The position numbers and the translations under genes are program-made. The notes beneath the pieces are model-generated. The model did not search any database, was not told where the DNA came from, and saw nothing but the letters and a program-made list of their open reading frames with translations. Shown one piece after another: positions 1-48,908 of a stretch of 48,908 bases of DNA. Numbering within the stretch: position 1 is the stretch's first letter; every line of letters starts with the position of its first letter. Source of the stretch: Roseomonas sp. (GTDB lineage Bacteria; Pseudomonadota; Alphaproteobacteria; Acetobacterales; Acetobacteraceae); assembly GCA_964263755.1 (NCBI GenBank), contig CAXVWQ010000507.1:1-48908 (forward strand). The letters are read 5' to 3'.

Positions 1-205
1 CGGCCACGCGGGGGCCGAGGACGTAGCCCCGGTCGTGCAGCCCCGTGACGAGCCCGGCGTCCGCGAGCGCCTTGAGGTAGCGGTAGAGGGTGGAGCGGGT
101 CAGGCCGAAGCGGGCGTGCATCGCCTCGAACGGCAGCGGCGTCCCGGCCTCCTCCAGCGCGTCGAGGATGGCGAGCGCCCTGCCGAGGCTGCTGTCCCCC
201 GCCAT
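1..205 (-). CDS. IclR-family transcriptional regulator, N-terminal part (runs off window edge)
   Basis: Manual translation from ATG at 205: MAGDSSLGRALAILDALEEAGTPLPFEAMHARFGLTRSTLYRYLKALADAGLVTGLHDRGYVLGPRVA, an IclR HTH signature. Not in the ORF track because it has no stop within the window. Confidence 0.85.
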   Translation of the reverse strand, partial: MAGDSSLGRALAILDALEEAGTPLPFEAMHARFGLTRSTLYRYLKALADAGLVTGLHDRGYVLGPRVA

Positions 206-212
206 GCGCGCG

Positions 213-635
213 TCAGGCCGCGTCCGGCGCGGCAGCGCCGTCGTCCGGGGCGCGCCAGCCCAGCCCGCCCTCCTCGATCTCGTGCCGCACGATCGGCCGG
301 ACGGGCGCGAGCAGCCCGGGCACGACCGTCGCGGGAAGGCCGCGCCGCAGGACGAGGGTCTTGCCGGAGGTCGGCGTGATGCCGAGCGAGGCCCGCACGT
401 CGTTCCGGCCCACGAACGCCTCGACCGCCGAACGGGCGCGCGCCACGCCTCCCGGCACCGACCGCGCCTCCCGCAGGAAGGCTCCTCCCGCGCCGGTCAG
501 CACGACGCCGCGCGAGTGCCGGTCGATGAGCTGCGCCCCGAGGGCGGGCTGCGACAGGTTCGGCACGCGCGCAGCCGGGGTCAGGCTGCCCGTCCCGGCA
601 ATCGCCACGAACAACCTGATCTGCCGAAGCGCCAT
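213..635 (-). pseudogene. Internally deleted LysR-family regulator (140 aa), paralog of the LysR at 8324-9265
   Basis: MALRQIRLFVAIAGTGSLTPAARVPNLSQPALGAQLIDRHSRGVVLT...TPTSGKTLV|LRRGLPATVV...GWRAPD aligns to both ends of the 8324-9265 protein, lacking about 11 aa of the HTH and about 166 aa of the effector domain. Confidence 0.8.
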
Positions 636-813
636 GGCCCATCGCGGTTGGGAACGCACCTGATGCCATGGGTGTGGGCGGGCGATGTCGCCGCGGGCAG
701 CCGGGGGGCGTCCCCCAACGCGGCCTCCCGAAACCCGGGCCATCGCGTTCTCGACGACCGCCTCCCCGCCATCGAGCACCGCTACCTGGGACCGGCGTCC
801 GGCGCCCCGGTCG

Positions 814-1887
814 TCAGGACAGCCTGAGAACCCGCTGGAAGTTGCCGCCGAGGATCGCGCGCTTCTCGTCGTCACCCAGGCCCTGCGCCCGCAACACCCG
901 GTCAACGGTGTCGGGCCAGACGTAGGGCATGTCGGAGCCGTAGACGACTTGGCCGGGCCCCATCTCCGCCACGAGGTGGCGGACGCCCTGCTCGGAGAAC
1001 ACCATGCTGTCCGCCATGATCTGATCGCGCAGGTACTCGGAAGGGCGGCGGCGGTTGGTGCAGCCCGTGCTGGGAAACACCTCGCAGGCCGCCTCGACGC
1101 GCCCGAGATAGGAGGGCAGGTAGCCCCCGCCATGCGCGGCGATAATCTTGAGGCCGGGAAAGCGGTCCAGGGTGCCGTCGAAGATCATCCGGCTCAGGAA
1201 CATGGTGGTCTCGAGCGGGTTGCCGATGACGTTGTTGAGCTCGCCGCGTCCGGCCCAGTTGCTCGGCGGCACGAGGTTCCGCGCGCCGTCGGGATGCATG
1301 AACACCGGCACGCCCAGCTCCACGACCTTGGCCCAGAAGGGGTCGAAGCGCGGCGCGGACAGCATCTCGCCCTTGACGTGGCCGCCCACCGAGGCGGCGC
1401 GGGCGCCGAGGTTGCGCACGGCGTGCTCCAGCTGCTCCGCCGCGAGGTCGGGAAACTGCACCGCCGGCGAGGATGCGGGGAGAAAGCGGCCGGGGTAGGC
1501 GCGGCACAGCTCCGCCAGTCCTTCGTCCTGCATGCGGACGACCCGCACCGCGAGGTCGCGGTCGGCATCGTACCACCAGTAGATGTTCACCGAGAGCAGC
1601 GCCACGTCGATGCCGCGCGCGTCCATCGCCGCGATGCGGTTCCCCGCGACCACCAGCGAGGGGGGCGCGATGGGCCGGTCGAAGGGAGTGCCGCGGACCA
1701 GTTCCCTCACCGAGGGAAAGGCGCAGTGGGCGTGCACGTCGCAGACCGGCACGCCGCGGCCGCCCAGGAACACCGGGCGCGGTGAGGCGGGCGCATCCGC
1801 GGCGAGGAGGGGCTTGGTCCCGCAGGAGCAGCCCACGAACACGGCACCCGCCGCCCCGAGCAGCCCGCGACGTCCGATACTGGCCAT
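814..1887 (-). CDS. Amidohydrolase_2-family protein (ACMSD/LigW-like decarboxylase/hydrolase) with twin-arginine-like leader
   Basis: DVHAH, VFMHP, AAHGGG and YGSDMPY metal-binding motifs; leader MASIGRRGLLGAAGAVFVG; AGGAGG RBS upstream of ATG 1887. Confidence 0.85.
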   Translation of the reverse strand: MASIGRRGLLGAAGAVFVGCSCGTKPLLAADAPASPRPVFLGGRGVPVCDVHAHCAFPSVRELVRGTPFDRPIAPPSLVVAGNRIAAMDARGIDVALLSVNIYWWYDADRDLAVRVVRMQDEGLAELCRAYPGRFLPASSPAVQFPDLAAEQLEHAVRNLGARAASVGGHVKGEMLSAPRFDPFWAKVVELGVPVFMHPDGARNLVPPSNWAGRGELNNVIGNPLETTMFLSRMIFDGTLDRFPGLKIIAAHGGGYLPSYLGRVEAACEVFPSTGCTNRRRPSEYLRDQIMADSMVFSEQGVRHLVAEMGPGQVVYGSDMPYVWPDTVDRVLRAQGLGDDEKRAILGGNFQRVLRLS

Positions 1888-2540
1888 CCGGTGTTTCCTC
1901 CTGTTGGTGGTGGTCGAGATGCTTTCAGATCGGGACCGTGCGACCCGCTCCCAGGTCAAGGCCCATCCCCAACTAGCCAGGCAACTCCAGACTGCAACAG
2001 ATCCCCTCGTTCATGTGCCAGGTGTCTCCCGACTTCGGCCGGCGTCAGCGTGGCCGGCGCTGAACTTCAAGTATCACTGACGTGAACGCTCACCGTGCCC
2101 ATCGAACACCACGGCGACGCGCCCGGGAGCGCATGGTCACCAGAGCTTGGCCGAGGGCACCGGCAGCCGCAAGATGCGCGTCGAGTGACGGCCCGACGCT
2201 GCGCGCGTCAGCACGTCCTACATGGAGTGCCAGACCCTCACGATCCGGCACCTGCGACGCTTCGCCCGGCTCACCGACGCCGTCCGCGAGCATGTCGAGG
2301 GCCGCGCGCACATGGGCACGCTCCACAGGTGCCGGCACGATCTCGTGCGCATCGGCGCTCCCCGCTTGTCACTCGGGCGATGGCGGCGGGCGTACGGACC
2401 GGCCGGGGGGCATGGGGGACGTGCTGGCGCTGCTCGCCGCGCGTTCCGAAGGTCCCGCGGACGCCGGACGATTTGAATTACAAATACCATCGAACCCTGC
2501 GGCAGCGGGGGTGCAGGGCTGATGGCCCATGTCCCGGCGA

Positions 2541-3449
2541 TCATCCAGTCGGGCGAGCCAGAAGGCGCGCGGCACCGATCCGCAGGAGTCGCACGAACTC
2601 CGCCGCGGCCGGCGACAGCGACCGGTCCTCCCGGTGGACCACCTCGATCTCGCGCACGATCGAGGGGGCGTCCAGCGGCCGCACGACGAGGGACCGCGCG
2701 GAGGCCGGCCCCAGCGCATAGGGGGGCAGCACCGTGATGCCGAAGCCGGCCTCCACCATGGCGACGACGGTGCCGATCTGATCCAGTTCGAAGGCCGGCT
2801 CCGTATGCAGTCCCGCGGCCTCGTAGCCGCGGTCCACCTGGTCCCGGATGCCGTTCCCGTGGCGCAGCGCGATCAGCGGCAGGCCGGCCAGCTCGGCCCA
2901 GTCCAGCTCCCCGCGCGCGGCGAGCGGGTGGTCAGCCGGGCAGAGCAGGGAGAGCCGGTCGGTGATCAGCGGCACCCGCGCCAGCCTCTCCTCCTGCCGG
3001 AAGGTTCCCACGGCAAGCTCCACCTCGCCATCCCGCACGAGTGCGTTGATCGAGGCGATGGGACGATCCCACAGGGTCACCGAGACGCCGGGGGCGGTCT
3101 GCGCGAAGTCGCGGATCACGCGCGGCAGCAGCGTGGCGGCAAGCAGCGGCGGGGCGCCGATGCTGAGGTGCCCGCGCCGCCGCGCGCCGACGTCGCGCGC
3201 CCGCCGCACGGCCCGGTCGAGCTCACCGGTGAGGCGCCGCGCATCCACGAGGAACTCCGCGGCCGCTTCGGTGAGCTCCACGCGTCGGGTGGTGCGGTCG
3301 AAGAGGCGGAAGCCCAGCTCCGTCTCCAGCTCCCCGACGAGCGCGGACACCATCGGCTGCGCCATGTCCAGCATCCGGGCCGCGCGGGTGAAGCTGTTGG
3401 TCTGCTCGACGGCGACGAAGGCATGAAGCTGACGAAGGTTGATGCTCAA
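2541..3449 (-). CDS. LysR-family transcriptional regulator
   Basis: INLRQLHAFVAVEQTNSFTRAARMLDMAQPMVS...LFDRTTRRVELT HTH and a full effector domain; divergent from the monooxygenase. Confidence 0.93.
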   Translation of the reverse strand: MSINLRQLHAFVAVEQTNSFTRAARMLDMAQPMVSALVGELETELGFRLFDRTTRRVELTEAAAEFLVDARRLTGELDRAVRRARDVGARRRGHLSIGAPPLLAATLLPRVIRDFAQTAPGVSVTLWDRPIASINALVRDGEVELAVGTFRQEERLARVPLITDRLSLLCPADHPLAARGELDWAELAGLPLIALRHGNGIRDQVDRGYEAAGLHTEPAFELDQIGTVVAMVEAGFGITVLPPYALGPASARSLVVRPLDAPSIVREIEVVHREDRSLSPAAAEFVRLLRIGAARLLARPTG

Positions 3450-3479
3450 CGCGTGATACCCACCGGTCCGCTGGATGCG

Positions 3480-3510
3480 TATTCAGATGAATAAGCTATG
3501 AATTCAGATC
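3480..3510. promoter_or_regulatory. Putative LysR operator in divergent promoter
   Basis: AT-rich palindrome TATTCA-GA-TGAATA (3480-3493) followed by ATGAATTCAGAT, about 30-60 bp upstream of the LysR start. Confidence 0.5.
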
Positions 3511-3712
3511 GCAAAAGCGCCTTATCCGATCAATGGCCGATCGCTATCCTGCTTTCACAGGATGACGCCGGTGCGGCCCGGGGCAAGGGAGCACGACTCC
3601 GGGGCTTGGCTGCTGCCACCGCCCCCGCGTGGACGGGGCGCGGCGTCAACGGTTCCGTCCAGCCCGCAGCACTCAGCCCTGGCACCTGTCAGGCCCCGGA
3701 GGAACACGCGCC

Positions 3713-4927
3713 ATGTCGGCCAAGCCAATACGCGCCGCGATCGTCGGCGGTGGCATCGGGGGGCTCGCCGCGGCCTGCGCGCTGCGCCACGGCGGCATCC
3801 AGGTTTCGATCTTCGAGCAGGCGCCGGCGCTGGGTGAGGTCGGGGCCGGCGTCTTCATCTACCCGAACAGCCTGCGCCAGCTCGAGCGCATGGGGCTCGG
3901 CCCTGCGCTCGCGAAGGTCGGCGCCCCTGTCGGTCCCGCCTCGCGCTACTGCCGCATGGATGGCAGCGTCGTCGGCCCGATCGTGATGGCGGACTCCAGC
4001 GGTTGGAACGGCTTCTACGGCATGCACCGGGCCGACCTGCTGGAGGTGCTCGCGGCCGCCCTGCCGCCGGAGAGCATCCACACCGGCCACCGCTGCGTCG
4101 CCCTGCACCAGGAGGGCGGTGCCGCCCGCCTGGAGTTCGCGAACGGCCGTACCGTGGAGGTGGACGTGGTGATCGCGGCCGATGGCATCCAGTCGGCGCT
4201 GCAGCGCTACGTCGTCGATCCCATGGCGCCGGAGTACTCGGGATCGCGCGCCTACCGTGGCCTCGTCGCGCGCGACAGGCTGCCGGGCTGGCTGGACCAA
4301 GCGCACCAGGTCTGGATGGGTGACGGCAAGCACTTCATGGTGTTCCCCGTGCGCCGGGGCGAGCTGCTGAACTACGTCGCCTTCGTTCCCACCAGGAGCG
4401 AGACGGTGGAGTCCTGGTCCGCGGTGGGCGACCGGGACGAGCTGGCCGCCTCCTTCGCCGGCTGGGACGCGCCCGTGACGGAGCTGCTGTCGAAGGTGGA
4501 GAGCTGCTTCTGGTGGGGCCTCTACGACCGCCGGCCGCTGGCCGAATGGACGCGCGACCGCCTCGCCCTCCTCGGCGACGCCGCGCACCCGATGCTTCCG
4601 CACCTGGGCCAGGGCGCCAACCAGGCCATCGAGGACGGCGTCGCGCTTGCCGTGCTGCTGGAGGGGCGGGAGGCGGCGGAGGTCCCGGAAATCCTGCCGC
4701 GCTACGAGCGGCTGCGCCGCGTGCGGACCGACGTGATCCAGGCCGAGGCGCGGCGGAACGGCCTTCGCTACGACTCCCGCACCGGCAGCCTGGAGCAGCG
4801 CGACCGCGAGATCGCCAGTTCGGCGAGGTTTCGGCTGAAGCTCTACGACTATGACGTGGAAGCGGCCGCGCTCGCCCTGCGGGACGGCGGGGACTTCCCC
4901 GCCGAGCTGGAGGCCGCGCTGACTTGA
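3713..4927 (+). CDS. FAD-dependent monooxygenase (group A; salicylate hydroxylase/NicC-like)
   Basis: GGGIGG, AADGIQS and LLGDAAHPMLPHLGQGANQAIEDG fingerprints; GGAGG RBS. Confidence 0.9.
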   Translation: MSAKPIRAAIVGGGIGGLAAACALRHGGIQVSIFEQAPALGEVGAGVFIYPNSLRQLERMGLGPALAKVGAPVGPASRYCRMDGSVVGPIVMADSSGWNGFYGMHRADLLEVLAAALPPESIHTGHRCVALHQEGGAARLEFANGRTVEVDVVIAADGIQSALQRYVVDPMAPEYSGSRAYRGLVARDRLPGWLDQAHQVWMGDGKHFMVFPVRRGELLNYVAFVPTRSETVESWSAVGDRDELAASFAGWDAPVTELLSKVESCFWWGLYDRRPLAEWTRDRLALLGDAAHPMLPHLGQGANQAIEDGVALAVLLEGREAAEVPEILPRYERLRRVRTDVIQAEARRNGLRYDSRTGSLEQRDREIASSARFRLKLYDYDVEAAALALRDGGDFPAELEAALT

Positions 4928-4983
4928 GGCAGGTCGCGCCGTCCGCGGCGGCGGGAGCCGGAACAGGAGAGGGAGGGCATAGG

Positions 4984-5958
4984 ATGAGGCGGCGTGCATT
5001 CGGCGCAGGCCTGTCGGCCCCGGGTCTCTCGGCGCTGCTCCCGCGGCCCGGCCGCGCCCAGGCGGCTTGGCCGGGCAGGGCGGTGCGGATCGTTGTTCCC
5101 TTCCCGGCCGGCGGCACGGCCGATTCGGTCCCGCGCATCGTGGCGGAGGGGTTGCGGACGATGTGGCAGCAGCCCGTCATCATCGACAACCGGCCCGGCG
5201 CGGCGGGCAACATCGGCACCGCGGTCGTCGCGAACGCGGAGCCGGACGGCCACACGCTTCTGGCGGCGCCGCCCCCGTCGCTCGCCATCAACCAGCACCT
5301 CTACGCGCGGCTCAATTTCGACCCCGGCCGGCTTCGCCCCATAACGGTCATGGGCACCTCACCGAACGTCGTCGAGGTCTCGAGGAGGCTCGCGGTGACG
5401 AGCTTGAAGGATCTGATCGACCTGGCGAAGGCGAGGCCCGGCGGCATCAACGCCGCCAACCAGGGAATGGGCACCACGTCCCATCTCACGGCCGCGATGT
5501 TCGAGGCGGCCGCCGAAATCCGGTTCAACCACGTGCCCTACACCGGCACCGCGCCCGCGCTGAACGATCTCGTCGCGGGGCATGTGGACCTCTTCTTCGA
5601 CAATCTCTCCTCCTCCCTCTCCTTCCACCAGTCGGGCGCCACCCGGATCCTCGCGGTGTGCCAGGCCGAGCGCGCACCGCAGTTGCCCGATGTGCCGACC
5701 GTCTCCGAGGCGGGGCTGCCCGGCTTCTCCGCCATCGCGTGGTACGCCATCATGGCGCCTCCCGGCACGCCGGACGCGGTCGTCGGGAAGGTGAACCGGG
5801 ACGCGGTCTCGGTCATCGGGCAGCCGGAGGTCCGGAAGCGGTTCGTCGAGCAGGCCGTGAATCCGGTCGCGAACTCGCCGCAGGAGGCCGCCGCCTTCAT
5901 CGCCGCCGAATCGCGCCTCTGGGGCGAGGCCGTGCGCCAGACGGGGCTGCAACTCTGA
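4984..5958 (+). CDS. Bug/TctC tripartite tricarboxylate transporter substrate-binding protein
   Basis: WPGRAVRIVVPFPAGGTAD, IIDNRPGAAGNIG, PDGHTLL, HVPYTGTAPA, PDVPT motifs. Confidence 0.93.
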   Translation: MRRRAFGAGLSAPGLSALLPRPGRAQAAWPGRAVRIVVPFPAGGTADSVPRIVAEGLRTMWQQPVIIDNRPGAAGNIGTAVVANAEPDGHTLLAAPPPSLAINQHLYARLNFDPGRLRPITVMGTSPNVVEVSRRLAVTSLKDLIDLAKARPGGINAANQGMGTTSHLTAAMFEAAAEIRFNHVPYTGTAPALNDLVAGHVDLFFDNLSSSLSFHQSGATRILAVCQAERAPQLPDVPTVSEAGLPGFSAIAWYAIMAPPGTPDAVVGKVNRDAVSVIGQPEVRKRFVEQAVNPVANSPQEAAAFIAAESRLWGEAVRQTGLQL

Positions 5959-5989
5959 TGGCCTTCTCACGGCCGGAGCAGGCGTCACC

Positions 5990-6199
5990 ATGATCATGCG
6001 GGGTGGGAGCGACGTCACCCGTGCCCTCACCGGCCGGTTCCGGCCCCCTGAGGGGCCGCACCCGACCGCATCGGACGTGGAGGGGACCTGGGATTCGCTC
6101 GACCACGCCTTCGATGGAGCCGAGCCACGCGCGGCTGCCTCGCCCACCCGTACCCTAGCCCGCGGCGACGGTCCCGAGAGACGAGAGGTGCCCGAATGA
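5990..6199 (+). pseudogene. Possible remnant of a 4,5-dihydroxyphthalate-decarboxylase-like gene
   Basis: SDVTRALTGRFRPPEG...HAFDGAE resembles YDRVLPLYTGEVKPDG...QAFDVAE at the N-terminus of the 26725-27702 protein; short and degenerate. Confidence 0.35.
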
Positions 6200-7269
6200 T
6201 AGTCGAAAGCTGGTTCCGGAACCTGGCATCGCGGGCGGGCGAGCCGCCCCGGATCCGCCGCGGGCACGACCTTGCCCCGCGGAGCGCCTCTGCCGCCGGT
6301 GGTCGCCGCACGCTGCTCGGTGCGGCCCTCGCCGCCACCGCGCCGCCCCTCCTCTGCCGCCGCGCGGCCGCGCAGGCGGCCGGGCCCACGACGATCGTCG
6401 TTCCCGTCACGCCGGGCACGCCGCAGGACACGCTCGCGCGGCTTCTCGCGCTTTTCCTGCAACGCCGCTTCGGGAGCCCCGTGGTGGTGGAGAACCGGCC
6501 AGGGGCCAGCGGCAACATCGGCACGCAGCACGTCGCCCGCGCGGCGCCGGACGGCCGCACGCTCCTCGTCCAGGCCTCGCCGCTCGTCGTGAACCCGTCG
6601 CTGTTCCGCGGCCGGATGGATTACGACCCCGTGCGCGGCTTCACGCCGATCGCCCTCCTCGGGACGAGCTTCGTCGTGCTCGTCGTCCGCCCCGACCTGC
6701 CGGCGGACGATGTCCGCGGCCTCGTGGAGCTCGCGCGCGCCCGCCCCGGCGCGCTCGACTACGCCACCCCGGGCAACGGCACCGCGCCGCACCTCGTGAT
6801 GACGCTGTTCGCGCGCAGCGCAGGGATCGAGCTGACCCACATTCCCTACAGCGGCACCGCGCCCTCGGTGCAGGACCTGATCGGGCGCCGGGTCGCGACC
6901 GCGATGCTGCCCTTTCCCGTGGCGCTGCCCCTCGTGGAGACCGGGCGGGTCCGCGTCCTCGGCGTCGCGGCGCGGCAGCGGTGGGAGGGGATGCCGGCGG
7001 TGCCGACCCTCGACGAGGCGGGGTTCCCGCTGGCGAACCCGGAGCTTTGGTATGCCCTCCTCGGCCCGCCCGGCATGGCCCCGGACCTCGTCGCCCGCCT
7101 GAACGAGGCGGTGAACGCATGGCTGCCGGAGCCGGCGACGCGGGAAGCGATGCGCATGGGCGCCATCCGCCCGACCGGCGGCACGCCGGAGGAGGCGCGC
7201 GCCCACATCGCCGGGCAGTTCGAGTTCTGGCGCGGCGTGATCGCGCGCGAAGGCATCTCGGCAGATTGA
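6196..7269 (+). CDS. Bug/TctC substrate-binding protein
   Basis: IVVPVTPGTPQD, VVENRPGASGNIG, PDGRTLL, HIPYSGTAP; GRRTLLGAA leader; start uncertain. Confidence 0.9.
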   Translation: MIVESWFRNLASRAGEPPRIRRGHDLAPRSASAAGGRRTLLGAALAATAPPLLCRRAAAQAAGPTTIVVPVTPGTPQDTLARLLALFLQRRFGSPVVVENRPGASGNIGTQHVARAAPDGRTLLVQASPLVVNPSLFRGRMDYDPVRGFTPIALLGTSFVVLVVRPDLPADDVRGLVELARARPGALDYATPGNGTAPHLVMTLFARSAGIELTHIPYSGTAPSVQDLIGRRVATAMLPFPVALPLVETGRVRVLGVAARQRWEGMPAVPTLDEAGFPLANPELWYALLGPPGMAPDLVARLNEAVNAWLPEPATREAMRMGAIRPTGGTPEEARAHIAGQFEFWRGVIAREGISAD

Positions 7270-7286
7270 GAGAGGGCAGGACGCGA

Positions 7287-8180
7287 ATGATCCAGGTTTC
7301 CGGCATCGGGCATCTCACGCTCGAGACGCCCGACCTCGGGCGCAAGCTCGACCATTTCACCCGCGTGATCGGACTGGCGGTGACCCATCGCGAGGCCGAC
7401 GCCGTCTGGCTCGCCTGCCCCGGCGACCGCCATTCCCTCGTGCTGCGCCGCGGCCCGGAGGCGCGTCCCGTCCGGCTCGCGCTGCAATTGCCGCCCGGGA
7501 GCGATCCTGAGGCGGTGGTGCGGAACCTCCGCGGGCACGGGCTGACGGCGGAGCGACGCACGGATGCCGGGCCGGACCTGCCGGAGGTCGTCTCCTTCAC
7601 CGACCCGAACGGGCTGGCCGTGGACCTGTGTCCCCAGCGCGAGGCGCCGGATGGCCGCCCGCAGGCCGCGGGCGCGGTCCTGCCGGCCAAGCTCGGCCAC
7701 GTCGCCTTCTTCGTGCCCGACCCGCAGGCGACGGTGCGATTCTACTGCGACGTGCTGGGCTTCCGCGTCTCCGACTGGATCGGCGACTTCTTCGCCTTCC
7801 TCCGCTGCAACCCGGATCACCACACGCTCAACTTCTTCCGGCGCGAGGGCCCGCTCGGCCTCCATCACCTCGCCTTCGAGTTGCGCGACTGGGGCCACGT
7901 GAAGGACGCGCTCGACACCCTCGGCCGCGCCCGCGTTCCCCTCACCTGGGGTCCCGGCCGCCACGGCGCCGGCCACAACATCTACACCTACCACGACGAT
8001 CCCGACGGCGTGTCCGTCGAGCTCTTCACCGAACTCGACAGGATGAGCGACGAGGCCTCCGGGAGCTTCGACCCGCGCCCCTGGCACGAGGACTCGCCGC
8101 AGCGCCCGAAGGTGTGGGAGCCCGGCATCGCCGCGACGAACATGTGGGGCATCCCCAAGCCGCCCCGGCCGCACGCGTGA
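7287..8180 (+). CDS. Two-domain VOC protein, extradiol (catechol 2,3-type) dioxygenase-like
   Basis: IGHLTL; KLGHVAF, DHHT, LHHLAF and GPGRHGAGHNIYTYHDDPDGVSVE give the His/His/Glu metal triad pattern. Confidence 0.85.
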   Translation: MIQVSGIGHLTLETPDLGRKLDHFTRVIGLAVTHREADAVWLACPGDRHSLVLRRGPEARPVRLALQLPPGSDPEAVVRNLRGHGLTAERRTDAGPDLPEVVSFTDPNGLAVDLCPQREAPDGRPQAAGAVLPAKLGHVAFFVPDPQATVRFYCDVLGFRVSDWIGDFFAFLRCNPDHHTLNFFRREGPLGLHHLAFELRDWGHVKDALDTLGRARVPLTWGPGRHGAGHNIYTYHDDPDGVSVELFTELDRMSDEASGSFDPRPWHEDSPQRPKVWEPGIAATNMWGIPKPPRPHA

Positions 8181-8308
8181 GAGCGGTCGTCATCCGCTCC
8201 TTCGGAGAGCCGGAGGTGATGCGGGTGGCGCCAGCCGTCATGTCTGAACCGATCCTGGATCCGAGGACGGGACCGTGGTCGCGGACGGAGGTTCTGTGCA
8301 GGGCCTGA
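8177..8308 (+). pseudogene. 5' remnant of an MDR/quinone oxidoreductase gene
   Basis: GTG overlapping the VOC stop (GTGA); VRAVVIRSFGEPEVMRV matches MRAMVLRRFGPPEVLCP of the intact gene at 10582, then similarity ends. Confidence 0.6.
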
Positions 8309-8323
8309 CACGTGGCCCGGGGA

Positions 8324-9265
8324 TCACGCCCCCCTTCCCGCGTCGGGCGAGCGCCAGCCGTACGCGCCGTCGTCGATCTTGCGTTGCGCGATCGGACGGA
8401 CGAGGGCGAGAAGGCGCAGGACCACCGTGCTCGGCAGGTTGCGCCGCATCACGAGGGCAAGGGTGCGGTGGATCGGCGGGGCCACGACGCGGCGGGCCCC
8501 CATCAACCCTTGCGCGATCTCCTCCATGAACAGGCCGTAGGGAACGACGGTGCAGTGGGTGCGCTGCATGATGAGCGCCCGCTTCACCTCGGCGGGCTCC
8601 ACGTCGATCCGGATGTTCAGGCGCACGCCGGCCGATGCCGCGGCCTCTTCGATGATGCGGCGGGCGCCGTGGAAGCGGTGGTCCAGCACCAGGGGAAGGT
8701 TCGCGGCCTCCGACAGGGGGATCGGTCCCGCCGCGCGGTCCACCAGGTCCGGGGCGCCGACGAGGAAGAGATCCTCCTCGTAAAGCGGGTGGACCATCAG
8801 TGCCTCGTGCGGCTCGGGATCGTAGCAGAACGCGGCGCCGAGCTCGCCGCCGGACAGCAGGCTTCGCCGATGGTCGTCCGAAAGGCCCGGCCGCAGGTGC
8901 AGCCGCAACTCCGGCAGCCGCGCCGCGCCCTCCGTCAGCAGGTCCGGCACGAGGGTGCGACCGGACGTCGGCGTGAAGCCGAGCACCACCTGCAACTCGA
9001 TGCGGCCCAGGAAGGGCTCCACCGCGCCGTGGGCCCGGTCCACGGCGGAGAGCACGGCCCGCGCCTCGGCCAGGAAGGCGTGCCCAGCAGGGGTGAGCAC
9101 GACGCCGCGCGAGTGTCGGTCGAGCAGGCGCACGCCGAGTTGCGCCTCCAGGTTCTTCGCGTGGGCGCCGAGCGCGGGCTGGGACAGGTTCAGGATGCCC
9201 GCGGCAGCGGTGAAGCTGCCCGCTTCCGCGACGGCGACGAAGCAGCGGATCTGCTGCAGCAGCAT
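8324..9265 (-). CDS. LysR-family transcriptional regulator (Nac-like)
   Basis: MLLQQIRCFVAVAEAGSFTAAAGILNLSQPALG...LLDRHSRGVVLT; full-length 313 aa. Confidence 0.92.
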   Translation of the reverse strand: MLLQQIRCFVAVAEAGSFTAAAGILNLSQPALGAHAKNLEAQLGVRLLDRHSRGVVLTPAGHAFLAEARAVLSAVDRAHGAVEPFLGRIELQVVLGFTPTSGRTLVPDLLTEGAARLPELRLHLRPGLSDDHRRSLLSGGELGAAFCYDPEPHEALMVHPLYEEDLFLVGAPDLVDRAAGPIPLSEAANLPLVLDHRFHGARRIIEEAAASAGVRLNIRIDVEPAEVKRALIMQRTHCTVVPYGLFMEEIAQGLMGARRVVAPPIHRTLALVMRRNLPSTVVLRLLALVRPIAQRKIDDGAYGWRSPDAGRGA

Positions 9266-9538
9266 GGGGCGACGGGACTTTGCTTCCGTGGGCGTCCTCT
9301 GGGGCCCGGAAGCTAGGGCATTTCCGGGCGGGATGGTATCGCCCGGCGGACCGGAAGGACCCGCCTCCGCCCGGCGGCCGGGCCAGCCATGCAGAAGCGG
9401 CGCCTATAGCTTTCATTCGCCCTCGCCCCTGGCAGGGCGTCGAGCGCCCATAGTAGTCCCGGGGCAGCGCCGAAACCCGAAGAAGCCAGCCTGTTCCATG
9501 GGAGGATCCCTCGTGACGCGAATGCCTCGCCGACCCTG

Positions 9539-10552
9539 GTGGCGGCCGTGAACCGCTGGCCGATCGGTCGCACCCGCGCCGCGTCGCGCCGGGCCGTGCT
9601 CTCGGGGGCGGGCCTGCTGGCCTCGCCCTCGCTGTTGCCGCGCGCGGCATCGGGTCAGGTCGCCTGGCCCAGCCGTACCGTCACCATCGTCGTGCCTTTC
9701 CCGCCCGGGGGCACGCTCGACACGCTGGCCCGGTCGGTCGCGGAGAGGCTGCGGGAGTCCCTCGGCCAGCCGGTGGTCGTGGACAACCGCGCCGGCGCCG
9801 CAGGGAATATCGGGGCTGGCTACGTGGCGCGCTCCCAGCCGGACGGTCATACGCTGCTCTGCGCGCCGCAGCTGACCTTCAACGCCGACCTCCTCCATCC
9901 GAACCTGCCCTTCGATCCCCGTGCGTTCGAGCCGGTCAGCGTGCTCGCGACCTACCCGAACGTGATCGTCGGTCGGCAGGACCTGCCCTTCGCCACGGTG
10001 CCGGCGTTGCTGGAGCGCGCGCGGGCGCAGCCGGAGACGCTCACCTACGGCTCGCAAGGTAACGGCCAGATCGCCCACCTCACCTTCGCGATGCTCGAGA
10101 TGATGGCCGGCGTGCGGATGACGCACGTCCCGTACCGCGGCAGCGCGCCGCTCCTCACCGCCCTGTTGTCGGGCGAGGTCGACCTCAGCACCGACAACCT
10201 GCTGACGATGAACGCCCATGTCGCTGCGGGACGGCTGAGGCTTCTCGCCGTCACCGGACGGGAACGGCTCGCCTCCTACCCGGACGTCCCGGCGATGGGC
10301 GAGTTCGTGCCGGGGTTCGTCTCCGATACATGGACCGCGATCGGCGCCCCGCCCCGCACGCCGCCCGGGATCCGGGAGCGCCTCGCCGTGGCCATCGACC
10401 GCGCCGTGCGGACGCCGGAGTTCCGCGACAAGCTGGCGGACGTGCAGGCCGAGCCCTTCGGCGGAACGCCGGAGGCGATGCGCGCCCTCGTGCGGGAGAG
10501 CCGGGAGCGTTGGGCGCCGGTCATCCGCACCGCAAGCATCCGGATGGATTAG
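9539..10552 (+). CDS. Bug/TctC substrate-binding protein
   Basis: WPSRTVTIVVPFPPGGTLD, VVDNRAGAAGNIG, HVPYRGSAP; SRRAVL leader. Confidence 0.92.
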   Translation: MAAVNRWPIGRTRAASRRAVLSGAGLLASPSLLPRAASGQVAWPSRTVTIVVPFPPGGTLDTLARSVAERLRESLGQPVVVDNRAGAAGNIGAGYVARSQPDGHTLLCAPQLTFNADLLHPNLPFDPRAFEPVSVLATYPNVIVGRQDLPFATVPALLERARAQPETLTYGSQGNGQIAHLTFAMLEMMAGVRMTHVPYRGSAPLLTALLSGEVDLSTDNLLTMNAHVAAGRLRLLAVTGRERLASYPDVPAMGEFVPGFVSDTWTAIGAPPRTPPGIRERLAVAIDRAVRTPEFRDKLADVQAEPFGGTPEAMRALVRESRERWAPVIRTASIRMD

Positions 10553-10581
10553 GGCGGGTGCCGAACGACGCGGGAACGACG

Positions 10582-11622
10582 ATGCGGGCGATGGTGCTGC
10601 GGCGCTTCGGCCCGCCCGAGGTCTTGTGCCCGGAGGACGTGCCGACGCCGCAGCCCGGCCCGGGCGAGGTTCTGGTGGGGGTTCACGCCGTGTCGGTGAA
10701 CCGCACGCTCGACCTGGCCGTGCGCGCCGGCACCTATGCGCGTCAGCCACGCCTGCCCCATGTGCTCGGCAGCGACCCGACCGGCATCGTTGCCGCGGTT
10801 GGGCCCGGGGTGGAGGACCGCCGGATCGGGGATGCCGTGGTGACCATGCCGGCCCTTCGCCCTGCCGTCGGGGGTCAGCCGCCTGTCCTGCTCGGCGTTG
10901 ATCACTGGGGAGGCTACGCGGATTACGTCTGCCTGCCCGCCGCGGCCACGCGCCCGATGCCGGACGGGCTGGACTTCGCGACCGCGACGGTGGTCGCCCG
11001 GCACGCGCCGCTCGCCTTCGGGCTGCTGCGGGACGCGGCGCGGCTGCAACCCGGCGAATGGGTGCTGGTCATGGGTGCGGCCGGCGGTCTGGGGGCCGCC
11101 GGGGTGCAGGTGGCCCGGATTCTCGGCGCCCGGGTCATCGCCGCCGCCGGCGCGCCCGCGCGGGTGGAGGCGGCCATCCGCCTCGGCGCCGAGCACGGCA
11201 TTGACTACCGTCGGGAGGACCTGACCGCGCGGGTGCGGGAGATCACCGGCGGTCACGGGGCGGACGTGGTGTTCGAGAACATCGCCGACCCCGTGCTCTT
11301 CCCCCGCGCCTTCGCGGGGCTCGGGCGCAACGGCCGTCTGGTCACCGCGGGCGCGCATGGCGGCGGCACCGTGCCGCTCGACGTGCAGCACCTCTACCTC
11401 AACCGGATCACCGTCATCGGCTCGACCGCCATGCGGCCGGAGGATGTGGATCTTTCGCTGCGGGAAGCCGCCGCAGGGCGCTACCGCGTGGTGATCGACC
11501 GCGTCATGCCGCTGGAACAGGCGCCCGAGGCGCACCGGCTCCTCGCGGAGCGCGGGGATTTCGGCAAGGTGCTGCTGCAACCGGCGGTGGCCAGGGCTTG
11601 GCAGGAGAGGACCGGAGCGTGA
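10582..11622 (+). CDS. MDR-superfamily oxidoreductase (quinone oxidoreductase-like)
   Basis: MRAMVLRRFGPPEVL, VPTPQPGPGEVLV, LPHVLGSD, VLVMGAAGGLG, FGKVLL; no structural-Zn Cys cluster. Confidence 0.88.
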   Translation: MRAMVLRRFGPPEVLCPEDVPTPQPGPGEVLVGVHAVSVNRTLDLAVRAGTYARQPRLPHVLGSDPTGIVAAVGPGVEDRRIGDAVVTMPALRPAVGGQPPVLLGVDHWGGYADYVCLPAAATRPMPDGLDFATATVVARHAPLAFGLLRDAARLQPGEWVLVMGAAGGLGAAGVQVARILGARVIAAAGAPARVEAAIRLGAEHGIDYRREDLTARVREITGGHGADVVFENIADPVLFPRAFAGLGRNGRLVTAGAHGGGTVPLDVQHLYLNRITVIGSTAMRPEDVDLSLREAAAGRYRVVIDRVMPLEQAPEAHRLLAERGDFGKVLLQPAVARAWQERTGA

Positions 11623-12557
11623 CCCAGGACGCGGCGAGAACGAGCTATGCCCTGCTCAGTTACGAGGCGGGGTCGGGCGCGCGGGCCGGAATGCTCGTGG
11701 ACGGACGGATCCACGACATCGCCGCCGCCACGGGCCGGGCGGAGGACGCGACGATGTCCGGCCTGCTCGCCGACTGGGATGCGGCGCGGGCGCGGCTGGC
11801 GCGGCTTCGCGGCGCCCTGCCGCAGGGCGGCACGCCGCTGGGAGAGGTGCGCCTGCTGGCGCCGCTGCCGCTGCCCGGCACCGTTTTCTGTGCCGGCGCC
11901 AACTACGCCGACCACGTGCGGGAGATGGCGCACCTGCGCGGGAAGGAGCCGGACCCCGATCCGCGCAGCCTCGGCCTCAGTTCCTGGCATTTCATCAAGT
12001 CCTCCCGCGCCGTCGTCGGACCCGGCGTGACCGTCACCCTCCCGCCGGCGTCGCGGAAGGTGGACTGGGAGGCGGAGCTGGCCGTCGTCATCGGGCGCCG
12101 CGCCAGGAACGTGTCGGTGGCCGAGGCGCTCGACGCGGTCGCCGGCTGTACGATCGCGAACGATCTCTCCGCCCGCGACCTCGGCCCTCGCGCGGGCATT
12201 TCGGAGGGCTCGCCTTTCAAGTACGACTGGCTGGCGCACAAGAGCTTCGACGGCTCCTGCCCGATGGGTCCCTACATCGTCCCGGCGGAGGCGATCCCGG
12301 ACCCGCAGGCTCTCCGCATCTCCCTCTCGGTGAACGGCGTCCAGAAGCAGGACTCCAATACGCGGGAGATGATCTTCGGCGTGGCGGAGCAGATCGCCGA
12401 CCTCTCGAACCGGCTGACCTTGTGGCCCGGCGATGTCGTGCTGACCGGCACCCCGGCCGGGGTGGGCAGCGCGCGCGGCGAGTTCCTCCAGCCGGGCGAC
12501 GAGGTCCTCGTCGCCATCGAGGGGATCGGCGAGCTGCGCAACCGCATGGCCTCCTGA
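11619..12557 (+). CDS. Fumarylacetoacetate hydrolase family protein
   Basis: CAGANYADH, VDWEAELAVVIG, ANDLSARD, KSFDGSCPMGP, LTGTPAGVG; GTGA overlap with the upstream gene. Confidence 0.92.
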   Translation: MTQDAARTSYALLSYEAGSGARAGMLVDGRIHDIAAATGRAEDATMSGLLADWDAARARLARLRGALPQGGTPLGEVRLLAPLPLPGTVFCAGANYADHVREMAHLRGKEPDPDPRSLGLSSWHFIKSSRAVVGPGVTVTLPPASRKVDWEAELAVVIGRRARNVSVAEALDAVAGCTIANDLSARDLGPRAGISEGSPFKYDWLAHKSFDGSCPMGPYIVPAEAIPDPQALRISLSVNGVQKQDSNTREMIFGVAEQIADLSNRLTLWPGDVVLTGTPAGVGSARGEFLQPGDEVLVAIEGIGELRNRMAS

Positions 12558-12606
12558 TGGGCCGAGGCGCCTCTCGTCCCTTCCCGATCCGCAGCAAGGG
12601 GTTCCG

Positions 12607-13497
12607 ATGATCCGTGTGAGCAAGATCGGCCACGTCGCGCTGACCACCCCCGATCTCGAACGCCAGGTCGAGCACTATGCCGGGCTGATCGGCCTCTCCG
12701 TGGTCACGCGGGACGGAGGCACGGCCTTCCTGGCCTGCCCGCAGGACCACCACTCCGTCGTGCTCCGGCGCGGCGAGGCGGCGGGATGCGCGGCGCTGGG
12801 CCTGCAGGTGCCGCGCGGGACGGAACTGCGGGACTTCGCGCGCCAGCTCGCGGGGCACGGCGTGGCGACGGAACACCGGTCCGACACGGGCCCCGACCTG
12901 CCGGCGGTCGTCACCTTCGATTCTCCCGACGGACAGCGGGTCGAGGTCTACGAGGAGCGCGAGCCCTCCCGGGGCCAGCGGAGCGACGGCGCCATCGTGC
13001 CGCTGAAGCTGGGCCACGCCGCATTCCGCGTGACCGACCCCCAGCGCACCGTCGCCTTCCTCAGCGAAGCGCTGGGCTTCCGCGTCTCGGACTGGATGGG
13101 GGACTTCTTCGCCTTCCTGCGGTGCGGGCCGGACCATCACAGCGTCAACTTCATCCGCAGCCCGGCGGCGCGCATCCACCACTTGGCGATGGAGCTGCGG
13201 GACTGGGCGCACGTGAAGGACGCCTGCGACGCGCTCGGCGCGCGGCGCGTCCCACTGATCTGGGGCCCGGGGCGGCACACGGTAGGGCACAACATCTACA
13301 CCTACCACCTCGACACCGACTCCCAGATCGTGGAACTCTATACGGAACTGGACCGGATGAGTGACGAGGCCGCCGGCCATTGGGACCCGCGCCCGTGGCA
13401 TCACGGGATGCTCCTTCGCCCGCGGCGCTGGGAAATGGACCCCTTCTTGTCCAACGCCTGGGGCATCCCGACGCCGCAGGGCTTCCGGGACGCGTGA
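12607..13497 (+). CDS. Two-domain VOC protein, extradiol dioxygenase-like; paralog of 7287-8180
   Basis: KIGHVAL, KLGHAAF, DHHS, IHHLAM, GPGRHTVGHNIYTY, VELYTELD. Confidence 0.85.
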   Translation: MIRVSKIGHVALTTPDLERQVEHYAGLIGLSVVTRDGGTAFLACPQDHHSVVLRRGEAAGCAALGLQVPRGTELRDFARQLAGHGVATEHRSDTGPDLPAVVTFDSPDGQRVEVYEEREPSRGQRSDGAIVPLKLGHAAFRVTDPQRTVAFLSEALGFRVSDWMGDFFAFLRCGPDHHSVNFIRSPAARIHHLAMELRDWAHVKDACDALGARRVPLIWGPGRHTVGHNIYTYHLDTDSQIVELYTELDRMSDEAAGHWDPRPWHHGMLLRPRRWEMDPFLSNAWGIPTPQGFRDA

Positions 13498-13716
13498 GGG
13501 CGGCCCGCCGATGCCGCTTCCCGCGATCCTCGACAGGGCGACGCTCCCAGACTTCCCGTGTCTTGTCTCCCAGCGGCTCTGGCGCACGAACACGGGCGAG
13601 GTGGCGTGCCGCTATTCGGGTCGCCGACCAGGCGACGCGTTGCGCTCGGGGTATGCCGAACCATGAAGTTGAAGTTGCCCCCGTCGGTGATGCTGGCGAA
13701 GTCGTCAGGCGTGCGC

Positions 13717-13960
13717 GCGCTTCGTCTACGGGGACCGCATCGTCGTTGCGGAGGGGCGCGGGCAAGGCCATGCGCGAGGGCTCTACGCCGACCTGAGCGG
13801 CCGCGCGCTCGCAACCGGCCACGACCTCCTCATCTGCGAGGTGAACCTGGAACCGCCGAACGCGGCGTAGGACGCCTTCCACGCCGCACTCGGCCTCGCG
13901 GAGGTGGGCGTCGCGGCGATCCACGGCCGCGCGAAGACGGTCCGATATCCCGCCAGCTCA
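13717..13960 (+). pseudogene. GNAT acetyltransferase (COG3818-like) remnant
   Basis: Manual translation RFVYGDRIVVAEGRGQGHARGLYADL...GHDLLICEVNLEPPNAA*DAFHAALGLAEVGVAAIHGRAKTVRY; in-frame TAG near 13868 and 5' part missing. Confidence 0.7.
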
Positions 13961-14473
13961 CTTGCCTCCCGGGAGGCCGCCCGGTGACCGTGTCCGTGCC
14001 CAGATCCACAATCTACCACTCGCCTTCTATCTCGGGACGGCGCTGCTGCGGCGCGCCCTCGCCGGCGTGCCGGGCACGAGACTGGTTCGGCGGCCGATCT
14101 TCGTGCCCCGCGCGGGCGGCTTGCTGGTTGCCGAGATGCTCGGCGGGCGGGCGAACTGCAACGCCGACTCCTGCGACCGCGAGGGCTGCCACCGTTGGGC
14201 AGAGCGGCACGGCATCCCGTTCCGCCCACCGTCGCCCGGGGTTCTCGCCGCGCGCGGCACATTGGGCGCGCTCGCCACGGGCACCAGGAGGATTTGCCTG
14301 CGCGGGCCCACTACGCCGCCGATGACGACGAGCGCGACGTTCTGCACGACCGGCATCCGGACGGCGCGGCCGCGCAACCCGGTCGGTTCCCGCCGCCATG
14401 CACGCCGATCGATCGCTCTGAGCAAGCCGGTCGTTACGTGGGGCCGGCAGATTCGGGGGGAGCCAAGGTCACA

Positions 14474-15454
14474 TCAGTTCGGCTCGATGCCGGCCTCGCG
14501 GATCACGCCGGCCCAGTAAGGGATCTCCCGCGCCAGCCGATCGCGCAACCGGTGACGCGGTCCGCCGACCGGCGTCATACCGAAGGTCGCGAGGTGCGCG
14601 CCGATTTCGGGAGTGGCAAGCGCCTCGTCCAGCCGGGCATTCAACGCGTCCAGCAGCGCCGCCGGCGTGCCGGCGGGTGCGGCCAGCCCCTGCCAGTCGG
14701 CCACCACGAAGTCGCGCACCCCCGCCTCGGCGAACGTCGGGACATCGGGCGCGTAAGGCAATCGCTCCCGCGACGCGCTCGCGAGGACGACGACGCGGCC
14801 GTCGCGGGCCGCATTCACCGCCGTCGGCACGGGAACGAGAATCGCTTCGACGCGGCCGCCAATGAGGTCCGGAATGGCCTCGCCGCTGGAGCGATAGGGA
14901 ACGTGGATCGCCTCGAACCCTGCGCGCTTGCGGAGGATCTCCATCCCGAGATGAAGTGGCGTACCGACACCTCCACTGGCGTAACGGAGAGTGCCCGTGC
15001 GTCGCGCACGTTCCAGAAACTCTGACAGCGTCCGCCCGGCGGCCGGGTGCACGACGAGCGCGAAGCCAACCTCGGCGGCCACGATCAAGGGCTCGAAACT
15101 CGTGAGCGGATCGTAGCCGAGGCTGCGGAAGAGGGAGACGTTCGTCGCCATCGCGCTCCCGACGAGGAGAAGCGTCTCTCCGTCCGGGGTCGCCCGCGCG
15201 ACCGCGAGGTTGCCGATGTTGCCCGAGGCACCGAGCCGGTTCTCGACGACCGCGGGGACCCCGACGCGGCGGGAGAGGATGTCAGTAAGGGTGCGGGCAA
15301 CGAAATCCGGCGCCGTACCAGGCCCATACGGCGCAACGATCGTGGTTCGCCGTGGAAGTGTCTCGGTCTGGGCGGCCGCCCGCCCTCCCGCGAGGAACGC
15401 GACGGTTCCTCCGGACGCGAGGCGCCGGGTCATCGGCATCGGTCCGCCCATCAT
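14474..15454 (-). CDS. Bug/TctC substrate-binding protein
   Basis: IVAPYGPGTAPD, VVENRLGASGNIG, HVPYRSSGEA, PDVPTFAEAG; start uncertain (15454/15439). Confidence 0.9.
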   Translation of the reverse strand: MMGGPMPMTRRLASGGTVAFLAGGRAAAQTETLPRRTTIVAPYGPGTAPDFVARTLTDILSRRVGVPAVVENRLGASGNIGNLAVARATPDGETLLLVGSAMATNVSLFRSLGYDPLTSFEPLIVAAEVGFALVVHPAAGRTLSEFLERARRTGTLRYASGGVGTPLHLGMEILRKRAGFEAIHVPYRSSGEAIPDLIGGRVEAILVPVPTAVNAARDGRVVVLASASRERLPYAPDVPTFAEAGVRDFVVADWQGLAAPAGTPAALLDALNARLDEALATPEIGAHLATFGMTPVGGPRHRLRDRLAREIPYWAGVIREAGIEPN

Positions 15455-15853
15455 CCGACCCACCTCTGCCCCCTCTTCGATCTGCGGCGCGACAGGGCTT
15501 TCCCGTAGCGCCCTGGATGTTCGTCGGGGTCTCCACCGCACGGGCCCAGAAGGAGATAGCGCGCCGCCGCCGCGTCGGCGTCAAGCCGAAATGCGGCGAG
15601 CCGCGACCTCGGCGCCGGCATTCCGCGAGCACGCAACTCGGCGGGCGGTGATGCGCGTCATGCCCCGCGAACGAGGCCCCTCCCCTCGCCACGCGATGGA
15701 GCAGCGGACAGGCCGAGGGACCGGTGAACACGCGAAAGCAGCTCCGACGGCAGATGTTGGATCGGGCCAGCTTCGACCTGCTCCTCGCCACCTGATCCAT
15801 GCGAAACCCGGAAGAACCACGGAACTGGGCCGACTCCCGTTCCGGAAGGCGGT

Positions 15854-16855
15854 CTAGGCTGGGTCGATTCCGGCTTGGCGGATGACCTCGGCCCAGTAGG
15901 GAATGTCACGTGACAGCCGGTCGCGCAGGTTCTGGCGTGGGCCGCCGGACACCGTCAAGCCGAAGGACGCGAGATGTGCGACGATGTCCGGCGAGCGAAA
16001 CGCTTCGTCCAGGCTTCCGTTCAGCATGTCCAGCAGGGCGGGAGACGTTCCTCTGGGAGCACACAACCCTTGCCAGTCAGTCACCACGAGATCCGGCACT
16101 CCCACCTCCGCGAAGGTCGGGATATCCGGAGCGTAGGGTAGCCGCTCCCTGGCGGCGCTCGCGAGGACGACCAGGGTGCCGTCGCGAGCGGCATTCACCG
16201 CCGTCGCGACGGGAGCGATCATAGCGTCCACGCGGCCGGTGCTGAGGTCGGGTATCGCCGCGCCACTGGAGCGGTACGGGACGTGCACGGCCTCGAACGC
16301 GGCACGCCTGCGGAGAAGTTCCATTCCGAGATGGTGGGCGGTGCCGACGCCGGTGCTTGCGTAACGCATCGACCCCGTCCGACGCGCGCGCTCGAGAAAC
16401 TCCGAGGCGGTCCGACCGGCCGCCGGATTGACGACGAGGACGAAGCCGAGCTCGGTCGCGTCGAACACGGGCTCGAAGCTTACCAGCGGATCATAGCCGA
16501 GATTGCTGAACAAGGAGACGCTCGTCGCGAGCGGACACGCGGCGAGGAGAAGGGTTTCTCCGTCCGGTGCCGCACGGGCGACGGAGAGATTGCCGATGTT
16601 GCCGGACGCGCCGAGCCGGTTCATCACCACGGTCGAGATGCCGAGGCGGCGCGACAAGATGTCCGAGAGCGTGCGGGCGACGACGTCCGGCGCCGAACCG
16701 GCCCCGTACGGCGTGACGATCGTGATGCGGCGAGGAAGCGTCGCAGCGGGCGCCTGAGCGCGGGCCTGGGCCGTCAGCAGCGCTAAGGACGACCCGGCCA
16801 AGACGCGGCGCCGCCTGACCAAGGGGGCATCGATCTCGGCTGCATGTCTCATCAT
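15854..16855 (-). CDS. Bug/TctC substrate-binding protein, tandem paralog of 14474-15454
   Basis: IVTPYGAGSAPD, NRLGASGNIG, HVPYRSSGAA; AAGGAGG RBS. Confidence 0.9.
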   Translation of the reverse strand: MMRHAAEIDAPLVRRRRVLAGSSLALLTAQARAQAPAATLPRRITIVTPYGAGSAPDVVARTLSDILSRRLGISTVVMNRLGASGNIGNLSVARAAPDGETLLLAACPLATSVSLFSNLGYDPLVSFEPVFDATELGFVLVVNPAAGRTASEFLERARRTGSMRYASTGVGTAHHLGMELLRRRAAFEAVHVPYRSSGAAIPDLSTGRVDAMIAPVATAVNAARDGTLVVLASAARERLPYAPDIPTFAEVGVPDLVVTDWQGLCAPRGTSPALLDMLNGSLDEAFRSPDIVAHLASFGLTVSGGPRQNLRDRLSRDIPYWAEVIRQAGIDPA

Positions 16856-17026
16856 TGTTCCTCCTTGAGCACGATTGCTGCTGTGCCTCGCTCGACGCGA
16901 CCCGAGGAGATCCGTCCGGTGGGTGCGGCAGAGGCTCACTCGGCGCTGACCAGCGTCCGCCCCGAGGCGCGGGGGAGCGTCTTGCAAGAAGGTTCGGCCC
17001 CGGTTTGACGGATGGTCGTCATGTCC

Positions 17027-18178
17027 TCAAGCCCAGATTGCCTGGAACAGGGCTTCGATATCGTCCACCGTGGCGATAGCCGGGTTGTTGCTCGCGGTGC
17101 CGGATCGCGGTGCCGCCCTGGCCATGGCAGGGATCGCGGCATCATAGGCCGCCCGGTCCACGCCCCGGCCCGACAACGTCGGGAAAGCCAGCGTCTCGAT
17201 CAGCCGATCCAGCCACGACGAGAAGGCCGATGCGGCCACCGCGTCGTCCGAATCGGCACAAATGCAGAGGAGTCGTGAAACCCGAGCATACGGACCGGGA
17301 ACCCTACCGACGGAAAAGCGGGTCACCGCGGGAAGCAAACGCCCGATGGTGAAGCCGTGGGTGAGGTGAAAGATGCCGCCGAGCGGCACGCTCATCGCGT
17401 GCGACAATCCCAGGCCCGAGTTGGTAAACGACGTGCCTGCCAAGAACGAGCCGAGCATCATGTCCGCTCGCGCCTGCTCGTCCGAAGGATTGTCCGCGAG
17501 GACTGGCAAAGCCCGAGCGATGAGGGGAAGTGCCCTACCGGCATAAAGGTCCGAGATGACATTCGCACCACGCCCGACGTAAGCCTCCAGGGCGTGGGTG
17601 AAGGCATCGATGCCGGTTTCGGCGGTGACCCGGGCGGGGACTGAGAGCGTCAGCGTGTAATCAACGACGGCAGCGACCGGCATGAAGGCTTCGCCGACGC
17701 AGACCATCTTATCGCCCGTCTCGCTATCGGTAATCAGGCAAGCCTGCGTGGCTTCCGAGCCGGTGCCCGCCGTGGTCGGTATAGCGACCATAGGCAGGCC
17801 TGCCCGCATCACGCGGTGCGGCGCGCGCAGGTCGTTCAGCCTCACGTCATGGACGGACAGCAGGGCAACCGCCTTCGCGGTGTCGATCGCGCTGCCACCC
17901 CCCATCCCGATAATCACGTCGGCGAAGCACGCCTTGGCGAGGCGCACGGCCTCCTCTGCCGACCCGGTCGTGGGATCGGGCACGACGCCGAAGAAGGCGT
18001 TGTCGCCACCCGCCGCTCCCACCGCCGCACGGATCCGCGCGAGCACCTCGGTATCCCGAAAATGCGGATCAACGACGAAGAACGGCCGGGTCTTACCCAA
18101 GAGGCTCAGAAGCTCGGGAAGCTGCAACACCGCGTTCGGGCCGATGCGCACGAGGGACGGCGCGTTGAAGGCGATCAT
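17027..18178 (-). CDS. Iron-containing (group III) alcohol dehydrogenase
   Basis: GGGSAIDTAKAV, AIPTTAGTGSEAT, GIDAFTHALEAY, GLSHAMS, HLTHG. Confidence 0.92.
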   Translation of the reverse strand: MIAFNAPSLVRIGPNAVLQLPELLSLLGKTRPFFVVDPHFRDTEVLARIRAAVGAAGGDNAFFGVVPDPTTGSAEEAVRLAKACFADVIIGMGGGSAIDTAKAVALLSVHDVRLNDLRAPHRVMRAGLPMVAIPTTAGTGSEATQACLITDSETGDKMVCVGEAFMPVAAVVDYTLTLSVPARVTAETGIDAFTHALEAYVGRGANVISDLYAGRALPLIARALPVLADNPSDEQARADMMLGSFLAGTSFTNSGLGLSHAMSVPLGGIFHLTHGFTIGRLLPAVTRFSVGRVPGPYARVSRLLCICADSDDAVAASAFSSWLDRLIETLAFPTLSGRGVDRAAYDAAIPAMARAAPRSGTASNNPAIATVDDIEALFQAIWA

Positions 18179-18626
18179 CTCAGGCCTTTCACGGACAAGG
18201 CATCGTGGGAACCAGCCGATTGCCCGGTGCTGATGAGCGAGGCTGGTGGTGAATGCCGAATCGTAGAAGAACTTGCTGACATCTGGCCGGTGGTCGCTTC
18301 GACCTCGCCGGCCACGTTCGCCGCGCGGTCTGCATCATCAAACCTGACGATGGCCATTCCCCCCCGGCCAAGCTCTGGTGCTGAGGGAGAAGGCATCCGT
18401 CGAGCTGTCCGAGGCCGCGGGGTTCCCCTCGCCGGCGCTCGACAACCCGCGCTCACGCCGGACGGAACTTTCGACCCGTTCACCCAGATCGTCGCTGATC
18501 TCCATCCGTGCATTATCGTATCCTTGCATTCAAACAACAGGCATGCGTGCCAAGGATCGCTCCGCGCCGAAATGCTTCGTTCTGCAAGGCAAGCAGGCGC
18601 AGCCTCGGCAGAGACGCGGAATACAA

Positions 18627-19514
18627 TCAGAACATCCGTGGCGCCTGTTCCGCGGCCTCCCTAACGGTGAGGGTCATGTCGCCGACCCGCTCGATCGCGA
18701 TGCGCACCGTGTCGGCGGGCTTGAGCGGGCCGACGCCCTCCGGCGTGCCCGACGCGATAATGTCCCCGGGCCGCAGTGTCATGACGGAGGAGACCAACTC
18801 GATGAGCCCGGCAACGTCGACCGTCATGTCCCGCGTGTTCGCGTCCTGTCGAAGCTCGCCGTTGACCCACAGCCGATTGCTCAGGCTTTGCGGGTCGGGA
18901 ATCTCGTCCGCGGTTACGATCCAGGGACCAAAGGGCGTGAAGGTGTCGAAGGACTTGCGCGTGACCCGCTCCTCGGCGGGACGTCCGGGTTCCAGGCGCA
19001 TGCTCACATCGATCAGGCAGGCGTAACCGAACACGTGGGCGAGGGCGTCCTGCCGCCGGACGTTCCGTGCGGTCCGCCCGACGACGACCGCAAGCTCGGA
19101 TTCGTGGTCGAAACGGCGGGTCGAGCCGCGCGGCAGCTCGATCCCGCGGTCAGGGCCGGCGATGGACGACGTGGATTTCAGGAAGAACCCGATCTCGTTA
19201 GGGGACTGACCGGCCTTGACGACGCCGCGCTCCCCGAGCTCGCCGACGTGCTTCCGGTAGTTTGCTGGTGCGGCGACGATGTTGCCAGTGAAGGGCATTG
19301 GCGCGCGCAGCGTCACGGAGGCGATTGGCCGGGGCGTCGCGCTGCGGCGGGCCTCTATCAGCTTCGGTGCCACACGGTCCCAGTCGGCGATCAGCCGCGT
19401 CATGTAAACGGGCGGCCAAGCGTCCGAGACGCCGGGGACGGCCTCGGTGACGTCGTAGAGGTCGTCGCCCTCCACCAGACCGACCCGATGATCGTTGAAC
19501 ACCGCAAGCTTCAT
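18627..19514 (-). CDS. Fumarylacetoacetate hydrolase family protein (candidate fumarylpyruvate/acylpyruvate hydrolase)
   Basis: APANYRKH, FDHESELAVVVG, KSFDTFTPFGPW, IASGTPEGVG; divergent from the cupin dioxygenase. Confidence 0.9.
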   Translation of the reverse strand: MKLAVFNDHRVGLVEGDDLYDVTEAVPGVSDAWPPVYMTRLIADWDRVAPKLIEARRSATPRPIASVTLRAPMPFTGNIVAAPANYRKHVGELGERGVVKAGQSPNEIGFFLKSTSSIAGPDRGIELPRGSTRRFDHESELAVVVGRTARNVRRQDALAHVFGYACLIDVSMRLEPGRPAEERVTRKSFDTFTPFGPWIVTADEIPDPQSLSNRLWVNGELRQDANTRDMTVDVAGLIELVSSVMTLRPGDIIASGTPEGVGPLKPADTVRIAIERVGDMTLTVREAAEQAPRMF

Positions 19515-19698
19515 GACGCTTCCTCGCTGCGACCCGGCCGGCGACGGGACGTGCCACCGGCGATCACGAAGCCATTTACAACGATCTGGCGAGATGGCTA
19601 CGATGATTTCGCGCAGCAGGTGGGATATTCGTTCTGCGAGATTGCAATTGTGGTCTGCGCGCCGGGTCTGCGCGCTCGGCCCGAAAGGAGAAACCGGG

Positions 19699-20688
19699 AT
19701 GAGCACGCCATCCGCCGCGGATCTGCTGAGGGCGGGATCGTTGGATTCGCTTTACCCGCAACTCGATCGCCTCGGCGTCGGGCCCGGCTGGAACAAGCCG
19801 ACCCCTTCGCTCTGGAAGGCGCCGCGGCCGGGCTTCGTACCGGCGCATTGGGACTACGAGCGAGCGAACGCGGCCCTCCGCTCTGCCGGCGACCTGATCA
19901 GCACCGAGCTCGCCGAGCGGCGCAACCTGATCCTGTTCAATCCCGCGCCCGGCAACACCTACGCGACGGTGCGGACGATTGTCGCCGCCTACCAGATGAT
20001 CATGCCGGGCGAGTGGGCGCGCGAGCACCGGCACACGCCGAATGCGTTGCGCCTGGTACTCGACGCAGAGCCCGGGACCTACACGGTAGTGGATGGCGAG
20101 CGGGTGGCGATGATGCCCGGCGACGTGCTGCTGACACCCAACTGGTCCTCGCACGGGCACGGCAACGACGGCCCGATGCCGGCTTTCTGGCTCGACTTCC
20201 TCGACGTGCCCTTGGTCCAGCTTCTGGAGCCCATGTTCTTTGATCCCGAACTCGACGACGAGACGCGGCACGCCGCCTTCGAGTCCGCGCCGGCGCGGCG
20301 GCGGCCGTCACGCCTCGTTTTCCCCATCGCCGAGACGCGGCAGCGCCTCCTCGACTCCACGGACGCCCCCGACGGGACCTATGGGCTGCAGGTCGAGCTC
20401 GGCTCACCGGCGCTCGACACGATCGGGCTGCACATGATGGCGCTGCGGCCTGGACTTCGCACGGCCAGCTGCCAGACCACGGCCAACAACATCTACGCCG
20501 TTGTGCAGGGTATGGGCACCACCACGGTGGACGGCGAGCGCTTCGCGTGGCGGCGTGGCGATGTGGTGGCGGCACCGGCTTGGCGGCCGCATTTCCACGA
20601 GGCGCAGGAGGACGCGATCCTGTTCCGCGTGACGGACGAGCCTGTCCTGCGCGGCCTCGGCTTCCTGAGAACCGCCGCCGCGGGCTGA
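19699..20688 (+). CDS. Gentisate 1,2-dioxygenase-like bicupin ring-cleaving dioxygenase
   Basis: AERRNLILFNP, AAYQMIMPGE, HRHTPNALR, GDVLLTPNWSSHGHGN, WLDFLDVP; AAAGGAG RBS. Confidence 0.85.
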   Translation: MSTPSAADLLRAGSLDSLYPQLDRLGVGPGWNKPTPSLWKAPRPGFVPAHWDYERANAALRSAGDLISTELAERRNLILFNPAPGNTYATVRTIVAAYQMIMPGEWAREHRHTPNALRLVLDAEPGTYTVVDGERVAMMPGDVLLTPNWSSHGHGNDGPMPAFWLDFLDVPLVQLLEPMFFDPELDDETRHAAFESAPARRRPSRLVFPIAETRQRLLDSTDAPDGTYGLQVELGSPALDTIGLHMMALRPGLRTASCQTTANNIYAVVQGMGTTTVDGERFAWRRGDVVAAPAWRPHFHEAQEDAILFRVTDEPVLRGLGFLRTAAAG

Positions 20689-20817
20689 ACGACCGACGCG
20701 TGGAGAGCATGTGTAGAGCATAGTGGATATGCGCGCGATGGCAGGACGGCGCGAAGCGCCTCGATCTGATCCGGCGCCGCCGCCGTGCGGACGCACAGGA
20801 TGATTCCGGAGGAGCCG

Positions 20818-21792
20818 ATGCTTTCACGCCGAGTGCTGGGGCACGGTGCGCTGGCCGCGCTCACGCTCGCTCCTGCCCGCGCTGGTGCGCAGCAGTTTCC
20901 GGACCGTCCGTTACGACTTGTCGTGACGAACTCCGCGGGTGCCACCAACGACATCGTCGCCCGGCTCGTCGCGGCGCGCATGGGGGAGGCGCTCGGCCAG
21001 CCCGTCGTCGTGGAGAACCGCGCTGGCGGTGCCGGCATCATCGCCGTGCAGTTCGTGAAAGACGCACTGCCGGACGGCTACACATTGCTGCTCGCCAACA
21101 CCTCGGTAATGGCCATCAACGTCAGCCTGTTCCGGCAGCTTCCCTATGATCCGCTACGCGACTTCGCTCCAGTGACGGTGCTCGCGACGTCGCCCAGCGT
21201 GCTGATCGTGAACCGTAACCTGCCCGTGACCGACATGATGGGGCTCGTGCGCTTCCTGAAGGCGCGCTCCACGCCCTTCGCCTTCGGGTCGGCCGGCAAC
21301 GGAACGCCGATGCACCTCTCGGGCGAGCTGTTCCGCGAGCAGGCCGGCGTCGACATCACTCATGTGCCCTACCGTGGCTCGGCGCCGGCGCTGACCGATC
21401 TCTTGGCCGGGCGAGTGCAACTCATGTTCGACAACGTTCCCGCCGTGCTCGCGCATATCCGCTCTGGTGAGGTGCGTGCGCTCGCCACCACAGGTTCCGA
21501 GCGCTTGCCGCTCCTGCCCGACGTGCCCACCATGGCGGAAGCCGGCTTCCGTGGTGCCGAATCCACCTCATGGTTCGGCCTTTCGGCCTCGCGCGGTACG
21601 CCCGATCCCGTGATAGCGCGGCTGAACGCGGCAGCGATCGAGGCGATGGGCGATCCGATGCTGCGCTCGCGTCTCGCGGCCTTGGCCGTCACGCCCTGGG
21701 GCAGCACGCCGGCGGAGATGCAAGCGCATGTCCGCCGGGAGATTGAGAAGTGGCGGCCGATCGTCGCCGCGTCCGGCGCGTCGGTCGACTGA
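20818..21792 (+). CDS. Bug/TctC substrate-binding protein
   Basis: FPDRPLRLVV, VVENRAGGAG, PDGYTLL, HVPYRGSAPA; SRRVLG leader. Confidence 0.92.
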   Translation: MLSRRVLGHGALAALTLAPARAGAQQFPDRPLRLVVTNSAGATNDIVARLVAARMGEALGQPVVVENRAGGAGIIAVQFVKDALPDGYTLLLANTSVMAINVSLFRQLPYDPLRDFAPVTVLATSPSVLIVNRNLPVTDMMGLVRFLKARSTPFAFGSAGNGTPMHLSGELFREQAGVDITHVPYRGSAPALTDLLAGRVQLMFDNVPAVLAHIRSGEVRALATTGSERLPLLPDVPTMAEAGFRGAESTSWFGLSASRGTPDPVIARLNAAAIEAMGDPMLRSRLAALAVTPWGSTPAEMQAHVRREIEKWRPIVAASGASVD

Positions 21793-21911
21793 GCGGGGCC
21801 GGATGTCTTTTCGATTAAGAGCCGGGACCAGCGCGTGGCCGACCTCGGCGCGCCTGCATTCCCCGGAGGAAGCGGGAAGTCATCATCGTGCCAAGACGGC
21901 GGGACGGGAAC

Positions 21912-22784
21912 ATGTCGGATTTGAAGGAGGCGCGCGGGCTGCTGCGACGCACGAGGGCCGGAGCGACAGCTTCGCCGCACGGTGGCAGGCAGGATGGGCA
22001 CTCTGGCGACGCGGCCGATCGTCAGTTCATCGCCGCGCTCGGCCGGGGACTGGCGGTCTTGCGATGCTTCTCCGACACGCGGACGGACCTTGGCGTGGCC
22101 GAGATCGTGCGGCTCACGGGCATGCCCCAGCCTACGGTCTGGCGTCTCTGCGGCACGCTGGTCGAGGCCGGCTATCTCCTCCGGATGCGCGGCGGCGGTC
22201 GGCTGCGCCCGGCGGCTCCTGTGGCCGGGCTGGCCGCGGCCGCGCTGGGCAACCAGCCGATCTTGGACCTGCTCAGACCTCACCTCCGTGCCCTGGAGGC
22301 CCGCTTCGAAGGAGCCGTGTCCCTTGCCGGGCGCGACGGGATGGCGATGATCTTTCTCGCCCGCCATCAGGGCCGTGCTTTCGTCACCGACGAGCGGGTC
22401 GGCACGCGGGTGCCCCTCGGCCGCTCTTCCCTCGGCTGGGCTTGGCTCGCCGCGCAGCCGGGGGATCAGTGGGCTGCGCTGGCGGCGGCGCTCGCGGCGG
22501 CGGATCCGGACTGGCCCACCCTCGAGACGGCCTTCACGGCCGCGTGCGGGCACTACGCGCGCACCGGCTACATCGTTACCTGCGGAACGCTGGATTCGCG
22601 AATCAACGCTGCGGCGGTGCCGCTGCGCCTACCCGGCCGAGACGAGATCCTGGCCCTGAGCTGCGGCGGCCTTTCCACCGTGTTCACCGAGGATCGCTTC
22701 GAGGCGGTCGGCACGGCGCTGGTGGTCCTGGTTCGCGACCTCGGCCTCGCCCTCCCCGGACCGCACCCGCCTTCTTCCTGCTGA
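21912..22784 (+). CDS. IclR-family transcriptional regulator (PcaR/PobR-like)
   Basis: DRQFIAALGRGLAVLRCF, EIVRLTGMPQPTVWRLCGTL, VGTRVPL, INAAAVP. Confidence 0.9.
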   Translation: MSDLKEARGLLRRTRAGATASPHGGRQDGHSGDAADRQFIAALGRGLAVLRCFSDTRTDLGVAEIVRLTGMPQPTVWRLCGTLVEAGYLLRMRGGGRLRPAAPVAGLAAAALGNQPILDLLRPHLRALEARFEGAVSLAGRDGMAMIFLARHQGRAFVTDERVGTRVPLGRSSLGWAWLAAQPGDQWAALAAALAAADPDWPTLETAFTAACGHYARTGYIVTCGTLDSRINAAAVPLRLPGRDEILALSCGGLSTVFTEDRFEAVGTALVVLVRDLGLALPGPHPPSSC

Positions 22785-22797
22785 TCCCGCTTCGGGA

Positions 22798-24462
22798 ATG
22801 CCGCCCGTGACCATGCAGATCCCCGTCCTCATCGTCGGAGCCGGGCCGGTCGGGCAAGCTCTCGCGGGCGAGCTCGCCTGGCGCGGCATCCGCAGCCTGC
22901 TGGTGGAGCGGACGGACGGTGCCATCACGCAGCCCAAGATGGACCTTATCGGGCCGCGAACGATGGAGTTCTGCCGTCGCTGGGGCATTGCCGCCGAGGT
23001 GGAGCAGTGCGCCTACAACCCCGACCTGCCACAGGACAATGTCTGGCTAGAGAACTTCGCCGGCTACGAGTTCGGCCGCGAGCCGTTTCCCAGCCCGCGC
23101 GAGTCCGTGCCGCCGTCGCAGAGCCCGCAGAAGCGAGAGCGATGTCCGCAGGACATGTTCGATCCCATTCTGCGGCGGTGGGTCGCGACCCTGCCAGAGG
23201 CCGCGGTGCGCTATCGCACCGAGATGACAGGCTTCTCCGTGCGTGAGGAGGGCGTGGTCGCCATGCTGCGGAACCACGCCACGGGCGCCGAAGAAAGGGT
23301 GGAGGCCGCCTACCTGGCCGGCACCGACGGCGGTGCGAGCGCGGTGCGCCACGCCCTCCGCATCGGCATGACGGGCCGGCCGGTGCTGACCTACACCACG
23401 AACGCGATCATCCGCTGCCCCGGCTTCTGGAACCTGCACGACAAGGCCAAGGGCTATCGATTCATCTTCATCGGCCTGGAAGGCACTTGGGCGACCCTCG
23501 TCGCGATCGATGGCTACGACCGCTTCCGCTTCTCGGTCGTCGGCGACGACACGCGGCGGACGCTTGGCGAGGCGGAGGTGCGGCAACTCCTCCTGCGCGC
23601 CATGGGCAGGCCCTTCGATTTCGAGGTCCTTTCCATCGTGCCCTGGGTCCGCAGGGAGCTCGTCGCCGACAGCTACGGCGGTGGCCGCGTCTTCCTGGCC
23701 GGCGACGCCGCGCACCTGAACTCGCCGACCGGCGCCTTCGGCATGAATACGGGCATGCAGGATGCGGTGGACCTCGGTTGGAAGTTGGCGGCAGTGCTGG
23801 AAGGATGGGGCGGGCCGGCGCTGCTCGGATCCTATGAGGCGGAGCGCCGGCCCGTGGCGATCCGCAACGTGGCGGAGGCGAGCGAGAACCTGCGGCGGAT
23901 GATTGAGCCCCGCCGCCACCTGTCCCCTCTGGTCTTCGCGGCTGGGCCGGAGGGCGACGCTGCGCGCGCCGCCTTCGGAAGTGCCTACACAGCCGCGATG
24001 AAGCGCGAGTGGTTCACGCTGCACATCCACCTCGGCTACCGCTACGACGCCTCGCCGGTAATCTGGCCGGACGGCACCCCGGCGGTGGAGGATCCGCCCA
24101 TGGCCTACACTCAGATCGCACGACCTGGCTCGCGCGCGCCGCACGTCTGGCTCACCCCTGGTCGTTCGACCCTGGACCTGTTCGGGCGCGGGTTCGTGCT
24201 GCTGCGCTTTGATCCGACGGTGAAAGTGGATGGGTTGACCGAGGCTGCCCGACGGCGCGCCCTGCCCTTGCAGATCATTGATCTCGACGATCCAGAAGCG
24301 GCGGGTCTCTACGCCCGGCGGTTGGTTCTGGTCCGGCCGGACGGGTTTGTGGCTTGGCGGGCCGACGAGGCGCCGTCCGATCCGGTGGCCTTGGTGGACC
24401 ACGTCCGCGGAGCGGGACCCATGCCGGGCATTCCAGCGGCAGCTTCGAGCCCCGCCAAGTAG
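22798..24462 (+). CDS. FAD-dependent aromatic hydroxylase (PheA/TfdB-type with C-terminal thioredoxin-like domain)
   Basis: VGAGPVG, GTDGGAS, LAGDAAHLNSPTGAFGMNTGMQDAVDLGWKLA, RPGSRAPHVWL, LVRPDGFVAWR. Confidence 0.9.
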   Translation: MPPVTMQIPVLIVGAGPVGQALAGELAWRGIRSLLVERTDGAITQPKMDLIGPRTMEFCRRWGIAAEVEQCAYNPDLPQDNVWLENFAGYEFGREPFPSPRESVPPSQSPQKRERCPQDMFDPILRRWVATLPEAAVRYRTEMTGFSVREEGVVAMLRNHATGAEERVEAAYLAGTDGGASAVRHALRIGMTGRPVLTYTTNAIIRCPGFWNLHDKAKGYRFIFIGLEGTWATLVAIDGYDRFRFSVVGDDTRRTLGEAEVRQLLLRAMGRPFDFEVLSIVPWVRRELVADSYGGGRVFLAGDAAHLNSPTGAFGMNTGMQDAVDLGWKLAAVLEGWGGPALLGSYEAERRPVAIRNVAEASENLRRMIEPRRHLSPLVFAAGPEGDAARAAFGSAYTAAMKREWFTLHIHLGYRYDASPVIWPDGTPAVEDPPMAYTQIARPGSRAPHVWLTPGRSTLDLFGRGFVLLRFDPTVKVDGLTEAARRRALPLQIIDLDDPEAAGLYARRLVLVRPDGFVAWRADEAPSDPVALVDHVRGAGPMPGIPAAASSPAK

Positions 24463-25205
24463 TCCAGGCTAGCCCGGCGCAACGCCAGCAGCGCCATGCC
24501 TATATCACCCCGGATCGCGGCCGCCATGGACGCGGCATGGCCGCCGCAGGTCAGCGTGTAGATCGGGGCAGTGTCATGGAGGCGAATCGGCACCGAGACC
24601 GCGACGAGCGCCGGGTGTGGGAGCCCTTTCGTGACCATGTAACCTCGTGCTTCGAGTTCCGCTTTGACAACGCCGAAACCGGCAGGAAGCCGGGGCCGTG
24701 CCGATCGGGGCGCGAGCGCTTTGCTGCGTTCTCCTTGGCTCATGCTCGCGAGGCAGCCCCAGCCAGTTGGCGATTCGACCAAAGGAACTCGACGGCCGAG
24801 CTGAAACTCAGCGAAGGTGATTCGGCCGCTGATCATCTGAAGGTAGGTGACTTCGGTGCCCATCGCTTGACCCAGTATCGCGGTGCAGCCGAATCGGTCC
24901 GCGAGATCCTGGAGGTGTGGCAAAACCGTCTCGCTGAACGGACGGTTCGAAATAGCGGCAAAACCGAGCCCCAGCGCCGGAAGTCCGATCGAGAGGCTCT
25001 CGTCCGAGTGGCGCACGAGGTAACCGAGCTTTCGAAGGGTGTAGCAGTAACGCCAGACAGTCGGGGCGGAGAGGCCGGTGGCCGCCGCGATCTGGGTGAG
25101 ACTCAGCCGCGCGGTGTCCTGGCCGAAGCAGCCCAAAATACTCAGGCCACGGCGAAGTGAATTCACGGATGCGCCCTGAGCGCCTCCGGCATTCGTCCGA
25201 GCCAT
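24309..25205 (-). CDS. IclR-family transcriptional regulator
   Basis: SVNSLRRGLSILGCF, IAAATGLSAPTVWRYCYTL, LGRRVPL, AVSVPI; 3' end overlaps the convergent monooxygenase by 154 bp; start uncertain. Confidence 0.82.
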   Translation of the reverse strand: MARTNAGGAQGASVNSLRRGLSILGCFGQDTARLSLTQIAAATGLSAPTVWRYCYTLRKLGYLVRHSDESLSIGLPALGLGFAAISNRPFSETVLPHLQDLADRFGCTAILGQAMGTEVTYLQMISGRITFAEFQLGRRVPLVESPTGWGCLASMSQGERSKALAPRSARPRLPAGFGVVKAELEARGYMVTKGLPHPALVAVSVPIRLHDTAPIYTLTCGGHAASMAAAIRGDIGMALLALRRASLDYLAGLEAAAGMPGMGPAPRTWSTKATGSDGASSARQATNPSGRTRTNRRA

Positions 25206-25663
25206 CACCGGAAGACTGCTGCCCGTGAGAGTTCCCATGCCGGCCGAGGTGGAGCGGATGGTTCGGTCATCAACGCCACCAGTACCAGCATCACTGTTTA
25301 GCGCCACTGCCCTGTTGCGCAGGGTGATCGCATAGGGATTTCCGAGCGGCCGTTGCGGCGCGACGACCATTTGAAACGGCTGTCCCAAGCGGTTTGCGCC
25401 GCCTGATGCTCATCGCCGCTCTCAAACCGCTTGAGAGCAGGCCATGTGCGATTGCCCTGCCCTGTTGTACACGGGCGAACCTTGCGGGAGTCCGCTTACT
25501 TCACCCCGCCGTAGTGGTTCGGACCGCCGGCGTTTTGACGCCCGACAGGCGGTAGCGCGACGACGGTAATTTCGATGGCGCACGATCGTCCACCGATGCG
25601 ATAAGAAGCGGTGATGCAGCCGCGGTGGTGTGGCAGTCCCAGACCGGCAAGGATGAGACGAAC

Positions 25664-26668
25664 ATGCGGCGTATCGTGACGATCGCACGCCGGCGTGTGG
25701 GTTTCGCAGCCTTCGCCGCGATGGCGAGCGGTCTCCTACCTGCCGACACCGCCAAGGCGCAAGGCGCGGAGTCCTGGCCCACCGGGCCGGTCCGCATCGT
25801 CGTTCCGTATGTCGCGGGCGGCGCCACCGACTCCTCCATCCGCCTCATCGCCGACGGCATTGCCGTCCGCCTTGGGCAGCCTGTCATCGTCGATAACCGC
25901 TCCGGCGGCGCCGGCACCATCGGCGCCGGGATCGTGGCAGCGGCACGGCCGGACGGCTCCACCTTCCTCCTCAATACCTCCGTCCACCTCATCAACACGG
26001 CGTTGATGACGCGGCTATCCTTCGACTATCGCACTGCCTTCGTCCCAGTCACCCAGGTCACTCGGCTGCTCATGGTGGTCGCGATCCGGTCGAGCCTTCC
26101 CACCCGAACGTTCGGCGAGTTCACGGCGATGGCGCGTGCCCGTCCCGGCTCCATCTCTTGCGGCACCGCGGGCAACACCTCTTCCGGTCGCCTCACAGCG
26201 GAACTGCTCGCGAGCCGGGGCGGCGGCACCGTGATGAACGTTCCATTCCGCGGCGGCGCGGACGTGGTCCGGGACCTCGCCTCGGGCGCGCTGGACTGCG
26301 CGATCACCACCGTTTCCTCCGTGACGCCAGTGGTGGAGAGCGGCCGGGCGCGCATCCTGGCCCTCAGCAACGCAGAGCGCAGCGCGCTTCTTCCGGGCGT
26401 GCCAACGATCGCGGAGAGCGGGTTTCCCGGCTTCGACATGGGAGAATGGGTCGGTCTCTGGGCCCCAACCGGGACGCCACCAGCGATCCGGGAACGGATG
26501 AGCGAGGCCATAGCGGCCGCGCTCCGCGCCCCGGGGGTGGCGGAGAAGTTGGCGGCCATCGGGGCCGAGCCGGTCGGCAGCACGACCGCCGAGTTCGGCA
26601 CCTACCTTGATCGCGTCGGGCCGGAGGTCGCCCGGTTGGTCCGCGACGCCGGCATCACGACGGAGTAG
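25664..26668 (+). CDS. Bug/TctC substrate-binding protein
   Basis: WPTGPVRIVVPYVAGGATD, IVDNRSGGAGTIG, NVPFRGGAD, PGVPTIAESG. Confidence 0.92.
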   Translation: MRRIVTIARRRVGFAAFAAMASGLLPADTAKAQGAESWPTGPVRIVVPYVAGGATDSSIRLIADGIAVRLGQPVIVDNRSGGAGTIGAGIVAAARPDGSTFLLNTSVHLINTALMTRLSFDYRTAFVPVTQVTRLLMVVAIRSSLPTRTFGEFTAMARARPGSISCGTAGNTSSGRLTAELLASRGGGTVMNVPFRGGADVVRDLASGALDCAITTVSSVTPVVESGRARILALSNAERSALLPGVPTIAESGFPGFDMGEWVGLWAPTGTPPAIRERMSEAIAAALRAPGVAEKLAAIGAEPVGSTTAEFGTYLDRVGPEVARLVRDAGITTE

Positions 26669-26724
26669 GCGGCGACGGAAGCGGGCAGACGACACGGCCA
26701 TCGTGTCCCGCCCGACTCCTGTGG

Positions 26725-27702
26725 TCAGGATACGGGCACGAAGAGTTCGTCGGGCGTGAGCTTACGGCGCGTGATCGCCTGCTGGTGAAGGTAGGTCAGC
26801 AGCCGTTCGAGTGTGACGCGGTTCGCTTCGAGCCCGTAGGGATAGGGGTCGCCACCGAAGTAGTCATCGATCTCGTCCACGGCTTCAGGCAACCAGGGCA
26901 CCATGTTCTGATGCGCTCCGAGGTACTTCAGCCTTGTCAGTGCTAGGTCCTTCGCCTTGCAGCAGGCCTCGTACAGGCTTCTCGCCAGGAACGGGTGCCG
27001 CTCATGTACGTCCTTGCGGATCACCAGCAGGTGCATGATCGGGAAGATCCCGGTGGTGCGGAGATACGCCTGCTCCACGCGCTTGAAATCGGGGAAGAGG
27101 CGACGGACGTGATCGCTCGTCCGGATCGAGGCGGGCAGGTCAGTGCCGATGATGGCGTCGAGTTCGTTGTCCGCGATGAGGTCGCTCAGCGTCCGGCCAC
27201 TGACGTTCTGCTCGATCTGCACCGGCCGCCCGAGCGGCTGGATGACCGGGTCGCCGTGCTTGCCGCTCCCGTTGATGGCGCCTTGCATCCAGCGGACGTC
27301 GTCGAAATTCACGCCGTGGTGTTCCGCGAGGATGCCCCGGATCCAGACCGCCGCCGTCATGCCGTAGAGCGGTACGCCGATCCGCTTGCCGGCCAAGTCC
27401 CGCGGCGCCTCGATGCCGGATCGCGTGTTGACGGCGATCATCCCATGCCGGAAGGCGCGGGACGGGAAGACGGGGACCGCGACGAAGGGAGTTTCGCCTG
27501 CGGAGAATCCGGCCGCGACCTCGGAGAACGACATCTCCGCCACGTCGAACGCCTGTCGGCTTGCCATGCGGTCGAAGATGGGGCGCGGTGAGAAAAACGC
27601 CTCAAAACGAAGGTCCACGCCGTCCGGCTTCACCTCGCCGGTATAGAGAGGGAGCACTCGATCGTAGAGACTCGATGCGAATGTGACCGTGACGTCGGAC
27701 AT
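26725..27702 (-). CDS. 4,5-dihydroxyphthalate decarboxylase-like protein (periplasmic-binding-protein fold)
   Basis: YDRVLPLYTGEVKPDG, FDVAEMS, PVFPSRAFRH, TAAVWIRGIL, GIFPIMH, DPYPYGLEANR, LTPDELF; no signal peptide. Confidence 0.8.
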   Translation of the reverse strand: MSDVTVTFASSLYDRVLPLYTGEVKPDGVDLRFEAFFSPRPIFDRMASRQAFDVAEMSFSEVAAGFSAGETPFVAVPVFPSRAFRHGMIAVNTRSGIEAPRDLAGKRIGVPLYGMTAAVWIRGILAEHHGVNFDDVRWMQGAINGSGKHGDPVIQPLGRPVQIEQNVSGRTLSDLIADNELDAIIGTDLPASIRTSDHVRRLFPDFKRVEQAYLRTTGIFPIMHLLVIRKDVHERHPFLARSLYEACCKAKDLALTRLKYLGAHQNMVPWLPEAVDEIDDYFGGDPYPYGLEANRVTLERLLTYLHQQAITRRKLTPDELFVPVS

Positions 27703-27839
27703 CGGGAGGGTTCCTAAGGGATGCTCGGTCCCAGGATACAGTCAGGCGGATATGATCGCGACGTTGGCCAGATTCTGAAGGGGTTGCAGCGGCGGAGTGA
27801 CGAAGCGGGCGTGATCGCCAGGCTGGTGGCATTCCTGCC

Positions 27840-28150
27840 AAGAGACACCGCCATGCGGCATCGCGTCGAGCGCATCGGCCATCTCCGTCAGGTTTCCCAT
27901 GGGCATCGACACCTGTATCGCGCGCCCGAACCAGAGCGGCGAGCCGATCTCGCGTGCGAAAGCCTCCGTGCGCTCGCCCAGCCCGTCTCATAGGCGATTC
28001 AACAAGGCGGACCGGGCGGCGGGGCCCGTGGCCTCCCAGCCCGGCAGGGCAGCGCGAACGGCCCGATCCACATCCCTCGCATCGACGGCCATGACCTCGG
28101 CGAAGGCTTCTTCCGTCGTCGGGTCATGGAGGGTCAGCGGGCGGCGGCCG
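27840..28150 (-). pseudogene. Aldehyde dehydrogenase N-terminal remnant
   Basis: LTLHDPTTEEAFAEVMAVDARDVDRAVRAALPGWEATGPAARSALLNRL*, then in another frame EAFAREIGSPLWFGRAIQVSMPMGNL; ALDH N-terminal pattern. Confidence 0.65.
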
Positions 28151-28683
28151 GGGAGCGGGATGTCGTCCTCGACGTTCAGGAGGTCGTGCGACACCTCGAT
28201 CGCGACGGGCTTCGGTGGCCCCTACGCCATCGCCTCGACGGCGCCCCAGACGAGGCCCGGGAGCGCCCCTCAGTTGGCCGCCCGGCCCTGCCAATTGGTG
28301 ACCTTCGACAGGATGTCCGTCTGGTCGCGAACCTCGTGGAGCAGGCCCAGCCCTTTGCCGACCAAGGACGAGAGGATGTCGTCGGCGATGCAGAGGACCC
28401 GCGAGCTGCACGCATACGCCGTCGAGAGCCCCGCCATCGCGTTCAGCACCCCGGGGCCGGGCACGACCATGCAGGTGCCGACACGTCCCGTCGATCGGGC
28501 ATAGCCGTCGGCCATGTAGGACGTCGCCTGCTCGTGCCGGGAGACCAGGGTGCGGATCTCGCCGGCGCACTGGCGCAGCCCGTCGACCGCTCAATTCAGT
28601 TGGATACCGGGAATGAGGAAGATGTCCGTGACGCCCTCCCGCGCGAGCTGGCAGGCGAAGGCCGCTCCTCCGGTCTGTCTCAT
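28151..28683 (-). pseudogene. Thiamine-diphosphate-binding (acetolactate synthase-like) enzyme remnant
   Basis: MRQTGGAAFACQLAREGVTDIFLIPGIQLN*...RHEQATSYMADGYARSTGRVGTCMVVPGPGVLNAMAGLSTAYACSS...LHEVRDQ; in-frame stops at about 28591 and 28270. Confidence 0.85.
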
Positions 28684-28741
28684 CAGCGGGTCCCTCCCAA
28701 CTGAGCGAGCTTGGCAAGCTGAAGAAGGAGAGTAGGCGCTG

Positions 28742-28756
28742 TCAAACCAAATTTGA
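28742..28756. promoter_or_regulatory. Putative IclR operator
   Basis: AT-rich palindrome TCAAA-CCAAA-TTTGA between the divergent ThDP pseudogene and IclR gene. Confidence 0.5.
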
Positions 28757-28835
28757 TACTGTGCAACAGCCCGCCTGGCCGTTTGGGGCGACGAGCTGCC
28801 AGCGCCAGAACGAGATTCCACGGGGGACGAGCAGG

Positions 28836-29744
28836 ATGCCTGGTCGGACTGGGCGAGAGCCAGGGAGGGAACAACGCCATATCCAGTCGATCGAGGTCGG
28901 CTTCCGGCTGATCACCGTGTTGGAGGCCGCCAAGGCGAAGCTGCCGTTGAAGGTCGTCGCCGAACGCGCAGGCATGCCGGCGAGCAAGGCCCACCTCTAC
29001 ATGGTGAGCTTCACCCGCCTCGGCCTCGTCATGCAGGATCCCGTCAGCATGCGCTACGGCCTGGGCCCCTACGCCGTACAACTCGGCCTCGCCGGGATGC
29101 GGCAACTCGACGTGCTCGACGTCGCCCGGGGGCCGGCAGAGGCGCTGCAGCAACGGTGCGGCCTGTCCGCGTTCCTGTCCGTGTGGGGGAACATGGGACC
29201 CACCATCGTCACGCGGTTCGATGGGGATCTGGAAGTTCCCCTCCTGATCCGCGTGGGCCACGTGTTGCCCCTTCTCACCTCCGCGACGGGGCGGGTGTTC
29301 CTCGCATCGCTGCCCCGCCCGGGGCTCGAGGAGGTTCTCCTGCGGTTGGGAGGAGACGTAGGGACGCTTCCTGCCTCCATCGAGGCTGCGGCGGCCGAAC
29401 TGAGCGCCGATGGGGTAACCCGTTCGGACAGCCGCGTCTTCGACGGCTTCGCCGCCCTCTCCTCGCCCATCCGGGACAACGCCGGCACGGTCGCCGCGAC
29501 GATAACGCTCCTCGGGCTGAGGTCACGCGTCGATCTCGATGCCGAGGGGGCGCTGGCGGTCGATCTCCGGGGGACCTGTGCGGCCGTCGGTCGGAGTCTC
29601 GGCCACGGGACCGGCGAGGGCGGTCCCCTCGATCCCCGCCCGGCGGAGGACGAGGGCGGGAAGCGCGCACGCCGGCCGGGGCGGACAACGGGAGCGGTGC
29701 CGAGGATCGCTCGACGGAGCCGGGCCGGAGCAGCCGAGGGCTGA
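28836..29744 (+). CDS. IclR-family transcriptional regulator
   Basis: IQSIEVGFRLI, AGMPASKAHLYMVSF, YGLGPYAVQLG, SATGRVFLA. Confidence 0.9.
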   Translation: MPGRTGREPGREQRHIQSIEVGFRLITVLEAAKAKLPLKVVAERAGMPASKAHLYMVSFTRLGLVMQDPVSMRYGLGPYAVQLGLAGMRQLDVLDVARGPAEALQQRCGLSAFLSVWGNMGPTIVTRFDGDLEVPLLIRVGHVLPLLTSATGRVFLASLPRPGLEEVLLRLGGDVGTLPASIEAAAAELSADGVTRSDSRVFDGFAALSSPIRDNAGTVAATITLLGLRSRVDLDAEGALAVDLRGTCAAVGRSLGHGTGEGGPLDPRPAEDEGGKRARRPGRTTGAVPRIARRSRAGAAEG

Positions 29745-29761
29745 GCGACGGCGACCGGACG

Positions 29762-30742
29762 TCAGTCCGCCGTGACCCGGGAACTCGTGACGATGGACCG
29801 GTACACCTCCGCCTCGCGCGCGATGCGCCGCGCCATGTCGTCGGGGCTTCCCCCGACGCCCGTGGCGCCGAGCCTCGCGAGAAGCGCCTGGGCTTCGGGC
29901 CGCCGGAGCGCGACGCCGATCTCGCGGCTGAGGATCGCGACGACCGCGGGCGGGGTCGCGGCCGGTGCCGCGAAGCCCGTCCAGGCCCTGAGGGCAAGGG
30001 CGGGGTAGCCGAGTTCGGCCGCCGTCGGCACCGTCGGCAGGAGGGACGACCGCTCGCCCCCCGTGCTCATCAGCGGCACGACGCGGCCGCTCTCCGCATG
30101 CGCGGCGACGTTGGCGATGGCTTCGAAGAACACGTCCACCTGCCCGCCGATGAGATCGTTCATCGCCGGAGCGCCGCCGCGGTACGGAACGTGGATCAGT
30201 TCGACCCCCGTGACGCCCGCGAGCATCTGACCGAGCACGTGCGGGAACGTGCCGTTGCCGGCGGAAGCGAAGGTCACGGTCCCCGGCGACCGGCGCGCCG
30301 CCGCGACGAGGTCGGCAGCCGACCTGAACCCCGTCCTCGGGTTCGTGCACAGGATCATCGGCCCCTCCGAGGCGACGGTGACCGGCGCGAACGAGGCGAC
30401 CGGGTCATAGCCCGGCGAGCGATAAACGAATGGAGCGATCACGTAGGTGCTCGTGGTCCCGAAGAGGAGCGTGTGCCCGTCGGCCGCCGCCCCGGCGACG
30501 AAGGCGGCCCCGATCGTGCTGCCGGCGCCGCTCCGGTTCTCGATGACGAAGGGTTGGCCGAGGGTTTGCTGCAGGTGCTGCGCGATGACCCTGGCAATGG
30601 GGTCCGACTGCCCGCCGGGTGCGAAGGGACTGATGATGGTGACGGGCCGGGTGGGATAGGCGGCCTGGCCCTTGGCCACGTGCGCGCCGAGAACGGTCGC
30701 GGCCAACCCCAGGCCCACGTCGCGCCTTCCTGCCATCATCAT
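29762..30742 (-). CDS. Bug/TctC substrate-binding protein
   Basis: YPTRPVTIISPFAPGGQSD, IENRSGAGSTIG, HVPYRGGAPA; GGAGG RBS. Confidence 0.92.
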   Translation of the reverse strand: MMMAGRRDVGLGLAATVLGAHVAKGQAAYPTRPVTIISPFAPGGQSDPIARVIAQHLQQTLGQPFVIENRSGAGSTIGAAFVAGAAADGHTLLFGTTSTYVIAPFVYRSPGYDPVASFAPVTVASEGPMILCTNPRTGFRSAADLVAAARRSPGTVTFASAGNGTFPHVLGQMLAGVTGVELIHVPYRGGAPAMNDLIGGQVDVFFEAIANVAAHAESGRVVPLMSTGGERSSLLPTVPTAAELGYPALALRAWTGFAAPAATPPAVVAILSREIGVALRRPEAQALLARLGATGVGGSPDDMARRIAREAEVYRSIVTSSRVTAD

Positions 30743-31033
30743 TGCTCGCCTCCTCCGGTGACCGTGTTGTTCTTCGGGGTGCTGCACACCCCGTGCGGTG
30801 GCGGTGTTCCTGCGCCGCCTCACCCGGACCGGCGGCAGCGAGGACCTGGCAGCGCGGTTGCGCCGCGGACGCGCCCCTGCGACGCCGGCCCGGCGGTTCC
30901 CGGGCAGGATCGCCGGGTCGGAGTAGCCGGGGGCGTCCCCGCCTCTCGCGTGGCGGCACCATCGGGCATCAAGTGTGTCCAAGGCCGTGACGTGTCACCA
31001 AGTTGGCTCGATCGCTCGGTGATGGCAAGGGCA

Positions 31034-31068
31034 TTCAGCATTGCCGAACGAGATTGACTTATGCTGAA
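31034..31068. promoter_or_regulatory. Putative regulator operator upstream of monooxygenase
   Basis: Inverted repeat TTCAGCAT-N19-ATGCTGAA enclosing a TTGACT -35-like hexamer. Confidence 0.45.
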
Positions 31069-31106
31069 AGAGTTGGCCGCCACCACGGCCGTACGAAGGA
31101 GGGAAG

Positions 31107-32315
31107 ATGGCAGGAACGATGCAATCCACGCGCGTCGTGATCGCAGGGGCCGGGCTCGGTGGCCTCACCGCTGCCCTCGCCCTCCTGCGAAGGGGATTCG
31201 ACGTCGAGGTCTATGAGCAGGCTCCCGAACTCCAGGAGGTGGGCGCGGGAGTCCAGATCAGCGCGAACGCATCGCGCGTCCTCTACGCCCTCGGCCTCGG
31301 GGATGCCCTGGCGGAAACGTCTTGCGAGGCGAGCGGGAAGGAGATCCGGCTCTGGAGTTCGGGTCAGGCCTGGAAGCTGTTCGACCTCGGAGCCGAGTCG
31401 GTGTCCCGCTACGGCTATCCCTACTTCACCATGTTTCGGCCGGATCTCCACGCCGCGCTCCTCGACGCCGTCCGGCGCGAGAAGCCCGACGCCGTCCGGC
31501 TCGGGGCGAGGGTGGTCGGGCACGCGCAGACCGCCGATGGTGCGACGCTGCATCTCGAGGACGGCCGCAAGGTGGAAGGCGACGTGCTTGTCGGCGCCGA
31601 CGGCATCCATTCGCGCATCCGCCAGGAACTCTTCGGCAAGCACGAGGCCATCTTCACCGGCATGATCGCGTGGCGCGGCGTCATCCCGATGGAGCGCTTG
31701 CCCATCCACATGCGCCGTAACGTCGCCACCAACTGGATCGGGCCGGGCCGTCACGTCATCCACTATCCCTTGCGACGCGGGGAGTTGATGAACTTCGTCG
31801 GCATCGTCGAGCGTGACGACTGGCAGGTGGAGTCGTGGACGGAGCGCGGCACGACGGAGGAACTCTCGGCCGACTTCGTGGGTTGGCACGGCGATGTGCA
31901 GGCCATGATCCAGGAGATCGGCACGCCCTACAAATGGGCGCTGAAGCTGCATCCGCCGCTTTCACGATGGTCCGAGGGAAGGGTGACGCTGCTCGGGGAC
32001 GCCTGTCACCCCACCCTCCCGATGATGGCGCAGGGTGCCGCACAAGCCATCGAGGATGGTCTCGTCCTCGCCCGCGCGCTGGAGGACGGCGGGGCCGACA
32101 TCCCGGCCGCCCTGCGACGGTATGAGGCCGCCCGTCTCGAGCGTGCGAACCGCATGGTGTTGGCCTCCTCGGAGAACGCCGCACGCTTCCACAATCCGGC
32201 ACTCGCCGAGCTTGAGGGCGCGCAGGCCTATGTCGAACGCGAGTGGGCGGAGGATCGGGTGCGGGACCGCTACGACTGGCTGTTCCGCTATCAGGCCGAA
32301 GCCGTGCCGTTCTGA
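31107..32315 (+). CDS. FAD-dependent monooxygenase (group A; salicylate hydroxylase/NicC-like)
   Basis: GAGLGG, EVGAGVQIS, GADGIHS, LLGDACHPTLPMMAQGAAQAIEDG. Confidence 0.9.
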   Translation: MAGTMQSTRVVIAGAGLGGLTAALALLRRGFDVEVYEQAPELQEVGAGVQISANASRVLYALGLGDALAETSCEASGKEIRLWSSGQAWKLFDLGAESVSRYGYPYFTMFRPDLHAALLDAVRREKPDAVRLGARVVGHAQTADGATLHLEDGRKVEGDVLVGADGIHSRIRQELFGKHEAIFTGMIAWRGVIPMERLPIHMRRNVATNWIGPGRHVIHYPLRRGELMNFVGIVERDDWQVESWTERGTTEELSADFVGWHGDVQAMIQEIGTPYKWALKLHPPLSRWSEGRVTLLGDACHPTLPMMAQGAAQAIEDGLVLARALEDGGADIPAALRRYEAARLERANRMVLASSENAARFHNPALAELEGAQAYVEREWAEDRVRDRYDWLFRYQAEAVPF

Positions 32316-32540
32316 GGGGCGACCGGAGTCGTGCGAGCCCGAGCGGCGGCTCACCAAGCCGCCGCGACGGGCAGGTCACGCGTGTCCACCGAAGCGGTCC
32401 CGAGAACCGTCATTTAGCAACCGAGGAACGATTCCCGATGATTCGGTTCTGTCAGGGCTCTCACCAGGGGGGGAGCCGTGTAGGCGGGCATAGGGGCTGC
32501 GGGTAGGCTCCGGGGGAGCAAGGCGGCTCGGGAGCCCGGG

Positions 32541-33386
32541 ATGGACTGCGTCGACTGCGGCTCAAGGGCCACCTCGGAGCGGCGGGACCGCACGGCGCAG
32601 GGCTACCGGCGCTTTCGACTGCCGCGATTGCGGCCGGGGGTTCAACGAGCGCAGTGGTGGCGCACTGAACCGAACGGGGTATCCGAGCGACGTGATCGCG
32701 CTGGTGGTGCTTTGGCGGCTGCGCTACCGGCTGACCCTGCGCGACCTGGCCGAGATGCTCCTCGTCCGCGGCTTTGTCTTCAGCCATGAGGCCGTCCGGG
32801 ACTGGGAGGCGAGGCTCACGCCCGTGCTGGCGGACGAACTTCGGCGTCGCCGTCACGGTAAGGGCGGAGCTGGCCGGCGCTCCTGGCACGTGGACGAAAC
32901 ATACCTGCGGGTCCGTGGGCGCTGGTGTTCTCCCTACCGCGCTAGCGACCGCAAAGGCGACCTGGTCGATACCATGTTGAGTGAGCACCGGGACATGGCG
33001 GCAGCGAAGGCGTTCTTCCGTTCCGCCAAGTCGGTCACTGGCATGACGCCCGATCGCGTCACCACCGACGGGCACCGACCCTACCCACGCGCGATCCGCT
33101 CGACACTGGGTCGGGGCGTGCAGCACCGGACCAGCCGGTTCAAGAACAACAGCCTGGAGCAAGATTATCGGGGCATCAAAGGCCGGATTCGATGTATGCG
33201 CGGCTTCGATGTATGCGCGGCTTCGGGGCTTTCGAGGCGGCCGCGAGGTTCTGCCGAGGCTACGATGAGCTACGCAACCATCTCCGTCCCAGCCCCCGTC
33301 ACGGCCAGCACGTTCCCACCAGCCGCCGACGTCTCGTCCACCTCCGTCGCGCGACCGCGGCACTCGCCATTCTGCAAGCCGCGTAG
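32541..33386 (+). pseudogene. IS6-family DDE transposase with N-terminal CxxC/CxxC zinc ribbon, two frameshifts
   Basis: MDCVDCGS...YRRFR/CRDCGRGFNERSG...WHVDETYLRVRGRW...VTTDGH...NNSLEQDYRGIK; extra base near 32619 and a 17-bp duplication at 33188-33221. Confidence 0.85.
33188..33221 (+). repeat. Perfect 17-bp tandem duplication
   Basis: TTCGATGTATGCGCGGC twice in tandem. Confidence 0.95.
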
Positions 33387-33445
33387 GCCGGACTGGCGCA
33401 CCATGCGCGCCCCGTGCCCGCCTTGGCGCGAGCGCTTACAGAACC

Positions 33446-33495
33446 CCCCTGCTTGTCGGTGGACACTCGGTAGTAGACGACGAAGCGGGTTACGG
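33446..33495 (-). pseudogene. 5' stub of a serine recombinase cut by the IS6 end
   Basis: TRFVVYYRVSTDKQG runs directly into the IS6 right inverted repeat; YxRVST is the serine recombinase catalytic motif. Confidence 0.7.
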
Positions 33496-33661
33496 GGGCT
33501 GCGCGGGTCCGGGCTGTGTCGTCAAGGCCACTATCATCCCCCTCCCCGGCCCGTTTTACAATCTCAAAGGACCGGACCCTGTTGGCGAAGTCGGCAGCCC
33601 TGGTGTCACTCTCCGAAGGCGGCTGCAACAAATTGCTAAAGTGGGCCTCAGTGCCAGGTCG

Positions 33662-34210
33662 TCACACGCGGCGGAATGTGCCGGGGTAGTCTAGGACCAA
33701 GCCATCCGTGTCCACCGGCAGCTCGCCGACATAGCCCCGGAACAGCCCCTCGTAGCGGTAAAGCCGTCCTGCTTCGAGGCAGGTGTAGCGTTGCCGGACC
33801 GGCTCCGGTGCGAGCGCGGGCACCGCGACGTAGGCGACCAAGATCTCGCGCGCCTCGCCCAACGCAAGGCCGAGCCTGCGAATGGGCAGGGTGTTGGTGA
33901 AGGGCGTCGCTGAAATGTCGATATCCATGCATCCCTGCAGCGCCTCAACAGGACATCCCTTGCTGTCCTGCCAATTGCCCTCACCGTCGCTGCGCAGATG
34001 CAGGTGGCGGTCCTCGCCGGCGAGGGACAGCACGGCTTCCCGCACGCGCCAGAGGGGGTCGCAGGCGACGCGGTAATGCAGGCCGTATGGCGTGCCGTGG
34101 CGCGCGCCGACCACCACGCCTTCGGCAGCAACGCCTTCCACTGTGCTGCGGAGGCTGAGGTGCTCGGCGCCGATGCCCTCAGCTGGCGCCCAACGGACGA
34201 CACGGTCCAT
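33662..34210 (-). CDS. Putative glycolipid-binding domain protein (DUF1089-like)
   Basis: GAEHLSL, YRVACDPLWRVR, GCMDIDISATPFTNTLPIRRLGL, QRYTCL, VDTDGLVLDYPGTFRR. Confidence 0.8.
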   Translation of the reverse strand: MDRVVRWAPAEGIGAEHLSLRSTVEGVAAEGVVVGARHGTPYGLHYRVACDPLWRVREAVLSLAGEDRHLHLRSDGEGNWQDSKGCPVEALQGCMDIDISATPFTNTLPIRRLGLALGEAREILVAYVAVPALAPEPVRQRYTCLEAGRLYRYEGLFRGYVGELPVDTDGLVLDYPGTFRRV

Positions 34211-34211
34211 G

Positions 34212-34781
34212 TCAGCACGGTCCGGCAGCAGCTGCGGCATCCAGCGCGCGGTAGAGCGTCGCGTGGTGGCAGCGCAGCACCTTGACCGCCGCGCGCACGG
34301 AGGTGCCCTCGTGCACCAGCCGGCGGCCAAGGGCGACCTGGTCCGGGGTGAGGGAGGGCGGCCGCCCAAAGCGCACGCCGCGCTGCTTGGCCACCTCGCG
34401 CCCTGCGCTGGTCCGGCTCAGGATCAGCGCCCGTTCGAACTCGGCGATGCCGGCGAACACGGTCAGCATCATCCGGCCCGCGGGCGAGGTGGTGTCCGCC
34501 CAAGGCTCGGCCAGGCTGCGCAGCCCGGCGTCCACGTCGCGCAGCCGCTCGGCGATGTCGAGCAGGTCGCGCGTCGAGCGGGCCAGCCTGTCGAGGCGCG
34601 CGACCACGACCACGTCTTCCTCGCGCACTTGGTCGAGCAGCCGGTCCAGCTCCGGCCGACTGCGCCGCGCCCCGGACACCTTCTCCGCATAGACCCGCCG
34701 GCAGCCAGCCTCGCGCAGCCCCCGGCGCTGGAGCGCCAGGTCCTGGTCGTCGGTGGACACGCGGGCGTAGCCGAGGAGCAT
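34212..34781 (-). CDS. Serine recombinase (resolvase/invertase) with C-terminal HTH
   Basis: MLLGYARVSTDDQDL, EKVSGA, VARLDRLARS, DTTSPAGRMM, AEFERALI, GVRFGRP, ATLYRAL. Confidence 0.95.
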   Translation of the reverse strand: MLLGYARVSTDDQDLALQRRGLREAGCRRVYAEKVSGARRSRPELDRLLDQVREEDVVVVARLDRLARSTRDLLDIAERLRDVDAGLRSLAEPWADTTSPAGRMMLTVFAGIAEFERALILSRTSAGREVAKQRGVRFGRPPSLTPDQVALGRRLVHEGTSVRAAVKVLRCHHATLYRALDAAAAAGPC

Positions 34782-34799
34782 GGGCGGAGACGGTCCGGC

Positions 34800-34860
34800 A
34801 GAGTGGTGCAGAACTGTATCGGAAGGCCGCCCTTCTGCAACGGACTTCTGCGACGCGCGA
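34800..34860. promoter_or_regulatory. Candidate res site upstream of the resolvase
   Basis: TGCAGAA (34807-34813) and TTCTGCA (34833-34839) inverted pair, plus TTCTGCG (34846-34852), immediately upstream of the recombinase start. Confidence 0.5.
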
Positions 34861-35116
34861 AGTGCCCGTCCCGCCTGGCTCGGTGTTCCTGCCGCGGAAC
34901 TTGGAAGTTGCGCGACACCCAACCGCCAGGTCACCGGCTGGGGTGGCTGCCCAGCCGCCGCAGCACGTAGCGCACCGCCTCGCGCGCCGCGTCCATCGCC
35001 TGCTGCTCTCCCGGCGTACCGGCGCTGTCGTGCGCCCGCTGCACCAGGTGGGCCATCTGGGATTGGGATTGCCCCGGCTTCATGGACACCGATGATGCTT
35101 TCACACGAGGTGTCCC

Positions 35117-35461
35117 ATGGTCGCCAGAACACATCCCCCGTATTCGCCGGAGTTCCGGCGCCAGATCGTCGAGTTGGTGCGTGCCGGGCGTGACCCGGTG
35201 AGCCTCTCGCGCGAGTTCGAGCCGTCCGTGCAGGCGATCCGCAAGTGGGTCGTGGCAGCTGACCGGCAGGAGGGTCGGCGAGATCCGAAACCCGCATCGG
35301 CTCCGGCCGGTGACGCGCTGACGACGGCGGAGCGAGATGAGCTGGCCCGGCTGCGGCGCGAGAACCGCCAGCTCCGAGTGGAGCGCGACATTCTCTCTCG
35401 AGCGGCGGCTCGGTTCGCGAGGGAGACCGGGGCGATCCCATCCGGGTCTTCCGGTTCATGA
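35117..35461 (+). CDS. IS3 transposase OrfA
   Basis: YSPEFRRQIVELVRAG...AIRKWV HTH and ELARLRRENRQLRVERDIL leucine zipper. Confidence 0.9.
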   Translation: MVARTHPPYSPEFRRQIVELVRAGRDPVSLSREFEPSVQAIRKWVVAADRQEGRRDPKPASAPAGDALTTAERDELARLRRENRQLRVERDILSRAAARFARETGAIPSGSSGS

Positions 35462-36321
35462 GCGCGAACCAGGCCTCCTTTCGGGTCGCGACGATGGCGC
35501 GTCTCTTCGGCGTCTCGCGGGCCGGTTACCACGCCTGGGCGAACCGCCCGCCCTCGGCCCATGCGGAGGCCGATGCGGTGCTGCTGGAGCGGATCCGGAC
35601 GGTGCACACCGCATCTCGCGAAACCTACGGCGCGCCGCGGGTCCACGCCGCGTTGCGCGCCGGAGGCGAGAGGCACGGCCGAAAGCGGATCGCGCGCCTC
35701 ATGCGCGGCGCCGGGCTTGTCGGCGCCAGCCACCGCCGGGGCGGGCCCGTGACGACGCGCCGTGACCGGGAGAGCCGACCGGCAGCCGACCTCGTGGACC
35801 GCGACTTCTCCGCTCTCGACCCGAACCGGCTGTGGGTGACAGACATCACCTTCATTCCGACAGCGGCCGGCTTCCTCTACCTCGCCGTCGTGCTCGACGC
35901 GTGGTCGCGGCGCATCGTCGGCTGGTCCATGGCGAACCATCTGCGGACCGAGCTCGTCCCCGACGCCCTCGAGATGGCCTTGGGACCGCGGCGCCCCGGC
36001 GACGTCATCATTCATTCGGACCAGGGGTCGCAGTTCACGTCTCTGGCCTTCGGCAACCCCTGCCGCGAGGCGGGCGTGCGGCCGTCCATGGGCTCGGTGG
36101 GCGACGCATACGACAACGCGATGTGCGAGAGCTTCTTCGCCGGCCTCGAATGCGAACTCCTCGCCCGCCGACGCTTCACCTCGCAAGCCGAGGCCCGCAT
36201 GGCCGTCTTCAGCTACATCGAGGGCTGGTACAATCCGCTCCGCCTTCACTCCGCCCTCGGCTACAAGTCCCCCGCTGCCTACGAGAAGGAGCAGACCCAG
36301 CCCGCCCCAGCACTCCCCTGA
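35458..36321 (+). CDS. IS3 transposase OrfB (DDE integrase core)
   Basis: YGAPRV, WVTDITFI, IIHSDQGSQF, DNAMCESFF, RLHSALGY; ATGA overlap with orfA. Confidence 0.92.
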   Translation: MSANQASFRVATMARLFGVSRAGYHAWANRPPSAHAEADAVLLERIRTVHTASRETYGAPRVHAALRAGGERHGRKRIARLMRGAGLVGASHRRGGPVTTRRDRESRPAADLVDRDFSALDPNRLWVTDITFIPTAAGFLYLAVVLDAWSRRIVGWSMANHLRTELVPDALEMALGPRRPGDVIIHSDQGSQFTSLAFGNPCREAGVRPSMGSVGDAYDNAMCESFFAGLECELLARRRFTSQAEARMAVFSYIEGWYNPLRLHSALGYKSPAAYEKEQTQPAPALP

Positions 36322-36364
36322 TCCGCAAATCCCGCAACCGTCCACGAACGCGGATCAATCCCAG

Positions 36365-37456
36365 TCACCGTGTGACCCGAAACCTCTCCATCGCCTGGGT
36401 GTCCACCTCCCAGCCTCCGCCCGGTTCTTGCGAAAGCAGGAGATGGCCGTCCGAGGTGCGAGTCACAGGGGTGCGATAGAAGCGCTCGGCGTGTGGGTCC
36501 ACCGAAGGGGCGTAGTACTCCGCGAGGGAGGCGTTGCGGATGGACGCCATGAGCGGAGCATGGACCTGCTGATCGCCGTGGCTGGAGACCACGAGCCCCG
36601 CGCTCTCGGCGAGCACCGCGATCCGGGCAAAGGCGCTTACACCGCCCGTCCAGCGGGCATCGGGCTGCAGGATCGCGACGGCGCCGGTGGCGATGAGGTC
36701 GCGGAAGCCCGAGAGGCCGTACTCCTGCTCACCGGCCGCGATCGGGAGCGACAGATGGCGGCCGACGCGCGCGTAGCCCTCGTAATCCTCTGGGCCAACC
36801 GGCTCCTCGAACCAGGCGATGTCGAACTCGGCCACCCTTGAGCCGAAGCAGATCGCTTCGTGTGCTCGATAGGCGCCGTTGGCATCGAGCATCAGAGCAA
36901 TCTCGGCGCCGAGCGTGGCGCGCGCCGCGCGCACCCGTGCCACGTCTTCCGTCATCGTGAGGCCGCCGACCTTGATCTTCACGCCACGCGCGCCGAGCGC
37001 CGCGTAGGACGCTACCTCCCGCTGCAGATCCGAGTGGGTCTTGCCGGCGCCGTAATAGCCGCCCGCGATGTAGAATGGCACCCGATCCGTGGCGCCGCCG
37101 AGGAGGCGGTGCAGCGGCATGCCAGCGCGCTTCGCCTTCAGGTCCCAGAGAGCGAGGTCCACCGAGGACAGGGCGTAATGCTCGTGGCCGCGGCGCCCGT
37201 AGAGTTTCGGATCGTCGAGGTGGGACCAGACGGCGGCGATCAGGTCGGCGTCCATGCCCACGAGCTCGCGCGCGAAGACCTCGCGGATGGCGACCTCGCC
37301 CGGCGAGGCGCCGCCAATGCCGACGCCGACGAGGCCGTCCTCCGTCTCGATGCTGAGGACGCATCGCCGGACCTCCGTCCAGGTATGGGTGCCGTTGCGG
37401 ATCGGCACGTCGCGCGGCCAGGCATAGTCGTCGCAGCGTACTTTCGTGATCCTCAT
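36365..37456 (-). CDS. Mandelate racemase/muconate lactonizing enzyme family protein
   Basis: SSVDLALWDLKAK, GVKIKVG (KxK), MLDANG, WFEEP, AAGEQE, SSHG. Confidence 0.9.
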   Translation of the reverse strand: MRITKVRCDDYAWPRDVPIRNGTHTWTEVRRCVLSIETEDGLVGVGIGGASPGEVAIREVFARELVGMDADLIAAVWSHLDDPKLYGRRGHEHYALSSVDLALWDLKAKRAGMPLHRLLGGATDRVPFYIAGGYYGAGKTHSDLQREVASYAALGARGVKIKVGGLTMTEDVARVRAARATLGAEIALMLDANGAYRAHEAICFGSRVAEFDIAWFEEPVGPEDYEGYARVGRHLSLPIAAGEQEYGLSGFRDLIATGAVAILQPDARWTGGVSAFARIAVLAESAGLVVSSHGDQQVHAPLMASIRNASLAEYYAPSVDPHAERFYRTPVTRTSDGHLLLSQEPGGGWEVDTQAMERFRVTR

Positions 37457-37470
37457 CCCCGGCCGTCCCC

Positions 37471-38643
37471 TCAATGTTCCGCGAACGACCCGTCGGCGTG
37501 GGCGCGGAACGCAACGGGGATGGGCCGCATCGGGTGGCGTGCGGCGACCTCGGGGATGAGGGCCGTGCCGAGGCCGGGACCGTCCGGGACGGCGACGTAT
37601 CCGCCGTCTCGAACCGGGGTCCGCGTGACGAGGCCCGCCGCGACGTGGTCCAAGGACGCCTCATCATCGGTATAGCGGGCGGTGGGATATTCGAGGAGGA
37701 GTAGGTTCGGCACCGCGGCGGCGAGGTGGAGCGAAGCGGCGGTGGCGACGGGCGAGTAGGTGTTGTGCGGCACGACGTCAACGTCGAAGGCCTCCGCGAG
37801 GGCGGCGACCCGGCGGCCACCAGTGATGCCGCCGCAGAGGGAGAGGCAGGGCCGAAGATAGCGCGCCGCCCCGGCCACGAGCAGATCACGGAACTGGTCA
37901 AGGGCATGGAAGCGCTCACCCGTAGCCACGCCGATGCCGATGCCCACTTGGACGGCCGCCATCGCCGCGATGGAGTCCGGGCGGATCGGATCCTCCAGGA
38001 AGAGCGGATTGAGGTGGGCGATGCGCCGCCCGAAGGCGATGGCCTCCGCCGGCCGCAGCCGCCGATGGATTTCGACGCAGAGGTCGGCCTCGCCGATCGC
38101 CGCCCGCACCGCCTCCAGCGTCGTGACGGCGTCGTGCATCCGGGCGGCGTGGGTGCCGGCGAGCGGGATGGAAAGGTCGTCATCGAGGAAGGGGTTCACG
38201 TGCCCGACGGCGGAGTAGCCCGCCCGCACGAGCAGGACACAGCTTTCGATCAGTTCCTCACGTGTCCGGCCACGCGCTTGGCCGTACACCCGCACGCGGT
38301 CGCGAAGGGGCCCACCGAGGAGGGCATGGATCGGCTCGCCCAGCCGCTGCCCCTTCAGGTCCCAGAGCGCCACGTCCACCGCCGAGACGGCGGCCATGAT
38401 GACGGCGCCAGAATAGCTCCCGAAGCGTCGCATCGCCTGCCAATGCCGCTCGATGGCCTCGGAATCCTCGCCGACGAGGTAGGCGCCGAACTTCGCGATG
38501 GCGGCGGCGGTCGCCTCGATGTGCGACCAAGCACCGGCCTCGCCCACCCCGACCCGGCCATCGCGGGTTTCCACTTGGACGAAGAGATACTTGTCCGCAA
38601 GGACCGGCGCAACGCGGGCGATGAGACGGCCTTTCGCCCCCAT
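37471..38643 (-). CDS. Enolase-superfamily acid-sugar dehydratase-like protein (galactonate dehydratase-like)
   Basis: LFVQVETRDGRVGVGE, SAVDVALWDLKG, VEIHRR, FLEDP, ATGER, VPHN, LLEY. Confidence 0.85.
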   Translation of the reverse strand: MGAKGRLIARVAPVLADKYLFVQVETRDGRVGVGEAGAWSHIEATAAAIAKFGAYLVGEDSEAIERHWQAMRRFGSYSGAVIMAAVSAVDVALWDLKGQRLGEPIHALLGGPLRDRVRVYGQARGRTREELIESCVLLVRAGYSAVGHVNPFLDDDLSIPLAGTHAARMHDAVTTLEAVRAAIGEADLCVEIHRRLRPAEAIAFGRRIAHLNPLFLEDPIRPDSIAAMAAVQVGIGIGVATGERFHALDQFRDLLVAGAARYLRPCLSLCGGITGGRRVAALAEAFDVDVVPHNTYSPVATAASLHLAAAVPNLLLLEYPTARYTDDEASLDHVAAGLVTRTPVRDGGYVAVPDGPGLGTALIPEVAARHPMRPIPVAFRAHADGSFAEH

Positions 38644-38645
38644 GC

Positions 38646-40190
38646 CTAAGACACCTTGAAGTGGTTCAACTGCCAGTCATTGCCGTTCGGCATAACGGCG
38701 GGCTCCAAACCGGCACGGTGGCCGAAGGCAACGACCTCGTTCGTAAGCCAGACCATCGAGGCGGAGGCATCCATCAGCCGCTGCATCTCGACGACCTGTC
38801 GGCCGCGGCCCTCCGCGTCCACGTTGACGAGGCTCTCGGCCTGGAGGCGTGCGAAATTCGGGGAATTCCAGCGGCCCCAGTTCCACTCGCCGATCTGGTC
38901 GGGGACGAACCAGCGGGCATTGAAGTTCGGGTCCACGTGAGCGTTGAAGCGGAGAAAGAACAGCTCCAGCAATCGGCCCGATTCGCCGCGACCGGACGAC
39001 CAGTAGGCGCCGCCCTCCCGCTGGTCCACCTCCAGGTTGATCCCGACCTCGCGTAGCAGCGCCTGAGCGACGAGGGCCATGTTCTGGAAAGCCGGCTCGT
39101 TCAGGATCGTCACCTTCAGCGCCAGCGGCAGTGCGACACCCGAGGCGGCGAGCAGCGCTCGCGCGCGGGCGGCATCGCGTTGGTACACGGGCGCCTCGGG
39201 CCAGTGCCCCACCAATCCCGGTGGGATCATCGCGTTGAGGCGGACGGCGTCGCCCCGGTAACCCGCGGCGACCATCTGGTCTACGTCGAGAGCGGCGCGG
39301 ATGGCCTGCCGGACCGCGGGGTTGTCGAGCGGCGCCCGCTCCATGTTCATGCCGAGCCAAACGAAGCGCTGCCCCGGGCGCTTCCGCACGACGACACCCC
39401 GCGTCCGTGCGAGGGTGTTCGCGGCGGAGATCGAGAGTTCGGTGAAGTCCAGTTCCCGCGACTGGAGCGCGAGTTCGGCCGTCCGCGGGTTGGCGATGTA
39501 GCGGAGGTTGACTGTCGGGATGTGCGCTGGCGGCCCGCCCGCGTAGCCGGGGTTGGCGACGAGGGTGACGCCGCGCCCCGGATTGTAGGCCGTGAGCCGG
39601 TAGGCGCCGGAGCCGACGGGTGACTGGGCGTGGCGAATACCGAGCGCCGCGAGGGCCTTGCGGGAGTGGATGGCGCCCGCGCCACCGACGAGCGCGACGT
39701 TCCAGACGGCGGGCGAGGGCTTCGAGAAGACGAGGCTGCCGGAGTAGGTGTCGTGGACCCGCACTTCCAAGAGGTTCGCCCAGTCGTCGCGGTAGCTGGA
39801 GATCCGCCCGTCGGCCTCGGGGCGGAGGTAGCGCTCGAAGGAGAACTTCACGTCGTCGGCGGTCATCTCGCCGTAGCCGTCGGTGAACATCTGGCCGCGC
39901 TTGAGGGTGAAGGCGATCTCCGTCGGCGAGGCCTGCTCGATCCGCTCGGCCGCGTCGAGCTCCCGCACGTACTCGCCGGGACGGTAGGAAACGAGGCGCT
40001 GGAACACCGCGCGGATGACGTTGCCGTCCACCTGGCCCGTGCGGAACGGCGGGTCGAGGTTCTGCACGTCGCGGTCTATGCGGACGGAGAGCGCGGCGCC
40101 GTCCTGGGCGCGCGAGAGCCGCGGGGCAAGGACGCCGGCGGCCCCGCCGGCGAGGACCGCGCGGCGGCCCGGGGAGTCGTGCTGCGTCAT
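38646..40190 (-). CDS. ABC transporter substrate-binding protein, family 5 (Dpp/Opp-like)
   Basis: GRRAVLAGG leader, NLDP, MTADDVKFSFER, PVGSGAYRL, VRQAIRAALD. Confidence 0.9.
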   Translation of the reverse strand: MTQHDSPGRRAVLAGGAAGVLAPRLSRAQDGAALSVRIDRDVQNLDPPFRTGQVDGNVIRAVFQRLVSYRPGEYVRELDAAERIEQASPTEIAFTLKRGQMFTDGYGEMTADDVKFSFERYLRPEADGRISSYRDDWANLLEVRVHDTYSGSLVFSKPSPAVWNVALVGGAGAIHSRKALAALGIRHAQSPVGSGAYRLTAYNPGRGVTLVANPGYAGGPPAHIPTVNLRYIANPRTAELALQSRELDFTELSISAANTLARTRGVVVRKRPGQRFVWLGMNMERAPLDNPAVRQAIRAALDVDQMVAAGYRGDAVRLNAMIPPGLVGHWPEAPVYQRDAARARALLAASGVALPLALKVTILNEPAFQNMALVAQALLREVGINLEVDQREGGAYWSSGRGESGRLLELFFLRFNAHVDPNFNARWFVPDQIGEWNWGRWNSPNFARLQAESLVNVDAEGRGRQVVEMQRLMDASASMVWLTNEVVAFGHRAGLEPAVMPNGNDWQLNHFKVS

Positions 40191-41185
40191 GGGATCGTCT
40201 CCTGGAGGGTCGGGGCCGGGCCGTCGGGCGCGCCCGGCAGCGCGAGCGAGTAGGGATAGTGGCAGCGGACGAGGCGCCCCGGGCCGATCGGGAGGAGGTC
40301 GGGGAGGTCGCGCGCGCAACGGGGCTGCGCGACGGGGCAGCGCGTGTGGAAGCGGCAGCCCGGCGGGATGGCCGCGTTGCTCGGGATCTCCCCCTTGAGG
40401 ACCACGGGCGGCGCGAGACCACCGGCGGAGAGGAGCGGGTTCGTGGAGATGAGGGTCGCGGCGTAGGGGTGCGCCGGGCGGGCGAAGAGGAGCGGCGTCG
40501 GCGCGTCCTCGATGACCTGCCCGAGATACATCACGACGGTGCGGTGGGTGACCCGGCGCACGACGTGGAGGTTATGGCTCACCATGAGGAGGGTGAGCCC
40601 CATCTCCCGCCCGAAGCCGAGAAGGAGGTTCAGGAGTTCCCCCTGCACCGAGACGTCGAGCCCCGCCGTCGGCTCGTCCGCGACGAGGAGCGAAGGCCGC
40701 GGCAGCAGCGCCCGGATCACGCCGACCCGCCGTGCCTGCCCGCCGGAGATCTCGTGGGGGTAGCGCGAGAGGATGGAGGGGGGGAGGCGGAGGGTGCCGA
40801 GGAGTTCCTGGATGCGCGCCTCCGTCGCGTCGCGGTCGAGGCCATGGATCGGCACGGCTTCCCGAAGCAGGCCGCCGATGCTCATGCGGGGGGACAGCGT
40901 CGCGGCGGCGTCCTGCATGAGCATCCCCACCCGCCGCCGAAAGGCCGCCCTGTCCGCTCGCGCCGGCGCGAAAGGCGAAAGGCCGAGGACGGTGGCCGCG
41001 CCGGCCGTCGGGTGCGTGAGCCCGGCGAGGACGCGGCAGAGCGTCGTCTTCCCCGATCCGGATTCGCCGACGACGCCGATCGTGTCGCCCGCCGCCACGT
41101 CCAGCGACACGTGGTCGAGGGCGTGGATCCGGCCGCCGAAGACGACGCTCACGCCGTCGAGGCGGATGGCGGGGGCGGCGGTCAC
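40187..41185 (-). CDS. Peptide/nickel ABC transporter ATP-binding protein (DppF/OppF-like)
   Basis: GESGSGKTT, ISGGQARR, ADEPTAGLDVSVQ, GCRFHTRCP. Confidence 0.92.
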   Translation of the reverse strand: MTAAPAIRLDGVSVVFGGRIHALDHVSLDVAAGDTIGVVGESGSGKTTLCRVLAGLTHPTAGAATVLGLSPFAPARADRAAFRRRVGMLMQDAAATLSPRMSIGGLLREAVPIHGLDRDATEARIQELLGTLRLPPSILSRYPHEISGGQARRVGVIRALLPRPSLLVADEPTAGLDVSVQGELLNLLLGFGREMGLTLLMVSHNLHVVRRVTHRTVVMYLGQVIEDAPTPLLFARPAHPYAATLISTNPLLSAGGLAPPVVLKGEIPSNAAIPPGCRFHTRCPVAQPRCARDLPDLLPIGPGRLVRCHYPYSLALPGAPDGPAPTLQETIP

Positions 41186-42159
41186 GCCGCGATCTCCTCC
41201 AACCGCGCGCAGGCGGCTGCCTGATCGCCCCGGAAGGACCGGAGCGGCGGCATCGCGGTGAGGCAAACCGGCGCGGCGTGCGGGCAGCGTGGGGCGAAGA
41301 TGCAGCCGGGCGGGGTCTCGACGGGCTCCGGCACCCGTCCCGGGATGAAGCGCAGCGGCACGTCGGGGGGCGCGTCGTCCACCTCGCAGGCGACGAGGGC
41401 GCGGGCGTAGGGGTGGAGCGGGCGGAGGAGCACGTCGCGCACCGGCCCGCGCTCCACGACGTGGCCGCCATACATCACCGCCACCTCGTCGCAGAGCCGC
41501 AGCACGGTGCCGAGGTGGTGCGAGATGAAGATGATCGTCCCGGAGATCTCCCGTCGCAGCCCGATCATCAGCTCGATGATCTGCGCCTCGATCGTCGCGT
41601 CGAGCGCGGTCGTCGGCTCGTCGGCGATGAGGAGGTCGGGGCGGCAGATCAGCGCCATCGCGATCGTCACGCGCTGGCGCATCCCGCCGGAGAGGGCGCC
41701 GGGATAGTCGTCCAGCCGCCGCCCGGGGTCCGGGAGCCCCACCCGCGCGAGCGCCTCCGCCGCGATGCGGCGCGCCTCGGCCCGCGACGCGCCGGGGTGC
41801 CGGCGCCGGACGACGTCCGCAAGGAGGGTGCCGACGCGAAAGACGGGATTGAGCGCCGTCATCGGGTCCTGGAAGATCATCGCGAGCCGGCGCCCGCGGA
41901 GCGACCGCATCGCCGCGGGGTCGAGCGACAGCAGGTCCACGCCGTCGAGAAGGATGCGCCCCTCGACGCGGAGCGAGGGGTCCAGCAGCCCCATGACCGC
42001 GTTGACGAAGGAGGACTTGCCCGACCCGGACTCCCCGACGATGCCAAGGACGCGCCCGCGCGGAAGGTCGAGGTCCACACCGCGGAGGATCGCCGCGGAC
42101 CCACGGCTCGTCATCGCGGTCAGGCGGAGGCCGCGGACGGAGAGGAGGGGCTCAGCCAA
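41182..42159 (-). CDS. Peptide/nickel ABC transporter ATP-binding protein (DppD/OppD-like)
   Basis: GESGSGKS, IFQDPMTALNP, LSGGMRQR, ADEPTTALD, GCIFAPRC. Confidence 0.92.
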   Translation of the reverse strand: MAEPLLSVRGLRLTAMTSRGSAAILRGVDLDLPRGRVLGIVGESGSGKSSFVNAVMGLLDPSLRVEGRILLDGVDLLSLDPAAMRSLRGRRLAMIFQDPMTALNPVFRVGTLLADVVRRRHPGASRAEARRIAAEALARVGLPDPGRRLDDYPGALSGGMRQRVTIAMALICRPDLLIADEPTTALDATIEAQIIELMIGLRREISGTIIFISHHLGTVLRLCDEVAVMYGGHVVERGPVRDVLLRPLHPYARALVACEVDDAPPDVPLRFIPGRVPEPVETPPGCIFAPRCPHAAPVCLTAMPPLRSFRGDQAAACARLEEIAA

Positions 42160-43015
42160 CCCGCGGATCCCCCCCGGAACGCGGGTCCACGGCGCGCCGC
42201 ACCGCCTCCCCGAACAGGGTGAAGCCGAGGGTCGCGAGGGCGAGGGCGGCGCTTGAGACGAGGACGGGCAGGACCGTCTCCGTCATGTTCTGGTACCCGT
42301 CCTGCAGCAGCCCGCCCCAGCTCGCGAGCGGGGGCCGCAGCCCGAGCCCGAGGAAGGAGAGGCCGGCCTCGATCGCGATGACGATGGGGATGTCGAGGGA
42401 GGCGATGACGACGAGCGGCGGGAGGATGTTCGGGACGACGTGGAAGAGGAGGATGCGGGTCTCCGACGCCCCGAGCACCGTCTCGGCCTCGATGTAGGGC
42501 TCATTCCGCACCGAGAGCACCTGCGCCCGCGCCACGCGGCCGAAATGCGGGACGAGGCTGACGGCGATGACCGCGACGAGGGTCGGCAGGGAGGGGCCGA
42601 GGACGGCGACGGCGCCGAGGGCGAGGATCACGCTCGGGAAGGAGGAGACGGAATCGAAGGCGACGAGGACGAGCCGCTCGACCGGCCCCGCGAGGTAGGC
42701 CGAGAGGATGCCGAGCCCCGCGCCGACGACGAGGGCGAGGGCGATGACCGAGAGTGCGACGAGGAGGGCGACCCGCGTCCCGAAGACGTGCCGGCTGAGG
42801 AGGTCGCGCCCGAGCTGGTCGGTGCCGAGAAGGTGCTCCGCGGAGGGCGGGGCGAAGCGGTTGAGGACGTCGAGCCGGTTCGGGTCATGCGGCGCGAGGA
42901 CGGGCGCGAGAACCGCGACGAGGCACAGCGCGACGACGAGCGCGAGGCCGATCGCTCCGCCGGGATGCGCGGCGATGCGACGCAGCGGCCGTCCGAGGGC
43001 CGCGAGGGCGCCCAA
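42152..43015 (-). CDS. Peptide ABC transporter permease (DppC/OppC-like)
   Basis: HLLGTDQLGRDLLSR, YIEAETVLGAS, EAGLSFLGLG, SWG. Confidence 0.92.
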   Translation of the reverse strand: MGALAALGRPLRRIAAHPGGAIGLALVVALCLVAVLAPVLAPHDPNRLDVLNRFAPPSAEHLLGTDQLGRDLLSRHVFGTRVALLVALSVIALALVVGAGLGILSAYLAGPVERLVLVAFDSVSSFPSVILALGAVAVLGPSLPTLVAVIAVSLVPHFGRVARAQVLSVRNEPYIEAETVLGASETRILLFHVVPNILPPLVVIASLDIPIVIAIEAGLSFLGLGLRPPLASWGGLLQDGYQNMTETVLPVLVSSAALALATLGFTLFGEAVRRAVDPRSGGDPRVG

Positions 43016-43020
43016 CGGGT

Positions 43021-43977
43021 TCAGCGCCGCGCCCCCCGGATGCGCGGATCGAACAGCGCGTAGGCGAGCTCCGTGAGGAGGTTCACGGCGACGAAGATGA
43101 CGACGACGACGAAGACCGTGCCCTGGAGAACGGAGAAGTTGCGGGCCTGGAGGGCGTCGTAGAGGACGCTCCCGAGGCCCTGGCGGGCGAAGAGGATCTC
43201 GATCAGCACCGCGCCGCCGAGGAGGCGCCCGACGCCCATCCCGACGACCGCGACGGTCGGCAGCACCGCGTTCTTCAAGGCGTACTTGTAGAGCACGAGC
43301 CGTTCCGGGATGCCGTAGGCGCGGACGGTGCGGACGTGGTTCTGCACGAGCGTCTCGAGCATGGAGGTTCGCACGAGGCGGGCGATGATGCCGATCCAGC
43401 CGAGCGCGAGGGCGACGGTCGGGAGGATCATGCCGAGGAGGCGGTCGCCGATCCCCTCGTCCTCCCCGCCGCCGAGGACGGGGAGCCAGTCCAGCCAGAC
43501 GGAGAAGGTGACGAGGAGGACGATGCCGAGGATGAAGCTCGGCACCGAGACGAAGACGACCGAGACGGCGGCAATGAGGACGTCGGCGACGGAACCCGGT
43601 CGGACGGCGCTCCAGACCCCCGCGGGGATGCCGACGAGGCAGGCAAGACCCATGGCCGCGACGGCGAGGGCGAAGGTGTTGGGGAGCGCGGCGAGGACGA
43701 TCGCGTTCACGCTGCGTCCGGAGACGACGTCCGTGCCGAGGTCGCCCGCCGCGACCCGGGAGAAGAACCGCCAGAGCCGGATGTGGACTGGCTGGTCGAG
43801 GCCCATCTCCGCGACAAAGCGCCGGGCATATTCCGGCGTGGCAAGGGGACCGAGTAGCGCCGTCGCGGGATCGCCGGGCACGAAGCTCAGGAGAACGACG
43901 ATGAGGGTCATCGCGCCGAGCACGGCGAGCATCGCCGTGACGAGGCGGCTCACGAGGTGGCGTTCGGTGTGCCTCAT
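43021..43977 (-). CDS. Peptide ABC transporter permease (DppB/OppB-like)
   Basis: PGDPA, GLDQP, GDLGT, ARLVRTSMLE, YALKNAVLP, IEILF. Confidence 0.92.
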   Translation of the reverse strand: MRHTERHLVSRLVTAMLAVLGAMTLIVVLLSFVPGDPATALLGPLATPEYARRFVAEMGLDQPVHIRLWRFFSRVAAGDLGTDVVSGRSVNAIVLAALPNTFALAVAAMGLACLVGIPAGVWSAVRPGSVADVLIAAVSVVFVSVPSFILGIVLLVTFSVWLDWLPVLGGGEDEGIGDRLLGMILPTVALALGWIGIIARLVRTSMLETLVQNHVRTVRAYGIPERLVLYKYALKNAVLPTVAVVGMGVGRLLGGAVLIEILFARQGLGSVLYDALQARNFSVLQGTVFVVVVIFVAVNLLTELAYALFDPRIRGARR

Positions 43978-44070
43978 CCGTCAGCCCCGCGGCGACGCGG
44001 TTCCGGGGGGCTCATGGCACGCTCCCTCGCAAGAGATGCGCCGCGCTAAGGATGCGTCGCGGCTCCGGGC

Positions 44071-45648
44071 TCACGCTGCGCGGCTCCGGCCGGACCGAGC
44101 CGCGGCCATGGGGCTGGAGAAGAGGTGGAAGACGTCGTCCACGCCCTCGATGATGGAATGGGGGACAAGCCGACCCATCATCTCCGGGGAGGTCAGGGCG
44201 GTGCCGATGGCTTCCACTTCCGCCGAAAGCGGCCGGTCCGTCCGGTAGAAAGCCGCGTGCTCCCGCACGACGCCGTGGATCAGTCCCGGCACATTCCCGG
44301 GCGCATCGCCCGAGAGGTCCATCGCCTGCGCCGCCAGCAGGGCCTCGATGGCCGCGAGGCGGTGCATCGCGACGATCTGCTCCCCCAGTCGCTCCACGAC
44401 GAGCGGGAGGAACGCCGCCTCATCCTCCATCCCATGCGCCACGACGAGCGATTGCATGGAGACCGGGGCGGCGAGCGTCAGGACACGCACGAAGAGGTCA
44501 CCCGCGAGCTTTATCACCGGCCCGAACCCCGTCGCGACGGTTCCCGGGGCGACGAGGTTGACCGGCAGGTTCCGCCGCCCGCCGTTGCCCAGCAGCACGC
44601 AGCGGTTGAACGCGTTGCGTGCCACGTGCGCGAGCGACACTTGCACGGTCTGGAGGAAGAGGGTGACGTCGAGCGGGAGCGAGCCCCCGGAGCTGAGGAC
44701 GCGGTTCTCCACGACGACGGGGTTGTCGTCCGTCCGCCCCGTGGCCGCGAGAGTGGTGCGGCCGGAGACACGGAGCGCCTCGAAGGCCGTGCCGAAGACC
44801 TGCGCCATCATCCGGAGGCTCAGCGGGTCCTGGACGTGAGTGGCGTCGGGCCAGTCCCAGCCCTCGGCGTTGCGGCAGAGCCAGTCTCCGATCGAGGCCT
44901 CCCGCTCGGTGCCGACATGGGCCACGGCCCGCCAAGGATCGCGTGCGGCACCGAGCGCCCCCGCGGCCGTCAACCCGGTCGCGAGCAGGAGCCGCACGGC
45001 GTAGGCCGCATCTCGCGTGGCTTCCGCCGCCGCCGCGTAGGCGACCGCGTTCGTGGAAATGGCGGCGAGGCTGTCCCGCGGCGCGAGGGCGACCGGGTGC
45101 AGACCGGCGGCGGCGAGCGCCGTCTCGGCCGGCAGCCGCCGCCCGTGGTGGACGGCCTCGCCCACCCCCGTCAGCACCGCGCCGATCTGTCCCATGAGGC
45201 CGATGTCGGCGCAGCCGATCGAGCCAGTGCGGCGCACCACCGGGACGACGTCGGCCGCGAGGAGGCGGAGGAAGGCCTCCACGAGGTCGGTCGTGCAGCC
45301 GACCCGGCCGGTCAGGGCCATGTTCACCCGGATCGCCATCGCGTTCCGCACGATCGGGAGCGGGAAGGGCTCCCCCGTGCCGAAGTGGTGCGCGCGCACC
45401 AAGCCAGCGTTGAAGGCCGCGAGCTGGCCAGGCGTCCACTCCACGTCCTTCATGGCGCCGACGCCCGTGTTCGCGCCGTAGACGGGGTGGCCGGCGCGGA
45501 TCTCCCCCTCCAGCACGGTCCGCGCGGCGCGGACCCGCCCCATCGCGGCCGGGTCGGCGACGAGCGCAGCGGTGCCGCTGCCGATGAGGCACAACGCCGC
45601 GAAGTCCAGCGGTCGTCCGTCCAGCACGAAGGTCGTCGGCAGAGTCAC
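44071..45648 (-). CDS. Aromatic amino acid lyase (HAL/PAL fold) lacking the Ala-Ser-Gly MIO tripeptide; ergothionase-like
   Basis: [23 protein letters not shown] (canonical GSVGASGDL), [30 protein letters not shown]; GTG start overlapping the upstream stop. Confidence 0.85.
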
Positions 45649-46508
45649 GCTCCGTCCCCACCTTTCGCTATCCGGGTAATCCCCCACTCTGCCATCATCG
45701 TCAGGATTGTGGGATATCCCAGATGTGGGACACTTGGCACCAGTGGGATGCGGGTCGCCGCGGAGGCAGGGGCGAGCGGCCCGTCGCGCTTCATGCACTC
45801 CAGCGCTCCCTCCAGCTGCGCCCGCAGCGCCGTCGAGGCGCGGGGGAAGGGCATGGACCAGACGAGGCCCGTGCGGTGGAGGTAGGAGGGCTTCAGCCGC
45901 GCGTTGTTCTTCGCGATCCAGCCGACGACGGTGGACGCCGTGACGTTGGCGTAGGCGCGGCCCGACAGGATCGCCTGCGCCGCGTCGGTCGAGGACGCGA
46001 AGGACTGCGTGGTCCAGCCCGTCGTCGCGGCCTGCTCCTGCACCCAGCGCTCGTAGATGGAGCCGGACTGCACCGCGATGACGCGCCCCCGCAGTTCCGC
46101 GAGGTTCGTGATCTCCGGCGCCGAGCGGAGGGTGAGGAAGCGGAAATCCGCGTCCACGAAGCCCTCCAGGAACAGCATCTGCTCCGCCCGCTCCGGCGTC
46201 ACCGTCACGACGGCGACGAGGAAGTCGTAGGTGCCCGCCTGCATCGCGGGGATGAGGCCGGCGAAGCCCGCGCCGGTCACCTCGATGGGGCGGCCGATGC
46301 AACGCGACATCTCCTGCGCCACGTCAATGTTGAAGCCCTCCAGCCCGCCCTGCACCCGCGGCATCGCGTGCGGCGCGAAGGTCGCGTCGATGGCGGCCCG
46401 CAGGGGGCGGGTGTCCTGCGCCGCGGCGGGCCGGACCTCCGCGCCGGGCAGCCCGCCGGCGAGGCCGGCCAGGAGGCCGAGGGCGGCGAAGGTGCCACGC
46501 TTCATCAT
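45645..46508 (-). CDS. Polar amino-acid ABC substrate-binding protein (family 3), C-terminus apparently truncated
   Basis: [51 protein letters not shown]; the usual terminal KWFG helix is missing and the frame reads on through an AT-richer segment. Confidence 0.75.
45710..45721. promoter_or_regulatory. Palindromic operator candidate upstream of the lyase
   Basis: Perfect 12-bp palindrome TGGGATATCCCA, followed by further TGGGA half-sites at about 45726 and 45744. Confidence 0.45.
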
Positions 46509-46643
46509 GTCGGGATGCTCCTGAGAGCCACCAGGGCCGAGGACGAGAGTGAGGCAAGCCGCACGCCGGGTTCAGCGCGGCCCTGCCGAAGGGCCCCATC
46601 GGCATTTCCGAAGGGAGCCCGGGCCGCTACCCTGGTTCGCTCG

Positions 46644-48343
46644 ATGGAACTCCGCCCCCTCTCCTACTTCGCCGCCGCCTGCCTCCAGCCCTCGCTCGGG
46701 CGGGCCGCGGCGTCGCTCGGCGTCGCCCCCTCGACGCTCTCCGCCTCCCTCCGCGCGCTGGCTCTACCGCGCCGCCGCGCCCCTGCTGCACGCGGAGGCC
46801 TTCGCGGCGCCACGCCGCCGCCGGCACCGGGCCACCGGGGCACCTCGTCCTCCGCGTGCGGCCGCTCTTCACCTTCGGGCGGATCACGAAGGCGGTGGCG
46901 GGCGCGATCGAATCCGTCGCTTCCGCGGAGGTCTTCGTGGAGCCGGTCCGGTTCGACGGGCACGGACCGGCGGTCGCGATCCTCTACGCGGAGGAGGGAG
47001 AGGATGGTGAGACGCTGCTGGAAGACCCCTTGGTCCTCGCCCGGGCTTCGCCGAGCGGAACGAGCGGGCCGGGGACCGTGTCGGATCTGCTGCGCGGCCC
47101 GATCCTCGTCCCCGCGCTCCCCGGCCCCGTCGCGCGACCGCTCCGCGCGGCCCTCGACGGCCGCGACGTCACGTTCCTCGACGAGGAGCCCGGGGCCTTG
47201 CCGCGCCTCGCGGCGGAGCGGCCCGACGCCGCCTTCGCGGTGCCCGCGAGCCTTCTCTCCGAACGGCTCGGCCTCCCGCGCTTCCGCGCCGCGCCCCTGG
47301 ACCCGCCCCTTACCGCGACGATCGTCGCCCGGGGCGGCACGGACACGACGGGGCGGGCCATCGTCGCCGCGATCCGGGACCGGCTCGCCGCCTCGGATGG
47401 GGCGACCCCCTTCCGGCCGGTCCTGACGCTCCGCGGGCTCCGCGCCTTCGAGGCGGTCGGGCGGCTCCGCGGCGTCATGGCCGCCGCGCGCGGCCTCGGC
47501 GTCGCGCAACCCGCGGTGACGGAGGCGCTGCGCCGGATGGAGCGCGCCCTCGGCGCACCGCTCTTCGAGCGCCGCCGCGACGGGCTGCTGCCGACCACGC
47601 GGGGCGAGCGGCTTCGCGCGGCGGCCCCGATCCTCTCCCGGTTGATGGCCGATCTCGACCGTGGACGCGCCGCGGCGCCGGGCGACCGAGGGGGGCGCAT
47701 CGGCCTCGGACTGCCGCCCTCGGCGGGCCCTGACGACCCCCTCTCCGGGCGGGTCGCGGCGGCGATCGCCGCGTGGCGGGCCGCGCATCCCGGCGCCCGG
47801 CTGCGGGTGACGGAGGCGCCGAGCGCGTCGCTCCACGCCCTCATCCGCGACGGCTCGCTCGACCTCGCGGTGGCCGAGTGGGCGCCATCGCACATGGCCC
47901 GCCTTCCCCTCGCGCCGTGCGAGCCGCTCGTCGCCCTCGCCGCGCCGGGGCGGGCGCTCCCGTCGCCTCTCTCGCTGGAGGATCTCGCCCGGCTGCCCCT
48001 CATCCTGCCCGGTGCGGGCCACGGCATCCGCCGCGTGCTGGACGAGGCGGCGCGGACGGCGGGGCTGCGGCTGCACGACGTGACGGAGGTGGCGTCGCCG
48101 GCCCTCGCCCTCGCCCTCGCGCGGGAGGGCGCGGCGGTCGCGGTCCTCCCGGCCTCGGCCCTCGCCGGGGAGGCCGGCGTCGTGGCGGTCCCGCTCGCCT
48201 TCCCCGCGACGCGGGCGCTCCTCGTCGTCCACGGCGGGGAACGACCCCTGACGGAGGCGGAGCGCGCCCTCGTCGCCGCGCTGCGGACGGCCCTACGCGC
48301 GCTCAGGACCCGCCCGGAGGTCGAAGTGACGCACGCCCCGTAG
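46644..48343 (+). pseudogene. Tandem (double) LysR-type regulator; first module broken by two frameshifts
   Basis: HTH1 MELRPLSYFAAACLQPSLGRAAASLGVAPSTLSASLRAL, frame change to RWLYRAAAPLLHAEAF, second change to HLVLRVRPLFTFG; HTH2 LTLRGLRAFEAVGRLRGVMAAARGLGVAQPAVTEALRRMERALGAPLFERRRDG plus effector domain. Confidence 0.75.
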
Positions 48344-48908
48344 CCGCGCCTCGTCCAGCGCCTCCTCGTAGCCCGCATCGGCGTAGCGCATGATCCCCGT
48401 GGCGGTGTCGTTCGTGAGGGAGAGCCGCAGCCGCTCGTCGGCCTCCCCCGTCCCGTCGGCGATGAGCGTCACGCCCGCCGAGGTCATGGTGCCCGCGTAG
48501 CCGCCGCCGCCCGAATGAATCGCGACGAGGTCGGCGCCGGAGGAGCAGTGGACCATGGCGTTCAGCAGCGGCCAGTCGGCGATGGCGTCGGAGCCGTCGC
48601 GCAGGTTCTCCGTCATGATGTTGGGGTGCGCCATCGCGCCGGCGTCGAGGTGGTCCCGCGTGAAGGCGACGGGGCCGGCGAGCACGCCCTCCCGCACCAT
48701 GCGGTTCACCGCCAGCCCCACCTCGGTGCGCTCCCCGTGGCCGAGCCAGGCGATGCGGGCGGGCAGCCCCTCGAACGGCACGCTCTCCCGGGCGCGGGCG
48801 ATCCAGTTCGTGATGATGCGGTTGTCCGGGAAGCGTTCGAGGAGGAGGTCGTCGATCCGCGCGATGTCGGAGGGCTCGCCGGACAGCGCGACCCAGCGGA
48901 AGGGACCG
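48293..48908 (-). CDS. Urocanate hydratase family protein, C-terminal part, non-canonical motifs (runs off window edge)
   Basis: GPFRWVALSGEPSDI, FEGLPARIAWLG, RDHLDAG, DGSDAIADWPLLNA, GIMRYADAGY; but AHPNIMTE and HSGGGGYAG replace canonical SPNRETE and HHGGGVGMG. Confidence 0.9.
   Translation of the reverse strand, partial: GPFRWVALSGEPSDIARIDDLLLERFPDNRIITNWIARARESVPFEGLPARIAWLGHGERTEVGLAVNRMVREGVLAGPVAFTRDHLDAGAMAHPNIMTENLRDGSDAIADWPLLNAMVHCSSGADLVAIHSGGGGYAGTMTSAGVTLIADGTGEADERLRLSLTNDTATGIMRYADAGYEEALDEARLRGVRHFDLRAGPERA

Follow-up and report, generated by a model that had tools for sequence, protein, structure and literature searches.

What do the two relatives of the histidine-degrading enzymes HutH and HutU encoded at one end of this Roseomonas contig act on, and do the transporter and the other enzymes encoded beside them belong to the same pathway? 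The window, i.e., the whole stretch of DNA that was analysed, is an entire contig (C507; 48,908 nt) of a 4.68 Mb genome assembly that consists of 520 contigs and is 88% complete. Every gene listed by the sequence-only reading is present, namely a urocanase homolog, an amino-acid-binding protein, a HAL-fold lyase, DppBCDF with a family-5 binding protein (SBP5), two enolase-superfamily enzymes (MR1 and MR2) and a double LysR. The sequence ends at 48908, and so the urocanase-family gene is represented by its last 204 codons only. The features are as follows, with the basis of each label in parentheses.

48293-48908, minus strand: putative ertB-type thiourocanate hydratase gene, 3' part, 204 codons (NCBIfam NF058530, PDB match 7NED)
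46644-48343, plus strand: double-HTH LysR regulator, frameshifted (paralogue alignment, Pfam)
45645-46508, minus strand: family-3 amino-acid-binding protein, probable remnant (paralogue on contig C461)
45709-45734, upstream of the lyase: candidate operator, core palindrome TGGGATATCCCA at 45710-45721 (motif search)
44071-45648, minus strand: ertA, predicted ergothionase-type MIO-less trimethylamine lyase, 525 aa (6S7J sequence and fold match)
43021-43977, minus strand: dppB-type permease (NCBIfam; 72-75% identical to the ert-linked and MR-linked clade)
42152-43015, minus strand: dppC-type permease (NCBIfam, clade comparison)
41182-42159, minus strand: dppD-type ATPase (NCBIfam, clade comparison)
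40187-41185, minus strand: dppF-type ATPase (NCBIfam, clade comparison)
38646-40190, minus strand: SBP5, family-5 (cluster C) solute-binding protein (PF00496)
37471-38643, minus strand: MR1, galactonate-dehydratase-like enolase-superfamily enzyme (NCBIfam, PDB, alignment)
36365-37456, minus strand: MR2, mandelate-racemase-subgroup enzyme (NCBIfam, residue set)
35117-36321: IS3 element just past MR2 (reading of the translation)

Resolvase genes are also found near the locus.

The lyase is predicted to be of the ergothionase (ErtA) type and so to act on ergothioneine, an antioxidant from fungi. Its top PDB match, both by sequence and by fold, is the Treponema denticola ergothionase 6S7J (TM 0.88/0.93, rmsd 2.0), and like that enzyme (6S7J/6S7Q) it lacks the Ala-Ser-Gly tripeptide; its MIO-loop motif is GSIGCADIG, versus GSVGASGDL in the genome's own HutH, to which it is 30% identical. 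It scores 191 bits against the HutH model TIGR01225, which has a cut-off of 539. Four residues, Y57, K67, K380 and E408, align with ergothionase Tyr54, Lys64, Lys384 and Glu412 (the roles of Lys64 and Glu412 and the residue numbering reportedly go back to work by Maurer in 2019). The enzyme differs from the T. denticola protein in its Cys-Ala-Asp loop, in an identity of 26% in the structural alignment and in a Ser in place of Asn at one carboxylate-binding position, which counts against the ergothionase assignment. However, the thiolate is bound by Lys384, a residue that is exchanged in the hercynine and N-pi-methyl-hercynine lyases, and a role for the catalytic Tyr in ergothionase-type lyases is also described (bioRxiv 10.64898/2026.04.22.720169, 10.1101/2025.08.13.670108). 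The Lys384 equivalent is present in 79 of the best 80 of 188 orthologues (the row of the 80th ends early), and the motifs of the lyase are common to all 80. We used the loci of these same 80 throughout; ertD, E, C and B are all present in 60 of them, and in L062, the only locus with a full scan, each of the ertB-E products exceeds its NCBIfam cut-off. A quick tree, which includes no characterised enzyme and separates the clade from HutH only, leaves the window lyase unplaced between Devosia-type and importer-linked lyases. The lyase would eliminate trimethylamine from ergothioneine to give thiourocanate, presumably with Tyr57 as the base together with Lys67, Lys380 and Glu408, as in the T. denticola enzyme.

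The urocanase-family fragment best fits a thiourocanate hydratase (ErtB), and we predict that it hydrates thiourocanate. It scores 376 bits against NF058530 (model positions 339-534; the cut-off of 930 bits applies to the whole protein, and the fragment has only 204 aa), versus 272 for the S-methyl form and 247 for HutU. Its top PDB sequence match is 7NED (E 2e-91), and it is 74-75% identical to full-length ErtB relatives that pass the cut-off, versus 52% to the genome's own HutU. The fragment has HPNIMTE and GGGGYAG where that HutU has SPNRETE and GGGVGMG, and the HutU motifs are absent. Family-wide, one of 250 genomes has a match at E 1e-75, a distant homologue only. ErtA and ErtB have the same folds and the same reaction order as HutH and HutU; canonical hutUH genes are encoded separately, on contig C392. 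The suggestion that both Hut-like enzymes deviate at their catalytic motifs and serve a non-histidine pathway is thus borne out.

The known ert pathway has five steps, catalysed by ergothionase, thiourocanate hydratase (NF058530), thiohydantoin desulfurase (NF058529), ErtD (NF058538) and ErtE (NF058540). The locus shares the ErtA-type lyase and the ErtB-type hydratase with this pathway, and ertC is found elsewhere in the genome as two contig-end fragments (71% and 64%). This DUF917 enzyme, the start of whose gene lies at the ends of contigs C94 and C33, would remove the sulfur from the thiohydantoin, and hydantoinase and carbamoylase genes located elsewhere in the genome would account for the opening of the product to glutamate. 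If C94 or C33 adjoined the window, this would fit the ertC-ertB order of the relatives; the last 31-55 nt of the window were not found on any other contig of the genome. The best ertD-like match in the genome scores 493 bits (cut-off 600), and no clear ertE match was found in this 88% complete assembly of 520 contigs (best 35%). Unlike in ert operons, ertB lies upstream of ertA with two relic genes between them, neither ertD nor ertE is a neighbour, and downstream of ertA come the genes of a Dpp-type importer and of two enolase-family enzymes.

The features of the lyase, the ErtB-fitting fragment and the occurrence of the orthologues in ertA-E operons indicate that the chemistry is most likely that of the known ergothioneine pathway. 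The idea that the substrate or downstream route is probably new is therefore not supported, given the Lys384 equivalent, the best model of the urocanase fragment, the desulfurase fragments and the complete operons of the orthologues. A thiohistidine-dipeptide paper (PMC13674229) has no catabolism in its accessible part.

The two genes between ertB and ertA appear to be relics. An 85%-identical (nucleotide) paralogous pair sits on contig C461, where the genes of the matching ATPase and permeases come after that of the binding protein. Compared with the C461 copy, the LysR gene of the window lacks 71 nt near 46748; the deletion leaves an ATG and a short first frame, with the frameshift after about 38 codons, and the gene is likely a pseudogene. 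Homology of the family-3 binding protein to its paralogue stops near 45765, the 3' end is lost, and the frame runs on through the upstream region of the lyase. Contigs from two sequencing runs (X1 and X2, possibly the source sample itself) span the junction with the lyase, which makes a misassembly there unlikely.

The eight genes from ertA to MR2 are all intact. Since the intergenic gaps are at most 93 nt and a promoter and terminator scan of the locus found no sites, terminator-like ones included, the eight are likely one transcript that would begin behind the palindromic operator. The GC3 of the lyase (0.91) gives no clear foreign signal; MR1 and MR2 are lower (0.85-0.86). A relative from another study (X5), at about 95-96% identity, spans MR2 to ertA and bridges the ertA/dppB and SBP5/MR1 junctions; its coverage excludes 45640-48908, a gap that proves nothing. 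The listed differences are 31 synonymous and 7 non-synonymous in the lyase, 12 and 6 in MR2, and 7 and 3 in MR1.

The importer is absent near the lyase in all of the best 80 of 188 orthologous loci and is held by only two of 50 genomes of those loci, in one of which (G385) it lies far from the ert operon; both observations argue against import of ergothioneine. OsmF-type genes, which are of the general betaine-binding kind of EgtU, occupy its place beside ertA in 37 of the 80. An accidental linkage was the first interpretation of the 0 of 80, and it was overturned by a search from the importer side. A tight importer clade adjoins ert genes in four other loci (L195, L197, G349 and G422), about three of which are independent, L195 and G422 being close kin. 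G422 has all five ert enzymes and the importer in a genome without an OsmF match. The Dpp-ert link is therefore real. The sequence-only reading had not recognised the coupling of a Dpp importer and two enolase-family enzymes from described ergothioneine loci and had allowed, from the scars nearby, that the linkage was partly accidental. Its doubt was apt for the LysR and amino-acid-binding genes but not for the importer, which recurs beside ert genes; the enolase pair follows the importer and not the ert enzymes.

The label 'Dpp-type' refers to architecture only, as SBP5 scores 59 bits against the DppA model NF043070 (cut-off 1005). SBP5 has the PF00496 cluster C fold and no cluster F-III betaine-binding domain of the EgtU/OsmF type. 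Its structure model has a pLDDT of 91.9, and a fold search found no close structure and indicated no ligand; the nearest solved cluster C binders are at most 23% identical, and so a ligand cannot be transferred from them. An Atlas look-up with a homologue (P0130) returned generic family-5 names only. SBP5 has 19 close relatives at 57-69%, after which identity drops to 53% or less; family-wide, 19 of 250 genomes have distant homologues only (best 50%). It is 64-69% identical to MR-linked and 62-64% to ert-linked members, and trees, including a concatenated transporter tree in which two outgroup DppF rows are wrong paralogues, do not place it, which also counts against an ergothioneine ligand. 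An MFS gene lies directly before dppB in all four ert-linked loci and could be the carrier instead. Plasmid searches contributed a single further ert operon (L177); a combined locus was not present in the plasmid regions that were opened.

The operator speaks for the importer. It is found within two mismatches in 53 of the best 80 of 188 orthologous lyase loci, and a matrix trained only on ertA upstream sites has a sole match of at least 12 bits in the 4.68 Mb genome, the site before ertA. In each of the four ert-linked loci this same matrix has a match (15.6-17.7 bits) about 110-140 nt ahead of dppB, and it has none in the ert-free importer cluster of G385. Because the importer recurs elsewhere beside ert genes behind the same motif, it is likely a second, unrelated uptake route for ergothioneine or a close derivative.

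MR1 has DgoD (NF010624) as its best NCBIfam match (243 bits, cut-off 311), and in its clade the Asp of the usual His-Asp dyad, as we assign it, is Cys or Ser (Cys in the window). MR2 has KxK (160/162), D191/E217/E243 and H293-D266, whose roles we likewise presume. Family-wide, distant homologues only were found, MR1 in 29 of 250 genomes (best 49%) and MR2 in 16 of 250 (best 46%); neither is near the lyase in any of the best 80 of 188 loci. Among the records examined, ert enzymes and MR1/MR2 are together only in the lineage of the window. Elsewhere the pair accompanies the importer in the absence of ert genes, and MR1 and MR2 are thus likely passengers of the importer.

The explanation that we favour, with modest confidence, is that the locus takes up and breaks down ergothioneine, i.e., the Dpp-type system would import ergothioneine or a close derivative, ErtA and ErtB would degrade it, and MR1 and MR2 would be passengers. 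It is unlikely, in our estimate, that the importer instead serves MR1 and MR2 and takes up an acid sugar or an opine-like conjugate of a sugar with an amino acid; in that case the module would have been captured behind ertA, and ergothioneine would enter by an MFS or OsmF-type system. G385 does have dppBCDF-SBP5-MR1-MR2 in identical order after an IclR-like gene, in 40 kb that lack ert genes and without an operator match, and SBP5 is followed by MR1 in L196; SBP5 and MR1 matches on same-sized contigs (60910, 6555, 207107, 4714, 4970 and 4291) are presumably co-located as well. One of the four PDB sequence matches of SBP5 is the opine binder MoaA, and the window's genome has OsmF as split fragments. 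However, the importer is kept beside ert genes in four loci, from two of which (G349 and G422) MR1 is wholly absent, and in the ert-linked loci dppB has its own copy of the ertA motif immediately ahead of it, after the MFS gene. Less probable again is an extended pathway, in which the importer would bring in D-form ergothioneine or a conjugate (an S- or N-linked sugar-acid adduct) and MR2 would racemise, or MR1 and MR2 dehydrate, the released part. The tight coupling of all eight genes, their retention in X5 with mostly synonymous change and the full two-base racemase set of MR2 are consistent with it; betaine racemases exist in the enolase superfamily (HpbD), and MIO-less HAL-fold lyases of other clades abut the importer family in G385, L137 and L198. 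Yet no other record examined joins ert enzymes with MR1/MR2, MR2-MR1 tandems (42-49%) sit with other transporters and without ert genes, and we know of no step in the five-step route that needs an enzyme of this type.

We think it improbable that a histidine betaine other than ergothioneine (hercynine, S-methyl-ergothioneine or the sulfonate) is the preferred substrate of the lyase, in a sister pathway, as its Cys-Ala-Asp loop instead of Glu-Gly-Asp, the Asn-to-Ser change and the low identity to the solved ergothionase would allow. In favour of this view, the reference list of PMC13405746 gives, for an Agrobacterium radiobacter ergothionase, a paper whose title names an ergothioneine sulfonate pathway. 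Against it are the retained Lys384 equivalent and the partner enzymes, whose scores fit thiourocanate hydratase and thiohydantoin desulfurase and not the S-methyl models; a desulfurase, moreover, implies that the thione is free. The locus could also be a non-functional, decaying mosaic on a mobile island. This would explain the two scarred genes, the IS3 and resolvase genes and why 60 relatives and 300 family genomes gave no close orthologue of the lyase (4 of the 300 gave matches, best 37%), but with eight intact genes, mostly synonymous differences in X5 and a kept operator we give it very little credence.

Coming back to ergothioneine uptake, the catabolic chemistry is already known, and what would be new is a likely family-5 importer with a candidate operator and regulator. 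The bacterial ergothioneine importers in the literature searched are EgtU/Opu-type betaine binders. The importer of the window is also an ABC system, predicted for ergothioneine, but the binding domain of EgtU is cluster F-III (PMC9732360), whereas SBP5 belongs to cluster C, an unrelated fold class, in a five-gene DppBCDF system. Dpp-like importers have a precedent for non-peptide ligands in MoaA and AgaA (both for mannityl opines) and GbpA (glutathione), which share the fold of SBP5. A family-5 binder with DppBCDF may, tentatively and with the case nearly balanced, form a second ABC system for ergothioneine that has no relation to EgtU and stands in for the betaine-type one in some ert operons; a double-HTH LysR that recognises TGGGATATCCCA as its operator would then regulate importer and ert genes together. 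This LysR and its operator would be a candidate regulation system for ergothioneine catabolism; no regulator was found in the literature searched, the main primary papers lying outside that search. If this is true, bacteria would have in the cluster C binder a second, independent way to recognise ergothioneine, and estimates of the soil and lichen bacteria that scavenge it would widen. Such binders would be overlooked because they are annotated as peptide or nickel transporters.

The window is an entire contig (C507) of a Roseomonas assembly that is 88% complete and in 520 contigs. All of the genes listed by the sequence-only reading were found in it, in this order from the right end:

48293-48908, minus strand: 3'-terminal 204 codons of a gene of the urocanase family (ErtB candidate), at the right contig end
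between the urocanase fragment and the next gene, plus strand: double-HTH LysR
minus strand: family-3 binding protein
44071-45648, minus strand: HAL-fold lyase (ErtA candidate)
40187-43977, minus strand: dppB, dppC, dppD, dppF
38646-40190, minus strand: family-5 binding protein (SBP5)
37471-38643, minus strand: enolase-superfamily gene MR1
36365-37456, minus strand: enolase-superfamily gene MR2

From the lyase to MR2 the successive gaps are 93, 5, -5 to -8, -4, -4, 2 and 14 nt, and a site scan found no terminator-like sites between these genes. Immediately past MR2 (32692-36321) are ORFs resembling those of a transposase, a resolvase and an IS3 element, together with a PF06475 gene. A large share of positions 1-32315 appears to encode binding proteins of tripartite transporters, along with regulators and FAD monooxygenases, resembling a catabolic island.

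Judged from their sequences, the lyase and urocanase are very probably ErtA and ErtB, the ergothionase and thiourocanate hydratase of the ergothioneine utilisation (ert) pathway. The lyase's best PDB sequence match is the Treponema denticola ergothionase 6S7J (E 5e-48 vs 1e-35 for HutH), which is also the top fold match of its structure model (pLDDT 87.6; TM 0.88/0.93, rmsd 2.0). Cys-Ala-Asp replaces the MIO tripeptide, and in the sequence alignment Y57, K67, K380 and E408 correspond to Tyr54, Lys64, Lys384 and Glu412 of 6S7J. This numbering is that of Maurer 2019, work that reportedly also gives roles for Lys64 and Glu412 in ergothionase. According to two Shewanella preprints (10.64898/2026.04.22.720169; 10.1101/2025.08.13.670108), Lys384 binds the thiolate, and lyases that act on sulfur-free betaines have Gln or Asn in its place.

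A genome scan gave 188 relatives, and the best 80 (64-73% identity, mostly Devosia and Rhizobium) were taken as orthologues. Among these 80, the CAD loop is identical in 77 and TAD in three, K380 and E408 are kept in 79 (the remaining row is incomplete), and 60 loci have hydantoinase, carbamoylase, DUF917 and urocanase genes all together. For example, the four ert partners in locus L062 each score above their NCBIfam cut-off, as ErtD, ErtE, thiohydantoin desulfurase or thiourocanate hydratase. Another orthologous locus is from Rhizobium rhizogenes OV677 (L082), the species that presumably now includes the Agrobacterium radiobacter ergothionase strain, whose enzyme we take to belong to the same clade as the window lyase. 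An A. radiobacter ergothionase is cited in PMC13405746. Two genomes of the window's own family (G305, locus L191; G133, locus L192) have complete operons in the order ertA-D-E-C-B, whose lyase is distant (37%) but has the CAD loop. A separate MIO-less HAL-fold clade (L137:7713-9047, L198:8208-9749, L193:9515-11047, L194:9485-11011) has a GSIGA[SG]D loop and keeps the Lys384 equivalent, having lost Lys64 and the imidazole His. Its L137 and L198 members adjoin a 49-50% relative of SBP5, and an ornithine-cyclodeaminase-type gene is near those of L194 and L198.

The urocanase fragment, over its 204 codons only, scores 376 bits with the NCBIfam thiourocanate hydratase model vs 272 for the S-methyl form and 247 for HutU, and its top PDB match is 7NED, which we take to be a thiourocanate hydratase. 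Canonical hutU and hutH are encoded separately on contig C392. Two thiohydantoin-desulfurase gene starts, similar to each other, are at the ends of contigs C94 (L105:1-1582, preceded by an AroM-family gene) and C33 (L106:7517-7719). An ErtD-like hydantoinase, below the cut-off, is on contig C385 (L107:2-7528) with ORFs whose translations read as nitrilase-type carbamoylase-like and racemase-like. No clear ertE was found in this 88% complete, 520-contig assembly; by sequence, the C385 genes could complete the pathway without it.

The sequence-only reading allowed that the linkage might be partly accidental. SBP5, MR1 or MR2 is beside the lyase in none of the best 80 of 188 related loci, which suggested an accidental ert-importer link. 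A search from the importer side spoke against this. SBP5 has 19 close relatives (57-69% identity; the next are at most 53%), and neighbourhoods are visible for six besides the window:

Gene order around six SBP5 relatives
L195: ertB-LysR-ertA-MFS-dppBCDF-SBP5
L197: LysR-argininosuccinate-lyase-like gene (1194-2729)-ertA-MFS-dppBCDF-SBP5
G422: ertD-E-C-B-LysR-ertA-MFS-dppBCDF-SBP5
G349 (Devosia epidermidihirudinis E84): ertD-E-C-B-LysR-MFS-dppBCDF-SBP5; ertA and an OsmF system on a different contig
G385 (Rhizobium sp. P38BS-XIX): IclR-like gene-dppBCDF-SBP5-MR1 (65%)-MR2 (71%), followed in convergent orientation by a MIO-less lyase from a different clade; ert operon elsewhere
L196: dppF-SBP5-MR1, contig end

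Thus four of the six are ert-linked (about three independently, L195 and G422 being close kin) and two are MR-linked. The importer recurs beside ert genes. The caution of the sequence-only reading about deletion scars holds for the LysR and family-3 binding protein, whose window types are in 0/80 of the best orthologous lyase loci and which are, by their sequences, relics. Contig C461 has an 85% identical pair followed by its own ATPase and permeases. Against these copies, the window LysR misses 71 nt near 46748, and homology of the binding protein stops near 45765, its frame continuing through non-coding DNA. The C461 pair and the C94 and C33 starts suggest either that an ertC-ertB-LysR-SBP3 block was duplicated or that the bin mixes two strains.

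We lean towards ergothioneine, or a compound closely derived from it, as the cargo of the Dpp-type importer. The importer's clade is rare, being present in two of 50 lyase-bearing genomes (from the 80) and 2/243 genomes of G349's family, with a close MR2 in one of 301 genomes of G385's family; no OsmF match was found in the G422 genome. In a concatenated transporter tree, the window, G385 and the ert-linked members group at 100/100, as do the four ert-linked ones; the window with the ert-linked members is supported at just 60/72. EgtU, a described ergothioneine importer, has a cluster F-III domain (PMC9732360), whereas SBP5 has a cluster C fold, with no solved relative above 23% identity.

It is improbable that MR1 and MR2 are true pathway members. 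Six further SBP5/MR1 record pairs on equal-sized contigs suggest co-location with the importer. Among the records seen, ert enzymes occur together with MR1/MR2 only in the window's lineage, MR1 is absent from the G349 and G422 genomes, and MR tandems at 42-49% are beside other transporters without ert genes. MR1 is galactonate-dehydratase-like, under the cut-off, and in the alignment the dyad Asp is Cys or Ser across its clade; MR2 has the complete mandelate-racemase-type residue set. An adenylosuccinate-lyase-family gene precedes an MR2-MR1 tandem in L178. The convergent G385 lyase (L224:10367-11977) is on a long branch, with a GSLGASD loop and no Lys384 equivalent by eye. In ert-linked loci, a DUF427 gene replaces MR1-MR2 after SBP5 (L195:11523-11897, L197:11237-11611, L227:1950-2324); DUF427 is beside ergothioneine-type sulfoxide synthases in Table 1 of PMC13674229.

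At 45710-45721 lies a palindrome that is found again, about 62 nt 5' of ertA, in other loci; 53 of the best 80 have it with at most two mismatches. A matrix from 25 distinct ertA sites has this palindrome as its single match of at least 12 bits in the whole window genome; of its 53 matches of at least 14 bits in those 80 loci, 49 stand 5' of ertA. It also matches directly 5' of dppB in L195, L197, G349 and G422 (15.6-17.7 bits) and 5' of ertA and ertD in L177, with no match in the G385 importer cluster. A whole-genome pattern, composed after the dppB sites were known, matched once per genome in four genomes (5' of dppB in G349 and G422, 5' of ertA in G385 and G394), and a reversed control gave no match in them. 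In Devosiaceae, the motif is in 8/8 loci with a divergent double-HTH LysR vs 1/23 without, these being kin and not independent. This LysR family, with members 5' of ertA in L009, L012, L014, L017, L024, L026, L033 and L037, and at L177:13593-14777 and L246:11097, is tied to ert operons and the palindrome; it is a candidate regulator of ergothioneine catabolism. A related LysR adjoins the OsmF system in G385, and no orthologue was found in the window's assembly. The literature searched showed neither such an operator nor a Dpp-type ergothioneine importer; primary ert papers and supplements lay outside the search and may show such clusters.

Most likely, the Dpp-type system would import ergothioneine or a close derivative, the predicted ErtA would eliminate trimethylamine, the predicted ErtB would hydrate the product, and desulfurisation and ring opening would proceed through genes elsewhere in the genome. 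Five sequencing runs listed are lichen metagenomes from two studies, of which X1 and X2 may derive from the sample behind this genome. Run X5, from the second study, has a relative at about 95-96% identity that spans MR2 to ertA, with contigs bridging ertA/dppB (43847-45063) and SBP5/MR1 (38500-38948); among the differences listed, synonymous to non-synonymous are 31:7 in the lyase, 12:6 in MR2 and 7:3 in MR1. The lichen habitat fits ergothioneine use because fungi produce ergothioneine (PMC9732360).
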